Below are positions 1 through 64,000 of a stretch of 64,000 nucleotides of DNA, piece after piece; positions within the stretch are counted from its first letter, which is position 1, and the number at the start of each line of letters is the position of its first letter. The stretch is from contig CAYFLK010000006.1 of assembly GCA_964344035.1 (NCBI GenBank), positions 26,162 through 90,161 of the forward strand, in the 5' to 3' direction. The position numbers and the translations under genes are program-made. Source of the DNA: an uncultured Pseudomonadota bacterium (GTDB lineage Bacteria; SAR324; NAC60-12). The notes under the pieces are model-generated. The model saw only the letters and a program-made list of their open reading frames with translations, ran no database searches and had not been told where the DNA came from.

Positions 1-159
1 CGGAAACGCTTTTTCCTGCTGCTTTCCCCCCACCACCAACCCGCAGTTTGAGTCCGGGACAAATTTTCTCTCCAGGGAAAGTGAGCGGAGTTCCGCAAAC
101 GTCAAATAAACTGGTTTTTATTGTAATGTATTGTAGTATATACATGTTTTCCGTCAACC

Positions 160-477
160 TTGACGCGTTCAGTTTCATCCGCCATGTCTACCGTGCTGGA
201 AAAGAAGTCCACGGTTCAGGCCCGCCTGCTGGCTGGCTTTTACGCACTCGATCACCGGGGCAGATACCATTTTTGCAGGTTCACTGATGTTCCCTGTCAC
301 TTGATCAACGCGTTAAGCGCAAAGGAACCGGACTGCAGGATTTGTGTGAGAATTGCACTGGATCAACGGGAAGATTTGAACAGGGAAGATAAAATACTGA
401 TCTACGAACATTGCGAAAAAGACATGCTCGGAGAACCCGGACGAGCAAGCAACCAATTCCCCACCCTTTTTTCCTGA
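160..477 (+). CDS. hypothetical small Cys-containing protein (ATG likely at 184)
   Basis: The only sizeable ORF in the 540-nt stretch before hemN; no recognisable motif. Confidence 0.2.
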   Translation: MTRSVSSAMSTVLEKKSTVQARLLAGFYALDHRGRYHFCRFTDVPCHLINALSAKEPDCRICVRIALDQREDLNREDKILIYEHCEKDMLGEPGRASNQFPTLFS

Positions 478-541
478 CCGGTTCCCCTAATCGGAGTCGA
501 TACTTTCTTTCTCTACAGTTTTTGGGAATCCCGTTAAGAGT

Positions 542-1918
542 TCAAACCGTCTGCGAATATCGGGCTTTCTGTTCGGCATCCAGGTAACTGTCGAAGGGCA
601 TGGCGAGGTTGCGCATGAAGAGGCGGCCGATGGCGCTCAGTTCCACCCGGTCCTCATGCAGGAACACCAGCCCCTCCCCTGCATACTGCTCGAGCTTTTG
701 CCAGGCATCGGTGAAATACGAACGGAAGTTCATGCCGTGCTCCGCCTCGAGTTTGGCAACCGGGATTTCTCCGTGGCACATCAGCGTTTCGATGATCCCC
801 CTGCGGAGCTGATCATCCTGATCCAGCGACATCCCGCGAATCGGCGTCGGTTCCGCTGAATGTTCCAGGTATTCATGCAGGTCTTTCGAGTTCTGCCAGT
901 AACTGTCTCCAAAATCGGAAATCGCTGAAACTCCGAGTCCGATCTGCGCCATTCCGTGCAGCGTCGTGTATCCCATGAAGTTTCGGTGGAGCGTTCGGTT
1001 TTGCTGGGCGAGGGTCAGTTCATCATCCGGAAGCGCGTAATGATCCATGCCGATCATTATGTATCCGTCTCCGGTGAAGTGTCTGATGGTATCAAGGTAG
1101 AGGCCGATTTTTTCCTCGGGAGAAGGAAGGTCTTCCCTGCGCAGGGCGCGCTCGTGGGCCTTGAACATCCAGGGCAGGTGCGCGAAGCTGTACACCGCGA
1201 GACGGTCCGGCCGCAGCCGCGAAACTTCTTCAAGGGTCTTCCGGTAAAGCCCGCGGTTCTGAATCGGCAGACCGTAGACGAGGTCCAGGTTGATGCTTTC
1301 GTACCCCAGCCTGCGCGCAGTCTCAAATGTGCTCCGTGATTGCTCCGGCGTCTGGTTGCGATTGATCGCGCGTTGCACCTCCGGGTCCAGGTCCTGCACC
1401 CCGAAGCTGACCCTCCGGAAACCCAGTTCGTAAAGCCCTGCAAGTTGTTCATCGGTCGTCACTCGCGGGTTTGCCTCATACGCCCACTCTCCCCGCGGGT
1501 TGATGTCGAAATGCCCGCGGACCGCATCCGTCACCCGGTTGAGCTGCTTCATGTTCAGAAAGGTCGGGGTCCCTCCGCCGAGATGCAGTTGCGCAACCCT
1601 TTTGCGCACGGTCAACGCACGGGCTACAGCTTCGATTTCCTGCTCGAGCGCATGCAGATAACGCTCGACCAGCTGCTGGTCACGGGTGATGAACTTGTTG
1701 CACCCGCAAAATGTGCAGAGCTGACGGCAGAAGGGTATGTGAATGTAGAGCGAAAGGTCGCGTCTGCTTTTCCCTTCCGCACCCAGCGCAGCCGAATATT
1801 CATCCCGGAATTCACCCTGATTCCAGACAGGCACGGTGGGATAACTGGTATAGCGCGGACCAGGAAGGTTGTAGCGCTGTATCAGCTCTGTCGTGATCGC
1901 GATTTCGGTTGTCTTCAT
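542..1918 (-). CDS. hemN: oxygen-independent coproporphyrinogen III oxidase (radical SAM, HemN family)
   Basis: 458 aa; CxxxCxxC radical SAM motif in 'IHIPFCRQLCTFCGCNK'; full HemN length and N-terminal pattern. Confidence 0.9.
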   Translation of the reverse strand: MKTTEIAITTELIQRYNLPGPRYTSYPTVPVWNQGEFRDEYSAALGAEGKSRRDLSLYIHIPFCRQLCTFCGCNKFITRDQQLVERYLHALEQEIEAVARALTVRKRVAQLHLGGGTPTFLNMKQLNRVTDAVRGHFDINPRGEWAYEANPRVTTDEQLAGLYELGFRRVSFGVQDLDPEVQRAINRNQTPEQSRSTFETARRLGYESINLDLVYGLPIQNRGLYRKTLEEVSRLRPDRLAVYSFAHLPWMFKAHERALRREDLPSPEEKIGLYLDTIRHFTGDGYIMIGMDHYALPDDELTLAQQNRTLHRNFMGYTTLHGMAQIGLGVSAISDFGDSYWQNSKDLHEYLEHSAEPTPIRGMSLDQDDQLRRGIIETLMCHGEIPVAKLEAEHGMNFRSYFTDAWQKLEQYAGEGLVFLHEDRVELSAIGRLFMRNLAMPFDSYLDAEQKARYSQTV

Positions 1919-2086
1919 CCTGCCAGCATGTTGGAGTGAATTTATTTGCTGATAATCCTAACCAATGGATTGGCTAATGCCAACTAATTTACCCGAAATT
2001 ACAAGCACTATCCGTAGGTTTACGAATAGCATGCGAAAGGCACTATGGTATCATCATATAGCAAATTTCATGAACAGGAAAACAAC

Positions 2087-2542
2087 ATGTCTGAACACAA
2101 AGCAGAGGTCTTCTGGGAAAGGGACACGGAGGACTTTGAAATCAAGACTTTCAACCGAGACCACCTGGTCCGTTTTGAAAACGGCATCACCCTGCCGGGA
2201 TCTTCAACCCCTGATTTTTCAGGAAACCCGGAGCGAGTCAACCCGGAAGACCAGTTTGTCGCGGCATTATCAAGCTGCCACATGCTTACCTTTCTCGCGG
2301 TGTCGGCGCTCAAGGGTTTAAAGGTTGAAAGCTACACGGATCACGCAGTAGGATTTCTGGGAAAAAACCCCTCCGGTCGGCTTTCCATGAACAGGGTTAT
2401 CCTGCGCCCGCGAGTACATTTTTCCAGGGAGCATGCTCCGAGCAGGGAAGTACAGGATGAAATGCACCAGAAAGCGCACCGCGGATGTTTCATTGCCAAT
2501 TCAGTACACAGCGAAGTGCTCGTCGAACCGCTGTGGCAATAG
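2087..2542 (+). CDS. OsmC/Ohr family peroxiredoxin-like protein
   Basis: About 150 aa; OsmC-like segment 'FVAALSSCHMLTFL'; ATG at 2087 follows an AGGA-like RBS; the annotated ORF start at 2045 lies upstream. Confidence 0.8.
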   Translation: MSEHKAEVFWERDTEDFEIKTFNRDHLVRFENGITLPGSSTPDFSGNPERVNPEDQFVAALSSCHMLTFLAVSALKGLKVESYTDHAVGFLGKNPSGRLSMNRVILRPRVHFSREHAPSREVQDEMHQKAHRGCFIANSVHSEVLVEPLWQ

Positions 2543-2734
2543 TCGCCGCAGCTATCCCCGTAGGCACAAATCGGGAAAACGAAAAGCGGCGTGAAAAGCG
2601 GCGTTACAAGGAAGGCGTCCGGAAGTTTACCTAACGCCGGCTTCACAGTAAGGATCATACTCGGACCCAATACAATCGGGATCTCTACCTGCCTGCGCCA
2701 AGCCTAGCGCGGCAAGCAGGTCAGGTTCGGCCCA

Positions 2735-3400
2735 TTAACTATGAGCGTGGGACCGACCACGCCACCACCAGTGCAGTTTCCTGCAATTAAACCATAACAG
2801 GGCGCCTTCCATCATTTTCGGCCATTGCACGGCCGAAATCCTCTCCTGTCCCATCAAGTGATAAATCAGGGTCGCGAGGATGGTGTCATGGGTCACCTCG
2901 ATGTGAACCTTCCCTGGAGCAGGCGGGTCTGAAAAAAACGATTCAAGCAGGATTCGCGATCCATCGGACGTTTCAGTGTGTCCCCTGAGCGACTCCAAGC
3001 TGAGCATGCGGTTGACCAGATCGAGCGGATCATGATCCTTGAATTCACGCAACGCGGTTTCCACATTGCTGATATATGCGCCTGGTTCCCCCAGTGCGGG
3101 GTTGTGCAGGACCGATAAATCCATGCCAGCACCATCGATCATGGCTTGTGCTGTCTGCATGCAGCGGATCGAGGAACTGGATGAAACCCGCGCAATCCGT
3201 CTTCCCCAGTACCTGCCGACTTGCCGGGCATATTCGATCCCTTCAGCATTGAGTTCAATCCCGGAACCAAACTTGCCTGCAAGCATGGGTGGACGTATCG
3301 AATGGCGAGTGAACAGCACCACTCCGGAACCACCGGGAAAGTCCTCATGACTGGGAAGAATTTCCGGTCTTGCCGGGTCATTGTAATACAGGGCTTTCAT
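2735..3400 (-). CDS. histidine phosphatase (phosphoglycerate mutase-like) family protein
   Basis: N-terminal 'LFTRHSIR' matches the RHG catalytic motif; about 220 aa. Confidence 0.55.
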   Translation of the reverse strand: MKALYYNDPARPEILPSHEDFPGGSGVVLFTRHSIRPPMLAGKFGSGIELNAEGIEYARQVGRYWGRRIARVSSSSSIRCMQTAQAMIDGAGMDLSVLHNPALGEPGAYISNVETALREFKDHDPLDLVNRMLSLESLRGHTETSDGSRILLESFFSDPPAPGKVHIEVTHDTILATLIYHLMGQERISAVQWPKMMEGALLWFNCRKLHWWWRGRSHAHS

Positions 3401-3428
3401 TTTTTCTGATGATTATAAAGCAGAAAGT

Positions 3429-4355
3429 TCACACTCGCAGTTTAAGTAATCCCGGCAGCACCTCGAATGCCGCGTTCAGACTCCCGGGCGATTCCCCGTC
3501 TATGTCCAACCACATAATTTCTTCAGATTCGAACTCCACCTTTCTGACCTGACAGTACTCTATTTCGGGAACATCAAGATGCGTGCCTTGGTAAACTTTG
3601 GGCAAATGCCGCAGAAACGTGCCCAGGGACATTTCATCCAGAAGCATCAAATCCAAGAGTCCGTCATTTAGTTCCGCGCGCGGGGCAACATGCATCCCGC
3701 CTCCAAAGAAACGTCCATTCGCCACCACCCCCAGCCGGGTCCTGATTTTCCTTTCAGGATGATCGTCAATCTTCAGCGTGACCTCTGTTTGAGGATGCGT
3801 GAAAACCTGATACAAGGTGGCCCAGAGAAACAGCGGTTTTCCCTTCAACCTTTTGATTCCTGAATGATCTCGCAGGTAGCGGTCCACGGCGCCACTCAAC
3901 CCGAAACTGGCGATATTCGCAAAATAACGAACGCTTCTGCCGCTTTTTTCATTTGTGAAGCTGACTTTTCCAATATCAAGATCAAGGATGGTTCCTTCAT
4001 TTGCAAGTGCGGAAATTCGTTCAAGCATGGATCCCCGAAAGCCGAAACTGCGTTCAAAATCACAACCTGATCCGGTCATCAGCATGCTGATTTCAACTTC
4101 GGGGTTCAACGGACGGTCTTCGACAATGGCGCCATTGAGAACTTCGTTCACCGTGCCGTCCCCGCCGACTGCGATAATCCATCGCGCGCCTTCCTCGACG
4201 GCCTCGCGTGTGAGGGTAATCCCGTCTCCGGCACACCGGGTAGTTCGCATTTCAAAGTCGCCCAATACCTCTTTCAGCCGCTTTTCCATCCGCGGCCAGA
4301 GTTTCCCGGTCCTGCCACAGCCGGCTTCCGGATTTACCAGCACATATGCTTTCAT
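3429..4355 (-). CDS. diacylglycerol kinase catalytic-domain lipid kinase (YegS/BmrU-like)
   Basis: 'AVGGDGTVNEV' GGDGT motif; 308 aa. Confidence 0.85.
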   Translation of the reverse strand: MKAYVLVNPEAGCGRTGKLWPRMEKRLKEVLGDFEMRTTRCAGDGITLTREAVEEGARWIIAVGGDGTVNEVLNGAIVEDRPLNPEVEISMLMTGSGCDFERSFGFRGSMLERISALANEGTILDLDIGKVSFTNEKSGRSVRYFANIASFGLSGAVDRYLRDHSGIKRLKGKPLFLWATLYQVFTHPQTEVTLKIDDHPERKIRTRLGVVANGRFFGGGMHVAPRAELNDGLLDLMLLDEMSLGTFLRHLPKVYQGTHLDVPEIEYCQVRKVEFESEEIMWLDIDGESPGSLNAAFEVLPGLLKLRV

Positions 4356-4777
4356 GACATGATGGGAAAACAGCGTTTACAAGATGAGCTTCGACAAATA
4401 ACTTGCTAAGCACGGGACATTTTTTTACTTTGTTGCATTCTTGGAAAAGAAGTGACCCCCCCTGGGAATGCACCGTTTTTCAATGTCTGCCTGATATGAT
4501 GCCATACGTAGTCTGTTTTTGTTTTTCATGATATTGTCCGCGGCTCTTGTTTTGACTGCCTGCGACTGGAACCGCAGCGCCAAAGCGCAGAGAAGGCAGT
4601 ATGCCTCCGGGGGTACTGATGTCCCTGCAGCGTCAAAAAACGCGCTGACCCGCGGTTTAGACTATCACAAGCTTTCCGCTGATACCCTCATCCGTTCGAT
4701 GCGCCGGCCATGAACAAACCCCGGGTCCTGTTTGATCAGTCCATTCAACCCGCGGGATATTTTAGCCGGCATTCCGT

Positions 4778-5710
4778 TCAATGCAGCTTGATTGCGCGGT
4801 AGAGCCGGATTTCCCTTTTCCCTTTGTAAACCTGCACAAATCCTTCAACCTGCACCCGGTCACCTTTGCGCAGGTTCCGCAAGCCCTGCAAGTTCCGTTG
4901 CTGACGGAATGTGATTACGGGTATCCCGTTTTTGCCCTGTTTGCTTCGCAGGTAAATTATCTTCGCCCCCTTCCGCAGATCCCGTGTTCGTTTGATGGTC
5001 CCGGCAACCCTTACGAAACGACCATGAAACCGTGATAAATCGAGTGTCATTGCCTCCCACTGCGCGCCAACAAACAGCGGATTGAGACGCGAATAAACCG
5101 TTTTGCCTTCTTTCTTTAGCCGTTTCAGGTACTTGTGGCGAGAAGCGCGCGTACTCCAAATGCCTCGCCGATTTTCGAAAGCCTCGGCTTCACTGCGCGC
5201 GAAGGTAATAAAATCCGCGGGCCAGGCAAACCGTGTATCAAAATAACTATGCCCGCGTGAAATCAGCATCAGGTTGAGATTGCCCCGTGCATTCTCGACA
5301 ACCGCAAGCAGACGTCCGTTGTTCCCACGCGGTTTTTCCGGATTGATCCACAGGGTTGCGGGTTGTTCGGAAAGCCCCCTGCGCAGAAATTCCCCGGCCG
5401 GTTTCCCGAAAACCACGTCCCGCCCTTTGTGCGATGAGGACAGTTCCGGAGTATCTACATACAAAAGCCGGATGCGCTCCCTTGATTTTGAAAAACGACC
5501 GTTTCCGTTCAGGTCGGCGTCGAACGTGTCCCCGTCGATCACCCTTACCGGGATATTGTTCAATGAAATACTTTCCCAGTTTCCCGGAATCTCCTGTCCA
5601 GTGGCAAACGAACTCCGGAGAAACGCCCCGAGAAAGAAAAGTAGAAACCTGACCTGCACTATTTTATCATGGGTAAAAAATCCTTTTTGACGATACAAGT
5701 AAAACTCCAA
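4778..5710 (-). CDS. secreted thermonuclease (SNase-like) with C-terminal OB-fold-like extension; true start probably internal
   Basis: 'VIDGDTF' SNase motif after a hydrophobic signal-like segment (FLLFFLGAFL); no clean ATG found before the signal peptide. Confidence 0.7.
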   Translation of the reverse strand: MEFYLYRQKGFFTHDKIVQVRFLLFFLGAFLRSSFATGQEIPGNWESISLNNIPVRVIDGDTFDADLNGNGRFSKSRERIRLLYVDTPELSSSHKGRDVVFGKPAGEFLRRGLSEQPATLWINPEKPRGNNGRLLAVVENARGNLNLMLISRGHSYFDTRFAWPADFITFARSEAEAFENRRGIWSTRASRHKYLKRLKKEGKTVYSRLNPLFVGAQWEAMTLDLSRFHGRFVRVAGTIKRTRDLRKGAKIIYLRSKQGKNGIPVITFRQQRNLQGLRNLRKGDRVQVEGFVQVYKGKREIRLYRAIKLH

Positions 5711-5826
5711 TTGCTACTGTCCATGCTCGGTGGTTTCACCCTGAGTATCACTGGTCTGCTCAGCAAGTCCGTTGACAGGGACCACATAGTTTTGTACTGC
5801 AGTTGGTCCCGAGAAACAAGAGTTCG

Positions 5827-6810
5827 ATGAAAAAAAATAAGCCGACCACAAGTCGATGGCCGAAAAAGATAAGGTCCCTGCTTGTCTGTGCTTTCTGTTT
5901 TCTCGCGGGCTGTAATTCCATGTTCTACTATCCCAGTGAAAAAATCTTCTTTACTCCCGAAATGCTGGGTATCAACCATGAAAACGTTCGTTTCAGCAAC
6001 CGCAGCGGAAACTTGCTGCATGGCTGGTTCGTACCCTCAAGCATAACGCCCGCCAAGGGGACCCTGCTTTTTCTTCATGGAAACGCCCACAACATCAGCC
6101 ATTATTTCCTTTCGGTGCAGGGATTTCAGCATGCGGGATATCACCTGTTCACCTTCGACTACCAGGGCTTCGGGTATTCCCAGGGAGAGCCGTATCCGGC
6201 AGGGACCCTGGACGACGCGGAAGCGGCGCTGAGTTACCTGCTTGGCAGGGAAGACATGGACCCGGACCGTATCATAGTCTTTGGACAAAGCCTGGGGGGT
6301 ACGATCGCCTTAAACTGGATCGGTTCAAAAAAACCCGGGCATATTGCCGCCGTCATTTCCGAATCGGCTTTTTCTTCCTACCGCAAGATTGCCAGGGAAA
6401 AGATGAACCCCATCGGAATCCTGCGCTGGTTTCGTGAACCAATCACACGCTGGTTTGTGGATGACGAATTTTCTCCGGAACCGGTGGTCGCCGAAATCTC
6501 CCCCGTGCCGCTGCTGATTATACACGGGACAAGGGACCCGGTAGTCCCCTATGAACATGGTATGCGCCTGTATGCCGCAGCCCGGGAGCCGAAGGAATTT
6601 TGGACCATCATCGGCGGTGGACACACTGAGATGCTGGGCAGGTTCCGGACGCATTACTGGGATCGCCTGCTGAGCTACCTCGACAATGTTTTGCGGGAGG
6701 CATCTCAAGAAAATGACTTGTGGGCCGTGTCCCCGCCGGCAGACCCGTATCTTTCTCAACCGCACACCGGGCATCCGCGGGAAACGGGATTCCCCGGCTT
6801 GGTGTTTTAA
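5827..6810 (+). CDS. alpha/beta-hydrolase lipoprotein (dienelactone hydrolase / BAAT-like)
   Basis: Lipobox 'FLAGC'; nucleophile elbow 'GQSLGG'; start taken at MKKNK at 5827. Confidence 0.85.
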   Translation: MKKNKPTTSRWPKKIRSLLVCAFCFLAGCNSMFYYPSEKIFFTPEMLGINHENVRFSNRSGNLLHGWFVPSSITPAKGTLLFLHGNAHNISHYFLSVQGFQHAGYHLFTFDYQGFGYSQGEPYPAGTLDDAEAALSYLLGREDMDPDRIIVFGQSLGGTIALNWIGSKKPGHIAAVISESAFSSYRKIAREKMNPIGILRWFREPITRWFVDDEFSPEPVVAEISPVPLLIIHGTRDPVVPYEHGMRLYAAAREPKEFWTIIGGGHTEMLGRFRTHYWDRLLSYLDNVLREASQENDLWAVSPPADPYLSQPHTGHPRETGFPGLVF

Positions 6811-6885
6811 CCCTTGTGCTTCATTAAAGGCTTGAAAAACCGGGGGCATTCTTTTAATTTATAGGCTCCAGAACATTGAGCTTGT

Positions 6886-6961
6886 TCCCCAATAGCTCAG
6901 TTGGTAGAGCAAGTGGCTGTTAACCACTGGGTCGCTGGTTCGAGTCCGGCTTGGGGAGCCA
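6886..6961 (+). tRNA. tRNA-Asn (anticodon GTT), CCA encoded
   Basis: Acceptor stem TCCCCAA/TTGGGGA; D-arm AGCTCAGTTGGTAGAGC; anticodon loop CTGTTAA; T-arm GGTTCGAGTCC; 76 nt. Confidence 0.92.
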
Positions 6962-7001
6962 GAATTCACCCCGCCAACACCGGCGGGAAAAGTGAACGCG
7001 A

Positions 7002-7040
7002 GACCCCGTTGAATGACATTCTTCGGGGTCTTGACGTTTA
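7002..7040 (+). terminator. possible intrinsic terminator after tRNA-Asn
   Basis: Hairpin GACCCCG...CGGGGTC (7-bp stem) followed by TTGACGTTT, a weak T-run. Confidence 0.3.
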
Positions 7041-7136
7041 CAGCCCGCTCACACCACAAAGACTGCGGCCTTCTATTCCCCTGAAGTTCTGCCGCAATTC
7101 TCTCGCATCGTTGTATAATTAAAACGGATTTGGAGA

Positions 7137-8684
7137 ATGTCTCCCCTTAACATCCCGAACCTGGAATTATCTGCGCTCACCCTTGAAGAAAAGGTATGGC
7201 TGACGCGGGTGATGGCGGAAATCGTGGCGGGTAATGATGCAGTGAAATCCCGTTCACGCAAGGGGTTTGAGCAGACACTCGGCAGTTTTCAAAACCGCGA
7301 GCAGGCAGCGCATTTACTGGAAGCGCTGAACCAACGCCCCATGCCTCCGTGGCCCGCGATAAAGACTGATCGTCAGCGGGCGTTGACCCTTCTGTATCGC
7401 CTGGCAACAGTGATGGCGGCGGATCATGTGGTATCGCGCAGGCAGGTGAAATTGTTTCGGAAAGCCCTATCGGCCTTGGGCTTCTCCAAACTCGATCACC
7501 CCCTTCTGCTGGGTCACGTACAAAACATCATCGTTGCCGGAAAACCAAACGCGGCAATCCTCACTACTACTGATTTTGTAAGGATCACACTGCAGGATTT
7601 CTCCGACACCCATTGTGTTTTCAGCTTCCACCGTCCGCTGGTGCCCGGTGTGTTCATTTTGGTGCAGGTGCGTGCCCTCGCACGTACTGAAACATATCAT
7701 GCTCCCATCCATGCTACAGTTCGCTCGATATCAAAAGGGCCTTTTGAAAACGGGAGCTACCTCATCCATGCGGAATTTCAACAGCGCCTGGGATCCCGTC
7801 ACGGGCTGCGGGAGTTTTGGAATCCTGCACTTTCGAAACAGGACAGCGCCAAGGGATACGGGATTGTAGAACCAGGAGATGGGTCCCTGATTGGCCGGTA
7901 CGTCGGATGTCCGGCCTGCACCGAGCCCGGGCTGACGTTCTGGCATCTGCGTACGAACACTATGCACCGCGGTGAAAACCTGTTTGGGGTCCCGCACTAC
8001 CATGCTTCTTTTCCGGGGTACGATTTTTGCGATTTCAATCTGCTTCGGGTAACGGTTTGTCCGCGGTGTTTTTTTGCTTCAGCGCGGGAAAAGGATTTTC
8101 TCCAGTCCCCCGGAGAGAATGCGCATTTTGATGTGCACAGATTCAACAGGCACTGGGAATCACAGTTTAAGCGGTTGAAACATGAACTGCATAACTTTCC
8201 GCAATCGTTTGGCAAGGTGCATCGAAAACCGGAACACGCTGTCCAGGCCTATGAGATTGCCGTCGGCACGATGCGTACACTCAATCGTTTGCATGAGAAT
8301 GAGGAATTTTTGTGGGAAATTGTTAGGCTGCGCCTGATCCAGGCGGAAATGTCGATGCAACTGAAGCGGCGTGATGAGGCCCAGAAGCAATTGAAAGATG
8401 CGCTTGAACTGCTGAAAGCCGGGAACTCGAAATTCAGCGATGAACGAGAAATCCAGGTCCTGTTGTCAAAGTTCCTGCTGCACAACTATTTCCGGGAATC
8501 CGATGCTGCCTTGTCCTGTTATAAGCAATTGCGGAACCTGAAACCCAAGGCGAATACGGGGACGTTGTATTCGGTGATGCTACAGGACTCCTTGAAAAAA
8601 GCGCACTGGGTTAATTCCCACGGGAAGGATTTGAATCATGCGACGATGTCTGATTTCCACATCTCCGGTTTCACGGGTGATTAG
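7137..8684 (+). CDS. multidomain hypothetical protein with TerB-like N-domain, possible degenerate PilZ-like barrel and C-terminal DUF2225-like zinc ribbon plus helical domain
   Basis: N-terminal paired-helix motif '...LATVMAADHVVSRRQVKLFRKALSALGF' is TerB-like; 'CPAC...(N35)...CPRCFFASAREKDF' matches the DUF2225 zinc-ribbon pattern; GGAG RBS before the ATG. Confidence 0.65.
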   Translation: MSPLNIPNLELSALTLEEKVWLTRVMAEIVAGNDAVKSRSRKGFEQTLGSFQNREQAAHLLEALNQRPMPPWPAIKTDRQRALTLLYRLATVMAADHVVSRRQVKLFRKALSALGFSKLDHPLLLGHVQNIIVAGKPNAAILTTTDFVRITLQDFSDTHCVFSFHRPLVPGVFILVQVRALARTETYHAPIHATVRSISKGPFENGSYLIHAEFQQRLGSRHGLREFWNPALSKQDSAKGYGIVEPGDGSLIGRYVGCPACTEPGLTFWHLRTNTMHRGENLFGVPHYHASFPGYDFCDFNLLRVTVCPRCFFASAREKDFLQSPGENAHFDVHRFNRHWESQFKRLKHELHNFPQSFGKVHRKPEHAVQAYEIAVGTMRTLNRLHENEEFLWEIVRLRLIQAEMSMQLKRRDEAQKQLKDALELLKAGNSKFSDEREIQVLLSKFLLHNYFRESDAALSCYKQLRNLKPKANTGTLYSVMLQDSLKKAHWVNSHGKDLNHATMSDFHISGFTGD

Positions 8685-8714
8685 TAAAGGGGGTGGGAAA
8701 AGAGAAAAAGTTAT

Positions 8715-9221
8715 TCACCCGTCCAAGGAACATTGCAGGCGCTCATCGTTCCGCACAAGGTTCTTCAGCTTCCCAAGCAGCATGGTTGCGTCTTTGCCGA
8801 CAGGCCCACTCAATGAATGTATGAAGAGTCCCGAGTATTTTTCGCGCACCAGCCGGATGAAGCGAGGATGCTGAGCGGTTTCGCATCCCATCATGCCGGC
8901 CAGTGCATGCAGATGCACTCCTTTTCCACGGGCAGCTTCTTCGTCAAGCACAGTCCACTGGGATTCGATGAAGTGCCTGTGGAGCTGCGCGGTGTAATCC
9001 CAGTTTTTGCAGCCGGAAGTCCCGGATGTGCTGGCAAAAGCGAAAGTCGGTGAAAAAGTGATGTCCACCGACATCATGCCCGGGTCCTTGTGCGCAAAAC
9101 CCATGGCCCCGCCCCGGTGGCAAGCAAACAGGGGAGATCGCGCCGCAAGCAATAGGGAGAAAACAATCATCATCAGCCTAATGACGCTAGGCGCAATTAC
9201 ACCCGGTCTGAAATGATTCAT
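8715..9221 (-). CDS. small secreted protein, paralog 1 (TSGTSGCKNWD-motif family)
   Basis: Signal peptide 'MNHFRPGVIAPSVIRLMMIVFSLLLAA'; conserved 'KDPGMMSVDITFSP...TSGTSGCKNWD'; start re-picked at the internal M (the annotated ORF runs to 9281). Confidence 0.6.
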   Translation of the reverse strand: MNHFRPGVIAPSVIRLMMIVFSLLLAARSPLFACHRGGAMGFAHKDPGMMSVDITFSPTFAFASTSGTSGCKNWDYTAQLHRHFIESQWTVLDEEAARGKGVHLHALAGMMGCETAQHPRFIRLVREKYSGLFIHSLSGPVGKDATMLLGKLKNLVRNDERLQCSLDG

Positions 9222-9778
9222 GACAATCCGCAGGAAATATTCAACACCGGATCTTGTCTTATCCACTGTTTCAGATGCCACAGAATGGCAGATGGATCTT
9301 CGGACATTTGGGCGTATGCGGAAATTTCATTGAAGTGTCTGCGCAGCATCGCGTTGAACTCATGCTGGTTGGGCGGACTGCACGTCATCAGCCCGGCAAG
9401 AGCTTCCAAGCGAGGGCCTGTACCGCGCGCTGTCTCCAAAATTATGTTTTCCTTCTCCCGCTCCACAAACCGCATTCTCTCCATTTCCAGTCCGCGGGCG
9501 AAATCCCAGTTCTTGCAGCCGGAAGTACCCGATGTCGTTGCGCCGGAATAAACCGGTGAGAAGCTGATATCAACCACCGACATCACCGGATCTTTAGGCG
9601 TTGCCCCCAAAAAACCCTTGCCTGTACATTCCGCAAACAGGGATTCGGAATGCGTCAAGAAGGTCCCCAGTATTACTGAAAACAAAAAGACACGGCGCAG
9701 TCTCTTCTTCGATTGAACGCATCCAGAACGTTCCAGGAAAAAACGGGGAACTCCGGCTGCAAAAAAAGGTTCCAACAC
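9218..9778 (-). CDS. small secreted protein, paralog 2 (TSGTSGCKNWD-motif family)
   Basis: 'KDPVMSVVDISFSP...TSGTSGCKNWD' aligns with paralog 1; hydrophobic signal-like segment 'VFLFSVILGTFL'; start uncertain. Confidence 0.55.
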   Translation of the reverse strand: MLEPFFAAGVPRFFLERSGCVQSKKRLRRVFLFSVILGTFLTHSESLFAECTGKGFLGATPKDPVMSVVDISFSPVYSGATTSGTSGCKNWDFARGLEMERMRFVEREKENIILETARGTGPRLEALAGLMTCSPPNQHEFNAMLRRHFNEISAYAQMSEDPSAILWHLKQWIRQDPVLNISCGLS

Positions 9779-9919
9779 AGGACGATATTAAGGGGCCCGG
9801 AAAACCGGGGTTTGCGGCACGGTGAATTATAAACCGGGAAGGCGGAGAAATACCACTTTCCCGATCAATTCGGTGTCAATCCCCGCACAAACAGGAACAG
9901 CCTTGGCTGCAGCGCTGAT

Positions 9920-10210
9920 TTAGGCGGATCGAAGTTTTTCCGATTTTCGCAGCACTTGGGTTTTGATTGAATCTATTCCTTTGTTGAGGGCCTTGTACAA
10001 ATTTTTGTCTTCGGTCCTGCTGATCATTTGTTTGTTGCGATAACTGCAATTGATTCCAACATGATACTGGTTGTCATTCACCTTGTTCAACTTGACATGA
10101 AACGCGTGTTTGTTCTCGGTGATTTTCAATAATTCCTCGAACATCTCATGAACATGATCCGTAACCGCATCCGATTTGCGGATGTTATTAAAGGTGAGGT
10201 GAATGGACAT
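9920..10210 (-). CDS. hpf: ribosome hibernation promoting factor / sigma-54 modulation protein (short HPF)
   Basis: 'MSIHLTFNNI...HVGINC...KNLYKALNKGIDSIKTQVLRK', about 97 aa; the upstream part of the 173-aa ORF is not HPF-like. Confidence 0.85.
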   Translation of the reverse strand: MSIHLTFNNIRKSDAVTDHVHEMFEELLKITENKHAFHVKLNKVNDNQYHVGINCSYRNKQMISRTEDKNLYKALNKGIDSIKTQVLRKSEKLRSA

Positions 10211-10763
10211 AGCTTCCTTTGCTGGGGTTGATGGATTTCCTGATGAAAATAGGACATTGAGGACATCCTCAGGTGTTTTCTTAAACCCTGGGTTCAAGAA
10301 TTCCCTGCTATTTGGGAGGCGGTTCCTGTCCCGGTTCCTCCAGCGGTGTTTCACTGACTGCGCTGGGGGGTTCCGGAGTTTCCTGCTCCCTCGGAACAAA
10401 GAGAAACCATCCGGGTATGACAATGATGCAGTAGGAAACAATGCCGATGAGAGCCAGAATCAGATTACGCATATACCTCTTGTTGGAAAATTGGGCAGGC
10501 CGACCGGGCCTGCGCGTGGCTCCTGTTTGTACATAACAACCCCACGCGATTTGGTCAAGCCGGCAATTCTACGGAAAGGGTTTTTTTGATATTTTCCGGA
10601 TAAAAAACCCGGTGATGCCAGAATTATTCCCCGGACAGGATTCGGCTGCAACTAGTTTTGCTTTCCCGCCGGTCCGGAAAATGTGGAAACAACTTCTCGG
10701 CGTTGACATTGTTGTTGCATCAATAAATGATTTCCGGGGCAAAAAAACAATCCCGGAATTCTC

Positions 10764-11663
10764 TTGCTGTACACCTGTTCACCGGCGACTGAAGTGCGAT
10801 CCCCGACCCGTTTGGATTTTTTAGTGCTTTTCACCTTGGGAGGATTGTGGGGTTCGTCCTTTGCGGCAATCAAATTCGCATTACTTGGTGTGACGCCGCT
10901 AACAGTAATGACCTGCCGGATCCTGCTTGCCGGGTCCGCGCTGCTGCTGCTCAAGCTGCTGAGGGGCAATTCCTTCCCAAGGAATTTAAACACATGGCAT
11001 GCTATTTTCTGGATGGCGGTGACGGGCATCAACCTCCCTTTTCTGCTGGTACCGTGGGCAGAGCAGCAGATCGCCAGCAGTCTCGCGGCCATCCTCATGG
11101 CCTTCAATCCGATCATCACACTCATCCTGGCGCATTTTTTCAGCGATCATGAACCCTTTACAGCCCGGCATGGAGTCACGGTGCTGTGAGGATTTGCCGG
11201 GGTCGCGCTGCTGATGGGAGTGGACTCCTACACTTCATTCGGGAACAACCTGTGGCCGCAGCTAGCGGTCATTGCAGCCGGGACCGGGTACACCGTATCC
11301 GGGATCATCACTGTCAGGACCCGAGGCGTGTCCGCGGACACCCTGAGCGCCGTCACATTTATGGTCGCGGCCGTCATCGCCGTACCGACATGGATCATCA
11401 TCGATCAGCCGTGGACGATCGATTGGCGCCGGGAATCGTTCTGGGCCTTGATCTACCTCGGCATGGTCACCACCGCGTTGGCTTTTCTGCTGCGCTACTA
11501 CCTGATTATGCGCACCGGGGCGGTTTTTCTTTCCTATGTCGCATACCTGATCCCGATGGTGGGCATTATCCTCGGCGCGCTGATGCTCGGGGAAATGCTG
11601 AAATGGACTGCCTTTGTCGCGATTTTCCTGATTCTGTTCGGGGTTTACCTGGGCAGGAACTGA
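10764..11663 (+). pseudogene. DMT-superfamily (EamA/RhaT-like) transporter interrupted by an in-frame TGA at 11187-11189
   Basis: ORFs 10764-11189 and 11214-11663 share a frame; the junction reads '...HGVTVL*GFAGVALLMGVD', the typical EamA interdomain linker where a Trp (TGG) is expected. Confidence 0.6.
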
Positions 11664-11707
11664 AAGCCTGCCGCATTGGTTTACTCGCCCTCCCCGGAAT
11701 GATTTTA

Positions 11708-12622
11708 TCAATCTATGTGCTGGACGATGTACTGCAAATGTTGACGATTTGTTCCGCAACAACCTCCCAGGATTTTGACGCCGTATTTCCTGTTCAACTC
11801 GATCATCCTGTCTCCCCAATCCGATATCGAATCGGCTTTAAGAGTCGCTGAACCGTCAAGTTGCGTGTGGTCGAGAGATGACCCGTTGGCTTGAAAGCCA
11901 ATTAGACGTGACAAGACATCACGGGGTTGCCTTTGCGCGTTGAGAAACGAAGGATAAGCGCAATTGACCATGAAACCCAGCGGAGGTCGGCGGCACAGCG
12001 AATCTATCTCTCCGAATGCGTCTTCAAGACTGTTCTCATCGAGTATCCTGCCTTCCCTGCCGATTACGAAACTGATGATATAAGGGATCTCTGTTTCCGC
12101 CAAGGCAAGGGCAATGCCTTTCGCTTCGGGGACTGCGGGCAGGGTTGCCGCTTGTACAAATTCCACACCGGCTTCGCAAAGCAGATCAATTTGCCGGGAG
12201 TGAAATGCTTTAGCTTCCTGTGTAGATAATCCTTCCTCGGGCTTGTAACAGTCATTTTTGCAGCCGATCACCCCCCCGATGAAGATGTTTGCGGCCCATG
12301 ACCCCCATCCCTCTCTGAGCTGTTTCACGAACTGCACGTCATCTCCGTTCACATCAGAGGAGATCCCGGCAAGTGAAAGGCGTTCCCGGTTTGCCCGCCA
12401 CGTCGGCGCACATACCGCTATGGGAACATCGGCATCACGGGCAACAGCTATATAATCCTCATAGAGCCCGGACAAAAGCCGTTTGCCGTTTTCATCATAT
12501 ATCAGGAGTGCGTGTTCCAGACGTGGGTGAAGGATAACCTCTCCGGACCTCCGTAGCGTTTCAGTGATGGACGCTTCCGTCAATACCAGGCTTTTGTTTT
12601 CGAGCACATCATGCAGGTTCAT
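11708..12622 (-). CDS. mmuM: homocysteine S-methyltransferase family protein
   Basis: Pfam S-methyl_trans-like; C-terminal 'ILGGCCGTNRQHL' zinc-binding motif; 304 aa. Confidence 0.85.
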   Translation of the reverse strand: MNLHDVLENKSLVLTEASITETLRRSGEVILHPRLEHALLIYDENGKRLLSGLYEDYIAVARDADVPIAVCAPTWRANRERLSLAGISSDVNGDDVQFVKQLREGWGSWAANIFIGGVIGCKNDCYKPEEGLSTQEAKAFHSRQIDLLCEAGVEFVQAATLPAVPEAKGIALALAETEIPYIISFVIGREGRILDENSLEDAFGEIDSLCRRPPLGFMVNCAYPSFLNAQRQPRDVLSRLIGFQANGSSLDHTQLDGSATLKADSISDWGDRMIELNRKYGVKILGGCCGTNRQHLQYIVQHID

Positions 12623-12824
12623 TTTTCCCGGACTTCCTGGTTTCCAACTCCTGTTTCAGCACTCGGCACATCATTTCCAGCACTGCCGGGATTTCACCCT
12701 TTTGCCGCTGAAAGAGGTGAATCAGTTTTTGGTTGGTTTCCAGACTTTCCTGCAACCGTTTTACGTGCAGGGTGCGTGTCAGGCCAATAAACTGTTCGTG
12801 TTCATCATCCAGGGAGGAAGGCAT
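12609..12824 (-). CDS. small hypothetical protein between amidase and mmuM (possibly coupled)
   Basis: 71-aa ORF overlapping the mmuM start by 14 nt; no motif. Confidence 0.3.
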   Translation of the reverse strand: MPSSLDDEHEQFIGLTRTLHVKRLQESLETNQKLIHLFQRQKGEIPAVLEMMCRVLKQELETRKSGKNEPA

Positions 12825-12838
12825 GAGGGATTCCTGTT

Positions 12839-14287
12839 TCAGGCGGATGCAGTACCATCAAGTTCAGGATAATTCCACCCGGATTCACGTTCATAGATAC
12901 TCGCGCATTGAAATAAACGCCCCTCATCAAAAGGATGTCCGACAAGTTGAAACCCCGTAGGCAGCCCGTTGGCGGTATGCCCCGCCGGAACCGTAAGGGC
13001 CGGCAGTCCCAGGTAGTCAAATGGTCTGGTGCAGTGTCCGAGCTGGTTTATGTATTCCAGGAATCCCGGATTCGCTTTCAGGTCAGATTCCGCTAGGGTC
13101 GGCACGGGCAGAAGCGAAACCGGCGCGTGGAGAATATCAGCTTTTCCCAGTACCTCCTGGAGGAACTCCTCCAACACCAATTTCCGCAGGTTGAGGGCTT
13201 CTAAGTAATCCGTCGCCGGATAGAGCAGTCCGGCCATGAATCTTTCCCGGGTTTGAGAACCGTACTCCTCCGACCGTTCGCGCAGCCAGTTACTGTGGAT
13301 GGCGGCGCCTTCAGCGCCGGTGATGAGGTTGACCATCGCGTTACTGATTGAAAAACTCTCCGGCATTTTAACTTCTACCAGTTCGGCCCCCGCCTGTTTG
13401 AACACATCCAGGCTATGTTCCATGCATACACGAACCTCGTCATGCAGGCCCTCCGTGAAGTAGGATGCGGGAACGCCCAGCCTGATGCCCTTGATGCTGT
13501 TTCGGATGTTTGAAGTATAATCCGTGACAGGTTTTGCGGCGCAGGTGGGGTCGTCAGGATCCGCGCCGCTTATTTCCCTGAGAATCAAGGCAGCGTCCGC
13601 CACTCCTCGAGTAAGGGGGCCGACGTGATCAAGGCTGGCCGCCAGCGGCATCACCCCGAAGCGGCTGACGCGGCCGTAGGTCGGTTTCATTCCCACCAAC
13701 CCGCAGCATGATGCGGGGAAACGGATAGAGCCGCCGGTGTCGGACCCCAACGCGCCGTAGATCAAGCGTCCACCAACCGCAGCAGCGGGGCCGCTGGACG
13801 AACCCCCGGGGATGTATTCCACATTCCAGGGATTGCGCGTGTTGCCGTGGACTTCGTTGTGTCCGGTCAACCCATACGCGAATTCCACCATTTGCAGCCT
13901 CGCAATGTCCAATGCGCCCGCGGCATCGAGCCTCCGCAGCGCGGTCGAGGTCACTTCAGGGACAAAACCAGCGCGTATTCTGGAACCGCATCCGCTGATG
14001 CGCCCCCGGCGATAAAACATGTCCTTGTGGGCAAGCGGAACCCCGTGCAGGGCCCCCCGCAAGCGTCCGGAGGCAAGCTCCGCGTCAGCTGCTTCCGCGT
14101 CTGATAATGCCTGCTCCGCATCCATTCCGGCGAGGCAGTTGAGTTTTGGATGTAGGTTTTCCAACCGTTCCAGACAGTTGCGCGTAAGTTCAACGGACGA
14201 TACCTTTTTGCCGGCAACGGCCTCGGCTGCTTCGGCAAGGGTCAGACTGGATAGCGCCTCATCCGCCATCGCTGATTCCGTTTTCAT
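12839..14287 (-). CDS. amidase-signature family amidase (GatA-like)
   Basis: 'GGSSSGPAAAV' and 'GSDTGGSIRFPAS' amidase-signature motifs. Confidence 0.85.
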   Translation of the reverse strand: MKTESAMADEALSSLTLAEAAEAVAGKKVSSVELTRNCLERLENLHPKLNCLAGMDAEQALSDAEAADAELASGRLRGALHGVPLAHKDMFYRRGRISGCGSRIRAGFVPEVTSTALRRLDAAGALDIARLQMVEFAYGLTGHNEVHGNTRNPWNVEYIPGGSSSGPAAAVGGRLIYGALGSDTGGSIRFPASCCGLVGMKPTYGRVSRFGVMPLAASLDHVGPLTRGVADAALILREISGADPDDPTCAAKPVTDYTSNIRNSIKGIRLGVPASYFTEGLHDEVRVCMEHSLDVFKQAGAELVEVKMPESFSISNAMVNLITGAEGAAIHSNWLRERSEEYGSQTRERFMAGLLYPATDYLEALNLRKLVLEEFLQEVLGKADILHAPVSLLPVPTLAESDLKANPGFLEYINQLGHCTRPFDYLGLPALTVPAGHTANGLPTGFQLVGHPFDEGRLFQCASIYERESGWNYPELDGTASA

Positions 14288-14492
14288 CCGCGGAACATGC
14301 ATTCCGGGAAAGCGAATGTGCGAACCCCGAAGGTTCAGATTCTAAGGGCAGGCGCCGCAGAAAAGGCTGTTTGACTGCCAGCAATCCGGATATAGTGCTG
14401 AGCACCCTGCGCAGGCGGAGGGAGTCTGGGTCCCAACCCCGTGCATGCGCCCAGTCCGTCAGGATGGATTCGATCGAGGCCTGCATGCCGAC

Positions 14493-17036
14493 TCAACGTT
14501 TCTGAAACTGCTTGACCTGGTCCAGTCCGCGCTGGATCTCGTTTTCTACCACCGATTCCGGAGAACCCATCGCCCTTCCCAGTTCTCTCAGCAGTGTCTG
14601 TTCCTGCGGATCAAAATCGCGGTCAACGGTGGCAATGTCGGTCAGTTCCCTGAGTATGCGGTTTTTGTCCTCGTCGGATAAACCGAATACATTTCCGGGC
14701 TCGATTTTGCTGCCTAACAGGATGGCTTCCTCAAGCTGCCGCACATGTTCAGGGTTTTCGAGAATGTGGATTGCGCCGTGAAGGTAGGTACGTTCATAAA
14801 GATCGATCCGTTCGTCTGCCATGATCATCTGGGTGATCGCTTTGGCATACCAGAATTTCTGATCCTCGTTTAAGTGGTCCATCAGCACCATGTTAAGTTG
14901 CTTGTCCGACTCACGGAACTGCGCTTCGCTTTCACGCAGGACTTTGATCGACTTCAGCGCCTTCTGTGCGCCGTCATTGCCGTCAACCGCCGCGGCACGG
15001 AACCAGTAGTAGGCCTCATCCACGTTTCTGGGCACGCCTTGGCCGTGGAAATTCATGATGCCAAGATTGTATTTCGCACGCGCGTTGCCCTTGATCGCCG
15101 ATTCAAGGAAAAGCCGGTAGGCTTCCATCGGTTCGCCTTTCTGTTTGGTAACCATCACCCCTTTGCGGAACAACTCGTCCGCATCGGTTTTTTCCATTTC
15201 CTCGAACTCCATCCCTTCTTTTAATCCGGCCGCCTCCGGTTTGCGCAGCACACCCAGAAAATGGGGCAGGTAGACATCATCCTCGATCGGCTGATCCGTG
15301 CGCGCCATAAACAGCAGCGTGTCTCCGGCAGCCACCAGGACATCGTTTCTCGGGTTGAGGAGCATCCTCCCGTTTTCCCCTCGGATCAAGGCAACGGGAA
15401 GATGTGATAGGGTTTTTTTCATGTGCACGATGGTATCAACCCATGGGCTGGCCTGCCATTTCGGACTGAGTTTCCGGGAAAACAGGCTTTCGCTGGACGG
15501 TTCTCCGGAGATCACACGTTCGATCAACACACCCGCGCCGGGGTGCACCGCGGTTTGTGACAGCACCGGTGCGGTCAGTTCATTGGCGCTGATGCTGAAG
15601 TCACAGCCGGCCCTTTCCAGCTGCTGGTCGAAGTCCGTTTCGCGGTAGCTGGCTATGGTAAAAATCGTTCCCCCGGTCGATTGCTCCATCTCCAGCACTG
15701 CCATCAGGGTCAGACCGTCGTGCAGGTGATCGACGAAGGCGACCTTCGCTTCAGTGGCCCGCGCGCGCGCGAACGATTCCGCGGAATATGAAACAGCCTG
15801 GATCCATTCAACGCGCAGGGATTCCGGAATCGAATCCAGCAGTTCAAGCTCGGAGACGACGACCACCTCTTCGTCATTTGAAAGGTAGGACAATTCGAGC
15901 AGCAGACGTTCGATGAAATACCGGTTGTCAGAGGAGATGACGATGTGTCCATGCGGGGCGATGTCTTCCGAGCCCGGAAATGCTATTGCGTCGTCAAGCC
16001 CGTCTCCTTCGGGACGGTCCGTGGCGGGCACCTGGATGAGGACCCTGTGTTTTTCAGTCAGCATCAGTTCCGATTCCGGATTGACCATCACCGAGGTGTC
16101 CTCCACCAGTCCCATCGGCAACAGGCCCTTGTGCCGTTTCATTTTTTCTATGTAATCAAGCCACGATTTGCCGATCACGTCTTCCGGGAGGGGATGGTTT
16201 TCCAGGGTCGGAGTGTCCGATTTCTGCACCCGCGAGCCATACTGGCTTTCTGACCCGCGCAGGATCAGTTGCAGGATCCACCACGGGGTGCCCTGTGATC
16301 GGTATGCGCTGACCATCATCGGCACATAAAGCGTGTATGGATCCATAGCGTGATCGCAGCCGACTTCTTCAAAATGCTGCCGTTTCTCCTGGCCGATGTA
16401 CTGCGCCATGGTGATCGCGTCTCCGATGGTGAGGCTTTCGATCTGCATCACCGTCATCAACGCCTGGCTGTCGTCTGAATATGAAACGTATGCGATGTAA
16501 GCGTGTTTCGCGGAAGCCTTGCGCAGGATATCGTTTCTGTAGCCGTTTCCGGAAACCCACGGTATTTTCTTGAACTGAGTATCGGTGAGCAGGGGATGTT
16601 CGGAAAACGGGCAGACCAGCGCAACACGGTTCTGCCGCACAAACTGACGGTTTTCCTCCAGGATTTCCCGGATGAATACCACGTCGTCTGAACAGATCAG
16701 CACGTGGTTCTGCATCTTCACTTCATCCAGCCCCCGCTCCTTCGTGCCGCGAAACGAGTAAAACAGATTGGAGACAAGGGAGATGATGATCGACATCTGT
16801 ACAATCCCGCCCGCCATCACCAGGAAGCTGAAGAGTTGGCCAGCCGGAGTGACCGGGGACATATCACCGTACCCTACAGTGGTAATCGTCACTACCGTCC
16901 ACCAGAGGCTACTGAACAGGTTGTTGAAAGCGCTTCCCTGGTCACCTGTGATCACGTATTCCAGGATCCAGATGCCCAGGGTTGAAACCAGCAGCAGCCC
17001 CGGCAGGGCGATCAGAAGAAGTAATCGGACCTTCAT
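14493..17036 (-). CDS. potassium channel fused to RCK/TrkA-like domains, Sel1 repeats and C-terminal TerB-like domain
   Basis: Pore helix and selectivity filter 'TITTVGYGD'; two transmembrane segments; about 500 aa of RCK-like region; Sel1-like 'YNLGIMNFHGQGVPRNVDEAYYWFRAAA'; C-terminal 'IMADERIDLYE...DIATVDRDFDPQEQTLLRELGRAMG' is TerB-like. Confidence 0.8.
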   Translation of the reverse strand: MKVRLLLLIALPGLLLVSTLGIWILEYVITGDQGSAFNNLFSSLWWTVVTITTVGYGDMSPVTPAGQLFSFLVMAGGIVQMSIIISLVSNLFYSFRGTKERGLDEVKMQNHVLICSDDVVFIREILEENRQFVRQNRVALVCPFSEHPLLTDTQFKKIPWVSGNGYRNDILRKASAKHAYIAYVSYSDDSQALMTVMQIESLTIGDAITMAQYIGQEKRQHFEEVGCDHAMDPYTLYVPMMVSAYRSQGTPWWILQLILRGSESQYGSRVQKSDTPTLENHPLPEDVIGKSWLDYIEKMKRHKGLLPMGLVEDTSVMVNPESELMLTEKHRVLIQVPATDRPEGDGLDDAIAFPGSEDIAPHGHIVISSDNRYFIERLLLELSYLSNDEEVVVVSELELLDSIPESLRVEWIQAVSYSAESFARARATEAKVAFVDHLHDGLTLMAVLEMEQSTGGTIFTIASYRETDFDQQLERAGCDFSISANELTAPVLSQTAVHPGAGVLIERVISGEPSSESLFSRKLSPKWQASPWVDTIVHMKKTLSHLPVALIRGENGRMLLNPRNDVLVAAGDTLLFMARTDQPIEDDVYLPHFLGVLRKPEAAGLKEGMEFEEMEKTDADELFRKGVMVTKQKGEPMEAYRLFLESAIKGNARAKYNLGIMNFHGQGVPRNVDEAYYWFRAAAVDGNDGAQKALKSIKVLRESEAQFRESDKQLNMVLMDHLNEDQKFWYAKAITQMIMADERIDLYERTYLHGAIHILENPEHVRQLEEAILLGSKIEPGNVFGLSDEDKNRILRELTDIATVDRDFDPQEQTLLRELGRAMGSPESVVENEIQRGLDQVKQFQKR

Positions 17037-17257
17037 CCTAAATTCCTTGAAACAGATGGGAGGAACTGCCTTACCTTCAACGGCACAGACAGTTTATGAT
17101 GTGGGTTTTCTTTGACGTTATCCATGAGGGGAACCTCGATTCACTAGGCCCGGCACAGTCACCGCAAACAGTTCGAAAGCTAGCGGAAGCCCGGGCGAAA
17201 AACAAGAGCAAAGTCCGTGCCGATAATGCATAAGAGCTGAATGCGGCCGATCCCCGT

Positions 17258-18718
17258 TCACTCCAAACGGGTCCGATTGACGGCGGGGCGTGTCATAAGG
17301 GAGGAGACCAGCGCGGCCGCGTAAAAGCCGATGATCACCAGGTATGAAACTTTCCAGGCGTGTATGAATGCTTCCATTGATCCAGAAACTTGACCTACCT
17401 GGGACAACTCCAGGTTGAATCCTGCTGAAGCCATAACCGCGGTGATCACTGCCGTCACGGTCGCCTGTCCGATGACGTTTCCCGTGTTCCGTGTCAGATT
17501 TACCAGCGCTCCGACTGGTCCCAGGCTTGATTTCGGCGTGGAATTCATTGTGGACACCAGGTTTGGGGTGGCCCACAGTCCCATTGAAACCCCGTTGACA
17601 AACAGGACACTGAGAATTAAGATCATCGAAGTCTTCTCATCAAAAAATGCCATTCCCAATCCGCTGATAATGGCGATCAGAAACCCGATGATCATGTAAC
17701 GGTCGGGGTCATGGCGGTCTGACAACCGCCCTCCCGCCTGGGCCCCGATGCCCATCCCGATAGCGGCGACCAGCATGATCATCCCGATCATGCCTGCATT
17801 GATTTGCTTGATGTTAAGCAAAAAAACCGGGAGTAGAAGAAAGGAAGCGGCGCGGCTCATGAAACCCAAAACACGCGTGATTGACGCGTAGCGGAAAACC
17901 GGATTGGCAAACAGTCTGATGTCAATAATTGGGGAGCGTGTTTTACTTTCAACCGCCGCAAACCAGATCAGCAACAGTAGACTGAGCAGCAGACCTCCGA
18001 ACATCATCAGCCGTGGGTTGTCCGGACGGAAGGGGTTGTTGATGGTGAGCACGAAAACCAGCATCAATGCCGCGGATAACACCGCCCCTGGCCAGTCGAA
18101 AATCCGGTCCCGCGCCTGGAATGAACCGATTTTATCGTCGTCAAGTATGAAATAACCCCAGAAAAACGCCGCCGCCGCCGGGATGGCCATCGCAATGAAC
18201 AGCGCCTGCCACGGAAAGAACTGCAACAATATTCCCGCTACCACCGGTCCACTCGCACCGCCGACGGCCACCGCGGTCGTGCTGGCCCCGATCCCTTTCC
18301 CACGTTCCTGTGGAGGAAAAATCGAAACCACGATTGCAGTGCCGACCCCCTGGCCCATTGCCGATCCGACTCCCATGATGACCCGCCCGCCAATCAGCAG
18401 CGCCAGACCTTTCGACAGGGCGCACAAGAGAGCACCCCCGGCAAACAACCCCAGCCCCCAAAGCAGGCACCTCCGACGTCCCACCAGGTCGGAAAAACGC
18501 CCAAGAGGCATTAGTAGAGCAGTCACCGTCAACGAAAAACCGATCACCACCCACGAAACTTCACGCAGAGTGACGTGAAAATCCCGCGCGATCACCGGCA
18601 GCGCGAGGATGTTGATGCTCATGCTCATCACCATCGTCACCAGCGATAACGCCACCGCGAAAAACGCTTTCCACTTGTAGGGGATCCTTCCTTCAGACAC
18701 GGCAGCAACTGTGGTCAT
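17258..18718 (-). CDS. MFS transporter, DHA2 (EmrB/QacA) drug:H+ antiporter family
   Basis: About 14 transmembrane segments; 'GRFSDLVGRRRCLLWGL' MFS motif A; 486 aa. Confidence 0.85.
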   Translation of the reverse strand: MTTVAAVSEGRIPYKWKAFFAVALSLVTMVMSMSINILALPVIARDFHVTLREVSWVVIGFSLTVTALLMPLGRFSDLVGRRRCLLWGLGLFAGGALLCALSKGLALLIGGRVIMGVGSAMGQGVGTAIVVSIFPPQERGKGIGASTTAVAVGGASGPVVAGILLQFFPWQALFIAMAIPAAAAFFWGYFILDDDKIGSFQARDRIFDWPGAVLSAALMLVFVLTINNPFRPDNPRLMMFGGLLLSLLLLIWFAAVESKTRSPIIDIRLFANPVFRYASITRVLGFMSRAASFLLLPVFLLNIKQINAGMIGMIMLVAAIGMGIGAQAGGRLSDRHDPDRYMIIGFLIAIISGLGMAFFDEKTSMILILSVLFVNGVSMGLWATPNLVSTMNSTPKSSLGPVGALVNLTRNTGNVIGQATVTAVITAVMASAGFNLELSQVGQVSGSMEAFIHAWKVSYLVIIGFYAAALVSSLMTRPAVNRTRLE

Positions 18719-18743
18719 GGGTCAATGCATAAATAGTTGACCC
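18719..18743. promoter_or_regulatory. palindrome GGGTCAA-N11-TTGACCC immediately upstream of the MFS start codon, overlapping the left inverted repeat of the insertion-sequence remnant
   Basis: Read directly from the sequence. Confidence 0.35.
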
Positions 18744-19447
18744 TTAATAATGCATTTTATTGTATAATATCATATCATTATGTGCTAGAATAGGTGTACA
18801 TAATTGCAATGTTTTCCCACATTCACCCGCAAAACCCTGCAAATTAATTGCATGAAAGGAAATCCGATGAAAGGGAATTCGCCGGATCCAAATCAAGCAA
18901 GCTTTCTCTTCAATGGACTGAGGGAGCAGCTGAACCCCAGGCATCCGATCTACCAGCCCAGTGAGCACATCGACTGGTCATCCCTGGAGGATGATTTTGC
19001 GAGGCTGTACTCTCGTAGAGGCCGCCCAGCCAAACCAGTGCGCCTGATGGTCTCCCTTCTTCTTTTAAAACAGCTTCATGACCCCAGTGACGATCAGGTT
19101 GTTGAACGCTGGATTGAAAATCCTTACCGGCAGTTTCCCAGTGGTGAGAAAGAACTCCAATGGTCCGCTCCGGTGGCCTCATCGGACCTGACCCACTTCA
19201 GGAAGAGGATCGGCAAGAAGGGCGCTGAGCGAGTACTGAAACTGACGGTGGAACTCTTTGATGAAAAGATCAAATCAGATCAATGTCACCCTGGCCGCTA
19301 CTGCCCACAACCTGAGAAAATGGATCCGGCTCAGGCTGGATCGTTTTTTTGGGCCTTTTTTTAGAACCCTCAAATACAACTATTTACTACACTTTAGTGA
19401 CTCCAGGTCTGCTTTTTATCCAGCTATGAATTTTTAAGGGTCAACTA
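18734..19447. mobile_element. IS5-family insertion-sequence remnant bounded by 14-bp perfect terminal inverted repeats TAGTTGACCCTTAA (18734-18747 and 19434-19447)
   Basis: Inverted repeats read directly from the sequence; interior encodes a truncated DDE transposase; AT-rich. Confidence 0.6.
18849..19364 (+). pseudogene. IS5-family transposase fragment with internal deletion (N-terminal DUF772-like region fused out of frame to the C-terminal tail)
   Basis: 'GRPAKPVRLMVSLLLLKQLHDPSDDQVVERWIENPYRQFF' is the IS5 N-terminal domain; the C-terminal tail '...INVTLAATAHNLRKWIRL' is in another frame at 19290-19350. Confidence 0.6.
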
Positions 19448-19847
19448 AATACTCGTCACTGATGGTTCGTTATAAAAATAGCATAGTGTCTGGTAGAAAA
19501 AGGCGATTTGATAAAAAATGCTTTTTAACACGGAAATAGGGTCAGGTCTTTAATTATATGATTCATGATGATTCCGGCTTTTATGGTGGCTTTTAAGTGT
19601 GAGAGCAAGAATGAAAGAGGATGGCAAGAAAACGAATAGTCCATTACACCGGAGACAATGTAGAGCCCGGGATGGAGTAACCCTGAGAAACGCCGGTCGT
19701 TTTCTGTTAGAACGTGCGAGGAAAGACGCGGAGTTGAAAAATAAAAAATGAGATGAAGGAAATACAAAACATTCTGATGCTCTTTTATTCAATGGAGTGG
19801 AGAATCGTATAATCAAAGGCCTGACCCCATCACAAGCTCCTTGTGCT

Positions 19848-19913
19848 TTGCCGTGGTTTTTCAGAAGCAAGTCCTTCGCCCACGGTTACCGGTATTCTGT
19901 TTCGTTTTGAGGT
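19848..19913 (+). repeat. repeat copy A (about 66 nt): TTTGCCGTGG-N-TCAGAAGCAAGTCCTTCGCCCACGGTTACC...CGTTTTGAGG
   Basis: Aligns with copy B at 20664-20836; contains the CCGTGG/CCACGG stem. Confidence 0.6.
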
Positions 19914-19964
19914 GGTGGGGGAAAGAGAGATTGAGAGGAATGTGTGTTCTGAAGTACCAAAGAG

Positions 19965-20363
19965 TCAGTAATGCAAAGGGAGTGACAAGCGATCCAGTCC
20001 TTCAATAGCTTCGTAATCTCGGTCCAGGGTAAACAGGGTTAGATTTCGATTCAGACAGACAGTAGCGATCAGAGCATCTGTAGCCGATAGGGTCCGGCCG
20101 TTTTGTCGCAAGTCGTTCATAAGATTTCCCGCGCATTGCCAGTCTTTTCGCTCAATGGTGACCCAGCGTAGGGCGCCGAGCAAGAGCATAAACTCATCAC
20201 GATCATGCTGGCGCACAACGCGCAATAGTTCCATTTCCACAACACCGCACAGTAACACCTGATCCGCGGCAATGAGAGAATCCAGTAACATTGCGTGTTT
20301 GCTCGTTCCTTGTCTGAAGTATTCTATCCAGACGGATGTATCCACCAACACTTCATCATTCAT
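19965..20363 (-). CDS. vapC: type II toxin VapC (PIN-domain ribonuclease)
   Basis: 'LVDTSVWIEYF...' PIN N-terminus with acidic residues; overlaps the upstream antitoxin by 8 nt. Confidence 0.8.
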   Translation of the reverse strand: MNDEVLVDTSVWIEYFRQGTSKHAMLLDSLIAADQVLLCGVVEMELLRVVRQHDRDEFMLLLGALRWVTIERKDWQCAGNLMNDLRQNGRTLSATDALIATVCLNRNLTLFTLDRDYEAIEGLDRLSLPLHY

Positions 20364-20571
20364 GAGAGGCTTCTTCGATCTCAAGACTTCTCAATTCCCG
20401 AAGATTCCCCTCCCATTCCAGTCTCCCCCGATATTCTCTCAATCTTTGCAGTTTTCGTAGCCTCACCCAATCCTTCAGGGCTTGATTGACTGCTTCTGTT
20501 TTGGTGTGAGAGGTGGTTGCATGCATGACTTCATGCATCACATTATCGCTAACATTAATTGTGATTCTCAT
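20356..20571 (-). CDS. vapB: type II antitoxin VapB-family (DUF2191 / ribbon-helix-helix-like)
   Basis: 'MRITINVSDNVMHEVMHATTSHTKTEAVNQALKDWVRLRK', a typical VapB antitoxin N-terminus. Confidence 0.75.
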   Translation of the reverse strand: MRITINVSDNVMHEVMHATTSHTKTEAVNQALKDWVRLRKLQRLREYRGRLEWEGNLRELRSLEIEEASHE

Positions 20572-20663
20572 AACATCAATAATCGCTAATTGTTGACATA
20601 CAAACGAAAGTTATTTGATGACAAAAAGATCTTACCTAAGGATATTTATGAGTACAAGCATAT

Positions 20664-20836
20664 TTTGCCGTGGGTCTCAGGAGCATTTCCTTCGCCCGCG
20701 GTTACCCACATACAATAACGGTAGAGCGGGGTTTCGTCCCCGCTTGGTGCGCTGTGCAGCGGGGCGAAACCCGCGGCTACCATTCAATGAGACAGGAGGA
20801 AACTTGCGGTTGCCGATTTTCTTTTCCGTTTTGAGG
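20664..20836 (+). repeat. repeat copy B: same core as copy A but carrying an internal ~110-nt GC-rich structured insertion (two hairpins closed by GGTAG/CTACC, flanked by CCGCGG(T/C)TACC direct repeats)
   Basis: Direct alignment of 19848-19913 against 20664-20836; hairpins GAGCGGGGTTTCGTCCCCGCTT and GCGGGGCGAAACCCGC. Confidence 0.6.
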
Positions 20837-20891
20837 GGAACGGAAATGTGCTAAACTTTCTAAAAGCAATTCCCCAACAACAAGGAACAAG

Positions 20892-21446
20892 ATGGAAGAG
20901 GAGATTCCCACCGGCGATGGTTTGACCTTTGAGAAGGTCTGGCTGATGTTTCAGGAGACGAGACAGCAGTTTCAGGAGACCGATGCCCGAATCGAGAAAT
21001 TGAATCAGGAGACCAATAAAATAATCAGCGTACTTGGCGACAAATGGGGACACTTCGTGGAAGGGGTGGTCGAGCCTTCAATGGTGCGCCTCTTCAACGA
21101 ACGAGGTATTCCCATCGAAGAAACCGCTCAACGACTCAAGAAACGGGTTGACGGCGAAAGCATGGAAGTGGATTTGCTGGGATTCAATGGGGATGAGGTC
21201 GTGGTTGTTGAGGTCAAAAGCACCTTGACCGTTGAAGACGTTCGAGACCATCTTTACAGGCTGGAAAATTTCAAACGTTTTTTCCCCCGATATGCTGGAA
21301 ACCGCTTGATCGGGGCAGTGGCCGGAATGGTGATCGTTGAGGAAGCGGATAAATTTGCTTATCGACAGGGTTTGTTCGTGATCTTACCTTCCGGAGACAC
21401 CGCGCAGCTGCTCAACGATAAGAACTTCCAACCAAAACACTGGTAA
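20892..21446 (+). CDS. hypothetical PD-(D/E)xK nuclease-fold protein with N-terminal coiled coil
   Basis: 'EVDLLGFNGDEVVVVEVKSTL' gives a D...E-V-K catalytic-like arrangement; 184 aa. Confidence 0.55.
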   Translation: MEEEIPTGDGLTFEKVWLMFQETRQQFQETDARIEKLNQETNKIISVLGDKWGHFVEGVVEPSMVRLFNERGIPIEETAQRLKKRVDGESMEVDLLGFNGDEVVVVEVKSTLTVEDVRDHLYRLENFKRFFPRYAGNRLIGAVAGMVIVEEADKFAYRQGLFVILPSGDTAQLLNDKNFQPKHW

Positions 21447-21601
21447 AACATCGAATAAGACCGCGGATTACAATTTTATATTGGGTCCGGGCATGACCCG
21501 GACGTCGAAGCCGGCGTTTGGGTTGTTTTTGGCTTTTATTGTATGCGTGGATTTGCCGCCGGGAAGGAATGCGGGGGATAAAGCGTCCCCCGCAATGATA
21601 T

Positions 21602-22660
21602 TTACTGGGTGGGAATCTTGGAGATCACGCCTTTGACGTAATAATTCATGGAGAGCATTTCCCCGTCATTCAAGGCTTGGCTGATTCGGGTCCCGTCCTG
21701 TTTGGTGACCCCGTTGCGGAACACATCCGAGGCCCCGCTGACGAGCTGCCCTTTCGCGCTGTTGACCTTGTCAATCAGAGATTGCGGGATGTCAGGATGG
21801 AACGAAGTCAACCCGACGATGCCCGAATCGATGCCCCACCAGTCGGCGGCGGGTTTCCACGATCCGGATTCCACTGCCTTCGCGGCGTGCAGATAATACA
21901 CGTCCCAGTTCCAGACTGCCGCGGTCAGGTGTGCTTCCTTGCCGTAGATTGACATGTCGGAGTCGTTCCCGATCGCGAACACACCGTTTTTCTTTGCGAC
22001 CTGCACCGGAGAAGCGGAGTCGGCGGTGGTGATGATGATGTCCGCGCCGTTGTCGATAAGTGCCTGGGCGGCATCGCCTTCCTTGGTCGGGTCAAACCAG
22101 CTGTTGATCCAGATGACTTCCACTTCAATTCCCGGATTGACCTGCTGCGCACCCATGGTCATCGCGTTGATGTGACGTATGATTTCCGGAATCGGCTGCG
22201 AACCGACGATGCCGATGCGGCCTTTTTTTGACATCCCCGCGCCAATCATCGCGGCCAGGTACTTGGCCTGATACATCCGACCGAAGTAATTGCCCATGTT
22301 GTCGGCCTGTTTGAAGCCGGAACAATGGAGAAACACTTTGTCAGGAAACTTTCCCGCGACTTTCAGCGTCGGGTCCATGTATCCGAAGCTGGTTGTGAAC
22401 ACGATGTCGTTTTTGCGCGCAAGTTTGCGGATCACGCGTTCAGAATCGCCTTCCGGAACACTCTCTACATATTCCGTCTTGTATCCCGCCGCTTCCAGGG
22501 CCTTGCGACCGAGATCATGCGCGTATGTCCAGCCTCCGTCCCCGATGGGGCCGACGTACACGAAAGCCGCGGTAGGCTTGCCCGCCCACGCGGCGCCTCC
22601 CAGAACAAGCAGCATTGCCGCCGCCAGCGCGGCGATTTTGGATGGAATGGTTTTCATACA
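21602..22660 (-). CDS. BMP-family ABC transporter substrate-binding lipoprotein (nucleoside-binding PnrA-like)
   Basis: Signal peptide 'MKTIPSKIAALAAAMLLVLGGAAWA'; BMP-family length and pattern. Confidence 0.85.
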   Translation of the reverse strand, partial: CMKTIPSKIAALAAAMLLVLGGAAWAGKPTAAFVYVGPIGDGGWTYAHDLGRKALEAAGYKTEYVESVPEGDSERVIRKLARKNDIVFTTSFGYMDPTLKVAGKFPDKVFLHCSGFKQADNMGNYFGRMYQAKYLAAMIGAGMSKKGRIGIVGSQPIPEIIRHINAMTMGAQQVNPGIEVEVIWINSWFDPTKEGDAAQALIDNGADIIITTADSASPVQVAKKNGVFAIGNDSDMSIYGKEAHLTAAVWNWDVYYLHAAKAVESGSWKPAADWWGIDSGIVGLTSFHPDIPQSLIDKVNSAKGQLVSGASDVFRNGVTKQDGTRISQALNDGEMLSMNYYVKGVISKIPTQ

Positions 22661-22972
22661 CATCTCCTGATGACAGTTAAGCACGGGCAACCCCGCCAGA
22701 AAAACGGCCTAAGCGATATCATTTTCGGCTTACTCAAACCGATCTACATTTGGATTGCCGGCTGAGCGGGAACCATGGTTCCCGGGTAAAGCCCCGGGGT
22801 TACCCCGAAGCAAACGGATAAACCGCCGGATTGCTTCCCGGCAGGCCCAAATAAGACATTCCCACGTGTGACCCATTCCCGGAACCAACCGGATTCGGGT
22901 GATGGCAGTACAGTTTTTGCACATTCATGAATGACCCGCTGGTGTCGAACCCATAACGGCATCCACAGGCAT

Positions 22973-23902
22973 TCAGTGTTTCTCCCCTCTGAAAAACACC
23001 TGTCCGAGCGCGGCGGGCATGACCTGGATATTGCGTTTTGCGTTCCTGATAGTCACGACAGTCAACACCCCGATGGTAAGCAGGTAGGGAAGCATTTTGA
23101 GCAAATAGGGCGACAGTTCAACCCCCAGCAATTGTAAGCGCAATTCCAGTGCAAGGGCCAGCCCGAAAAGATAAGCCCCGGCCACCGCCTTGAAAGGATG
23201 CCAGAGGGCGAAGATCACCAGCGCCACAGCAATCCATCCACGACCGGCGGTGATGAAATCGACCCAGAACGGGTTGAGCACAAGCGAAAAATAAGCGCCA
23301 CCGATGCCGATCAGCATGCCGCCGATGACCAGGCACCAGAAACGATATCCCAGCACGGAAAGCCCAAGGGAATCACAGACTTCCGGCGCCTCGCCCATCG
23401 AACGGATGTTCAGTCCGAGGCGGGTCTTGAAAAGCACCCACCATGAAAGCGCCGCGCATCCGTATGACAGGTAGACCAGAGCGTCCTGAGTGAAAAACAC
23501 CGGCCCTAAAAGCGGCAGTTTGTGAAGCAGTGGAACTGGCAGGTCCGCAAGCGGGGTGAAGGTTTTCCCCACCAGCGTGCTGCCGAACAAACCGCTCAAC
23601 CCCGTGCCGAAAAGCGTCAGCGCCAGGCCGGAGGCAATCTGGTTGGCACGCAGAAACAGGCAGACTAGTCCGTGAATCATCGTCACCATACCGCCCGCTA
23701 AAGCGGCCACGGCAACAGCCGCCAGTGCCGAACCGGAATAGAGCATCACCACAAAACCGGTCAGGGCGCCCACCAGCATCAACCCCTCCATTCCCAGGTT
23801 GATCACTCCCGCGCGTTCGCTGATTACTCCGCCGAGCGTTGCAAACAGCAGGGGGGTGCCCATCTCAACCGTGGCAATCAGAATTTGACTGAGAAACTCC
23901 AT
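22973..23902 (-). CDS. ABC transporter permease (BMP/nucleoside-type, YufQ-like)
   Basis: 309 aa, about 8 transmembrane segments, adjacent to the BMP binding protein. Confidence 0.85.
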   Translation of the reverse strand: MEFLSQILIATVEMGTPLLFATLGGVISERAGVINLGMEGLMLVGALTGFVVMLYSGSALAAVAVAALAGGMVTMIHGLVCLFLRANQIASGLALTLFGTGLSGLFGSTLVGKTFTPLADLPVPLLHKLPLLGPVFFTQDALVYLSYGCAALSWWVLFKTRLGLNIRSMGEAPEVCDSLGLSVLGYRFWCLVIGGMLIGIGGAYFSLVLNPFWVDFITAGRGWIAVALVIFALWHPFKAVAGAYLFGLALALELRLQLLGVELSPYLLKMLPYLLTIGVLTVVTIRNAKRNIQVMPAALGQVFFRGEKH

Positions 23903-23953
23903 TTCAAAATCCCAGCAGGCAAACCATCGTTCTGCTACTCAGAACCATCTTGA

Positions 23954-25021
23954 TCAGGAACCGAATGCATGCACGATCTTCAAGCGGTACTCGGTGAATA
24001 TTTCCGAACCAAGCACGGTGAAGAGGATGATTCCTTGATAGAGATAGACCATGGAAATCGGCAGCCCGTACTCGATCTGCAGAATTTCCGCGCTGACAAA
24101 GATCAACGCCATCAGCAGTCCGCTGAGCAAAACTCCAAGTGGATGATTCCGCGCCAGCCACGCGACAATAATGCCTGTATACCCGTAGCCGATGGAAATG
24201 TTCTGCTGCAGCCGGTAGTGAATCCCGGAGACCTCCCCGAATCCGGCCAAACCGGCAATAGCGCCGCTTGCGGCAAACACCAGCATTGTCAGCAAACGTA
24301 TGGGGACCCCGGAATAACGGGCGGCGTCGGGATTGTCTCCCGTCAGGCAGATAAGAAAACCAAGCCGGGTTTTCCAAAGCACAAGCGCCACGATCACGAT
24401 CATTGCCAGCGCGATCCACAATCCGGAATGCACGTCTGTGTTTCCAAGCAAAGGCAGGCGCGCGGAATCATGAAACTCCGGAGTTATCGGGAAATTATTG
24501 CTGCCCGGGTCCCGCCATGCGCCAAACAGGTGGTAATCGATCCAGGCGGCAGCAACGTAATTCAGCAGCAGGGAGGTGATGATTTCATTTACACCGAACC
24601 TAGCTTTCAGCACCCCCGGCAGACAACCCCACAGTCCTCCGCCGATCATTGCCAGCAGCCCCATTAACGGAAGCATGGTGACGGCGGGGAGTCCTTCGAG
24701 ATTCAGCGCCGCCCATGTTACCGCGAAAGTCCCCATGTGAAACTGTCCTTCAGCCCCGATGTTCCATTGTTTCATCTGCGCCGCCAAAGCCACCGCCGTT
24801 CCGGTCAAAAGAAGCGGGGTGAGTTTCACCATCAGGTCCTGCCAGCCATAGCGGCTGTACAACACTTCCTCCCCTACCAGCGCGTAAGCCTGAAGGGGGT
24901 TGACACCGACGGCAAGGAGAAAGAGGAAACTCATCAGAACAGCCAGCAGCAGCGCGGCCGACAGGACCGGAAGCCGTCCGAAAGCGGTAGCGGAGGTTCG
25001 TTTTTCAAGGAAAAAACGCAA
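23954..25021 (-). CDS. ABC transporter permease (BMP/nucleoside-type, YufP-like)
   Basis: 355 aa polytopic membrane protein, first gene of the permease-permease-binding-protein operon. Confidence 0.85.
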   Translation of the reverse strand: MRFFLEKRTSATAFGRLPVLSAALLLAVLMSFLFLLAVGVNPLQAYALVGEEVLYSRYGWQDLMVKLTPLLLTGTAVALAAQMKQWNIGAEGQFHMGTFAVTWAALNLEGLPAVTMLPLMGLLAMIGGGLWGCLPGVLKARFGVNEIITSLLLNYVAAAWIDYHLFGAWRDPGSNNFPITPEFHDSARLPLLGNTDVHSGLWIALAMIVIVALVLWKTRLGFLICLTGDNPDAARYSGVPIRLLTMLVFAASGAIAGLAGFGEVSGIHYRLQQNISIGYGYTGIIVAWLARNHPLGVLLSGLLMALIFVSAEILQIEYGLPISMVYLYQGIILFTVLGSEIFTEYRLKIVHAFGS

Positions 25022-25217
25022 GGAGGAAGCTCAGACTTTCAGGTTCAGAATTGACATGTTGTAGAAGTGGCAGGGGGGCGATCCTGTGTGTTTTGATTAA
25101 TCGATGCTTGTTCCTCCCGGTTTTTCATTTAACAGCACACTCAGTACATCAAACATATACAAGTTAGCGTAAAACTAAAAAAGCACAAGCCTGTTCCTAG
25201 TGTTTGCGCGCAGGAGA

Positions 25218-26348
25218 TTATTCCGCAAGTGCGGTTTGGATTTCCCTCAACACCTCTTCGTGGGTTTCCGACTCCTTCGCTTTTGCCAACGCAAAGCGGG
25301 CATCATTGTGCGGGATTCGTCCAAGGCCCCACGCGGAATGCGCCCGGACCAGCGGTTCAGTGTCCCGGAGTCCCAGTTTCAGCGCGGGAATGGCGTCCGT
25401 ATGGCCCCAGTTTCCCAGCGCAACCGCAACATTGCGTAATAGCCCTTTTCTTTTTGCACGCAACAGCGGGCTTTTTTTGAAACGCTTTTTGAATGTCTCC
25501 GGAGCGAGACGCATCAGTGCAGGCAGTTCCGGGACAACTTCACCGGGGCCGGGTTTGAATTTCGGATTTTCTGAAACCGGGGGGCGTTTGTTCCACGGGC
25601 AGACTTCCTGGCAGACATCGCAGCCGAAAATCCTGTTTCCCATTTTCTCCCGCAGTTCCGCGGGAATCGCACCCTTTAGTTCAATTGTTAAGTAGGAAAT
25701 ACAGCGGCGCGCGTCCAATTCCCGTTCAGCGATGATGGCATCTGTCGGGCAGGCATCGATACAACGCGTGCAGCTCCCGCAGTCCACGCGGGTGAAAGGT
25801 GAGGAAGGAACGAGGGGAAAATCTACCAGCAGTTCCGCGAGAAAAAACCAGGACCCTTTTTTCCAGTGGATCAGGTTTGTGTGTTTGCCAATCCAACCCA
25901 AGCCGGCGCGGTGCGCGTATTCCCGTTCCAGCAGCGGGCCTGAATCGACGTATGCGCGGCTTTTACTCCCGACGCCCAGTTCTTCGTGGAGAAATTGCCT
26001 GAGCGCTTCAAGTTTTTCATTGGCCACGTCATGGTAATCCTCCCCCCAAGCGTATCGGCTGACCCGTCCCCGTGAAGGTTCGGAGGATTCGGAATGAGGG
26101 GAATCAGCGGTGTAGTAATTAAGTCCGAGGCTGATCAAAAACTTGGTTTCGGGAAGAAGACCGCGAGGGTCTTTTTTCAGTGGCAGGTGACGTTCAAGAT
26201 ACGACATTTTCCCAGCATATCCTTTCACCAGCCATTCCCGGTATATCCCGTGCGTCAGGCTTGGTGAAACCGGAATCATCCCCACCAGGTCAAAGCCCAG
26301 TTCCCCGGCCCTGCCCCGGATCGCTTCCGTAATGGCCGCCCGGTCCAT
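25218..26348 (-). CDS. queG: tRNA epoxyqueuosine reductase QueG
   Basis: Two 4Fe-4S ferredoxin motifs (CGSCTRCIDACP, CDVCQEVCP) and C-terminal HEAT-like repeats; 376 aa. Confidence 0.9.
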   Translation of the reverse strand: MDRAAITEAIRGRAGELGFDLVGMIPVSPSLTHGIYREWLVKGYAGKMSYLERHLPLKKDPRGLLPETKFLISLGLNYYTADSPHSESSEPSRGRVSRYAWGEDYHDVANEKLEALRQFLHEELGVGSKSRAYVDSGPLLEREYAHRAGLGWIGKHTNLIHWKKGSWFFLAELLVDFPLVPSSPFTRVDCGSCTRCIDACPTDAIIAERELDARRCISYLTIELKGAIPAELREKMGNRIFGCDVCQEVCPWNKRPPVSENPKFKPGPGEVVPELPALMRLAPETFKKRFKKSPLLRAKRKGLLRNVAVALGNWGHTDAIPALKLGLRDTEPLVRAHSAWGLGRIPHNDARFALAKAKESETHEEVLREIQTALAE

Positions 26349-26365
26349 TGCTTTTTCCTGAAGCT

Positions 26366-26863
26366 TCAGGTTGTCTGCTGAACGAGTTCCTCGAACATCC
26401 GGTACGGAGTCTCATCCATGCCAAGCGAAAGGTAGGTCTGCTGGGCGGCGCTGTTTTCCCTCTCGACGTACAGCCGAAAACCGCATACTTCCCGCGACTC
26501 CTCTGCTTTGGATTTAACGAACAGGTACATCTCGCGGTAAATGCCGCGGCGTCGAAAGGACTTGGCGACATACACGCTCTGTATCCACCAGAACTGACCG
26601 TTTCGCCAGTCGCTCCACTCCACGGTGATCATCAGCGCAGCTACTACTTCTCCGCCAACTTCCGCGACCACATAAAACCCGTGAGGGGGATGGTCAAAAA
26701 GGGCCCGCACTCCTGCCCTGACAACTTGCTCATCCAGGTCCCTGCCCTCCGTTTCCACAGCCATCGCGCGGTTGAAGGCAACAATCCGTTCTGCGTCTAC
26801 TGGATTTGCAAGACGTACAACTACTTTCCCGGTTGGGAAGTCAGGACGACTCTGAGTTTCCAT
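26366..26863 (-). CDS. GNAT family N-acetyltransferase
   Basis: 'WIQSVYVAKSFRRRGIYREM' acetyl-CoA-binding motif A-like; start taken at METQS. Confidence 0.8.
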   Translation of the reverse strand: METQSRPDFPTGKVVVRLANPVDAERIVAFNRAMAVETEGRDLDEQVVRAGVRALFDHPPHGFYVVAEVGGEVVAALMITVEWSDWRNGQFWWIQSVYVAKSFRRRGIYREMYLFVKSKAEESREVCGFRLYVERENSAAQQTYLSLGMDETPYRMFEELVQQTT

Positions 26864-26879
26864 TTCTTTCACACCGGAA

Positions 26880-27401
26880 TCAGGTCTCTTCCTTTGGTTC
26901 TTCAAAGGGTTTGAGTTCTTTTTCTTCAGGAGAGGGGGTCACGGTCAAAAGTGCGGATGGTTTAAAAACCTTGCGTAAAAGTCCGCGGATTCCGGTCATG
27001 CTTTCTTCCACCTCCTTTTGCGCCTCAATCAGCACCCCTTCCCATACCGCGGCAAACCCAGGGGTGCGCTGGTTCATCAAGGCGATAGCGCGGTCGAAGG
27101 TGTAAAGCATCTTCAGTTCTGCGGCGCCGGGCTTGTTCTGCAGAGTCGCGAGTGAAATCCGTAGGTGCTCGTTCTGTTTCTTCAGCATTTCCACCTCCTC
27201 CTCGCGGGAGCGGTTGCCTTTTTCCGAAATGACCATCTGTGTGTGCAGGGAATTTTTCAGGTCTTCATGGGTTTTTTCGAGAGTCCTCAACTGGACCTTC
27301 AAGTGCCTGCGTCGGGCGATTTCACTGAAAAAGATATAAACGCTCAAAACGAGCCCTACGTAAAGCCCTAGAGCAAAGGGATGCATTACATAATCCAGCA
27401 T
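26880..27401 (-). CDS. hypothetical membrane-anchored coiled-coil protein
   Basis: N-terminal transmembrane segment 'FALGLYVGLVLSVYIFF' followed by a heptad-rich region. Confidence 0.45.
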   Translation of the reverse strand: MLDYVMHPFALGLYVGLVLSVYIFFSEIARRRHLKVQLRTLEKTHEDLKNSLHTQMVISEKGNRSREEEVEMLKKQNEHLRISLATLQNKPGAAELKMLYTFDRAIALMNQRTPGFAAVWEGVLIEAQKEVEESMTGIRGLLRKVFKPSALLTVTPSPEEKELKPFEEPKEET

Positions 27402-27484
27402 AAATTTTTCCTGAATTCAGTTGAATGTGTTGGTGTTATTGTTGAGGAACACGTACTGAATGTCCCTGGCCGCAAGTGAATTAG

Positions 27485-28006
27485 TTATCTTTGTGCCTGC
27501 GCCTTGAACCAGTTTATCAAGTCTTCCCCTTTGCGCATGACCCATCCCCCGCTGTTTGCAAAAGTCCCGGCCAAATCCCGGGTTGCCTGGCGGACCATGC
27601 TGTCTTCACAACGTCCCTGCTTTTCGATCCAGTGCAGCGTGTTTCCCGCAACTACAATGGACCCCGAGACAATCACAGATCCCATCGAAACCGTGATTGC
27701 GGGGGCAAGCAGGGCAATGCATTCCGGTTCCCTGCAATCGGACTGGGCCAGCCGGTTAAATTCCCTGTTCATCACACGCAGATTGAAAGTCGCCTGGTCT
27801 ATATCAAGGGTCAGGCTGCGTGTCCACAATTCGCATTCCGGGACCGGGTCCTGCTCAGTCTTGGGGAGCACCAGACATCCGCCAAGAACAAGCAGGAGCC
27901 CAATGCTCAAAAAAGTTGCCGCGCCGCGGCTGTCATGGCCAAACAACGGTGAGATCAAAGCTTTTGCAACGGAACGGTTACCATTGTTCCTTCTTTGATC
28001 ATCCAC
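27485..28006 (-). CDS. hypothetical lipoprotein
   Basis: 'LLVLGGC' lipobox-like; no known domain. Confidence 0.45.
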   Translation of the reverse strand: MDDQRRNNGNRSVAKALISPLFGHDSRGAATFLSIGLLLVLGGCLVLPKTEQDPVPECELWTRSLTLDIDQATFNLRVMNREFNRLAQSDCREPECIALLAPAITVSMGSVIVSGSIVVAGNTLHWIEKQGRCEDSMVRQATRDLAGTFANSGGWVMRKGEDLINWFKAQAQR

Positions 28007-28143
28007 GGACTCCGCTTACTTTTCAAGCCGGGACAACCATGAATGCACAAAGACTGAGCAAAACACGGATTAACCGGAAAGCATGTTGGAAATGCAATGA
28101 AAGGGATCCGGGAAAAAAAATATCCACACAGTAAATTAAACCA

Positions 28144-28632
28144 TTATGATGCGTGGACGGAACTGCCACGGCACAACAGAAAGTTGACCGCCTTCAGGCT
28201 CATCACTTTTTCACGATCCTGGTTTCTCACTTCAATCAGGCTGGTGATGATGCCTCTGTCATGCCTGGAACGCGAACGGCGCGCATCGATCACGGACACG
28301 TTCACAAAAAGGCGGTCTCCGGGACGGACCGGGAGATTCCAGCGCAGTTCATCGATTCCAGGAGAACCGAGGCTCGCGGTTGATGAGAGATAGTTATCCA
28401 CAAGCACGCGCATCATCATGCTCACCGTATGCCAGCCGCTGGCAATCAAACTTCCATAAATTGAACCCCGGGCAGCCGCGTGGTCGATGTGAAACGGCTG
28501 TGGATCGTATTTCCTGGCAAAAGCAATGACTTCCTCTTCCTCCACTACTACAGGTCCGAATTCAAAACTGCATCCCTGAGGATAGTCCTCGAAATACCGC
28601 TCGTTTATGTTTTTTTGAATATAATCGTTCAT
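28144..28632 (-). CDS. MaoC-like (R)-hydratase / hotdog-fold dehydratase
   Basis: Hotdog-fold pattern 'FARKYDPQPFHIDHAAARGSIYGSLIASGWHT'. Confidence 0.8.
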   Translation of the reverse strand: MNDYIQKNINERYFEDYPQGCSFEFGPVVVEEEEVIAFARKYDPQPFHIDHAAARGSIYGSLIASGWHTVSMMMRVLVDNYLSSTASLGSPGIDELRWNLPVRPGDRLFVNVSVIDARRSRSRHDRGIITSLIEVRNQDREKVMSLKAVNFLLCRGSSVHAS

Positions 28633-28763
28633 TGCAAAGCTTATCTTATTGTTCCGACCAATCAGGTTTATATGTATTCGACTAATGCAAATCGTTGATA
28701 AAATGAAATCTCAGCGCAGTTACATTATCAACTCCGTTTTGGTCCAAATTCTGTTCGAGCAAC

Positions 28764-30014
28764 TTACGTCACCGTATTTCGTCGCCGATATTCTACCTTG
28801 CCCCATTCTGCTGAGATCAGCACTTCCTTTAAGTGCGCTACTGCATTCCAGACATCCTGGAACCTGATATAAAGCGGGGCAAAACCAAAGCGCAGTATAT
28901 TCGGCATGCGGAAGTCGCCGATCACTTTGCGGGTAATCAGCGCCTGCATCACCGCGTATCCGTCCTCATGAGTCAATGCTGCCTGGCTGCCGCGTTCTTT
29001 TTTATCTCTCGGACCCCAAACTTCAACACCTAGGCAGCTGCATTCCGATTCGACCAGGCGGATGAACAAGTCGGTCAATACCATGCTTTTTTGACGTACC
29101 AGCTTCAGATCCACTTTACCATACAGTTCCAGTCCGGCTTCCAGAGCCCGCAAAGACAAAACAGGCTGGGTCCCGCAAAGGAAACGGCGGATGCCCCTGT
29201 CAGGTTCAAAACTGCGTTCGAAGGCAAACGGACGGGCGTGCCCGGACCAACCCGGCAAAGGCTGTGAAATACGGGAATGATGGCGCCTTGCGGCAAAAAT
29301 GTATGCCGGTGCGCCTGGACCTCCGTTGAGATATTTGTATGTGCAGCCGACCGCAAAATCAACTCCTGCGTCATTAAGAGCGACGGGGAACACGCCCGCG
29401 CTGTGGCTCAGGTCCCAAACAGCGATGGCGCCTGCATCGTGCGCCATTGCGGTGAGCCGTTTCATGTCCTTCACGGCCCCGGAACGATAGTCTATGTGAT
29501 TAACCAAAACCGCCGCTGTGGATTCGTCAACCAGGTTTTCAAGCGAATCTGCATCCACTCCTTCCAGCCGGATTTCAATATTTTCCCTCAACGACGCCAC
29601 ACCTTGCGCCGCATAAAGATCCGTTGGGAAACTGTCCCCTTCAGCGACAATCACCGTGCGACGTGGATTCAACGACAATGCAGCGTGCAGGGCTTTGTGC
29701 AGATTGATCGTGGTGCTGTCGCACACCACGACTTCACCCTCATCCGCCCCGATTAACAACGAGAGCATGTTCCCCAGTTTTTCATTGAGGTCCCACCAAC
29801 CAGCGGAGTTCCAGCTGGTAATCAGCCCTACGGCCCATTCCTGCCTGATGGTTTTTTCCAGCTCAGCGAATGCGGATTTTGGGGGCGGCCCAAGAGAATT
29901 ACCGTCCAGGTAAATCACTCCCCGCGGAATATGAAACTGATCCCGGAATTCACGCAAAGGATCTTCGCGGTCCATTTGTTGGATTTCCCGTTCAGAAATT
30001 CTATGTGCTTTCAT
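28764..30014 (-). CDS. kynU: kynureninase (PLP-dependent)
   Basis: 416 aa; 'IYLDGNSLGPPPK' N-terminus; aminotransferase class V-like core; the PLP lysine lies in 'CTYKYLNGGPGAPAY'. Confidence 0.9.
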   Translation of the reverse strand: MKAHRISEREIQQMDREDPLREFRDQFHIPRGVIYLDGNSLGPPPKSAFAELEKTIRQEWAVGLITSWNSAGWWDLNEKLGNMLSLLIGADEGEVVVCDSTTINLHKALHAALSLNPRRTVIVAEGDSFPTDLYAAQGVASLRENIEIRLEGVDADSLENLVDESTAAVLVNHIDYRSGAVKDMKRLTAMAHDAGAIAVWDLSHSAGVFPVALNDAGVDFAVGCTYKYLNGGPGAPAYIFAARRHHSRISQPLPGWSGHARPFAFERSFEPDRGIRRFLCGTQPVLSLRALEAGLELYGKVDLKLVRQKSMVLTDLFIRLVESECSCLGVEVWGPRDKKERGSQAALTHEDGYAVMQALITRKVIGDFRMPNILRFGFAPLYIRFQDVWNAVAHLKEVLISAEWGKVEYRRRNTVT

Positions 30015-30258
30015 TTCATTTATTTCCAGGCTGGAAAATTATTTGTAGAAAAAGACATATAAATCGGCCCCACTATGTTTAGTCTCTTAAAAATTTCATT
30101 CTTGCCTGCCTGTATCCCGCAGGCGGACAGGAACAATATGTCGAAAATTTCTTTTCAAATCGAAATCGCTCCGCCAATAAATGGACAGGCCCCGATTGCT
30201 TGGGGTCCGGGCTTGACCCTGAGGCCGAAGCAGTTGTTTGAAATGAATCATTCCGGAT

Positions 30259-31104
30259 TCACCTGAATCCTTGCAGCGGCATTTCCGGAGGGCGCCGAAG
30301 CCAGTTCCACGCGGGATAGGACGCGCTTCCTTCGATGAAGTGCAGGGTGTAGGCATGACGTGTGCGTGAAGAACGATTGGCCTCGCTCATGTGCGGCAAA
30401 AGCCCATGCAGCAGCACCATGGTCCCTTTTTCCACTTCAAGAGGGACCCGTTTTTCATTGTCCCAAGGGCTGTCGTCCCACACCTCGAATTCCGTGCCGT
30501 CTCCCGCATCATTGCGGTAGAAACGCGTTTTCAAGGGAGCGTGGTGTCCGCCGGGGATGGCCCATAGACCCCCGTTTCCCTGGTCAGCGTCTTCAAGCGC
30601 AAACCAGAATCCTGTCACCGTTACCGGATCGGTATACAAAAAAGTGGCGTCTTGGTGGCAGTTTACCTCTCCCCCGATGTACGGCTGTTTGAATATGTAC
30701 ATCGATTGCAACACGCGCGGGTCATGGTATCCAAGATCATCCGCAAGCTCGGCCAATGGTTCTGTGTGAGAAAAGCGCCTGAACACCGGGTCAAGATCGT
30801 GAAGGGCGTGACCAATCTTGTTCAACGATTTTGCCTTTTCCTGTTTCAGGACGCCGTTCTCGTCAAAGGCTTCTTCTTCAAAGAAAAACCGGATTTTGTC
30901 CCCGGATTCCAGAAAGTAGCGGTCAGAATGCCGGGTTTGTTCATTGGTGGTAAAGATGCTTTTCAGTCCGGCCGGTTCAAATTCCTCAACCAGTTCCGCT
31001 GCCCGTTTTCTTAACATATCGCATGAATCCGCGGATATAAAATTCCTGAGCACCAGATACCCGTTTTCTTCGTATTCCTGTAGCTGTTCCTGATTCAGTC
31101 TCAT
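30259..31104 (-). CDS. phytanoyl-CoA dioxygenase (PhyH) family Fe(II)/2OG oxygenase
   Basis: 'NCHQDATF' HxD motif and later 'LLHGLLPHMS' His; start taken at MRLNQ. Confidence 0.8.
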   Translation of the reverse strand: MRLNQEQLQEYEENGYLVLRNFISADSCDMLRKRAAELVEEFEPAGLKSIFTTNEQTRHSDRYFLESGDKIRFFFEEEAFDENGVLKQEKAKSLNKIGHALHDLDPVFRRFSHTEPLAELADDLGYHDPRVLQSMYIFKQPYIGGEVNCHQDATFLYTDPVTVTGFWFALEDADQGNGGLWAIPGGHHAPLKTRFYRNDAGDGTEFEVWDDSPWDNEKRVPLEVEKGTMVLLHGLLPHMSEANRSSRTRHAYTLHFIEGSASYPAWNWLRRPPEMPLQGFR

Positions 31105-31286
31105 TCTCCGGTCCTTTCCCGCTGGTTTGAAACAGACCAAAAAGTAGTCCATATTTATAACTGGAACAAGTAAAACCCGAATTTTTACCGGTCGGGACTC
31201 GATTGTATGTGGAGATTTACGTATTTTCAGACCTTGCGGAGTCTGATAAGCTAAGTTGTTCCCAATCACAACAACAAAGACAAAAC

Positions 31287-31547
31287 ATGTTTATTTCCGG
31301 ATTTAAACTGATGATCGTGGGCATGCTGATGGTGCTGGTCTTCCTGATGCTGATGATTTTTTGCATCCAGGTCATTGAAGCGCTGACCCGCGGTCATACA
31401 CGGCTGGAAGAAGAAACCATCCGGAAACAGCAAATGAAAGAACCTGAAAAAACCGAACCGGGGGGGGAACCGACTATTCCTGCCGCGGTTCTTGCTGCCG
31501 CGGTAGCTGCCTTCGAAGCGGACCGCGGCCGCGCTGCTATTCCCTGA
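31287..31547 (+). CDS. oadG: oxaloacetate decarboxylase gamma subunit-like small membrane protein
   Basis: Single N-terminal transmembrane segment, Ala/Pro-rich C-terminal tail, immediately upstream of oadA. Confidence 0.65.
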   Translation: MFISGFKLMIVGMLMVLVFLMLMIFCIQVIEALTRGHTRLEEETIRKQQMKEPEKTEPGGEPTIPAAVLAAAVAAFEADRGRAAIP

Positions 31548-31561
31548 AACCAGAGTTTCCC

Positions 31562-33391
31562 ATGGCAAAAAAACGGATCGAGTTTATGGACACGTCCTTC
31601 CGGGACGGATTTCAATCGGTGTTCGGAGCAAGAGTTGCAACCAAAGATTTCCTTCCTGCGCTGGAAGCGGCCGTTGATGCAGGGATCACTTATTTTGAGG
31701 CCGGTGGAGGGGCAAGGTTCCAAAGCCTGTTTTTCTATTGCAACGAATCCGCCTTTGACATGATGGACGCATTCCGCAAAACGGCGGGGCCGGATGCTGA
31801 TTTGCAGACCCTCGCACGCGGGATCAACGTGGTTGCGCTTAACCAGCAACCGCGGGACATGATCGATCTGCACGCGAAGATGTTCAAAAAACACGGCATC
31901 AGCGCCATCCGAAATTTTGACGCGCTCAACGATTTGCGAAACCTGAGCTATTCCGGGGAACGCATCGCGGCAAATGGACTGCATCACCAGATTGTGATCA
32001 CTATCATGGACCTCCCTCCAGGATGTGAAGGGGCCCATACCCCGGATCATTACATGCAGATGCTGAAGGACATCCTCGATTCCGACATCCCGTTTCATTC
32101 GATTTGCTTCAAGGATTCCAGCGGCACAACTCATCCGCGCAAAGTATATGAAACAATCAAGGCCGCGCGGAAGCTCGTGCCGGAGGACATGGTTCTGCAC
32201 CTGCACACTCACGACACCGCCGGTGTTGGGGTCAGCCAGTACATCGCCGCCATCGAGGCCGGAATCAACCGCATCGACCTGGCAATGAGCCCGGTCAGCG
32301 GGGGCACATCCCAGCCTGACACCCTCTCAATGTGGCACGCTCTGAGAGACAGCGATTACACACTCGATATTGATCCTGTGAAAATCATGCGCGTCGAGGA
32401 GGTTTTTGAAGACTGCATGGGCGATTATTTTGTCCCCCCGGAATCGAAAATGGTCTCTCCGGTGATACCTTTTTCTCCCATGCCCGGGGGAGCGCTCACT
32501 GCAAACACTATGATGATGCGTGATACCGGAACGATGCACCTCTACAATAAAGTTATCAAGGAGATGGAGGAAGTCATCCGCCTCGGTGGTTTCGGCACCT
32601 CGGTTACCCCTGTTTCACAGTTTTACTTCCAGCAGGCTTACCAGAATGTAACCGGGGGTCGCTGGCAGAAAATCACCCCTCAATACGGCAACATGGTGCT
32701 GGGCTACTTCGGCCGCACACCAGTCGAACCGGATCCGGAAATCGTCAAACTTGCATCGGAACAGCTTGATAAACCGGTCTTCAAAGAAGATCCACTGGAT
32801 ATCCTTGAAGATGGTAGGCCGAAGGCGGAAAAAGTCCTGCGGGAAAAGGGACTGGAAATAAATGACGAAAATGTCTTTATTGCCGCAAGTTGCGAAGGCA
32901 AGGGAATCGATTTCCTCCTCGGCAAGGGCCGGGACATGATCCGCAGGAAAAGCACGGAAGCGAAGAAAGCCGAAGCCGCGGCAAAACCGGCGCAGCCCTC
33001 TCCGGTTTCCGCGCCGGCCCCTGCAGCAGGGCCGCGCAACTACACAATCACAGTAAATGGTATGGCCTACCAGGTCAACGTGGCTGAAGGGGCCGGTGCG
33101 GTCGCAGCCACACCGGTTGCCGTCCCGGCAGCGTCGCCTGCTGCCGCACCCGTTGCCGCGCCTGCCGCAAACACGGCTGCTGAGACCGTCGATGCGCCGA
33201 CGCCGGGGAACATCATGCGCCTCGAAGTCGGCCTTGGAGAAGCAGTGGAAAAAGACCAGACGCTGCTGATCATGGAAGCAATGAAGATGGAATCGGAAGT
33301 TAAAGCCCCAAAGGCCGGGACGGTCCAGGAACTGTTCGTTGCCGCCGGCGACACCGTTCAGGCTGGTGACAAGCTGCTTTCACTAGCTTGA
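31562..33391 (+). CDS. oadA: oxaloacetate decarboxylase alpha subunit (carboxyltransferase 5S plus biotinyl domain)
   Basis: '[12 protein letters not shown]' HMGL-like carboxyltransferase motif; Ala/Pro linker; C-terminal biotinyl 'EAMKMESEV'. Confidence 0.9.
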
Positions 33392-33429
33392 CAAGAATCC
33401 CTTCCTTCATCTCAAATCGACTGGTTCGC

Positions 33430-34989
33430 ATGTCTGAAACAAAACGATCCTTCCCGTTCTGGGGGAACTGCCGGAGGCTGCGGCGGTTAATTCTCCTGGT
33501 CCTGGGAAGTTTCATGCTCGCAACCTCCGGCAGCGCGTTCGCTCAAACAATCCCGGACAAAATCACCATCACAGCAATGGGCGACCTGCTGGTGGAAGAA
33601 GTCCGTTTCCATGAAGGGGACCTGGTAGCGGCGGGAGACACGCTGGCAATCCTAAAACGGTCCGATGGGACAAAGCTGACCCTGCGCGCGGGGGATTCCG
33701 GACGGCTGCTGAAATGGGCGCTGAAACCCTATCAGCGCTTCCGCAACGGGGAAAAACTCGGCATCCTGCAGGTGATGCCGATCCTCGTACAAAAACCCGG
33801 TGTGTCCTCGCAAAAAGAACAGCCTTCCTTTCAGCAGATGATCTGGAACCTCGCCGGTTCGACCGGACTTGCCACCCTGGTCTCAGGGCAGGGGCTTTCC
33901 TGGACTGAAGGGTGGGGCCGCGTGGCTATGATGGGTGTTGGTCTGGCACTGCTTTTCCTGGGAATCAAAAAACGCTTTGAACCACTGCTGCTGGTACCGA
34001 TCGGGTTCGGCGCGTTTCTCGCAAACATCCCCGGGGCGGGGCTTTCGGAACCGGGAGGACTGCTTTTTTACGTCTATGAAATCGGCATCACCACCGGGAT
34101 CTTCCCCCTGCTCATCTTCATGGGGGTCGGTGCTTTGACGGATTTCGGTCCGATGCTGGCAAACCCCAAAACGGCGCTGCTGGGCGCTGCCGCGCAGTTC
34201 GGCATCTTCGCCACTCTGCTTGGCGCACTCGCGTTGAACTGGGTCCCGGGAATCGATTTCAGCTTGAGAGACGCGGCGTCAATCGGAATCATCGGAGGGG
34301 CCGACGGTCCGACCGCGATTTTTCTCTCCAGCCGCTTGTCGCCGAGGCTGCTGGGATCGATCGCGATTGCCGCGTATTCTTACATGGCCCTGGTGCCGAT
34401 CATCCAGCCGCCGATCATGCGGCTGCTCACTACTGAAGCCGAACGCCGTACCGAGATGCGCCAGATGCGTTATGTTTCGCGGCGCGAAAAAATTCTATTC
34501 CCGCTGTTGGCTGTCGGACTTTGCGCCTTGCTCCTGCCTACCGCCGCACCCCTGATTGGAATGTTCATGCTTGGCAACCTGGCCCGCGAATGCAGGGTGA
34601 TCGACCGACTTTCTGACACCATTCAGCACTCGCTGATCAACACCGTTACGATTTTTCTCGGTCTTGGAGTGGGCAGCAAACTGCTGGCCAGCCGCTTCCT
34701 CAACCTCGAAACGGTGGGGATCCTGCTGCTGGGGATGATCGCATTTGGCATCGGCACTGCTTCAGGCGTGCTGCTCGGGAAACTGATGAACCGCCTTTCG
34801 GAAGCGCCGATCAATCCGCTTATCGGCGCGGCTGGAGTTTCGGCGGTGCCAATGGCCGCTCGCGTGGTCAGCCAGGTGGGGCTGGAGGCGAATTCGCACA
34901 ACCATCTGATCATGCACGCGATGGGACCGAATGTTTCCGGAGTGATCGGTTCAGCGGTTGCCGCGGGGGTTCTGCTGGCGATGCTCTGA
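33430..34989 (+). CDS. oadB: oxaloacetate decarboxylase beta subunit (Na+-translocating) with an unusual ~140-aa N-terminal extension
   Basis: Canonical OadB core begins near 'MIWNLAG...[22 protein letters not shown]'; upstream in-frame signal-like peptide and lipoyl-like beta segment; ATG at 33430, TTG at 33388 overlapping the oadA stop. Confidence 0.85.
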
Positions 34990-37182
34990 CCCCTCTTCCC
35001 GTGAATTGATCAGGCAACCCGCACCCGCTTTCAGGGCTCTGCGTTTTGCGTGGAGAGTGGGTTCGGTATAGCCGTTAGCGACTTCCGCACCACTGAAGAT
35101 CAGCTCGCATGCGGCTGCAAAGGCGATCCCGTCAAATTCCGGGGCCATGTTGAAGTAGCCCGGGTCTCCAGCGTTTTGCCGGTCAACCACCTCCGCCATC
35201 CTTTTGAGGGACTTCATAACTTGTTCACGGGTTATGATCCCGTGCAGGAGCCAGTTGGCAATGTGCTGGCTGGAGATCCGCAATGTGGCCCGGTCCTCCA
35301 TGAGCCCAATGTCATTGATGTCCGGGACTTTTGAGCAGCCTACTCCCTGATCAACCCAGCGGACCACGTATCCGAGGATTCCCTGGCAGTTGTTATCAAG
35401 TTCCGCTTGAATCTCCTTTTCCGACCAGTCCGGGTCGGCTGCCAGGGGAATTGTGAGGATGTCGCCCAGTTGCGCGCATGGACTTCCTTGCAGTGATGCC
35501 TGCTTTTCCGCCACGTTAACCTTGTGGTAGTGCAGGGCATGCAGGGTCGCCGCGGTCGGAGAAGGCACCCACGCGCAGTTGGCGCCGGACCTAGGATGAC
35601 CGATCTTCGTTTTGACCATGGCAGACATTTCATCGGGCATCGCCCACATTCCCTTGCCTATCTGGGCCCGTCCCGGCAGCCCGCAGGCAAGTCCGACATT
35701 GACGTTCCATTCTTCGTAAGCGTTTATCCAGGGTTGGGCCTTCATGTCGTTCTTACGCACCATTGGTCCGGCATGCATGGAAGTGTGCATCTCGTCTCCG
35801 GTCCGGTCGAGGAATCCGGTGTTTATGAATATCACGCGTTCCCGCGCCTGCCGGATACACTCCTTGAGGTTGACCGTGGTGCGACGTTCCTCGTCCATTA
35901 TCCCCATCTTGATCGTGTTTTTTGCCATTCCCAATGCCTGCTCGATGCGTACGAAAAGGTCCGTCGTGAACGCCACTTCTTCCGGACCATGCATTTTCGG
36001 TTTTACGATATACATGCTCCCACATTTTGAGTTTTTGTACCGCCCTAACCCCTTCAAGTCATGCAGGCTGATCAGCGCGGTCATCATGCCGTCCAGGATC
36101 CCTTCCGGGACTTCGTCGCCGTTTCCCGTGAGCACTGCGTCACTTGTCATCAGGTGACCGACGTTCCGGACAAGCATCAGTGATCGCCCGGGCAGGGTCA
36201 GACCTTCACCCGCGGGAGTGGAATACACGCGATCGGTATTGAGGGTGCGGTGCAGGGAATCTCCTCCTTTCATGAAAGTAGCCGATAGGTCTCCCTTCAT
36301 CAGCCCGAGCCAGTTCCGGTAAACATGCACCTTGTCCTCCGCGTCCACGGCCGCCACTGCGTCTTCCAAATCCTGAATGGTGGTTACCGCTGATTCTACG
36401 ATCACGTCTTTGATTCCAGCGGGATGGTCCCTGCCGATTGGGTGGTTTCGGTCAATTTGAATGTCTATATGCAGACCGTTTTTTTTCAGCAGAACGGAAT
36501 CCGGGGTATTGCTCATTCCCTGCCAGCCTATGAACTGCTCCGGTTCGGCGAGCCGGGTCTGCGTACCGTCTTTCAGCAATACCGTCAAATCACCGTCCCT
36601 GACTGAAAATCCCGACGCTTCGGCAAAAGAACCCTGTGCTAGCGGAAATGAATCGTCCAGTACCCCGTGGGTGTAGTCAAATACTTTACGACCGCGTAGC
36701 GGGTTGTAACCTCCCTCCCGGGACGTTCCATCATCTTCGAAAATGACGTCCGTACCGTAAAGCGCATCAAGCAGGCTGCCCCAGCGTGCGTTGGCCGCGT
36801 TGAGCGCGAAACGTGCGTTGCTGACTGGGACCACCAGTTGCGGACCGGCAATTGCTGCGATCTCCGGGTCCACGTTATCGGTGCTGATCTGAAAATCTAC
36901 ACCCTCGGGTACAAGGTAGCCGATAGTTTCAAGAAAATCCCGGTAGGCTTCAGGATCGTGATGCATACCCTCACGGCTTCGGTGCCACTCGTCTATTTGC
37001 TGCTGCAGCCTGTCCCTTTTACCCAGCAGTTCCTCGTTTCGGGGCATAAAATCATGTACAATCCCTTTGAATGACTGCCAGAAACCATCAGGCTCGATTC
37101 CCGTACCGGGTGCAATCTCTTCCCGGACTAACGCGTAAAGGGGCTGCGCGACTTGTAAGCCGTCGATTTCTATCCGTTTCAT
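34951..37182 (-). CDS. glcB: malate synthase G
   Basis: 743 aa, full-length MSG pattern; 3' end overlaps the oadB 3' end by 39 nt. Confidence 0.9.
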
Positions 37183-37698
37183 GGCGGTTTCTGTGCTGTT
37201 TAAGTTGTGTGTTGAGCCTGCCGTTCAGCGGCCGGTTGCTGATAAAAAAGCCTGGTTCTGGTTAGGATTAAAGTGGTTTGTCCTTCTCATAAGCACGGTC
37301 AAAGAAGGCCTTGATCAGGAAAATATCTGTCCGCTTTCCGGAAGCTTTCAGCCTAATTTATTTCACCCAACGGAAACAATCCCTGTCCGGCTTCTAAGCA
37401 AAAAAATATTGAAACTCACATGGTTATCACGATTTCATGAATTTCAAAAATTTATGCAGTTTATCGAAAATTATTCTGAAATTCAACCATAAAACTGGCG
37501 GATTAACGAAGCAAAATTATGAACGATGCTTATCATATAAAAGTTATATGATTGCAGTGAATGCGGCAAGCGTTTAAAAATCAAATTTCATGACATGGAA
37601 TGGCGCTGCAAGAACCCCGGATGTTCCGGCACACATTATGCTGAATGCAGCAAGGCGAGCATGTGGAGGGGCTGTAATGCCGGACAGCGAGACGGTTT

Positions 37699-38742
37699 TC
37701 AGTGCAGGGTTCGGTGTGGCAGGTTTTCGATTTTAGCCGCGGAGGTGACCCGCACGTAATCCAGTTTTCGCTGAAGTTCCTGTATCGTCGCGGCGCCGGC
37801 GTAAGTCAGTCCGGAACGCAGTCCACCGATGATGTCCGCGAGGATCGCGTCTTCCGTTTCACGGTATTCCACTTCCACCGAAATACCTTCCGCGGTTTTC
37901 CAATCCGCAAGGCCCCCATGATATTCATCATGGACCTCATTGCTGGCCATGCCTCGATACATTTTGACCCGGGATTCCCGTCCGTCCTCCAGGGTTTTGC
38001 TGATCACTTCCCCGGGAGTGGGTCGCGTTCCGGCAAGAATGCTGCCGATCATCACGAAATCCGCCCCAAAGGCGAGGGCCTTGACAATGTCGCCCGGATT
38101 GCGGATGCCGCCGTCAGCCACCACCGAGCGGTCTACCCGGGAGCAGTCCTTGACGGCAGTGAGGTTCGGCACCCCGAACCCGGTTTTTATCCTGGTGGTG
38201 CAGACCGATCCTCCGCCGATGCCGACCTTGACGATGTCCGCCCCGCAGGAAGCAAGATAATCCGCGCCGGCGTAGGTGGCCACGTTTCCCGCCATCAGGC
38301 AGGTTTCCTTGCCGAGCAGGTCACGGATATTTTTCAAGGTCCTTCCGACGTATTTCGCGTGGGCATGGGCGACATCGACACAGAATTTATCCGCCTTCGC
38401 GTCCCGCAACGCCTCCGCTCTTTGCAGGTCTTCTTCCGTGCAGCCGAGGGAGACAAAAGTGTCATGGCTGCAGGCTTTGAACATGCGCACATTCTCTTCA
38501 ATCGGCATGAACCGGTGCATCACCCCGATCCCCCCCTTGGCGCCGATGTAATTGGCCATATTCGTTTCGGTGATGGTGTCCATGTTCGAGGTCATCACCG
38601 GCAGCGCGAGAGACAATTTCCCGGTTTTGTCGGTGATCGAGACATCAACGACTTTCCTCGATTCCCAGTGGTTGTAGGACGGCACAAGCAGCACGTCATC
38701 GTAGGTGATCGCATCAGTCATGAGGTCTCCCGTAATGTGCAT
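37699..38742 (-). CDS. guaC: GMP reductase (IMPDH/GMPR family without CBS domains)
   Basis: 347 aa; 'ADIVKVGIGGGSVCTTR' and 'DGGIRNPGDIVKALAFGADFVMIGSILAG' align with E. coli GuaC. Confidence 0.85.
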   Translation of the reverse strand: MHITGDLMTDAITYDDVLLVPSYNHWESRKVVDVSITDKTGKLSLALPVMTSNMDTITETNMANYIGAKGGIGVMHRFMPIEENVRMFKACSHDTFVSLGCTEEDLQRAEALRDAKADKFCVDVAHAHAKYVGRTLKNIRDLLGKETCLMAGNVATYAGADYLASCGADIVKVGIGGGSVCTTRIKTGFGVPNLTAVKDCSRVDRSVVADGGIRNPGDIVKALAFGADFVMIGSILAGTRPTPGEVISKTLEDGRESRVKMYRGMASNEVHDEYHGGLADWKTAEGISVEVEYRETEDAILADIIGGLRSGLTYAGAATIQELQRKLDYVRVTSAAKIENLPHRTLH

Positions 38743-38764
38743 GAATAAAGCCGGGGGACATGAT

Positions 38765-39253
38765 TTATTTTCCGTTCCGCCGGCAATACCCCAAAGGCAA
38801 TATGGTAGTACCTTTCAGTTCTTCTAGCAAGATGCTCGATTTGACGGAAACAACGCTTGGGAGGGAAAGCAGACGTTTCAGCACAAGGTCCGAAAAATCT
38901 TGAAGGTCAGGCGCCACCACCCGCATCAGATAGTCCGCGCCCCCGGTGATGGCCCAGCAGCCCAGCACCTCCTCCCAGTCCCGGATGGCTTCGGAAAATG
39001 AACGGGCGGGGTCCTTGCCGTGCTTTCCCAGTGTCACCTGAATGAAGGCCTGGATTCCGATTCCCACCGCCCCGGGTTCCAAAAGGGCCGCGTAGGAACG
39101 GATCACGCCTGACTGCTCCAGCCTGCGGACACGGCGCAGGCATTGTGAAGGCGAGAGGAAAACCCGCGCGGATAGTTCGCTGTTGGTCAGACGTCCCTGC
39201 CCTTGAAGCTCGGCGAGGATGTTGAGATCGTATTCATCGCATTTGTATGACAT
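38765..39253 (-). CDS. Lrp/AsnC family transcriptional regulator
   Basis: 'LDLNILAELQGQGRLTNSELSARVFLSPSQCLRRVRRLEQSGVI' helix-turn-helix plus RAM domain; start at MSYKC. Confidence 0.85.
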   Translation of the reverse strand: MSYKCDEYDLNILAELQGQGRLTNSELSARVFLSPSQCLRRVRRLEQSGVIRSYAALLEPGAVGIGIQAFIQVTLGKHGKDPARSFSEAIRDWEEVLGCWAITGGADYLMRVVAPDLQDFSDLVLKRLLSLPSVVSVKSSILLEELKGTTILPLGYCRRNGK

Positions 39254-39435
39254 GATTCTCCAATTACAACAACAATTATGAAAGATTCGTGCATATATTA
39301 TCCTGCACAAACAAAGAACACAATCTTCTGCCGTGGAATTTCTGTTATGCTTGAATGCAACACAAATACATATCGCATCGGCCTTCAGGGTTTGGAACAT
39401 TCTTTTCGTCAACAACACCGTTTAAGGAGAACAGC

Positions 39436-41013
39436 ATGATTCTGGATGGAAACACGTTAACGCTAAAGCAAGTCGTGCAAATGGCCCGAAATCCGGGAAT
39501 GCGGGTGGAAATATCCGCAGAGATCGAATCTCGGGTGCGGGCATCCCGGGAACTGCTCGACGGTTTTGTCGATTCAGGAAGGGTGATTTACGGGGTCACC
39601 ACCGGTGTCGGGGGGTTCGTCAACTGGCTCGTTCCGCCGAATCTTGCCGAACAGCTGCAGAACAACATCCTGCGTGGGGTCACCTCAAACGTGGGAGCAT
39701 ACCTCGGGGACGATTATGTGCGTGCGGCCATGCTGGCACGCCTGAACTCACTGGGACGCGGAGTTTCAGCGATTTCATTCAAAAACTTTCGCAAGTATGT
39801 TGACCTTTACAATGCAGGCATTCTTCCCTGCATCCCGGAAAAAGGATCGCTTGGGGCCAGCGGGGACCTGGGACCGCTTGCTTACATCGCCCTGGTCGGG
39901 ACCGGTAACTGGCTGGCCAAATACGATGGAGCAATACGCCCCGGCAAAGAAGCACTCGAGATGGCGGGACTCGAGCCGATGCGGTTGAGTTACAAGGAGG
40001 GGCTGGCGCTGATCAACGGAACTTCGGCTATGACCGGGGTCGCAGCGTGCGTCACCGAGGACGCGAAACAGCTAATCCGGAACTGCCTGCTGATTTCCAG
40101 CCTGAGCATAGAAACGCTGAAGGGCAAGATCATGCCGTTCCATCCGGCCGCACACGAAAACAAACCGCATCCGGGACAAATGAAAGTGGCAGAGATCATT
40201 TACGAGGTCCTTTCCGACAGCAAGATGGTGGTTCAAGACGCTGAGGTTGAACGCTGGCTGCAGCAGTTGAAACGGGATGAACCAACCGGGATGGAACAGC
40301 AGATTGAAGATCCTTACACTATCCGGGCCACTCCGCAGATACTTGGACCGGTGGTCGACACCGCGCTCTCAGTGCAAAATACGCTCGAGACCGAACTTAA
40401 TTCCACCAATGACAACCCTCTCGTGGTGGTCGAACGCGGAGAGGCTTACCACAACGCCAACTTTCACGGGCAGTATGTTGCCAACGCAATGGATCAGCTT
40501 TCGATTGTGCTGACGACCATGTGCAACCTCTCCGACCGCAGAACGGATCGTTTCCTCGATCCCGGTCATAATCATGGGCTGCCCCCGTTTCTGTGTAGGG
40601 AAAACCCTGGGCTGCGTCATGGCATGATGGGAGGTCAGTATGCTGCCACTTCACTGACCGCGGAAAACCGTTCGCTTTGCACGCCCGTTTCAATTCAGAC
40701 CCTGCCCTCCACTGGAGATTTTCAGGACCATGTTTCATTTGGACTGGTCGCGGCACGGCGTGCACGGGAAATCCTGCAGAATTCCTATTACGTGCTTGCC
40801 TATGAATTGCTGTGCGGATGCCAGGCCGCGGACTGCCGGAACCCCGGCGAACTTGGTTCCGTCACCTCCAAGGTGTACCGCAAGGTGCGCGAAGTAATCC
40901 CATACCTCGATCATGACGAGTCGCTCACAATCCATATCGAGAATGCGGCAAGGATACTGCGCGAAAGGATCCTCCTCAAGCAGTTTCCGGATGATTTGAT
41001 TGATATAGGATAG
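39436..41013 (+). CDS. MIO-dependent aromatic amino acid / histidine ammonia-lyase family enzyme
   Basis: 'GSLGASGDLGPL' Ala-Ser-Gly MIO motif; AAGGAGA RBS before the ATG at 39436. Confidence 0.85.
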   Translation: MILDGNTLTLKQVVQMARNPGMRVEISAEIESRVRASRELLDGFVDSGRVIYGVTTGVGGFVNWLVPPNLAEQLQNNILRGVTSNVGAYLGDDYVRAAMLARLNSLGRGVSAISFKNFRKYVDLYNAGILPCIPEKGSLGASGDLGPLAYIALVGTGNWLAKYDGAIRPGKEALEMAGLEPMRLSYKEGLALINGTSAMTGVAACVTEDAKQLIRNCLLISSLSIETLKGKIMPFHPAAHENKPHPGQMKVAEIIYEVLSDSKMVVQDAEVERWLQQLKRDEPTGMEQQIEDPYTIRATPQILGPVVDTALSVQNTLETELNSTNDNPLVVVERGEAYHNANFHGQYVANAMDQLSIVLTTMCNLSDRRTDRFLDPGHNHGLPPFLCRENPGLRHGMMGGQYAATSLTAENRSLCTPVSIQTLPSTGDFQDHVSFGLVAARRAREILQNSYYVLAYELLCGCQAADCRNPGELGSVTSKVYRKVREVIPYLDHDESLTIHIENAARILRERILLKQFPDDLIDIG

Positions 41014-41358
41014 GGATTCAAGCTACTGTTTTTTTGCAAATCAGGATTGTCAGTTAAATCCGGTCTTTGCCAGCGAATCGATTCATTTAGCATCGCATTC
41101 CTCATAATTGCGGTCGAAGGGTAGCAATCTATCCGCGAGTACGCACGTTCCCTAACCACGGACCTCTCCCGGGGGGCACCAACACAACAATAAAGGCAAC
41201 CGCAAGAACTTGTTTCCGGACACCAACGCAGATTCCACTGTACACGGCATACCTGTAATTCATACCAAATGCCACACCCTCTCCTTGGAGAGAGGGTTGG
41301 GGTGAGGGGCAAACCGCGCTTAAACGTGACCGTAGAATTTACTCCATGGCATTAAACT

Positions 41359-42246
41359 CTATCCACCTGGAAAGGTGGAATAATCCGGGACCACCGACAA
41401 ATCTTCAAAACCGTGGTTTAGAAAGTGCTCATGGATCCGGATCATTTGAGCAACCGGCATTTCAACGTATTCAAGTCCGCGTTCCCGGACCCCGTGTCTG
41501 CGGAAACCGATCAGTTTCAGCCGCGGGAGCGGATCCAGAGTACTCAACCACCGCGCGGTTCGGTTGAGCAGTTCCTCATCATCGTTGACCCCGGGAATCA
41601 GCAATAGTCGCACCTCGTGAAGTTTCCCCTGCTCATGCCAGAACCGGATCGCCCGCTGAACCATCTCGTTGTCGTCTCCGGTGAGCTGCCGGTGGATATC
41701 CCCATCCAGCGATTTAAGGTCTATCATCACCCCGTCGGTTAGCGGCTGAAGGGATTGCCAAACGGACAGCTCCGCGATGCCGTTGGTATCGATGAAGGTG
41801 GTCAAGCGCGAAAGGCGCGGTTCGTTGCGGAGGGCCTCGAACAACGCCCTGACAAATTGCGGCTGCCGCGCAGCTTCCCCGCCGGAAACGGTGATTCCGG
41901 ATAAAAACGGCGCCACCCGAATAATCCTCTTCAGCAGGGCTTCTACTTCCAGCCACTGGGCGTGTGGAGTACTGTCAATGGGGCAGACTTCAAGGCAGGT
42001 ATCGCAATACCGGCAGAGGGAGGGTTCCCAGTCGATCCCGCCGTTTTCGGGCGCCCAGCGCAGCGCCTTTGCCGGGCATTCATCAACGCAGATTCCGCAA
42101 AGGTTGCAGGTCCCGATAGTGTGCGGGTTGTGACAGGTTATGCAGTTCAGATTGCATCCCTGCATGAAAACCACGAAACGGTTGCCCGGTCCGTCAACCG
42201 CGCTAAACGGCAGGGTGCGGTTCACCAACCCGCGGATTGCGTTCAT
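41359..42246 (-). CDS. glycyl-radical enzyme activating protein, YjjW-like (radical SAM with ferredoxin insert)
   Basis: 'GPGNRFVVFMQGCNLNCITCHNP' radical SAM cluster plus 'CNLCGICVDECP...CRYCDTCLEVCP'; 295 aa. Confidence 0.85.
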   Translation of the reverse strand: MNAIRGLVNRTLPFSAVDGPGNRFVVFMQGCNLNCITCHNPHTIGTCNLCGICVDECPAKALRWAPENGGIDWEPSLCRYCDTCLEVCPIDSTPHAQWLEVEALLKRIIRVAPFLSGITVSGGEAARQPQFVRALFEALRNEPRLSRLTTFIDTNGIAELSVWQSLQPLTDGVMIDLKSLDGDIHRQLTGDDNEMVQRAIRFWHEQGKLHEVRLLLIPGVNDDEELLNRTARWLSTLDPLPRLKLIGFRRHGVRERGLEYVEMPVAQMIRIHEHFLNHGFEDLSVVPDYSTFPGG

Positions 42247-43768
42247 GATTGAGCACCCGTTTGACCCTGCGTTTTTCGACTCCCTGGTTTTTCACCGATC
42301 CCGCGCCAAGCACGGTGCTTTGGTAACGAGAACCCCGTTTTTCAAATTCCACCACGTCTGATTTTCGCACGAGATAGCCGGTGACGCGGATGAAATCATT
42401 GCTCGTCAGGTTGAAAGTAAAATCACGCATACCGAGGGTGAATGCTCCACGGAGGATGTCAAGTACGGCCTCCGGGTTGCGCTTCACCGTGTCGTCGAAG
42501 TGGAAAATATCACTGATTCCCGCATCAAAAAGGCGGTGATGCGGGGCCACCGCCAGCAGATGTTCATGCAGTTCCGGTTCAGTGCCGATCGGAACACGGG
42601 TTCCGGCGGTGACGTTTATGTCGAGGTCGATCCCGGACTGCGAATGCAGAAACGCGTGGTTCCCGTTTCCCGCGCAGTAGGGCAGTTCTGCGGATTGAAG
42701 CAGTTCCTTGACGCGTTCCGTGATGCGGTATGAAAGCCGGTTTGCTTCCTCGTCATGGCCGTATCTGCCGGGCCTGCCCCGCGAGGCCATCAGTTCCTCG
42801 ACCGCTTCCGCCAGTCCGTAAATGCCGAACATCGCGGAAAACCGGGAGAGGTGCAGCAGACCCTCCTGGACGAGAAAACTGTGTTCGAAAAAACGTGAAC
42901 CTTCCACCAGGCAAAGGATCCTCGCTTCCATTAGCTCCAGCGTCAGGCGGACGTACAGCGGCAGAGTTTCCGTCAGGAAGGCATCGAAATCACCGCTGTG
43001 TGAAAGCGCCGTTTCCTTCAGGTTCAGCCGGGAAAGCGTGTAGGAGCCGCCTCCGATTTTCAGCGAGTTATAACAGCTGACAACGCCATATTCCCGGCCC
43101 AGGTCCGCGACCATCATCGGGTGATTGACAAAATGCGGTTTACCCACCGCAAACACGGTATGGATGCCGTCCAGGATTAACTCATTGGGAGTGATTTCCG
43201 GATCGACTTTGAGGGTGATGTTTGGCGCCACCTGCCCGAGTTCTCGTTCAATCCGGAAAACAGCCCTTGCCGTGCTGCTGTCATGGGGACCGAGGTTCAC
43301 GTGTACAAACGCATCCGGCAGCAGCCGGTCAATCATGATCCAGAAACGCCTGAGCGTAGTATAAAGCTGCTCATCGGACACCTGATCTAGATAGGGCGCC
43401 AGCAGCACGTCCAGGTCACCAAGGTACACGGGGAAACCCGTGATCGAAGGAGTCTGTGTGTAAAGGATGAGGAGAAAATCGAGGGCTTCCTGCAAATCTT
43501 TCGGAGGTCCCAGCTCGAGAAACGGAGAGCCCTGACGAAGAGCCTTCGCGTAGTCCGGAAGCAGATATCGTGGACGATGCGGGGCGGGACCTTCATGCAT
43601 GTCGCAGATGATCCCCCGTGCCATGGCGTCTTTCAGTTCCGGGGACAGCTTGGGATAGTCAAGAAGACCCTCAGCCTGACATGCGAGCTGATGCATTCGC
43701 TGCTTGTAGCTCAAACTCGAATTGTTGACAATGCCGCGGGTTTGTTCCTTTATGGTCTGCAGTTGCAT
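42203..43768 (-). CDS. YjjI-family (DUF3029) putative glycyl radical enzyme
   Basis: 521 aa (E. coli YjjI is about 516 aa); C-terminal 'FIRVTGYLVRK' resembles the RVSGY glycyl-radical motif; directly upstream of the YjjW-type activase. Confidence 0.75.
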   Translation of the reverse strand: MQLQTIKEQTRGIVNNSSLSYKQRMHQLACQAEGLLDYPKLSPELKDAMARGIICDMHEGPAPHRPRYLLPDYAKALRQGSPFLELGPPKDLQEALDFLLILYTQTPSITGFPVYLGDLDVLLAPYLDQVSDEQLYTTLRRFWIMIDRLLPDAFVHVNLGPHDSSTARAVFRIERELGQVAPNITLKVDPEITPNELILDGIHTVFAVGKPHFVNHPMMVADLGREYGVVSCYNSLKIGGGSYTLSRLNLKETALSHSGDFDAFLTETLPLYVRLTLELMEARILCLVEGSRFFEHSFLVQEGLLHLSRFSAMFGIYGLAEAVEELMASRGRPGRYGHDEEANRLSYRITERVKELLQSAELPYCAGNGNHAFLHSQSGIDLDINVTAGTRVPIGTEPELHEHLLAVAPHHRLFDAGISDIFHFDDTVKRNPEAVLDILRGAFTLGMRDFTFNLTSNDFIRVTGYLVRKSDVVEFEKRGSRYQSTVLGAGSVKNQGVEKRRVKRVLNHERNPRVGEPHPAV

Positions 43769-44088
43769 GTTTTATCCCTGAAATATTCGGACCCTGTATA
43801 AAAGATTTACGTTTCAGTCATTCTGGTCCGCGATCACATCATTCTAAACCAACTTTCATCATGCGGCAATGCAGTATCGAGGTAAAGCTGATGCAAAACA
43901 GACGCTGTCCATTTTCAACCCTCGGATTTATTGTGAGCGACTTGCGATTTTTGCTGTTCCTCAACACTCTAACCGGAGAATGAACATCTTCATCTACTTG
44001 TGCCAGTCTATACTGATTTCATGTGTGTCGCACGCAGACACGTCAAAAAAGACAGACAGCACCAATCACTTTCAACATTAACATTATA

Positions 44089-45339
44089 ATGCATCAAAAC
44101 GTTGTAACCGCTCCGGAACAAGCCGCATCCGGCCTGATGAAAATCGAATGGGTAAAACGTAACATGCCGATCCTCCGTCAGCTGGAAAAAGAGTTCTGCG
44201 AAGAACAGCCGTTCGCGGGCAAACGGGCGCTGGTTTGTGTTCACCTCGAGGCCAAAACCGCCTTCCTGGCGCTGACGCTCAGGTCTGGAGGTGCGACGGT
44301 CGCTGTCACCGGCAGCAACCCTGAATCGACCAAGGATGATGTGGTCGCAGCCCTTGCGCAAGAAGGGCTGCACGTCTACGCCCGCCGCGGCGCATCCGCG
44401 GAGGAAATGCGCCGGTACATGGGGCTGGCCCTGGACATCGAACCGAACGTGGTGATAGACGACGGCGGAGACATCGCCGAACTGCTGCATGAAACGCGCC
44501 CCGAACTGCTACCGGAAGTTTATGGAGTGTGCGAGGAAACCACCTCCGGAGTGCTGCGCGCCAGGGCCCGGGCGGATGCGGGACTGCTCGCGTTCCCGGT
44601 AATGCTGGTCAACGAGGCGCGTTGCAAGTACCTCTTCGACAACGTGCACGGCACCGGACAATCGGTCTGGGACGGGGTGATGCGCGCGACAAACCTCGTG
44701 CTGGCCGGAAAAACTGTTGCGATTGTCGGTTATGGCTGGTGCGGAAAAGGATGCGCGATGCGTGTGCAGGGACTGGGCGCGCGGGTGATAGTGTGCGAGG
44801 TAGATCCGGTCAAGGCCGCGGATGCGCTGATGAACGGATGCCGGGTGATGCCTCTTCACGATGCATGCGCGCAGGCGGACGTCATCCTAACCGTCACCGG
44901 AATCCGACACACTATTCGCCGGGAACATTTCCGCTTGATGAAAGACCACGTCCTGTTGGCAAACGCAGGACATTTCTGGGACGAAATCGACATCGAATCC
45001 CTGCAAACGCTGGCAGTCGAATCATATGAAATGAGGACCAACGTTCATGGGTTCCGGATGCCCGACGGACGCTGGCTGCATCTGCTCGGAGGCGGAAACA
45101 TCGTCAACATTTCCTGCGCGGACGGACACCCCGCGGAGATCATGGACACCAGTTTCGCACTCCAGGCCTTGTGTGCCAGGCACATCGTACAAAACGCCGG
45201 AAAACTGGAAAACACGGTATACCCTGTCCCGGCGGAAATCGATGAACGCGTCGCCCACCTAAAGCTAGAAGCCGCGGGCGTTTCCATCGACTCCCTGACT
45301 GAGGACCAGCTGCAGTACCGCTCTGGCTGGCAGACATGA
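44089..45339 (+). CDS. ahcY: adenosylhomocysteinase
   Basis: NAD-binding 'VAIVGYGWCGKGCA' and overall SAHH pattern; about 416 aa from MHQNV. Confidence 0.9.
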   Translation: MHQNVVTAPEQAASGLMKIEWVKRNMPILRQLEKEFCEEQPFAGKRALVCVHLEAKTAFLALTLRSGGATVAVTGSNPESTKDDVVAALAQEGLHVYARRGASAEEMRRYMGLALDIEPNVVIDDGGDIAELLHETRPELLPEVYGVCEETTSGVLRARARADAGLLAFPVMLVNEARCKYLFDNVHGTGQSVWDGVMRATNLVLAGKTVAIVGYGWCGKGCAMRVQGLGARVIVCEVDPVKAADALMNGCRVMPLHDACAQADVILTVTGIRHTIRREHFRLMKDHVLLANAGHFWDEIDIESLQTLAVESYEMRTNVHGFRMPDGRWLHLLGGGNIVNISCADGHPAEIMDTSFALQALCARHIVQNAGKLENTVYPVPAEIDERVAHLKLEAAGVSIDSLTEDQLQYRSGWQT

Positions 45340-45431
45340 ATATCCCCAATTGTCGGGTTACACTACGCTAACCCGACCTACGATTCAACATTTGCGGTCA
45401 ACGCGTAGCGCGAGAACGATTATAACTCCCA

Positions 45432-46745
45432 ATGAACCTGCTGATTAAGAATGCGACCATCATCACCGTCAACGCGCGGGACGAAATTTTGGTCGGATCT
45501 GATCTTGCCGTATGCGGAAAGCGGATTGTCGGGGTGGGTAAGGCGCCGGATGATTTTCAGGCGGACCGTGTTATTGACGGGCGCGGACGCTTGGTCATGC
45601 CGGGGCTGATAAACGCGCATACGCATTTGGCGATGACGCTGATGCGAAACTACGCGGACGACCTGCCTTTCTGGTCATGGCTGATGGAAAAGGTGAAACC
45701 CCTGGAAGACCACCTCAGCGCAGAGGACGTCCACCACGGGGCAAAACTGGGGATTGCGGAAATGGTCCGCGGCGGGACTACCTGTTTTCATGACATGTAC
45801 TTCTTCATGGACGAGGTCGCGTGCGCGGTTTCCGAATCCGGCATCCGTGCCTGCCTGAGCGGGGCGCTGTTCGATGTGTCCGGGACTGGCGAGAGGCTTC
45901 TTGGCGATGCGTGTCAACTGCACAGGGAATGGCACGGAAGTGCTGATGGAAGAATCAGCGTGCGCCTTGGACCGCATTCCCCGTACCTCTGCAGTCCGGA
46001 ATACCTGCGCGAAATCAGAGAGGAGGCGCTGCGTCTGGAATGCGGACTTCACATGCATGTTTCCGAAAGCCGCAAGGAAGTCGTGGACAGCATCGAACAG
46101 CACGGGAAGAGCCCCGTCCGGCATCTTGCCGAACTGGAGATGTTCGACTGCCCGACCCTCGCCGCGCATGCGCTGCATGTGGACACGGAAGACCTTGCCC
46201 TGCTTTCCCGAAACAGTGTGCATGTTTCGCATAATCCCACGAGCAACCTCAAACTTGCCAACGGGTTTGCCCCGGTGACGAAAATGATGGAAGCCGGGAT
46301 CAACGTCGCCCTCGGCACTGACAGCGCAGCGAGCAACAACAACCTCAACCTGTTCGAGGAAATGCACCTCGCGGCGCTGCTCGCTAAGGCTGTCGATGAA
46401 GACGCGAGCGCCCTGCCCGCTGAGCAGGCGTTACGGATGGCGACCATCAACGGCGCACGCGCGCTTGGACTGTACGAGGAAATCGGGTCGCTTGAAGTCG
46501 GCAAGAAGGCCGACCTGATCATGCTTGACACGCGAAAACCCCACCTTGTTCCGCTACACAATCCGCTTGCTTTGATTGTGTACTCGGCTCAGGCAGCTGA
46601 TGTGGAAACGGTAATCATCGATGGACGGACGGTCATGGAAAACCGGGAACTGCTCACGCTTGACGAAACCGGCCTGCTTGGTGAAACATCAAGGCAAGCC
46701 GTGGATTTCGTGCGGCGGTCACGAAAACGAGACGGTCTTCGCTGA
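45432..46745 (+). CDS. mtaD: 5'-methylthioadenosine / S-adenosylhomocysteine deaminase (amidohydrolase)
   Basis: 'PGLINAHTHLAMT' metal-binding HxH; 437 aa; canonical MtaD N-terminus. Confidence 0.88.
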   Translation: MNLLIKNATIITVNARDEILVGSDLAVCGKRIVGVGKAPDDFQADRVIDGRGRLVMPGLINAHTHLAMTLMRNYADDLPFWSWLMEKVKPLEDHLSAEDVHHGAKLGIAEMVRGGTTCFHDMYFFMDEVACAVSESGIRACLSGALFDVSGTGERLLGDACQLHREWHGSADGRISVRLGPHSPYLCSPEYLREIREEALRLECGLHMHVSESRKEVVDSIEQHGKSPVRHLAELEMFDCPTLAAHALHVDTEDLALLSRNSVHVSHNPTSNLKLANGFAPVTKMMEAGINVALGTDSAASNNNLNLFEEMHLAALLAKAVDEDASALPAEQALRMATINGARALGLYEEIGSLEVGKKADLIMLDTRKPHLVPLHNPLALIVYSAQAADVETVIIDGRTVMENRELLTLDETGLLGETSRQAVDFVRRSRKRDGLR

Positions 46746-46889
46746 ACTCAACCCGCTTGACTGTTCCAGGCCGTATCCCTTAGCATCACTGTTCCCTGGA
46801 CCAGTTTTCATAACCATGCATGGTGCTTCCAGACCACGGGTATTTGGAGCTGGACCTGGATTGAATCAACTCTTATACGGAGAAATATC

Positions 46890-47918
46890 ATGTATTTCAT
46901 TAAAATATCGCGCTTTGTTGTCACGGCTTTGCTGGCTCTTCCCCTGCTTCTGTGCACTGCCTCGGCAGTACCGCTGAAGGTTGGCCTGGTGGCGGATTAC
47001 GCGGGATTGAATGACCGCAGTTTCAACCAGATAACTTACGAAGGCCTGGTGCAGGCGGAAAAGGAACTGAGCATCAAGGGCACCGCGGTGGTGGCAAAAA
47101 ACAACACGGATTACCTGCCAAACATGGTGCGCTTCGCACGCGGCGGCTATGACCTGGTGATCGGGGTCGGATTTTTCATGACTGATGCGATCAAGGAAGC
47201 TGCGCAGCAGTATCCGGAAACCAAGTTTCTCCTCATCGATATGCCTATTGACGGGATCCCGAACCTGAGCACCGCCATCTTTGCCTCGCAGGAAATTGCG
47301 TTTCTGGCCGGGGCTTTGTCCGCGCTGGTTGACCAGGACAAGAGCATCGACCTGCCTATACGTCACAACGGGGTCCTCAGCATCGTCGCCGGCGCGCAGA
47401 TTCCACCGGTGGATATCTATATGGCCGGGTATTTTCAGGGCGCGAAGCACATCAACCCTGAGATCAAGGTTCTGTACGGGTACACCGGCACTTTTGGCGA
47501 CCCTGCGGCAGGCAAGCAGTTTGCGCTTTCACAGCACAGCAAGGGTTCCGACATCGTCTATCAGCTCGCGGGAGGAACTGGTCTGGGCGTTATCCAGGCC
47601 TCGAAAGAAAGTAATTTTCTCTCTATCGGCGCGGATTCCGACCAGGCATACCTTGCACCGCAAAACGTGCTGACAAGCACCAGCAAACTCTGCAATGTCG
47701 CGGTGTATTCCACCATTGAACGCATGCTGAAAAACGATTTTCCTTCCGGGGTCGTGCTTTACGACCTGAAAAGCGGAGGGGTCGATATCAGCCCGGTCCA
47801 CAAAGCGGTGCCGGGCTACATTGTTGACCGCGTAGAGCAGATCAAGTCCGAGATCATTTCCGGGAAGATTCAGGTCGGCATTGAAATCCCTGCCTGGGCG
47901 AAGCAGCAGAACCAGTGA
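46890..47918 (+). CDS. BMP-family ABC transporter substrate-binding protein (second copy)
   Basis: Signal peptide; BMP pattern; homologous to 21602-22660. Confidence 0.85.
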   Translation: MYFIKISRFVVTALLALPLLLCTASAVPLKVGLVADYAGLNDRSFNQITYEGLVQAEKELSIKGTAVVAKNNTDYLPNMVRFARGGYDLVIGVGFFMTDAIKEAAQQYPETKFLLIDMPIDGIPNLSTAIFASQEIAFLAGALSALVDQDKSIDLPIRHNGVLSIVAGAQIPPVDIYMAGYFQGAKHINPEIKVLYGYTGTFGDPAAGKQFALSQHSKGSDIVYQLAGGTGLGVIQASKESNFLSIGADSDQAYLAPQNVLTSTSKLCNVAVYSTIERMLKNDFPSGVVLYDLKSGGVDISPVHKAVPGYIVDRVEQIKSEIISGKIQVGIEIPAWAKQQNQ

Positions 47919-49426
47919 ACCTCCCCCGACCGGTCCTGGAAACTTCAGGACTGGTGAAGTCATTCCAGGGGGTACGTGCTCTGGATGGTGTGGATTTCGA
48001 TCTCCTTCCTCGCGAAGTGCATGCCGTTCTTGGAGAAAACGGCGCGGGGAAATCCACGCTGATGAACCTGCTTTACGGGTTGCTGCGCCCCGATACAGGT
48101 AAAATGACACTGTGGGGCAGGCCCTACCACCCATCATCACCCCGGGAAGCCAGCGTTCTCGGGGTGGGGATGGTGCACCAGCATTTCATGCTGATCCCGG
48201 ACCTTAGCGTCGCTGAGAATATCTCCCTCGGAGTTGAATCCGGGAACGCCCTCATACTTGACCTGAAAACCACCGCTCGGCACATCCGCGAACTTTCCGA
48301 AAAATACGGGCTTCCGGTCGATCCATGGGCCAGGGTGGCGGACCTTGGGGTCGGAATGAGGCAGCGGGTGGAAATCATCAAGGCGTTTTACCGGCACGCA
48401 AAACTGCTGATCCTCGATGAACCGACGGCCCTGCTCACTCCACAGGAAAGCCGCGAACTGTTCAAGGGTTTGCAGTCCTTCGTGGAACAGGGAATGCCGG
48501 TGGTGTTGATCAGCCACAAACTGGAGGAAGTACGCGAAATCGCAGAACGCATCACCGTCTTGCGACAGGGTTGTAAAATCGGCACGGTAAGTGCGGAAGA
48601 TACCACCCCGAGGGAACTGGTGCGCATGATGGTCGGGCGGGAAATCTCGACCCGGCTGAAACGCGAAACAGAAGCGGGCAACGGTGAAATCCTGAAAGTT
48701 GAAGGACTTTCGCTGACAGGATTGCAGCCCCTGAGTTTCTCTCTAAAGCGGGGGGAAATCCTGGCCATTGCCGGAGTGGAGGGTAACGGACAGGAACCGC
48801 TTGTCAACGGACTCACCGGAAGCATGCCCGCCCGGGGAAAGGTGTCCCTGGACGGGAAGCCGATAGAAGGGGCATCCGTCCGCCGACGTCGAGAATCAGG
48901 TTTGAACTGGGTGCCGAGCGACCGTCAGCAAGAAGGACTGGTGCTTTCCATGTCCGTTGCTGAAAACCTTGCATTGAGGGAATATTACCAACCGCCGTTT
49001 TCCTACCGGGGATGGCTGAATTTGAAATCGATTGCAAGGATGGCCTTGAACGCGGTGCGCAGTTTCGACGTCCGTCCTCCGCTAGTGGGGGTACCTGTGC
49101 ACTCTCTGTCCGGAGGCAACCAGCAGAAAGTTGTGGCCGCCCGCGAACTGCTGGCTAATCCGAAAGTGCTGCTGGCAAGTCAGCCCACAAGGGGTCTGGA
49201 TATCGGCGCTGAGGAATTTGTACACCGGCAGCTGCTGCGGCTGCGTCATCAGGGATGCGGCATTCTGCTCGTTTCTTCTGATCTGGATGAGATCCTGGAA
49301 CTGTCAGACCGCATCGCGATTCTCCACCGAGGGAAATTAATGGGAGTTGTAGAGCGAAAAAATGCCGTGCGGGAAGAAATCGGGATGCTGATGATGGGCA
49401 GAAAACCTGAAAACCGGGGTTCATGA
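47915..49426 (+). CDS. ABC transporter ATP-binding protein with two ABC domains
   Basis: Walker A 'GENGAGKST' and a second 'GVEGNGQE'; 'LSGGNQQK' signature; 503 aa. Confidence 0.9.
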   Translation: MNLPRPVLETSGLVKSFQGVRALDGVDFDLLPREVHAVLGENGAGKSTLMNLLYGLLRPDTGKMTLWGRPYHPSSPREASVLGVGMVHQHFMLIPDLSVAENISLGVESGNALILDLKTTARHIRELSEKYGLPVDPWARVADLGVGMRQRVEIIKAFYRHAKLLILDEPTALLTPQESRELFKGLQSFVEQGMPVVLISHKLEEVREIAERITVLRQGCKIGTVSAEDTTPRELVRMMVGREISTRLKRETEAGNGEILKVEGLSLTGLQPLSFSLKRGEILAIAGVEGNGQEPLVNGLTGSMPARGKVSLDGKPIEGASVRRRRESGLNWVPSDRQQEGLVLSMSVAENLALREYYQPPFSYRGWLNLKSIARMALNAVRSFDVRPPLVGVPVHSLSGGNQQKVVAARELLANPKVLLASQPTRGLDIGAEEFVHRQLLRLRHQGCGILLVSSDLDEILELSDRIAILHRGKLMGVVERKNAVREEIGMLMMGRKPENRGS

Positions 49427-50451
49427 AACTAGCACGGGAACTGGCATGGGCCGCCGCGGCCATCCTGCTGGCGTTCCTAATCGGCGGCATCCTGACGGCA
49501 TTTTTCGGACATGACCCGGTTGAAGCATATCGTATGCTGCTGCTTGGGGCATTCGGAACCGGGTTTGACGTCGCCACAACTTTTGCCGCGGCGCTCCCGC
49601 TGGTGTTTACCGGACTGTCCGTTGCCGTGGCCTTTCAATGCGGTCTTTTCAATATCGGCGCCTCAGGGCAGTTCTGGCTGGGCGGAATCGCCGCGGCGTG
49701 GATCGGCTACTCGGTCCAGCTGCCGGCGTTTCTCCACTGCCTGCTCGCACTGTCCGGAGCCGCCGCCGCGGGCGCGCTGTGGGCGCTGGCGATCCCGGGA
49801 TTGACTAAAGCCTACCGTGGGGCGAACGAAGTGATCACCACTTTGATGATGACCTACATCGCCGTTGAACTGGGGCATTTTCTGCTGGAAAAAGGTCCGA
49901 TGCAGGGACCGGGATTTTCCCCGGAATCTCCGAAAATCCTTGCATCCGCGGTCCTGCCGAAGCTGGCGCCGGGGACCCAGCTTTCATGGGGAGTATGGTT
50001 CGCGCCACTGGCGGCGATTCTGGTCTGGTTGCTGCTATACCGGACTACGCTCGGATTCACGCTGCGGATGACGGGCGCCAATCTTTCAGCAGCCCGCTAC
50101 GCGGGAGCAAATCCCGCACTGGCGATTATCGCCGCTCTCGGGATCAGCGGGGCGGTCAGCGGGTTTGCCGGAGGCATGCAGATTCTCGGAGTGGACCACC
50201 GGCTATACGACAGTTTTGACCTCGGTTATGGTTTTACCGGGATCGTCGTCGCCCTTCTCGGCAGGAACCACCCATTCGGGGTGTTACCCGCCGCGCTGCT
50301 TTTCGGCGCCCTCGACAACGGCGCTAACTCCATGCAGATTTTCGCCGAAGTCCCCGCGAATCTGGCTGATGTGATCAAAGGAATCATCATCATCTTCATT
50401 GCTGCGGAAGGTCTGTCGCGTTATTTTCGGGTTCCCGGTTTTAGGGATTGA
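49423..50451 (+). CDS. ABC transporter permease (BMP/nucleoside-type)
   Basis: 342-aa polytopic membrane protein; ATGA overlap with the ATPase stop. Confidence 0.85.
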   Translation: MKLARELAWAAAAILLAFLIGGILTAFFGHDPVEAYRMLLLGAFGTGFDVATTFAAALPLVFTGLSVAVAFQCGLFNIGASGQFWLGGIAAAWIGYSVQLPAFLHCLLALSGAAAAGALWALAIPGLTKAYRGANEVITTLMMTYIAVELGHFLLEKGPMQGPGFSPESPKILASAVLPKLAPGTQLSWGVWFAPLAAILVWLLLYRTTLGFTLRMTGANLSAARYAGANPALAIIAALGISGAVSGFAGGMQILGVDHRLYDSFDLGYGFTGIVVALLGRNHPFGVLPAALLFGALDNGANSMQIFAEVPANLADVIKGIIIIFIAAEGLSRYFRVPGFRD

Positions 50452-50695
50452 CCGGCGGCGGATGAAGGGGCGAACACCTGTCTGCGTCGCGAAAGCCTGC
50501 CGCGTGCCACGCACAGGCAGGCGGCAGGCAGGCACAAGTCTGCTCCTCCGGGCTTTTCAATATTTCCTTAACGGCCTTTCCGGAATCATGATATATTCGT
50601 TTGATGCCCATGCCTTGAACACTTTGCGGCTTGAATAGTAAAAAAACCAAAAAACATCTGCGAAAAGTACAAAAAAACCTGACAGGGATGAAGGA

Positions 50696-51565
50696 ATGAC
50701 CAGGAACAACACGGACAAGATGGGGACCATCATCGGGCTTATTTCGGGGGCCGTCTTCATCCTTTTCGGTATCCTTTGGCCGATTGAATACTCCAACCTG
50801 GCGCTGATCCTTGGAGACGGGTATGAATCGGACAACCCACAACTGCAGATGATGTTGAAAGTCGCCCGCTTCTTTGACGTCAAATCCGTGTTTATCGTCA
50901 TCGGGGGGACGTTTTCGGCAACCTTCATCGCCTTTCCCTACAAAAAAACCCTGCGCAGTTTCCGCAGCATGGGCAAGGTCCTCTCCGCGGATCATTCCGA
51001 AATCGAGGCGGAAGACGTCTATGAACAGGCGCGAACGATAGGTGAAAAGCGTTTTCATGGCCGGCGTTTGACCAATGAGGACCTGAACAGCCTCACCAAC
51101 CCCTTCATGCGCCGCTGGATTGAAGGGCTGATCGTGCGGGAACAGGTCCCGGAAGAAATGCTCAATGAAATCATCCGCTCGGAAATCGAGATGTATGAAC
51201 ACCGCGCGGATGAAGAGATTGAAATAATAGAGTTCATGAGCACAGCCGCCCCGGCGTTCGGGATGATGGGGACAATCGTCGGGCTGGTGCTGATGCTGGC
51301 GGAAACAGGCAGCATCCGCGCCGTGATGCAGTCAATGTCGATTGCGATGCTCACCACGCTGTATGGAGTGATAATCGCTAATTTGATCCTGCAGCCGCTG
51401 GCCTCAAAGAGAAAACAACTGAAGGAATCGAACAGGGTGCTGATGGAAATGATCCGCGAAAGCGTCCAGTGCATTGCGCGACGCGACGCGCCTTACGCGA
51501 TGCTGCAGGAACTGTCACTGTTCCTGCCCGCAAAGCGGCTCGATTTCGACCAACAATACCAATAA
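50696..51565 (+). CDS. MotA/PomA-like proton-channel stator protein
   Basis: Four transmembrane segments with a cytoplasmic acidic loop; 'AAPAFGMMGTIVGLV' matches the MotA TM3 'LPAFGIVAAVMG'. Confidence 0.8.
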   Translation: MTRNNTDKMGTIIGLISGAVFILFGILWPIEYSNLALILGDGYESDNPQLQMMLKVARFFDVKSVFIVIGGTFSATFIAFPYKKTLRSFRSMGKVLSADHSEIEAEDVYEQARTIGEKRFHGRRLTNEDLNSLTNPFMRRWIEGLIVREQVPEEMLNEIIRSEIEMYEHRADEEIEIIEFMSTAAPAFGMMGTIVGLVLMLAETGSIRAVMQSMSIAMLTTLYGVIIANLILQPLASKRKQLKESNRVLMEMIRESVQCIARRDAPYAMLQELSLFLPAKRLDFDQQYQ

Positions 51566-51574
51566 TTCCGGCTG

Positions 51575-53143
51575 ATGCTGGGGCTGAAAAAAAAGAAGGC
51601 CAGGGAAGTACGCTGGTTGATCACGTTTGCCGATCTGATCACCCTGCTGTTCTGTTTTTTTGTTTACCTGTCGCTGTTCAGCAAACCAAGCGTCAGCCTG
51701 CAAACAAGGTTCAGGATCACCGAACAGGCCCTGCTGGTTTTGAAGGAAGCCCTGCCAGCATCCGTGATCTCCGGAATGCAGTCGCTGAGCGGCCTTATCT
51801 TTAACGGAGAGCAGGTTTTTTATGAGGGAGTTGAATCCTGGATCGGCAAGGACGACTCGGCAAAATTCCGCAGCCAAATCGTGCTGGAAAGCATCGCGGA
51901 TGATGTGGTGGATGAATCCGGGCGGGTGGCATGGGTGGAAGTCATCCTCAGCGAACCGGTGCAGGAAGACCTGAAGGTCCCCCTGTTTTTCAGCGGGATG
52001 GCGCGCAGGGGTCCGGATAACCAGGAATTGTGCACTGATGAGGGGTTGACCCGCGCTGACGAAAGCACACAGGGGTTCGATTATTTGCTTTCCCGGGAAT
52101 CGATTTCCATCGAAAGCGGTGAGACAACCGGTAGGATACCGATCTGCATCATTGACGATGAACTTTACGAGGGGACCGAATCCATCCGCGTCCAGATCGG
52201 AAACGTCCGCGGCAACGTCGAGCGCGGAACCATCATTTCGAAAAACGTACTCATTCATGACAATGAACCGCCGCCGAGGGCGAGTTTCAATATTGATCGC
52301 CGCGATATTTTCAAAGGGATCGTCAGCCTCACCGTCCAACTCGACCGCGTAAGCGGCACCACCACCGAGATCCCTGTTTCATTCAAAGGTACCGCATACG
52401 AGGGCGTTGATTTCCGCCTGATCGACCCCCCGGTGATCAGGATATTTCCCTACACGGAAAAAGGCTCGATCCAGCTTGAGATCATGCAGGATGAAGTGCC
52501 TCTCTACGCAACGCGCACCTTGCTTGTCGAAATGAACGAAAAGGTCATGCGCAACGTGCGGAGCGGGGGAGTTTCCCGCCAGGTGAACTCCATAATCGGC
52601 GCGCTAGAGATGAAAGACTGCAGCGGCATCCACCGTTTTTTAAAGGAAAACCACGGGGAATTTGCCGCGTTTGAACTGAATGCGAGCAAATCCCGCTGCA
52701 TCCTCATTCTGCCTTCCGAGTTCCTTTTCAAAAGCGGTTCCGCCGACCTCAAACCGGAAAACCTGCGGCGTTTGAAAAAATTCCTCGGAGAAATCCGGGA
52801 CCGTTACGAACTGGAAGGAGACGCGATCCGGGTGGAAGGTCACACCGATGACGTGCCGCTAGGGAAGCGCGCGGAATACCGGAACAACTGGGAACTTTCA
52901 GTCGCGCGGGCCACAAACATCGGGGTGTTCATGATGGAAAAAATCGGCTATGTTCCCGAACTCCTATCCATTTCCGGATATGCTGACACGCGCCCGCGTG
53001 TTTCGTACCGGGACTCGGAAGGACGCCGGAAAGACCGCAAGATGTTGCGGGAAGCACGCAGTGCGAACAGGCGCGTGGAGATTATTTTCACCCGACCCCC
53101 TCAGAAGGAGCGAACCCGCCGTTTTTTCCCTGACACGGAATGA
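51575..53143 (+). CDS. MotB-like protein with two Calx-beta-like periplasmic domains and C-terminal OmpA/MotB peptidoglycan-binding domain
   Basis: 'WLITFADLITLLFCFF' MotB plug/transmembrane segment with conserved Asp; 'IIDDELYEGTESIRVQIGNVRGNVERG' Calx-beta motif; OmpA-like C-terminus 'WELSVARATNI...ANRRVEI'. Confidence 0.75.
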   Translation: MLGLKKKKAREVRWLITFADLITLLFCFFVYLSLFSKPSVSLQTRFRITEQALLVLKEALPASVISGMQSLSGLIFNGEQVFYEGVESWIGKDDSAKFRSQIVLESIADDVVDESGRVAWVEVILSEPVQEDLKVPLFFSGMARRGPDNQELCTDEGLTRADESTQGFDYLLSRESISIESGETTGRIPICIIDDELYEGTESIRVQIGNVRGNVERGTIISKNVLIHDNEPPPRASFNIDRRDIFKGIVSLTVQLDRVSGTTTEIPVSFKGTAYEGVDFRLIDPPVIRIFPYTEKGSIQLEIMQDEVPLYATRTLLVEMNEKVMRNVRSGGVSRQVNSIIGALEMKDCSGIHRFLKENHGEFAAFELNASKSRCILILPSEFLFKSGSADLKPENLRRLKKFLGEIRDRYELEGDAIRVEGHTDDVPLGKRAEYRNNWELSVARATNIGVFMMEKIGYVPELLSISGYADTRPRVSYRDSEGRRKDRKMLREARSANRRVEIIFTRPPQKERTRRFFPDTE

Positions 53144-54561
53144 TGGATTTCGGATTTCGGATTTCGGATTTCGGATCAAAAGCAGGGATCAGAAATCAGG
53201 AAACATTGAGAGAAATCAGAAACCGGAACCCAGGAACAAGGAATAAGCCCGAACGCCCGCGGAGAGCGAGCTTTTTTGTTCTGTTCGCGCTTGCAGTGCA
53301 TGCGGCCGCGTTTGATGCTGGAAACACTATCCGCGCTCAGACACGCGAAGCAAAAAACACCCCGCCCCCAATAACCGATCTACCCCTGCGGCAGCAGCCT
53401 CCTCCTCCACGCCCGGGAGTGCTCCAGGAAATACTCGTGGTGCGCACTTCCCCCGGCATCGTCAGGCATGCCGAAGGAGTGCTGAGGTTTCAGGTCAGCG
53501 CTTTCAGCCCGATCATGGTAGTCAAAGTAAACGGGTTCGCGCAGATGATCCGTCCGGGAGTGGATTTCATGGAGTACGAGGTTCCCTACCAGCTTCAACC
53601 GGGAAAAAACCGGTTCCTCGTTTTTGTGCAGACTCGTGAAGGTGAAGACGAGCGGGAAATCCTGCTTACATACCAGCCTCCACCGCTGGGAAAGCCCCGG
53701 GAACCGCTGCCACTGGATTTGCTCGTAATCCTCGGACAGACCGAAAGCGACAACATGCTTCAGTCACCGGATGGTTCCTCCCGCGTAAATGCGTCAAGGA
53801 ACGACTTGCTGCTTTCGCTGGGATACTTCCTCAAGCTGGACGAGCAGGCGCGATTTACGCTGAAAGGTCTTTTCAAATTCGACCGACAGAAAAACCGCGC
53901 CCTGGCCTCGGAGGAAACCCTGATGCGTCAACTGAGCGTGGAATACAGGCGCCCGGATTTATGGGAGATGGAGATGAATTTCGGGCTGGGACAAACCGTA
54001 CTCAGCGACAAAAGCACCGCTGCGTCACCGGCGCGGGAAGGAGAGTTTGTCAAGAACAGCGAAAGCGTCTATATTTTCGCGTCCGCGGTACGCGGGCTGG
54101 GGAAAACGAAGGAACTCAATGCCCGGGTTCAACTTGATATGCAGAACAAAATCGCCTCCAATAATGAAGACGGCATGCTGAACCTGGTATCCGTGGGAGG
54201 CAAATGGCTCGTCTACGCCTTTAAACTGAGCGGAGAAATTCAGTCCCGCGGAACAGGGTTTGAGGATACAAGCAAGGATTACCAGACAGCCGTGCTAAGC
54301 CTGAGGGTGACCTATCCGTGGAACCCGTGGATCTTCGATCTTCGTTTCAGGAACAGCGATCAGAAATACCGGGAACCCGATCCTGGTTCACGGATCACCC
54401 TGCATAACAAAAAGGATCATTTTTCGGTGCAAAGCAAATATGCCTATTCGAAAAACATGATCGCAGATTTTTCCTTGAACAGCATCAAACAAGGGTCAAA
54501 CGATACGACCAGGGCATACCGTGAAAATCAGATGGTCTTCCAGTTTATCTGGAGTTATTGA
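53140..54561 (+). CDS. predicted outer-membrane beta-barrel protein (start uncertain)
   Basis: Signal-like 'RRASFFVLFALAVHAAAF' about 45 codons after the annotated start; alternating beta-strand pattern; aromatic C-terminus '...FIWSY'. Confidence 0.55.
   Translation: MMDFGFRISDFGSKAGIRNQETLREIRNRNPGTRNKPERPRRASFFVLFALAVHAAAFDAGNTIRAQTREAKNTPPPITDLPLRQQPPPPRPGVLQEILVVRTSPGIVRHAEGVLRFQVSAFSPIMVVKVNGFAQMIRPGVDFMEYEVPYQLQPGKNRFLVFVQTREGEDEREILLTYQPPPLGKPREPLPLDLLVILGQTESDNMLQSPDGSSRVNASRNDLLLSLGYFLKLDEQARFTLKGLFKFDRQKNRALASEETLMRQLSVEYRRPDLWEMEMNFGLGQTVLSDKSTAASPAREGEFVKNSESVYIFASAVRGLGKTKELNARVQLDMQNKIASNNEDGMLNLVSVGGKWLVYAFKLSGEIQSRGTGFEDTSKDYQTAVLSLRVTYPWNPWIFDLRFRNSDQKYREPDPGSRITLHNKKDHFSVQSKYAYSKNMIADFSLNSIKQGSNDTTRAYRENQMVFQFIWSY
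53145..53172 (+). repeat. heptanucleotide tandem repeat (GGATTTC)x4 at the 5' end of the downstream ORF
   Basis: Perfect 7-nt repeat read directly; followed by AGAAATCAG-rich low-complexity sequence. Confidence 0.85.
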
Positions 54562-54613
54562 ACAGCCGCTAGGGGAAAAACCAAAGCCTTGTCATACTCA
54601 GGCTTGTGAAAAT

Positions 54614-54920
54614 TCAAAGTTTGTAATGTTTCTTGTCCCCGCAGTATTCGAGGAAGAACGCAAACACCTTGTCCAGGTCATAAACCATTTCATATATTTC
54701 ACTGTCCTCTTCGGCAGGCAGCAGCGGTGCGGATTCATCGCTGTCCTCCTCCCGGTTTTGTTCCGCGTCCGCAAGGAGATCCAACCCCTCGCTGGTCACC
54801 ACCCTGATCTCCGCTTTCCCCACCGTGCCCCAACTGGTTTCCGGATCATCACGAAAACTAGCACCGTCTTTGAGGGTTACAATCGAGCGGGTCGTGACCT
54901 CGAATAAGTCCATTCTCATA
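54614..54920 (-). CDS. hypothetical acidic protein
   Basis: ORF from MRMDLF; no motif. Confidence 0.35.
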
Positions 54921-55144
54921 CATGCTCCTTTGTGATTCTGGCTGGTTCCGCAAAAGTGTAGCAGGTTTTCCCAGGGAATACTTGACAGTGACGCCGATTT
55001 TCCGCAGTTTTTTTGTTGAACAGTTTTCATCACCCGGTTCAGGAATCCTGCGCACAACAAATACGTGGGAGCGCCCGACAAGCCAATGTTTTCACAGTTG
55101 AAAGACACATGCTTAATGACCCGCCGGAACGGATTTGAGTAATC

Positions 55145-56344
55145 ATGAGCGTATCACAAACATCCGCGAACCGGTTCTCCACACCATCACTGCTGCGTCT
55201 GGGTTTCAGGCCTTTTTTTCTTGGGGCCGGAACAGTCGCGGTAGTGTTCATGGGAATTTGGATGGGAGTTTACGGGTATGGCTGGTCGGTTTCTTTTCCA
55301 AACATGTCCCCGATCCACTGGCACGCGCATGAAATGCTTTTTGGCTATACCCTCGCGGTGATTGCCGGGTTTCTGCTCACCGCGGCGGTAAACTGGACCG
55401 GTCATGACACCGCGAACGGATTTCCCCTATTTGTGATGTTTGTGTTCTGGCTGGCAGCCCGGGTTTCTTCAATCGGCATTGCACCGTATGCAGCGACAGT
55501 GATGATGATCGCGGACCTCGCGTTCTGGCTGCTTTTAACCGTCGCTGTCATGAGGCCTATCATCAAAGTGCGACAGTGGCGCCAAAGCGGAATCATGGCC
55601 AAGCTGGTTTTGCTCGGGTTAGCAAATTTCTCTTTTTATGCCGGGGTTTTCGGATGGGTTGAGGAAGGCATCCGCTGGGGATTGTACGGTGGTCTGTACC
55701 TGATAATCGGGCTGGTGCTGACCATGGGACGAAGAGTCATCCCTTTTTTCACCGAAAGGGGAGTGGGTCACGAGGTGCAGCTGAAAAACCGGGCCTGGTT
55801 GGATTGGACCGCGGCACCGCTCTTTTTGCTGTTTTTTGTTTTTGAACTGCTCAGTCCTGGTTCGGTTTTTTCCGCAAACCTCGCGCTGGCACTGTTCTTC
55901 CTGCATTCCATCCGACTCCAGGGCTGGTTCACCGATGGCATCCGGAAGAAGCCCCTGCTCTGGAGCCTCTACCTCGCCTACGCCTTCATCGTCTCCGGGT
56001 TTGCTCTGCTCGCGGGAGGTTATTATGTTAGCTGGAACCCCTTCCTCGCGGTACACGCCTTCGCGGTTGGAGGGATCGGGGTGTTGACGCTGAGTATGAT
56101 GTCCCGTGTTGCCCTCGGGCACACCGGGCGTAATGTCCACCAGGCCCCACGGGTGTTGACCCTCGCATTCGCCAGTATCAACGCGGGTTCGTTCTTCCGG
56201 GTGTTCGTCCCCCTGTTCATGCCCGCCGAATATGCGCTTTGGATCGGGGCATCCCAGGCGTTCTGGATCATCGCGTTCTCCCTGTTTGTTGTCACCTTTT
56301 ACCCGATCCTCACCCGGCCACGAATCGATGGACGCTACGGTTGA
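55145..56344 (+). CDS. nnrS: NnrS family heme-copper membrane protein (NO-response)
   Basis: 'LGFRPFFLGAG' NnrS N-terminal signature; about 12 transmembrane segments; 399 aa. Confidence 0.85.
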   Translation: MSVSQTSANRFSTPSLLRLGFRPFFLGAGTVAVVFMGIWMGVYGYGWSVSFPNMSPIHWHAHEMLFGYTLAVIAGFLLTAAVNWTGHDTANGFPLFVMFVFWLAARVSSIGIAPYAATVMMIADLAFWLLLTVAVMRPIIKVRQWRQSGIMAKLVLLGLANFSFYAGVFGWVEEGIRWGLYGGLYLIIGLVLTMGRRVIPFFTERGVGHEVQLKNRAWLDWTAAPLFLLFFVFELLSPGSVFSANLALALFFLHSIRLQGWFTDGIRKKPLLWSLYLAYAFIVSGFALLAGGYYVSWNPFLAVHAFAVGGIGVLTLSMMSRVALGHTGRNVHQAPRVLTLAFASINAGSFFRVFVPLFMPAEYALWIGASQAFWIIAFSLFVVTFYPILTRPRIDGRYG

Positions 56345-56359
56345 TCCCGGAAAGGCCTG

Positions 56360-56695
56360 TCAGGTTCCCTCCTGAACACCGTATTCCTTTAGGTCGTCAA
56401 GGTACGCGGTGATATGTTCGATTTTTTTCTCTCCTTCCGTCGGAATGTCACCGGACTTGATGATCATCCTGGATGTGTCACGCATCACCCGTCCGACCTC
56501 GAAGCGGATATTCCCGGGATTAAACATGACTTTTAAAAAACATGCCTCGACAACCTGGCCCTGGACGGCGGTCTGATCATAGATTGTCCACATGTCTTCG
56601 CGCTTGTCATAACTGACATTCGGAGAAATGCCCCTGTTGCAGATGTCCCTCAACACTTCCAGAAACGTCAGCAAATAATCCTTCTGGTTCTGCAT
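56360..56695 (-). CDS. hypothetical protein
   Basis: 111-aa ORF; no motif. Confidence 0.35.
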   Translation of the reverse strand: MQNQKDYLLTFLEVLRDICNRGISPNVSYDKREDMWTIYDQTAVQGQVVEACFLKVMFNPGNIRFEVGRVMRDTSRMIIKSGDIPTEGEKKIEHITAYLDDLKEYGVQEGT

Positions 56696-56749
56696 AGGCA
56701 GTTTAGCGAAAGGAGGAAAAGGAGAACGGGTTCATCGGAATGAAGCTCA

Positions 56750-57445
56750 TTAAAAAGTATATCCGCCCAGCAGGCTGAAAGAATATCCGCTGCCCATCAG
56801 CAACGTTGCTCCCGCTGAAAACGAGCTGAAGCGGGTGAACAACGGCATCCCTATGCGGAACCCGGAGCTTTGCCCCCAGCGAACCTGCGGAATGAATTCA
56901 GCAATGTCTTCTAATTGAAAACGATATCCGCCGAGGATGTAGAGATTTGATATGAAAGTCTGAAAATCCTGGTTTTTGGTCGACAATGCAGTGGGGGTAG
57001 CCATGATAAGGTCTTCCCCGCCGCCCCAGACAAGGTTGTCTTCAGCATAGTGAGTGTAGGACAGCGAAAGCGCTTTTGTCCCGGAACTCAAAATCCCCAG
57101 CGGTCCGTATTCCAGTGTAAATGTGTCACCCTCCAACCAATCAAACCAACCCCCATTAACTTCCGCACGGGGTATTTCCTTGATTTCCCGCTTTGATTCC
57201 GAGAGGTCGACCAGGGATTTCCCATCACAGATCCAGTCGAGATATTTTTTGGCAGCTTCCGTTGAAACCTGGTCCCTGATGGTTTCCACATCCCCGCGGC
57301 TGCAGCCGATTTTTGCTTTCTCGGCATGAACTACGGAAATGAAGGTCATTGAGTACAGCATGCATAACAGTAAAACCCTGCTAATCCTGCGTAATCGTGG
57401 ATGCCAAACAATTGCCGCAATTTTATTCCTACCTGTTTCCATCAC
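56750..57445 (-). CDS. hypothetical secreted / outer-membrane-like protein
   Basis: Signal peptide; C-terminus '...LLGGYTF' ends with an aromatic residue. Confidence 0.45.
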   Translation of the reverse strand: MMETGRNKIAAIVWHPRLRRISRVLLLCMLYSMTFISVVHAEKAKIGCSRGDVETIRDQVSTEAAKKYLDWICDGKSLVDLSESKREIKEIPRAEVNGGWFDWLEGDTFTLEYGPLGILSSGTKALSLSYTHYAEDNLVWGGGEDLIMATPTALSTKNQDFQTFISNLYILGGYRFQLEDIAEFIPQVRWGQSSGFRIGMPLFTRFSSFSAGATLLMGSGYSFSLLGGYTF

Positions 57446-57732
57446 CGGGTTTCCAATTTACAGTCTCTTTGGGCGGAATTCCTGTATATCCGGTTCCTCT
57501 TATCCTCATCAGGCCATGCGAGCATCAAGCCAAAGTAACGGGGAAATGACACCTTTTAAGAGTATGGACAGAGTGCGGGAAACACTGTCTGTCAACTGAA
57601 GAGGACATGCATGGCAGTGTTATTTTGGGGAACCCGGAATGGCTCCTGCTGGTGTCGCGGAGACTGCCGATTCACCGGAAAGCGGTTAAGACCCGCCACA
57701 CCAGACTTTATGCGGAGATTCAGTTCCCCCTG

Positions 57733-58392
57733 TCACTTGGCTGGATCCGCGACTTTCAAGGCTGCTTTGAGGAGGGGGAGGATGCAGCCGCTGTACTCGA
57801 CCCTGCCATCAGGCATAGTGGTGTTGCAGAGTAATGAACCGGTCATTTCCGCTTTGTCGAGGTTGGCGCCTTTCAGGGTTGCCGATTTCAGGTCCGCACC
57901 CTGCAGGTTGGCGCCGCGCAGGTTGCTGATGCCGAAATCCGCCACCGACAAATTGGCGTCTTCAAGATCGGCGCCCTGCAAGTCCGCTCCAAGCAGGACC
58001 GCTCCACGCAAATCGGCGGATTTGAGGTTTGCGACTCCCAGTTCCGCGACAGACATGTTCGCCCCTCCCAGCATCGCGCCTTTAAGGTCCGCCCCACGCA
58101 GGTCGGTCCCGCGCATGTTCGCGCCTTCCAGGTTTGCGCCGCGCAGGTTTGCTCCCTGCAGGTTCGCCCCGCGAAGGTTTGCCCCCTGCAGTTCAGCGGA
58201 AGCGAGATCGGCCCCGCTGAGGTTTACGTTCGGAAGATTCACCTGCCTAAGGTCTGACTTGGCCAGATCGCACTTGACGCATTCAAGCTTGCTCTGCAAC
58301 CGTTCCAGGTCTCCGGGCTCCACGGCTACTGCCCACGAACCCCATGCCAGTGTGAACGGGACCCACACCAGCAACAAAAACTGTTTCCTCAT
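57733..58392 (-). CDS. secreted pentapeptide-repeat protein
   Basis: About 30 consecutive A(D/N)LxG pentapeptides ('ANLRGANLQGANLRGANLEGANMRG...'); signal peptide. Confidence 0.85.
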   Translation of the reverse strand: MRKQFLLLVWVPFTLAWGSWAVAVEPGDLERLQSKLECVKCDLAKSDLRQVNLPNVNLSGADLASAELQGANLRGANLQGANLRGANLEGANMRGTDLRGADLKGAMLGGANMSVAELGVANLKSADLRGAVLLGADLQGADLEDANLSVADFGISNLRGANLQGADLKSATLKGANLDKAEMTGSLLCNTTMPDGRVEYSGCILPLLKAALKVADPAK

Positions 58393-58590
58393 CGTTAGTC
58401 TGTTTGAATGAAATAGCACAAATTTTACCACTTTATCGTTTTTACCGATAAAGTCCAGAAAGATGTAAGGAGTTGGATGAATTGATACTCAAATAATGTG
58501 TTTAAATCAGTGCGCTTTTTTTAATTGTGCCAAAATGTGATAGTTTTGGTTTTTGGAAAAGACAGATACCCAAAACCGGATATTCCGTCG

Positions 58591-59376
58591 ATGAACCAGC
58601 CTGCATCGCATAAAACCATCCACGAACCCGCCTGCTGGCTTGAGAAACATTATCACCAGGTCGATGCAGCACTCCGGGCGGTAGCCAGCCGCAAGGGGTT
58701 AAACCGGGAAGAAAGCGTGGAACTTACCTCGGATGTACACCTCCACCTGGTGGAACGTGATTATGCCGTGCCGCGCGCGTGGGACGGGAGCGCCGCCATC
58801 CAGACCTACCTCTATTCGGTAATCACCCGCAAGCTGGTGGATTTCATCCGTGGTAGAAAAGGCCGCCGGCGGCCCTCGCGCCGGGCGGAACGTTTAGGAG
58901 AAGTCGCGGTTCTTTTTGAAGAACTGTTCCTGCGTCAGGGCAAAAGCTTCGATGAGGCATGCCTGATCCTCACCGTCAATCATGGGTTCAAGGTGGATCG
59001 TGATGAACTGGCCCGCCTCGCCGTTCGTCTGCGGATGCCCGTCGGTCCGTCTCGTTCAGAGATTGATCCTGAAAACCTGGATAGCGGCAGGAATCCTGAA
59101 GACGAACTGGACCGCGCACGGGAACGCTCAATGCGGGAACGGGTGCTGTGCGTGCTCGAGCAAAGCGGAAGCGGATTAAACGATCAGGAAAGCCTGCTCA
59201 TCAAGCTTAAGTTTGAAGAGAACCTCCCCCTTTCCAAAGTCGCGCGGATGCTTGGACTTAGCCGCGCGCAGGCGGAACACAGGCTAATGAGCATCCTCAA
59301 CACACTCAGGCAGCGCATACTGGAATCGGGCGTAAGTGAAGAAGATCTTCGGGATTGGCTAAATAAAGATTTATGA
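58591..59376 (+). CDS. sigma-70 family (ECF-like) RNA polymerase sigma factor
   Basis: Region 2-like 'YLYSVITRKLVDFIRGR' and region 4 helix-turn-helix 'LPLSKVARMLGLSRAQAEHRL'. Confidence 0.7.
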   Translation: MNQPASHKTIHEPACWLEKHYHQVDAALRAVASRKGLNREESVELTSDVHLHLVERDYAVPRAWDGSAAIQTYLYSVITRKLVDFIRGRKGRRRPSRRAERLGEVAVLFEELFLRQGKSFDEACLILTVNHGFKVDRDELARLAVRLRMPVGPSRSEIDPENLDSGRNPEDELDRARERSMRERVLCVLEQSGSGLNDQESLLIKLKFEENLPLSKVARMLGLSRAQAEHRLMSILNTLRQRILESGVSEEDLRDWLNKDL

Positions 59377-60482
59377 AAAAAGAAAAAAATTTTATGAAAA
59401 ATGAGAATTTGTCCGTCTCATTAGATGAACGCCTGGGGCAGCTGCTGTCCCGGACCTTGAACGAGGAGACGGAAATGAATCCCGAAGACTGTCCCACCCC
59501 GCTGACGATGGCGGCTTTCATCGAAGGCGGTCTGGATGAGGAACCAAGACGTCAGGTGACGACTCATGTATCACGCTGCGGCCTTTGCCGTGAGTGGATC
59601 GGGGAATTGCACCTGGTTGGCGAAGAGCTTCCTGATCTCCTCGGGGCTTTCTCAGCCGGGGATGAGGAATCCGGCCCTCGTCAACACGTGGGTGAACAGG
59701 GAGCCGACCCGCATAAATCATCAGGCGGTTTGAGACTGGCGTTCAGTCGCAAGGACTCAAAGCGCCGGAAACCCGGCATTTCTGGTCTTACAATTCCGCA
59801 ATGGGCGGGACTGGCCGCATCGCTGCTGCTGGTGATCGGCGTTGCCTGGTTCATGTCCCGCCAGCCGGGATTTCATACCTCCCCCCTGGCACGCGAATCC
59901 TTGAACGCCCGCGTGATCGCGCAGCGGCTGCCTGTATCAGCTTTTGATGCCGGCGGGGACTTCCCCCGGGAATTCCTCGGTTTTTCTGCAACGGGACACC
60001 CGCGCAGTCTTCATTTTCAAAGCGGACGGTGGCTTGCGTCCCTTGCCGCGGCAAATCCTCCAGTGGATGCCGATCAACATCTTCACTTTGCCGCTCAGCT
60101 TGAATCCGCTCGTTTTGCGGACGTCAGCAGTGAACTGTTCGATGAACTGCCCCCGGCGTTGGCCGGTAAACCGTCTGAGAAAGCCCTGGCCGGATGGATT
60201 TCCCGTTTTGAAGAACAGCTCAGCCCGGAATCCTGGCCCTACGTCCTGCTCGGGGAATGGTGCTTCGGCGCGGAGCGGGCGGCCCAAACCGGAAACCTGA
60301 ATTACTTCCGTCCCGAGGAAATCCGTGCTTTCACGGAAATGTTCAGGGAACGCGTGGAACTGCCGGGCCTGCTGAGGTCCCTGGAACGCCTGAAAAGCCT
60401 GGCTCAGGCTGCTCCGGAGGTTCCCGGCCGTTTTGAAAAAATCACCGGCGAAATCGAAAATCTGAACCTGCTGTTTGAATAA
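59373..60482 (+). CDS. putative anti-sigma factor (zinc-finger, single transmembrane segment)
   Basis: 'HVSRCGLCREW' H..C..C ZAS-like motif; transmembrane segment 'WAGLAASLLLVIGVAWF'; ATGA overlap with the sigma factor stop. Confidence 0.55.
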   Translation: MKKEKNFMKNENLSVSLDERLGQLLSRTLNEETEMNPEDCPTPLTMAAFIEGGLDEEPRRQVTTHVSRCGLCREWIGELHLVGEELPDLLGAFSAGDEESGPRQHVGEQGADPHKSSGGLRLAFSRKDSKRRKPGISGLTIPQWAGLAASLLLVIGVAWFMSRQPGFHTSPLARESLNARVIAQRLPVSAFDAGGDFPREFLGFSATGHPRSLHFQSGRWLASLAAANPPVDADQHLHFAAQLESARFADVSSELFDELPPALAGKPSEKALAGWISRFEEQLSPESWPYVLLGEWCFGAERAAQTGNLNYFRPEEIRAFTEMFRERVELPGLLRSLERLKSLAQAAPEVPGRFEKITGEIENLNLLFE

Positions 60483-60615
60483 TCAGGGTGCGCATAACAG
60501 GCTGAAATGACGACTTGTATAAATCCCCTCCGACGGAAGGGGGATGCGAAGCAGACTGGTTGGGTTTCTTCCCCTGCGAGGAGATAAAATTCAAAATGTA
60601 CACACGAAAACCTAC

Positions 60616-62187
60616 ATGTCAAACATCCTCAGGCTGCTGATTCTGCTCCTCGGCTGCGCCCTCTATTTGGCGGGCAAGGCAGACGCGCAGGAAAGCCCGA
60701 AGGCCAAAGCCGCATGGTGGCTGGAGCAGCACGGCGCGCTGACGGAAGACCTGGAACCGCGCATCGCTTTGGTCCGCGGGGTCTGGGAACGTGTCGAAGC
60801 CGCCTCGGAACGCAGCCCAAAACGCCTGCCCCGGCTGGTACTGCTCCGTTCTCACCATGCGCCGATGGCGCATGCGCTTCCGGACGGCAGCGTCCTTCTC
60901 AACCGCGCGGCGATTCGGCTCTGTTATGACGGTGTGAAGCGTGAACTGGGCGACGCGCGCATGGCGTTTCTGCTCGGGCATGAACTGGCGCACCTCGCCA
61001 AAGACGATTTCTGGGCGGCGGAAGCGTTTTCACGGGTGGGCGCCGTCCCTGAAATCGCGGAAGCGCGCGTCCATCTTGAACAACTGCTGCGGCGCTCTGA
61101 ACCTGACGGCAAAAACCAGGCCGCCCGTCTCAGGGAGCTTCAGGCAGACGCCCACGGGCTGATTGCCATGACCGCCGCGGGTTACAATCCGAAGCGTGTG
61201 CTCGATGTCGACTCCACCTTCTTCCAGCTCTGGTCCGCCCGCGTCATCGAGCTTCAGGGTCAATCCCCGGCTCCAGCTCAATACCCCGCGGACGCGGAGC
61301 GCGCCGCGCTGCTGCGTTCCCAGCTGTCGGCGGTGCGGCGAGAACTGCTGGTCTTCGACGCGGGAACAAAACTGCAGCAGCTCGGGAGATATGATGACGC
61401 GCGGGTGCTGCTCGAACACTTCCGCGGCCGCTTTCCCGGACGCGAGATATTCAACAACCTCGGTTTAAGCGAATACCGGCTCGCCATGCGCGAACTTGCC
61501 GGCTACGACGCCCGCTGGGCTGCACGTTATTTTACCGCGCTGGTCGCGGACCTGGAAACCATGGGAACACTGACCCGCGGGCGCACGGGCGGTCCTGCTC
61601 GCGGACCCGGAAAACGCTGCGTCGCGCTCCTGGGGTTTCAAACCCATTTTCGGCGTGCGCTTAAGTATTTCGAAAAAGCGTCGCGGATGGACCCTGAATA
61701 CCTGCCCGCGCGCGTAAACCTCTCTTCGGCGCGTCTGACCGCCGGGGATTACGCTGGCGCGATGAGCGCCGCTGACCAGGTGTTGCGCGTCAACCCCGAA
61801 CAGCGCGAAGCGATGAACAACAAGGCCGTTGCCCTGCATGCGTTCGGACGCGAAATGGGGATGGACACCACCGACCGCGCCCTGAGCGTACTGGAAACCA
61901 TACTGCGTAAACACCCTGATTACGCGGCAGCGGCCTACAACCGCGCGGTCCTGCTGACCGAAAGGCAGCGACCCGGAAGCGCCGGGCAGGCGTGGGAGCG
62001 GCTGCTGCGATACCGCCTGCCGCCGTTGTACCGCGCGCGGGTCTACATGAACCTGGGACGTACCGAACCCCCCCCCGGTTCGTGCCCGAAAGGCGAGTGT
62101 TTCTCCCCCCATGTCCCTGGGCGCGTTGACCCGCCGGGGGAGGGAAAGGTTTGCCGGGATGACCTGCGTGCGGGTGCGCTCCGGTGA
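60616..62187 (+). CDS. M48 family zinc metalloprotease with TPR repeats (BepA-like), secreted
   Basis: Signal peptide; 'LLGHELAHLAKDD' HExxH; C-terminal TPR-like repeats. Confidence 0.75.
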   Translation: MSNILRLLILLLGCALYLAGKADAQESPKAKAAWWLEQHGALTEDLEPRIALVRGVWERVEAASERSPKRLPRLVLLRSHHAPMAHALPDGSVLLNRAAIRLCYDGVKRELGDARMAFLLGHELAHLAKDDFWAAEAFSRVGAVPEIAEARVHLEQLLRRSEPDGKNQAARLRELQADAHGLIAMTAAGYNPKRVLDVDSTFFQLWSARVIELQGQSPAPAQYPADAERAALLRSQLSAVRRELLVFDAGTKLQQLGRYDDARVLLEHFRGRFPGREIFNNLGLSEYRLAMRELAGYDARWAARYFTALVADLETMGTLTRGRTGGPARGPGKRCVALLGFQTHFRRALKYFEKASRMDPEYLPARVNLSSARLTAGDYAGAMSAADQVLRVNPEQREAMNNKAVALHAFGREMGMDTTDRALSVLETILRKHPDYAAAAYNRAVLLTERQRPGSAGQAWERLLRYRLPPLYRARVYMNLGRTEPPPGSCPKGECFSPHVPGRVDPPGEGKVCRDDLRAGALR

Positions 62188-62522
62188 TTTCCATGCACGC
62201 GCCTGTGAACAGGGTACGCTGCGGGTACTGGTCATTGACGAGGCAGTCGAACTCGTATCCGCCCCGGCGGAAGCGGACCTGAAATCCCGGCTACGGCGCA
62301 TGCCTCCGCCCGTAAAAATCATCCAAAGCGGAAACTGGACCACTCAAATCTATCCCGGTCGCCTCAGCGATGCTTACGAAAATAACGCCCGCCGTGTCTG
62401 GTGGTTTCTTCCGCGGCGTGGAACTGACTGGTTGTTTAAGCGTTGACGCTAATGCGGTCTTAAACGCTCCATTATTCCCGGTCTCCAACACTCTTTGCAC
62501 ATTTGGCGGTATCCCGCGGGAA

Positions 62523-62744
62523 TCAGGCTGCGTAACGCGTCACTTCTAATTCTGAACCTCGTCCTTGGGTGTCCAGCAGCGGTTCGATTTTCTCCATGAC
62601 CTGGTCATCGATGATAACCTCACCGCACTGTTTGCATTCAAGCACGGGCAGGTCCTTGATGATTCGGATGGCATGCTGATCCAGTTTGAAAGGCAGGTCC
62701 GTCACCTGTGCCTGCATGAGGCCTCCGCAAACATGACAGTTCAT
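62523..62744 (-). CDS. YgiT-type zinc-finger antitoxin (MqsA-like N-domain)
   Basis: 'MNCHVCGG...LECKQCGE' two CxxC pairs in the YgiT pattern. Confidence 0.7.
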   Translation of the reverse strand: MNCHVCGGLMQAQVTDLPFKLDQHAIRIIKDLPVLECKQCGEVIIDDQVMEKIEPLLDTQGRGSELEVTRYAA

Positions 62745-63085
62745 AGTTTTCTCCTTTGCTTGAAGTTGGACTCCCATTTATTTGGCTGCGGAAAATATGT
62801 CGTTATCACCCGCACGTTTTTCATCTTCACATCAACGGCAAACAAAACGTGGAAGATACGGTTTCCGTAACATCCCCATACCAGGTAGCTGGGATGATAT
62901 TTGTCATCAGGATAGGATTCAATTATTTCAAAGCTGTCGACGGCATCAGTGATCATTTGCCTGGAGATTTTACGCTGCAGCAATCGCATGTTTACATGAT
63001 AGGTCCAGAACACTCTGGATTCCCGAACTTGGTTTTGTATATATTCCAGGGGATTTTCCGGTACCTGTGGTGTGGGATTTTTCAC
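62741..63085 (-). CDS. DUF4258-domain toxin-like protein
   Basis: 'VFWTYHVNMRLLQRKIS...RVITTYFP' DUF4258 pattern; overlaps the downstream YgiT gene by 4 nt. Confidence 0.6.
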   Translation of the reverse strand: MKNPTPQVPENPLEYIQNQVRESRVFWTYHVNMRLLQRKISRQMITDAVDSFEIIESYPDDKYHPSYLVWGCYGNRIFHVLFAVDVKMKNVRVITTYFPQPNKWESNFKQRRKL

Positions 63086-64000
63086 TGCATGAGCCGATTC
63101 AAAATGCGGGTCATAACTGCCTGGACAGTAAAGCCTCTGAGGTGGATGTGTTTCAACATTTTCGCATTTAACTTACATTTCCTCCACACAAGATGGAAGG
63201 CAAATTGTTCCATGAATACCATGTACATTAACCCCTCCGGACATCACTCCGCGAACCTGCGGGCATCGTCCGACTAACCCATATCCCCCGAGGCATCTTG
63301 GTCTCAACAATCCTCGAAAACGCACGCCGCGACTGGTGGTTTCTTCCTGAAAACAGCCAGGGCCGTTAGCCTGTTTTTGCGGCTGTAGAAAACTTTTTTT
63401 CAAAAAACAGGGGAAATTCCCGGAAATCAGCATTTTTTCTTCACTATTTTCGCCTAAATCCACTCTCATTTTTTTTCCATTTTTTCTGCTGACAGACAAT
63501 TCTGTAAAAATCGATATAAATAAAAAGTTTGTAATATCAATAAATTACAGAAATATGGTAAAATTCAGAATTATTCATGCATGTAACTAACTGATATTAT
63601 TTATATAATAATTGCTCATCTATACAATTGCATTTCTTGACATTTGTGCTATTGATGAGATTCGGCATTTTTCCGAGGCCGGGCTTTGCAGAAAATGGGA
63701 CCACGGGTTTGTTTCCATTGAAGTGAAAACTGTCCATCGATTATTGCAAACACGACTCCATGATGAAGCCCTCATGGGCGCGTGTTCAACCAAACCCTTC
63801 CCGCAGATGAACCGCCAATGCCTCATTTTCCGGATCAACAGTCCCGTTCAATCATCCGCAGGGCCTGATACCGGATGCCCGGAACCAAGCTGAATTTTTA
63901 GATGCTGATATCATGTTGTTTTTTCAGAAACCGCACCCATGCATGAAATAATATGATGAAATTTCATTTTTTGTCCGTCCAAGCATAATAACAGAGGATG

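Follow-up and report, generated by a model that had tools for sequence, protein, structure and literature searches.

A MotA/MotB-type pair with a Calx-beta-bearing MotB and a linked outer-membrane barrel in SAR324: candidate parts of a non-flagellar envelope motor

Three adjacent genes of a marine SAR324 bacterium, at positions 50696-54561 of the 64,000-nucleotide stretch of DNA that we analysed (the window), encode a MotA-like protein, a MotB-like protein and an outer-membrane barrel protein (Table 1). We consider it probable, at roughly 0.58, that this trio supplies the stator and the outer-membrane part of a non-flagellar, ion-driven motor that spans the envelope, occurs across SAR324 and is built from FliG-like and MotAB components. 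What adjoins the trio in relatives is the gene for a membrane-anchored FliG-like protein, not flagellar genes, and this points to an undescribed rotary envelope machine. The FliG-like partner also shifts the likely mechanism, from a stator with an outer-membrane partner to a stator with a FliG-like rotor or adaptor and with periplasmic and outer-membrane parts. The original prediction, made from the letters of the window, is partly supported: the pair and its barrel gene are confirmed by Pfam and by predicted structures, as is their reading as a stator with Calx-beta domains and a barrel, whereas neither a self-sufficient trio nor an A subunit remote from flagellar stators is supported.

Table 1. 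Features of the locus, in window coordinates; residue numbers refer to the encoded protein.
Feature	Position	Strand	Basis
Sigma-70-like promoter candidate, TTAACG-18-TATATT with TG	50568..50597	+	consensus scan, weak pattern match only
motA-like gene, 289 aa	50696..51565	+	PF01618, E 3.7e-18
motB-like gene, 522 aa	51575..53143	+	MotB_plug, Calx-beta, OmpA by Pfam
MotB transmembrane helix, residues 14-35	51614..51679	+	AF2 helix 7-35
MotB small periplasmic alpha/beta domain, residues 39-105	51689..51889	+	AF2 secondary structure, pLDDT 84-90
MotB Calx-beta domain 1, residues ~108-232	51896..52270	+	PF03160, 31.6 bits, cut-off 27
MotB Calx-beta-like domain 2, residues ~234-342	52274..52600	+	AF2 strands 235-341
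MotB OmpA/MotB-type peptidoglycan-binding domain, residues 350-506	52622..53092	+	PF00691, E 1.2e-12
Gene 3, outer-membrane protein, 473-aa ORF	53140..54561	+	
Perfect heptamer tandem repeat (GGATTTC) x 4.6	53145..53176	+	TRF score 64
Gene 3 signal peptide, ORF residues 43-57	53266..53310		
Gene 3 N-terminal beta-sandwich, residues ~96-180	53425..53679		low-confidence prediction
Gene 3 14-strand barrel, residues 190-473	53707..54558		predicted

Judged by its sequence, the first protein is a four-helix, flagellar-type (MotA/PomA-like) A subunit, with transmembrane segments at approximately residues 10-30, 62-82, 180-203 and 213-236, a large cytoplasmic loop between TM2 and TM3, and two invariant prolines (P186 and P234). 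Its top PDB matches are flagellar MotA and PomA (E 4.5e-23 to 1e-19, residues 58-281), and its top NCBIfam matches are MotP (123 bits) and PomA (116 bits), scores far under the equivalog cut-offs, at one third of them. The A subunit thus does not lie far from flagellar stators: its nearest relatives by sequence are flagellar MotA, PomA and MotP. The clade to which it belongs is rare, with 11 matches among 1.84 billion cluster representatives at E<=1e-30. In a rough neighbour-joining tree this clade is recovered in 24 of 30 bootstraps, apart from PomA and the MotA of C. sporogenes; its members carry a periplasmic insert of 30-70 residues between TM1 and TM2 that is absent from those two proteins. 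The charges through which PomA contacts FliG are only partly matched, which counts against a FliG-like partner: the positions of E96 and E97 are acidic, but the column of R88 holds Phe, with an Arg one position earlier.

Some 60 full-length homologs of the second protein (AF2 model, pLDDT 83.8) occur in SAR324, with identities of 50-63%. The claim that the pair is an ion-driven stator of the MotA/MotB type is upheld by the PF01618, MotB_plug and OmpA matches and by residues T17, F18, A19 and D20, all invariant in our MotB alignment (A2), with Asp20 (codon 51632-51634) lying in the transmembrane helix. The OmpA domain reaches a Foldseek TM-score of ~0.8 (target-normalised) against the C-terminal domains of PomB, MotS and H. 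pylori MotB. Some 300 inserted residues are predicted to form a small alpha/beta domain, which is missing in the L006 homolog and in the short MotBs of L009 and L010 (alignment A2; ORFs), and two Calx-beta sandwiches. The first of these sandwiches keeps all the acidic ligands of the Ca site of NCX1 CBD1 and is a putative Ca-binding domain: its site consists of E114, D169, D194, D195, E199, E202, D229 and E231, among which E114, D169, D195, E199 and D229 are invariant across the family, and phmmer aligns its IIDDELYEGTE with IIDDDIFEEDK of CBD1 (E 1.6e-4). Foldseek matches this domain to the tandem CBD12 structure, and alignments of MotB with CBD12 span 260-330 columns; in the second sandwich, as read off alignment A2, the acidic DDxxxE motif is absent. 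The Calx-beta domains noticed originally are supported, the first by Pfam and by its intact acidic site, and both by Foldseek. Outside SAR324, the MotB of L095 also passes the Calx-beta cut-off (32.6 bits), and those of L006 and L136 have the domain by reading.

For gene 3, structure prediction gives an outer-membrane barrel of 14 strands that resembles CymA and OmpG, preceded by a beta-sandwich at the N-terminus. Its probable start is the TTG at 53206, which gives 451 aa, and the heptamer repeat lies between the motB stop and this start; the predicted RNA fold of the repeat is no better than that of shuffles (z -0.6). The outer-membrane barrel noticed originally is thus supported, and its gene is co-operonic and syntenic with the stator genes. 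The trio is syntenic in the window, in the related loci L003-5, L008, L088, L089 and L094 and in 11 metagenome loci that reach gene 3, and the barrel is recorded in synteny in L096 and others as well; in every related locus that we examined the three genes stay together rather than being dispersed.

Within SAR324 the trio does not stand alone as a three-gene system: all the other lineages sampled have it in the middle of a fixed cluster of six genes that opens with the FliG-like gene. The order is FliG-like, MotA, MotB, barrel, FecR and lipoprotein (L003-5, L089, L094), and the genes that the contig of L088 covers follow this order too. In a scan seeded with the FliG-like gene, MotA came directly next in all 28 loci with room downstream, and the full gene order was kept in 8/8 loci long enough to show it. 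Depending on the lineage, the FliG-like gene either overlaps motA or stands up to ~80 nt upstream of it. Downstream of the trio, relatives encode a periplasmic FecR-domain protein and then a lipoprotein of ~560-640 aa, followed in several loci by a giant LamG-domain protein.

The partner is a bitopic inner-membrane protein with a signal peptide, a periplasmic domain, one transmembrane helix and a cytoplasmic part that contains a FliG middle/C-like region. For the SAR324 partner the likeness to FliG is weak, and its support comes from one profile-to-PDB match together with transitive links. The 541-aa SAR324 protein matches MgtE_N (E 3.7e-4) and FliG_M (E 3.4e-3) in Pfam, both under threshold; a profile of three partner sequences has only two significant matches in the PDB, both to the middle and C domains of T. 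maritima FliG (1lkv and 3ajc; E 4.1e-5, residues 294-447). The links run through the wider MotA clade (L095, L006, L135, L136 and L009), which is likewise paired with membrane-anchored FliG-like proteins. For example, the SAR324-only profile matches a 658-aa protein of L095 (E 4e-33) and a 529-aa protein directly upstream of MotA in L135 (E 1.3e-13), the latter with FliG_M on record, while a 573-aa transmembrane protein of L009 exceeds threshold for FliG_M (53 bits) and FliG_C (51.5 bits) and matches TIGR00207 (E 2e-18).

The window differs in its surroundings. Neither tblastn nor profile search finds homologs of the FliG-like, FecR-like or lipoprotein genes in the whole 64 kb, and the rotor partner is therefore hypothetical for this locus. 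The trio adjoins an ABC transporter and has its own upstream region, a 245-bp gap between an ABC permease gene and motA in which the promoter candidate sits. Nucleotide homology to related loci begins ~12 nt inside motA, so that the region upstream is specific to the window lineage, and the homology is confined precisely to the three genes. The same contig was recovered from several samples.

Flagellar genes are reported in SAR324 genomes (PMC9031357; PMC4749706), including 23/32 KEGG flagellar-assembly genes in one genome (PMC4749706), and the phylum may thus possess the full flagellar regulon that the original prediction regarded as the mark of an ordinary stator. It is conceivable, though in our view unlikely, that SAR324 uses the pair as its flagellar stator, or as one of several such stators, to which a long periplasmic MotB stalk and a partner in the outer membrane have been added, much as the motors of Vibrio (MotX/MotY/FlgT) or Campylobacter (PflA/PflB/FlgP) have additional scaffolds in the periplasm. 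The sequence affinities of MotA, the closeness of the MotB C-terminal domain to PomB, MotS and MotB, the source labels 'flagellar motor protein MotB' or 'PomA' on homologs and the FliG-like neighbour all agree with such a stator. However, the called genes of the annotated loci contain no flagellar Pfam match besides the FliG-like partner, and none turned up among those window ORFs that were scanned; since no flagellar gene adjoins the pair in any examined locus, flagellar genes in the phylum do not by themselves make it the ordinary stator. The low NCBIfam scores, the separate MotA clade with its insert, and conserved neighbours consisting of a transmembrane-anchored FliG-like protein, a barrel, a FecR-domain protein, a lipoprotein and giant surface-type proteins also speak against it, as does a paper that notes SAR324 bins yielding 'flagellar motor proteins' only (PMC4782131).

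The exact three-gene content of the window, under its own upstream region and with no partners in 64 kb, invites the reading that in this lineage the trio is a Tol-Pal/Ton-like energiser without a FliG-like rotor, in which MotAB would perform conformational work driven by the proton-motive force, via the Calx-beta stalk, on the barrel, and so gate transport or tether or maintain the outer membrane. Ton and Tol are inner-membrane 5:2 motors that act on outer-membrane proteins and provide a precedent; moreover, CymA and OmpG, which the barrel resembles, are monomeric substrate channels, and MotB could engage the additional domain at the N-terminus of the barrel. We nevertheless regard this as improbable, for MotB is anchored to peptidoglycan by its OmpA domain with no TonB/TolA-like protein to reach out, the large flagellar-type cytoplasmic domain of the A subunit would have no role, and the FliG-like gene is tightly linked in all other lineages (28/28 loci). 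The isolation of the trio, the only one seen without flanking partner genes, could alternatively mark a remnant displaced from the six-gene cluster by rearrangement, non-functional or on its way to loss; the homology that stops at the trio's ends and the odd, repeat-containing 5' region of gene 3 fit this. Such decay is very unlikely, as all three ORFs are full-length without frameshifts or stops, D20, the acids of the Ca site, the invariant prolines and glycines of MotA and the aromatic residue at the C-terminus are kept, the contig recurs in several samples, and identities to the sister lineage L088 (82, 63 and 50% for MotA, MotB and barrel) compare with 81, 74 and 55% for the ortholog pair L003/L089. 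An anti-phage system akin to Zorya, or some other kind of defence module with a MotAB motor, would account for PADLOC ZorB models matching the OmpA part of MotB (E 2e-18), but these matches arise because the OmpA domain is common to both. With ZorA models at only E 0.018, a 289-aa MotA without the long ZorA-type tail, no ZorC/D-like genes and no defence-island context, a Zorya identity is effectively refuted, as the original prediction had held.

In the FliG-like/MotAB motor that we favour, ion flow through a MotA5B2-type complex would turn the MotA ring. Where a flagellar stator acts on a C-ring, the cytoplasmic domain of MotA would here push the FliG-like domain of the membrane-anchored partner, and this protein would relay the movement through its periplasmic domain to components in the periplasm, in the outer membrane or at the surface. 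Ca would probably stiffen the long MotB stalk, which would hold the stator on peptidoglycan at a set distance, and may touch the N-terminal domain of the barrel, a domain that we assume to face the periplasm. In the window lineage, the genome would carry the partner genes at another place, unless the module works without them.

Among known systems, the flagellar stators MotAB/PomAB/MotPS (the FIT class of Puente-Lelievre et al. 2025, PMC12505986) share the four-transmembrane A subunit with its large cytoplasmic TM2-TM3 domain, alignable over residues 58-281, the TM3 and TM4 prolines, the adjacency of A and B genes, and a B subunit with one transmembrane helix, an invariant Asp and a C-terminal OmpA-like peptidoglycan-binding domain. 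Unlike them, our system has the extra periplasmic MotB residues and the MotA insert, scores far under equivalog cut-offs, a co-operonic barrel, no adjoining flagellar genes and, in relatives, a membrane-anchored FliG-like partner. This partner has FliG_M- and FliG_C-like regions, and resembles the Chlamydiaceae FliF-FliG fusion, discussed with the type III secretion system (T3SS) (Bergeron, bioRxiv 10.1101/023564), in that, outside a flagellar setting, a FliG-like domain in the cytoplasm is joined to a transmembrane helix and a periplasmic domain; it differs in its single transmembrane helix, in having no detectable FliF/YscJ or FliG_N domain, in its pairing with MotAB, in its weak similarity in SAR324 and in not being encoded in the window. 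The MotB sandwiches resemble CBD1-CBD2 of the Na+/Ca2+ exchanger (Foldseek E 4e-15), with domain 1 placing acids at the Ca-ligand positions, including the DDxxxExxE motif and terminal D-x-E, whereas in MotB they are periplasmic, lie within a linker, and the second has no acidic site. CymA and OmpG are 14-stranded monomeric outer-membrane channels; gene 3 has 7-8% identity to them, an extra N-terminal beta-sandwich of ~85 residues and a stator in the same operon.

The Tol-Pal and Ton systems (TolQR/ExbBD) likewise act across the envelope by an inner-membrane, ion-driven 5:2-type motor with a linked outer-membrane protein and peptidoglycan binding. The distinction from Tol/Exb that had been proposed nonetheless stands: the A subunit is MotA-type (TolQ E 0.025, ExbB 1e-4), the B subunit is MotB/OmpA-type and not TolR/ExbD, there is no TolA/TonB-like protein, and the barrel has 14 strands against the 22 of TonB-dependent transporters. 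Outside the flagellum, MotAB-like motors move surface proteins in Myxococcus (AglRQS-Glt), Bacteroidota (GldLM/T9SS) and Salmonella (SiiAB). Neither a FliG-like partner nor a Calx-beta MotB is part of any of the three, and we find no component of our system similar in sequence to those of Glt or Gld, save one insignificant GltJ match (E 0.0095). What our system does have in common with these three, including SiiAB with its giant adhesin SiiE, is a proton-motive-force motor encoded together with outer-membrane barrels and periplasmic proteins and, in relatives of the window, giant surface-type proteins with LamG or CarboxypepD_reg domains.

The A subunit of the trio shows four hydrophobic segments, in agreement with the original prediction of a MotA/PomA homolog with four transmembrane (TM) segments. 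Its best sequence matches in the PDB are C. sporogenes MotA, an Aquifex-type MotA, Vibrio PomA and B. subtilis MotA (E 4.5e-23 to 1e-19), to which residues 58-281 align, that is, TM2, the entire cytoplasmic domain and the chain as far as TM4. Residues 82-180 are continuously alignable to the cytoplasmic domains of C. sporogenes MotA, Aquifex-type MotA and PomA (sequence alignment, E 4.5e-23 to 4e-21); judged at this level, the expanded TM2-TM3 cytoplasmic domain, the torque-generating interface, is present in the window MotA. The prolines of TM3 and TM4 and the glycine-rich TM3 are also kept, and P186, A187, G189, G192, G196 and P234 are invariant when the clade is aligned with PomA and C. sporogenes MotA. 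The FliG-contacting charged residues, R88/E96 in PomA and R90/E98 in E. coli, have counterparts only in part: the columns of PomA E96/E97 correspond to E128/D129 in the window MotA, and the R88 column to F120, with R119 one position before. The pattern at these columns differs among members of the MotA clade.

The NCBIfam models that score highest on this protein are the flagellar MotP (123 bits, cut-off 394), PomA (116 bits, cut-off 341) and MotA (99 bits, cut-off 340). By the criteria of PMC12505986 the window MotA counts, on its sequence, as an A subunit of the flagellar (FIT-like) rather than the Tol/Exb/Agl type. Its clade is small: at E<=1e-30 it takes in 11 of 1.84 billion cluster representatives, beyond which there is a continuum of ordinary MotA/PomA-length proteins. 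A word-based homolog search with MotA returned SAR324 orthologs only, all of at least 64% identity. A rough neighbour-joining tree, rooted on the SAR324 ExbB and with 30 bootstraps, groups the SAR324 MotA with those of the related loci L095, L010, L009, L006, L135 and L136 and their representatives in 24/30 bootstraps, leaving PomA and C. sporogenes MotA outside. Most members of the clade, L095 not among them, carry a periplasmic insert of 30-70 aa between TM1 and TM2 (alignment A6), which PomA and C. sporogenes MotA lack; it lies at residues 29-60 of the window MotA and opens with a WP(D/I/A)xxSN motif in several members. The insert could be a point of contact between MotA and the unusual periplasmic region of its MotB.

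Features of the trio, of the remaining window and of related loci (window positions unless a locus or protein is named)
Feature	Position	Strand	Description
motA-like ORF 1	50696-51565	+	289 aa; MotA_ExbB E 3.7e-18 (Pfam)
motB-like ORF 2	51575-53143	+	522 aa; 9 nt downstream of ORF 1
MotB_plug	MotB residues 8-37		Pfam PF13677, E 2.2e-10
Calx-beta	MotB residues 153-229		Pfam PF03160, 31.6 bits vs gathering score 27
OmpA	MotB residues 384-488		Pfam PF00691, E 1.2e-12
Gene 3 ORF	53140-54561	+	473 aa; no Pfam match
Heptamer tandem repeat	53145-53176		perfect (GGATTTC) x 4.6
DUF3015 paralogs	8715-9281; 9218-9778	-	adjacent; secreted proteins, ~187 aa each
K+ channel protein	14493-17036	-	847 aa; two-TM pore, TrkA-N-like domains, Sel1 repeats
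DUF772 transposase fragment	18804-19364	+	
PIN-domain toxin gene	19965-20384	-	
BMP-family (PnrA-like) ABC transporter set	21602-25021	-	
Adenosylhomocysteinase	44023-45339		
Amidohydrolase	45432-46745		
BMP-family (PnrA-like) ABC transporter set	46890-50451	+	
Hydrophobic-signal ORF	56750-57445	-	231 aa; no Pfam match
Pentapeptide-repeat protein	57733-58431	-	
Sigma-factor-like ORF	58525-59376	+	no Pfam match at E<=1e-6
Anti-sigma-like ORF	59373-60482	+	no Pfam match at E<=1e-6
M48 peptidase	60544-62187		contains TPR
Cluster gene 1, relatives			541-548 aa protein; overlaps motA in L003, up to ~80 nt upstream elsewhere
Cluster genes 2-4, relatives			MotA, MotB, barrel, in order
Cluster gene 5, relatives			FecR-domain protein, ~300-355 aa
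Cluster gene 6, relatives			lipoprotein, ~560-640 aa
Cluster gene 7, several loci			protein >2,000 aa; LamG domain found in L003 copy
ExbB-ExbD block	L003 3587-7102; L088 3377-6737; L089 3523-6873; L091 4268-7628		
Outgroup operons with outer-membrane protein	L009 10589-16141; L010 2247-4129; L136 4748-6028; L006 921-1979		same MotA clade

The second gene was described as a MotB with a C-terminal OmpA domain close behind motA, and this description holds. Besides the Pfam match, the OmpA-like domain resembles the C-terminal or periplasmic domains of PomB, MotS and H. pylori MotB (Foldseek against the PDB, target-normalised TM-score ~0.8), and the window MotB accordingly has a predicted C-terminal peptidoglycan-binding domain. 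The AlphaFold2 model (mean pLDDT 83.8) consists of a TM helix at 7-35, a small alpha/beta domain at 39-105, beta-sandwiches at ~108-232 and 234-342, and the OmpA-like domain at 350-506. The protein has a single N-terminal TM helix with the ion-binding Asp, D20, and T17-F18-A19-D20 is invariant in 30 MotB homologs (alignment A2). Thus, of the 'conserved plug/transmembrane Asp' that had been claimed, the aspartate stands and the plug is a candidate only, since the MotB_plug match spans just model positions 5-41 of 58, which is the TM part. After the TM helix, the model gives a beta-hairpin and then helices.

Canonical MotB proteins have a short linker and are ~250-320 aa long overall. The window MotB departs from this length and, as had been noticed, from this architecture; it has ~300 inserted residues, an insert that is absent from the 216-218-aa MotBs of the nearest outgroups, L009 and L010. 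These outgroups come from a scan of genome contigs with alignment A2, which returned mostly generic MotB/OmpA matches and a single true family member, L008; the same scan with the single MotB protein gave no match.

The middle domains had been read as two Calx-beta-like domains, a reading that the predicted structure upholds. Just one of the two passes the Pfam gathering threshold, and most MotB homologs in the database have no precomputed Calx-beta match. In a Foldseek search of the PDB, the MotB model best matches tandem CBD12 structures, those of NCX1 and CALX, at E values from 4e-15 to 1e-10 and across 260-330 columns, so that the modelled MotB has a tandem, CBD12-like arrangement of beta-sandwiches. 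A sequence search of the middle region against NCX1 CBD1 gives E 1.6e-4 and pairs DY...IIDDELYEGTE with DY...IIDDDIFEEDK. The known Ca2+ ligands of CBD1 are E385, D421, D446, D447, E451, E454, D498 and D500; their counterparts in domain 1 are E114, D169, D194, D195, E199, E202, D229 and E231, where the alignment covers D169 to E202 and E114, D229 and E231 are assigned by reading. E114, D169, D195, E199 and D229 are invariant in the MotB family (alignment A2), and the acidic motif is not found in Calx-beta domain 2. Alignment and model together show a conserved, putatively Ca-binding type of site in the predicted stalk of two Calx-beta domains. The insert occurs in the SAR324, L095, L006 and L136 branches and is absent from L009 and L010.

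Gene 3 has a signal peptide, a closed antiparallel barrel and a C-terminal aromatic residue, as in barrels of the OmpG/CymA type. It is thereby shown as a predicted 14-strand outer-membrane barrel, and the original prediction of an outer-membrane barrel after motB was sound. The 79 gene-3 homologs in the database include none named other than SAR324 or Deltaproteobacteria, and some match Porin_4. Conservation is absent from the first ~40 codons of the ORF, which lie upstream of the signal peptide; in the relatives the gene begins with this peptide, 10-20 nt past motB. This makes TTG 53206 the more likely start and casts doubt on the overlap of the motB stop with the gene-3 start, which had also been proposed. 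The heptamer repeat lies directly after the motB stop, within the non-conserved codons; its unit is not a multiple of three, so that a change in copy number shifts the frame from ATG 53140/53143, and the relatives are without this insert. A structured intercistronic RNA at the repeat was rejected, its folding being no better than that of shuffled sequence.

Between gene 3 and the outer-membrane proteins encoded in the outgroup operons, hhalign detects no homology (probability 0.2%); in those operons, therefore, 'MotAB + outer-membrane protein' is a recurring theme and not a conserved gene. The outgroup protein combines an N-terminal domain, marked by a CQEC motif, with a small barrel whose last residue is Phe. 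L009_393, L010_380 and L006_352 resemble one another, and L136_426 is alike by eye. The outgroup operons also hold several TPR or giant repeat proteins.

Since the source-named homologs are called 'SAR324 cluster bacterium', the window DNA is taken, by homology, to belong to the marine SAR324 phylum, whose members are among the more abundant bacterial groups of the deep ocean. Upstream of the trio lie the adenosylhomocysteinase, the amidohydrolase and a BMP-type ABC transporter, and downstream a small minus-strand ORF and NnrS. Among the Pfam-scanned window ORFs (all except ~1.6 kb at roughly 37.2-38.8 kb) and the called genes from ~42.5 kb to the window end there is no flagellar, Tol or Ton gene, as had been remarked for the surroundings of the trio. 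Nucleotide similarity to the sister lineage L088 runs from ~12 nt inside motA to the gene-3 stop, with protein identities of 82% for MotA, 63% for MotB and 50% for the barrel; for the ortholog pair L003/L089 the corresponding values are 81, 74 and 55%. All three window proteins retain the family-invariant residues, and for this reason the window copy looks functional.

The BMP-family set next to the trio is one of two in the window, and its surroundings, the adjoining adenosylhomocysteinase and amidohydrolase, suggest a nucleoside or SAH salvage neighbourhood. On the other side of the trio, the ORF at 56750 has an N-terminal hydrophobic signal and a C-terminus ...LLGGYTF, and looks like a small outer-membrane protein; its neighbours are a 111-aa ORF and the pentapeptide-repeat protein. 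The sigma-factor-like and anti-sigma-like ORFs overlap at stop and start, the latter having a CxxC motif and one TM segment, and the M48 peptidase follows them. The C-terminal region of the K+ channel protein is without a Pfam match. The DUF772 fragment and the PIN toxin gene, ~30 kb from the trio, are small signs of mobile DNA.

Had the trio been dispersed in related genomes, the original prediction would have been in difficulty. In all the other SAR324 lineages examined (L003-5, L088, L089/90, L091 and L094), the three genes instead lie together inside a larger conserved cluster. At L094 the cluster has no outer flanking gene in common with the other loci, and it therefore moves as one block. 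With the 541-aa family, the product of cluster gene 1, as the seed, a scan of metagenomes yielded 38 loci. MotA directly follows this gene in 28/28 loci with downstream sequence, and the order is complete through the lipoprotein in all eight of the loci long enough (8/8). More than a thousand metagenomic sequences belong to the protein clusters of these families.

In most SAR324 relatives a divergent block of an OmpA-domain protein, ExbB, ExbD, LpxB and TldD/PmbA lies just upstream of cluster gene 1. A second, Tol/Exb-type motor is thus a neighbour of the cluster; the block is absent from the window. L092 (logan ERR873969_42709) encodes a MotA with 82% identity to that of the window; behind it comes the inverted OmpA-ExbB-ExbD-LpxB block and not MotB, owing either to a genuine rearrangement or to a chimeric assembly.

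The 541-aa protein, encoded at 7424-9049 in L003, comprises a signal peptide, a ~200-aa periplasmic domain, one TM helix, an acidic linker and a helical cytoplasmic region. Its Pfam matches are sub-threshold (MgtE_N E 3.7e-4, FliG_M E 3.4e-3), and, taken as a single sequence, the SAR324 protein has a weak link to FliG. A profile built from three SAR324 sequences has just two significant matches in the PDB, both to the middle and C domains of T. maritima FliG (1lkv, 3ajc; E 4.1e-5 across residues 294-447, in an alignment that takes in the 'RRMFVFEDI'-type segment). At L135, a 529-aa one-TM protein with FliG_M on record lies directly upstream of MotA and matches the SAR324-only profile at E 1.3e-13. 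At L095, a 658-aa homolog (E 4e-33) directly precedes a MotA that is 45% identical, beside a 536-aa MotB with Calx-beta at 32.6 bits. L009 encodes a 573-aa TM protein in which FliG_M (53 bits) and FliG_C (51.5 bits) both pass the threshold and which TIGR00207 matches at E 2e-18; the protein lies four genes after MotA, behind the short MotB, an outer-membrane protein and TPR proteins. The pattern recurs at L006 and L136, with giant CarboxypepD_reg or repeat proteins nearby. The 541-aa protein of L003 and the 606-aa upstream protein of L006 have no direct BLAST similarity, and their kinship rests on profiles and on the bridges L009, L095 and L135. From these loci together we conclude that this MotA clade is constantly accompanied by a FliG-like protein with a membrane anchor.

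FliG itself is soluble, binds FliF through its FliG_N domain, and sits in the C-ring with FliM and FliN. The partner differs in having a signal peptide, a periplasmic domain and a TM helix. Its periplasmic domain may, as an impression gained from reading the sequences, be a FliF-like ring-building motif. Within the 64 kb, neither tblastn nor a profile search finds homologs of the 541-aa, FecR-like or lipoprotein genes; for the FliG-like partner, the six-frame translation searched with profiles A3 and A4 gave a best E of 0.02-0.19, and tblastn likewise gave no match. In the window lineage, either the partner is encoded at another place or the trio would act alone, in a Tol-like manner.

We propose that ion flow would turn the MotA pentamer, which would act on the FliG-like domain of the membrane-anchored partner, and that the partner's periplasmic domain would hand the movement on to periplasmic, outer-membrane or surface parts. 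The Calx-beta stalk may serve as a spacer, stiffened by Ca, that determines how far the peptidoglycan anchor extends; it may also touch the N-terminal domain of the barrel. A bolder reading, whose probability we put at roughly 0.4, is that SAR324 and a few other uncultured lineages of this rare MotA clade have a rotor-stator machine that is independent of the flagellum and made from flagellar-motor parts. A FIT-type MotAB stator would turn or push the membrane-anchored FliG-like protein. The periplasmic domain of that protein, together with the Calx-beta MotB, the barrel, the FecR-domain protein and the lipoprotein, would power a cell-surface process, such as the movement or export of the giant LamG or CarboxypepD_reg proteins encoded close by. 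Such a machine would either have arisen by exaptation of the flagellar torque interface or be related to the pre-flagellar ancestor of that interface.

The main rival is that the trio is a flagellar stator with extra scaffolding. The sequence affinities of the stator are indeed to flagellar proteins, and flagellar genes have been reported in SAR324 (PMC9031357; PMC4749706). Neither the annotated loci nor the scanned window ORFs, however, associate MotA with flagellar genes: besides the FliG-like partner, no called gene of the annotated loci has a flagellar Pfam match, FliF, FliM and FliN included. Other points against a flagellar role are that the FliG-like protein is anchored by a TM helix, that the MotA clade is a separate one, that the NCBIfam equivalog scores are low and that SAR324 bins are reported to have 'only flagellar motor proteins' (PMC4782131); the supplementary file of that paper has no MotA, MotB or FliG entries.

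Ion-driven 5:2 motors power flagella, Ton/Tol transport, gliding and the T9SS, and Zorya defence. The stator described here is a member of the MotA/MotB superfamily and is predicted to work like one. It fails to qualify as a canonical flagellar stator in its equivalog scores, architecture and gene context, and it belongs neither to Zorya nor to Tol/Ton, a distinction already drawn in the original prediction. Zorya was rejected because the ZorA models score poorly (E 0.018-0.021, PADLOC), MotA has 289 aa, and the neighbours are an ABC transporter and NnrS; the PADLOC ZorB matches stem from the OmpA domain. Tol-Pal/Ton (TolQR, ExbBD) was rejected on NCBIfam scores for the window MotA of E 0.025 for TolQ and 1.3e-4 for ExbB, versus 1e-35 for MotP, and on the B subunit, which is of the MotB/OmpA type here and of the TolR/ExbD fold there; moreover, the relatives have a separate ExbB-ExbD pair adjoining the cluster. 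Our searches, whose coverage of the literature is incomplete, found no work with both 'MotB' and 'Calx-beta', and no description of a non-flagellar FliG-MotAB system in the literature on FliG-like proteins and non-flagellar MotA.

A 2025 survey of MotAB diversity found the flagellar-type cytoplasmic interface in stators of flagellar systems only (Puente-Lelievre et al., PMC12505986). Here a flagellar-type MotA stands in a fixed operon with a membrane-anchored FliG-like protein, a Calx-beta MotB and a barrel, and flagellar genes are absent nearby. If our model is right, the cluster offers a second, simpler setting in which to study the MotA-FliG interaction; it would also be an envelope machine of a new kind, from an uncultured phylum, and would include the first stator with a likely Ca-binding module on its peptidoglycan tether. 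There is a fair chance that the entire cluster is a new type of rotary envelope machine, and the nearest described analogue of its partner protein is the chlamydial FliF-FliG fusion.

Follow-up and report, generated by a model that had tools for sequence, protein, structure and literature searches.

A perfect GGATTTC heptamer array between a motB-like and a porin-like gene of a SAR324-type bacterium and its relation to a widespread class of heptamer repeats

The window, i.e., the whole 64-kb stretch of DNA analysed here, contains an operon in which a motB/ompA-like gene is followed by a gene encoding a porin-like outer-membrane protein (Table 1). The gene order motA-motB-porin is also found in SAR324-type relatives. 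One nucleotide past the motB stop codon begins a perfect GGATTTC array, for which Tandem Repeats Finder reported a period of 7, 4.6 copies and 100% matches over 32 nt with five GG runs. The four whole units span exactly 53145-53172, in agreement with the four perfect 7-nt units described in an earlier note on this DNA. This array is the sole perfect tandem array with a period of 5-12 and at least three copies in the 64 kb; the two-unit GGATTTC pattern was counted three times in the window, where 0.05 occurrences would be expected, and none of 100 shuffles reached this number. There are no stop codons within the array in any of the six reading frames. The unit contains only GG and lacks the G3 runs of a G-quadruplex, so that a weak two-tetrad structure is conceivable at most.

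Table 1. Features of the motB-porin junction in the window (positions of the 64-kb stretch).
Feature	Coordinates	Strand	Evidence
motB/ompA-like gene, 522 aa, with MotB_plug, Calx-beta and OmpA domains; TGA at 53141-53143	51575..53143	+	ORF list, Pfam
ATGATG, two in-frame ATGs overlapping the motB stop (ATGA, TGATG); candidate coupled porin starts	53140..53145	+	sequence, gene callers
Porin-like outer-membrane protein, longest ORF, 473 aa	53140..54561	+	homologues, AF2, Foldseek
Imperfect RNA hairpin (predicted) with arms at 53144-53177 (left) and 53187-53232 (right) around a loop at 53178-53186	53144..53232	+	RNAfold
Perfect heptamer array (GGATTTC)x4.6	53145..53176	+	Tandem Repeats Finder, sequence
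A-rich degenerate heptad tract (GATCAGA / AATCAGG / GAGAGAA / ATCAGAA / ACCGGAA ...), approximate complement of the left arm	53177..53250	+	lag-7 identity, inverted-repeat pairs
AGGA (53198-53201), 4 nt, in-frame TTG (53206-53208); candidate alternative porin start in an internal loop of the hairpin	53198..53208	+	sequence, fold
TGA met from ATG 53140 at 3, 6 or 9 units; overlaps the TTG (TTGA)	53207..53209	+	frame test by unit count
TAA met from ATG 53140 at 2, 5 or 8 units	53244..53246	+	frame test by unit count
Segment coding for the hydrophobic core of the signal peptide, ASFFVLFALAVHAAAFD (residues 42-58 in the 473-aa ORF)	53263..53313	+	AF2 helix, homologue alignment

The 74 nt past the array show a lag-7 identity of 54%, compared with about 30% at other lags, and none of 5000 shuffles equalled this value, indicating that the tail is itself a degenerate heptad array. 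The 'AGAAATCAG low-complexity' tail mentioned in the earlier note is therefore real. A spacer of ~105 nt (53145-53250) that derives from heptads, with the perfect simple-sequence repeat as its 5' arm, thus divides motB from the signal-peptide-coding part of the porin-like gene within one operon. Inverted-repeat pairs between the array and the tail (I1-I6 and I8) are 71-91% complementary, and, with the decayed complementary heptads of the 3' part as partner, the array is predicted to form an imperfect hairpin of ~90 nt in RNA or single-stranded DNA. RNAfold of 53138-53235 gave -26.4 kcal/mol, a stability only moderately better than that of shuffled sequences (z = -2.17; 7 out of 200 shuffles were equally stable), and the predicted fold persists with longer flanking sequence. 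The hairpin has no covariation support, as the available copies are all identical. In the window, the convergent inverted partner of the array is decayed, the best candidate having 15 matches out of 21. Alignment of the spacer with two relatives (L003 and L004) gave convincing homology only at the motB end. A scan of the spacer for promoters and terminators returned no matches, and an intrinsic terminator is ruled out because the hairpin lacks a U-tract. The Rfam search yielded only sub-threshold noise (mir-1290 and SNORD42).

The AF2 model of the 473-aa ORF (pLDDT 70.7) contains a small beta-sandwich at residues 111-178 and a barrel at residues 192-472, the 14 strands of which support the outer-membrane barrel product proposed in the earlier note. 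The top PDB match of this model in Foldseek is OmpG (2iwv; E 8.5e-9, TM 0.72 on the target). The ORF has 79 homologues, some of them with Porin_4 and some named SAR324, and it ends in ...FIWSY, with the C-terminal aromatic residue characteristic of barrel porins. The AF2 helix at residues 42-58 aligns with the signal peptides of homologues, and residues 1-42 have a pLDDT below 50. The downstream product is thus predicted to combine the signal peptide, barrel and C-terminal aromatic residue of outer-membrane beta-barrel porins. A Tat signal was considered and rejected, as RRASFF does not match RRxFLK; beta-barrels use Sec.

The location of the porin start codon determines whether the array is translated. 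Gene callers placed the start at 53140 or 53143, and the ORF from 53140 is open across the array into the porin, so that the array lies inside the longest ORF (53140-54561) and upstream of the signal-peptide helix, as the earlier note had stated. The ATG at 53140 is a by-product of motB ending in GAA-TGA. The same GAATGA, which is ancestral, also occurs in relatives L003 and L004, where it opens a mere 10-codon ORF and is not the porin start. Orthologous porins start directly at the signal peptide: in L005 and L008 this start lies 8 nt past the motB stop, and in L004 a 94-nt non-coding spacer with AGGAGG-N8-ATG precedes the porin. Within the window, the candidate TTG at 53206 is located downstream of the repeat, and a start there would escape any frameshift. 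The predicted mean unpaired probability of the AGGA..TTG segment is 0.82 at four units and 0.43-0.68 at the other counts between one and eight. It should be noted that Shine-Dalgarno scoring is uninformative for choosing the porin start, since this signal is weak genome-wide (medians -3.3 and -3.0 kcal/mol, gene starts being no stronger than background in this genome). At one further locus, L039, a GTG overlapping the upstream TGA is followed by an array and then by the N-terminus of a membrane protein, a layout that makes translation through such arrays possible.

If translation started at ATG 53140, the porin would be reached only with one, four or seven units, and the statement of the earlier note that gain or loss of one unit shifts the frame therefore stands. 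The unit count is identical in all five assemblies on record, which represent at least two sequencing runs (L001, L002 and other contigs with the exact protein). The comparison of copy number that the earlier note had suggested as a check was thus carried out on a small sample of five assemblies and revealed no variation. The products expected from length variants (451, 466 and 480 aa) were absent among 15 billion proteins. A metagenome scan for strain variants with the left flank plus one unit produced three matches, all of them chance hits in unrelated sequence. By inspection, GGAUUUC does not conform to the X XXY YYZ pattern of a canonical -1 frameshift slippery site, and this candidate was discarded.

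At least 120 genome stretches, drawn from at least 12 phyla, contain arrays of three or more GGATTTC units. Their placement was judged by stop-codon distance, open-frame length and Pfam spot checks, as coding or intergenic calls by a greedy longest-ORF procedure are unreliable in GC-rich genomes; the statistics of the class rest on crude ORF logic and include many arrays from a single Acidobacteria genome, SZAS-13 (JAFDVJ01). Among the matches listed, 72 out of 134 arrays fall into the modal length of 31-34 nt and 87 out of 134 contain four GG runs. Of 139 arrays among the matches listed, 40-51 are accompanied by an inverted partner at a distance of up to 250 nt, compared with 0-4 of 342 controls. 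The array starts within 10 nt past the stop codon of a long same-strand ORF in 26 out of 139 cases versus 4 out of 139 in the flipped orientation, again among the matches listed, with random sites giving about 2%. Half of the upstream ORFs tested for such stop-abutting arrays (5 out of 10) are Pfam-confirmed genes. Locus L053 shares the layout of the motB-porin junction, with a stop codon, a hairpin, a Shine-Dalgarno sequence and an ATG in succession. Period-7 arrays predominate in GGATTTC loci (214 versus 2-9 for other periods), heptamer arrays of many other units accompany the GGATTTC arrays, and control heptads were also detected in viral contigs (0-54 matches). In other phyla, in-frame arrays are located in loops of IleRS, Pol I, SecA, DnaE, SNF2 and UvrA, mostly oriented so as to encode the hydrophilic peptide KSEIRNP. 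A protein search with a synthetic KSEIRNP repeat recovered only small spurious ORFs owing to the short query. The window array fits this widespread, size-limited class of heptamer arrays, which are located past a stop codon in the sense orientation, often have a convergent partner and are free of stop codons.

We tentatively prefer to explain the array as a structural or regulatory spacer or hairpin between the operon genes, since its copy number is fixed on present evidence, which argues for a spacer role rather than a fast frameshift switch. The array may have originated by insertion or slippage within an older spacer of ~100 nt and would be transcribed together with the operon. The hairpin would decouple porin translation from motB and set the porin output, either because the AGGA-N4-TTG start within its internal loop would be exposed or hidden, or because the hairpin would be a substrate of a double-strand RNase, as in the hmw leader of H. 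influenzae. The decayed arm may have been co-opted to encode the n-region of the signal peptide, which is rich in arginine. In our modelling, the predicted accessibility of AGGA..TTG peaks at the observed four units. The earlier note had instead proposed a frameshift on/off switch, in which a start at 53140 or 53143 would be coupled to motB termination and slippage would toggle the porin, e.g., for escape from phages or grazers. This proposal draws on the perfect array with a unit length that is not a multiple of three, the ORF that is open at one, four or seven units only, the ATGA/TGATG overlap as a classical coupling layout, the surface barrel as product and the analogous arrangement of start overlap and array in L039. 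Nevertheless, such a contingency switch seems quite improbable, being left unsupported by the fixed count in the five assemblies and the missing variant products. The tract of 4.6 units is short of the length expected for high slippage, known heptamer switches such as hmw having at least 11 units (PMC12721329). The ATGA is ancestral and unused in relatives, where orthologues start at the signal peptide, and expression could persist from the TTG past the repeat, as the three-unit ORF ends in the overlapping TTGA. Moreover, GGATTTC arrays of narrow size occur in many phyla, also in frame within essential genes, in which slippage at a high rate would be lethal, and open frames run across stop-free arrays even where a bona fide Shine-Dalgarno sequence and ATG lie downstream, as in L053.

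Two further explanations leave the array untranslated or without a role. As in the hmw leader, slippage in an untranslated repeat could lengthen the hairpin and sequester the AGGA-TTG or alter RNase III processing, resulting in graded porin output. The anatomy of the spacer agrees with this idea, with a pyrimidine-rich left arm, a purine-rich right arm and a surface-protein gene downstream, and the predicted accessibility of the start falls from 0.82 at four units to 0.43-0.62 at five to seven units. We consider such a rheostat improbable, given that variation in copy number was not observed, the tract is short and the right arm has only about four complementary segments. Alternatively, the array could be a selfish or mutational by-product that is tolerated and has no role, if such arrays are made or inserted at a high rate and persist where they are harmless because they are free of stop codons. 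The in-frame arrays in loops of IleRS, Pol I, SecA, DnaE, SNF2 and UvrA, the many other heptamer units alongside, the control heptads in viral contigs and the Xanthomonas arrays for which no function was found (PMC4692102) are consistent with this scenario, which we regard as possible though on balance unlikely. Among the matches listed, however, arrays are strongly associated with stop codons in one orientation (26 versus 4) and the size range is narrow, both of which point to selection or a directed mechanism over pure drift, and the observed count maximises the predicted start accessibility.

A broader interpretation, which at present appears doubtful, is that (GGATTTC)4-5 represents a discrete ~32-nt module, made or inserted by an active process in at least 12 phyla, rather than a product of locus-specific slippage. 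Its basis could be a mobile micro-element, repeat synthesis from a template, or an RNA or protein partner that is conserved and acts at translation termination. The post-stop orientation, the convergent pairs, the in-frame copies in loops of essential proteins and the stop-free frames would then point to an undescribed sequence-specific mechanism, with the SAR324 copy as one case that came to serve as leader and as n-region of the porin signal peptide. In this genome, annotation pipelines run the porin ORF through a repeat that is possibly not translated, and a repeat in the 5' end of a gene for a surface protein does not justify assuming phase variation. The over-representation of heptamer repeats in bacteria is known and still unexplained. 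The present case ties a marine SAR324-type operon to a testable cross-phylum pattern of ~32-nt arrays with oriented stop abutment, convergent pairs and in-frame housekeeping copies. A common mechanism or binding partner behind this pattern, if there is one, would account for a long-standing oddity among bacterial simple-sequence repeats.

Nothing relevant to the GGATTTC DNA repeat or its peptides turned up in the literature open to searching. Several known repeat systems offer partial parallels. The REP/BIME elements of enterobacteria are intercistronic hairpins able to set the relative expression of flanking genes. They resemble the window element in their position as intra-operon hairpins and differ from it in being palindromes rather than tandem heptamers; these palindromes are specific to a species, and RAYT transposases recognise them. 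The palindromic elements of Rickettsia were reportedly described by Ogata et al. in 2000 as in-frame 'selfish DNA in protein-coding genes'. They parallel the wider GGATTTC class in being short palindromic repeats that occupy intergenic sites as well as tolerated loops of conserved proteins, where they are in frame. However, they are unique sequences of ~100-150 bp from one genus, whereas GGATTTC forms tandem arrays of a 7-nt unit over many phyla, and the window copy lies outside any conserved domain.

Closer parallels are provided by other heptamer repeats. In marine Beggiatoaceae, Cyanobacteria and Bacteroidetes, the direct repeat TAACTGA is present in 2-6 copies shortly before start codons. 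The operons concerned include essential genes, and the spread of the repeat across phyla is patchy, with no known transfer mechanism (MacGregor 2015, PMC4679880). GGATTTC is likewise a heptamer direct repeat with a cross-phylum distribution, although it is free of stop codons and often paired, whereas TAACTGA contains stops and is essentially never inverted. The (ATCTTTC)n leader of H. influenzae hmw1A/hmw2A forms an RNase III hairpin, is hypervariable with at least 11 units and has its own promoter (PMC12721329). The window element shares with it the pyrimidine-rich ...TTTC heptamers as left arm, the purine-rich right arm, the long imperfect hairpin (here predicted) and the downstream surface-protein gene; unlike the hmw leader, it is intercistronic, abuts a stop codon and has 4.6 units with no observed variation. 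Finally, the GGGAATC arrays of Xanthomonas mostly have four units, are ~90% intergenic at a mean distance of 28 nt past the upstream ORF, and number ~186 per genome with 70-75 convergent pairs; the authors considered phase variation improbable and found no regulatory role (PMC4692102). A related heptamer repeat of the STRR type, GGGGA(C/T)T, is known from Nostoc (Rehm et al. 2015, PMC4692102). Similar to these repeats, the window array consists of about four 7-nt units and is intergenic and probably non-coding, close behind the upstream ORF (here at 1 nt), and the GGATTTC class is often convergently paired, dispersed and unrelated to gene function. It differs from the Xanthomonas arrays in its SAR324-type host, in having one copy in 64 kb and in carrying GG instead of GGG, which makes a three-tetrad G-quadruplex impossible. 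With the Xanthomonas, Beggiatoaceae and hmw repeats as comparable cases, the window array looks like a further member of an already known class of intergenic heptamer repeats.

The GGATTTC repeat of the window is real and non-random. All four units described at 53145–53172 in the earlier note are perfect, and the periodicity extends to 53176, giving 4.6 copies with a 100% match. The two-unit pattern occurs three times in the window against 0.05 expected, a count that no shuffle reached, and this is the only perfect tandem array in the window with at least three copies and a period of 5–12. A 15/30-nt tandem repeat reported by TRF inside a minus-strand gene for a pentapeptide-repeat protein (...ANLRGANLQGANLRGANLEG...) is an ordinary coding repeat. 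The longest ORF spanning the array encodes 473 aa. When the region was rebuilt with zero to nine units, this ORF opened into the porin only at one, four or seven units, bearing out the earlier claim that gain or loss of a unit shifts the frame; with three, six or nine units the longest ORF stops at TGA 53207–53209, and with two, five or eight at TAA 53244–53246.

The further proposal that the repeat acts as a phase-variation switch of the outer-membrane ORF found no counterpart in copy number, which did not vary among the assemblies compared, a small sample of consensus sequences. A stretch from a different sample (L001), whose porin has one amino-acid difference, is base-for-base identical over the region, another stretch (L002) carries the same array, and the identical 473-aa product occurs in two further contigs. 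Exact look-ups of the 466- and 480-aa products (one or seven units) and of the 451-aa product (TTG call) gave no match, and searching metagenomes for the left flank of the array yielded chance matches only.

The 74 nt that follow the array show 54% identity at lag 7 versus about 30% at other lags, a value matched by none of 5000 shuffles; they represent an A-rich heptad array that has decayed and is approximately complementary to GGATTTC. Inverted-repeat pairs between the two are 71–91% complementary, and the array is best described as the arm that has stayed intact in an otherwise decayed inverted pair within the motB–porin spacer. The predicted RNA fold reaches -26.4 kcal/mol (z = -2.17; 7 of 200 shuffles equally stable), with the heptads as the left arm, GAUCAGAAAUC, GAAAUC and GAAACCGGAA as the right arm, and AGGA-N4-UUG placed in an internal loop. 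In modelled, not measured, folds with one to eight units, the mean unpaired probability of AGGAAACAUUG is 0.82 at the observed four and 0.43–0.68 at other counts. No promoter-like site or U-tract terminator was found in the spacer, which also matched no Rfam family. On either side of the hairpin loop is a GATC site, the two being 13 nt apart (GGATCAAAAGCAGGGATC).

Features of the array region and neighbouring genes (window numbering)
Feature	Position	Remark
MotA/ExbB-like gene	50696–51565	upstream of array
MotB_plug/Calx-beta/OmpA gene	51575–53143	upstream of array
Predicted RNA fold	53138–53235	
Longest ORF spanning the array	53140–54561	porin
GGATTTC array	53145–53176	
Two GATC sites	53173–53194	
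Decayed heptad array	53177–53250	
AGGA	53198–53201	precedes TTG 53206
NnrS gene	55145–56344	after porin
Pentapeptide-repeat protein gene	57733–58431	minus strand
Tandem repeat (15/30 nt)	58085–58191	

The porin product has 79 homologues of about 414–466 aa, some with Porin_4 and others named SAR324 cluster proteins. Its AlphaFold model (from 23 sequences; pLDDT 70.7) comprises disordered residues 1–42, a helix at 42–58 where the core of the signal peptide lies, a disordered linker rich in proline, a small beta-sandwich (111–178) and 14 strands at 192–472. Foldseek placed OmpG first (E 8.5e-9, TM 0.72 on target), followed by general porins; thus, the outer-membrane barrel named in the earlier note was correctly recognized. 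The motA-motB-porin order is kept in relatives, and SAR324-type genomes conserve a trio made up of a MotA/ExbB-like protein, a MotB_plug+OmpA protein and a porin-like barrel of 14 strands that bears an N-terminal beta-sandwich (window 50696–54561; L003–L010). A Calx-beta domain was noted for the window copy of the second gene, and the gene after the trio is FecR-like in relatives versus NnrS in the window.

Ahead of the hydrophobic core, the window offers only three canonical starts in frame: ATG 53140, ATG 53143 and TTG 53206. Since motB ends with GAA TGA in the window and in the related stretches L003 and L004, the ATGA overlap at 53140 is inherited; in L003 the corresponding ATG opens a 10-codon ORF only. 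The porin ATG of L005 and L008 lies 8 nt past the motB stop, and the protein opens directly with the signal peptide. L004, which belongs to the clade nearest the window, has a 94-nt spacer ending in AGGAGG-N8-ATG. The called start of the L003 porin (P0002, 466 aa), likewise of the nearest clade, is probably over-extended: its sisters are called at 428–441 aa, and an in-frame TTG at 3070 (within 3001–3140) gives MKRFLFLKWFLCLVLL... (MKRFLFLKWF...), a normal signal peptide. Shine-Dalgarno scoring was of no help because the window genome has no such signal above background. An open frame across a heptad element argues only weakly for translation: a frame of L053 is open through the entire heptad hairpin into a gene with its own SD-ATG past it. 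In L039, a GTG overlaps the upstream TGA and is followed by the array and a permease N-terminus, so translation through an array is possible. The upstream ATG and TTG 53206 are rated about equally likely as the porin start, with TTG slightly favoured; with either, the n-region of the signal peptide is unusually long (43 or 21 residues) and coded by heptad-derived sequence.

A scan of species-representative genomes for three GGATTTC units returned at least 120 stretches; among the matches listed are Verrucomicrobiota, Planctomycetota, Acidobacteriota, Chloroflexota, Bacteroidota, Patescibacteria, Gemmatimonadota, Nitrospirota, Desulfobacterota, Myxococcota, Bdellovibrionota, Pseudomonadota and one Heliobacteriaceae MAG. 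Among the 139 arrays in these matches, lengths peak at 31–34 nt (72/134), a mode that holds after correction for phase-dependent detection of arrays below 27 nt, with a second peak at 26–27 nt, and 87/134 have exactly four GG runs. An inverted GAAATCC-type partner lies within 250 nt of 40–51 of the 139 listed arrays versus 0–4 of 342 controls, downstream of the GGATTTC arm in 37 cases versus 9. The 865 kb of listed matches hold 214 perfect period-7 arrays, of which 70 have other units, and only 2–9 for each of periods 5, 6, 8 and 9. In viral contigs, three GGATTTC units occur in 22 stretches and control heptads in 0, 4, 28 and 54; heptamer arrays are thus a general, motif-dependent phenomenon. 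Other heptamers (CATCGGA, CCTTGGC, GAATTTT, GGATTTG, AATCCGC) directly adjoin GGATTTC arrays in L015 (3860–3980), L035 (near 6650; 1320–1353 when reverse-complemented), L031, L054, L056 and L070. The Acidobacteria MAG SZAS-13 (JAFDVJ01) has dozens of arrays on many contigs (L036, L046, L053, L062, L066, L068, L073, L081, L107, L119, L125); three of its inverted pairs, in L053 (5123 and 7479) and L125 (6066), have a common loop core, ggacgcttcgatttcaaacgaa, which suggests that a hairpin element has been duplicated or is mobile, beside arrays with unrelated loops.

Among the matches listed, 26/139 arrays in the GGATTTC orientation start no more than 10 nt from the stop codon that closes a long ORF on the same strand, versus 4/139 in flipped orientation and about 2% of random sites; about 12 different genomes are involved, and full-length Pfam matches were found in 5/10 upstream ORFs tested (BPD_transp_2, AI-2E transporter, VWA_CoxE, ABC-F, T2SSF). 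The window junction, TGA-t-GGATTTC, is a further case. Arrays that overlap the stop (e.g., TGA|TTTCGG, TAG|GATTTC) or start at most about 5 nt from it include those of L036, L039, L053, L062, L067, L068, L073, L081, L095, L103, L107, L115, L119, L121, L123 and L125. Because the junctions differ in phase, the arrays are tied to a position and not to a fixed junction sequence. Forty of the listed arrays sit inside long ORFs, in frames that continue without a stop for 300 nt or more to either side. On the coding strand they are mostly GAAATCC, translated as the hydrophilic peptide KSEIRNP (KSEIRNPKSEI). Six of nine examined with Pfam fall in domain envelopes (IleRS tRNA-synt_1, Pol I 5'-nuclease, SecA_DEAD, PEP-utilizers_C, DnaE finger, SNF2); of the others, the L126 array separates two UvrA domains, the L013 array falls toward the C-terminus of UvrA beyond its reported domain stretches, and the L058 array is just ahead of GDE_N. 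In an alignment with PDB 6vde, the Pol I array shows up as a clean insertion of 7 residues, and the SecA array is in a variable segment. The in-frame arrays, or whole inverted pairs, of conserved housekeeping genes (UvrA, IleRS, Pol I 5'-nuclease, SecA, PEP-utilising enzyme, DnaE and SNF2 helicase) come from several phyla (L013, L022, L038, L050, L056, L082, L089, L104, L126).

We tentatively prefer, at somewhat less than an even chance, an intercistronic hairpin that would tune porin initiation or processing, its heptad-derived spacer supplying the leader and the n-region of the signal peptide. Observed here are the anatomy of the element, the statistics of its class, the inherited ATGA and the absence of variants among the sequences compared, whereas transcription of the spacer, its fold in the cell, the choice of start codon and any influence on expression are presumed from sequence. 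Least probable is the frameshift switch of the earlier note: the porin frame does depend on unit number, but neither assemblies nor exact look-ups yielded copy-number variants, and arrays inside long ORFs cannot slip often, which argues against the motif as a contingency device in itself. That the array is a harmless passenger is unlikely, yet deserves appreciable weight. A rheostat like that of Haemophilus influenzae hmw1A is also improbable. There, (ATCTTTC)n is transcribed and pairs, as the left arm, with a purine-rich right arm in a long hairpin that RNase III cuts, and every strain has at least 11 units (NAR 2025, PMC12721329); the window element lacks this length and variability but has a similar hairpin anatomy.

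Xanthomonas genomes carry about 186 GGGAATC arrays each, mostly of four units, about 90% intergenic, a mean of 28 nt behind the upstream ORF and with 70–75 convergent pairs. The authors detected no regulatory role for these arrays and considered phase variation unlikely; their paper further refers to the general excess of heptamer repeats and to polymerase slippage as an idea (Rehm et al. 2015, PMC4692102). TAACTGA repeats, in 2–6 copies just upstream of start codons, have a patchy cross-phylum distribution (MacGregor 2015, PMC4679880). The window element is alike in class properties to the Xanthomonas GGGAATC arrays, not in their G3 tracts, and is best described as a further member of the known intergenic heptamer repeat class.
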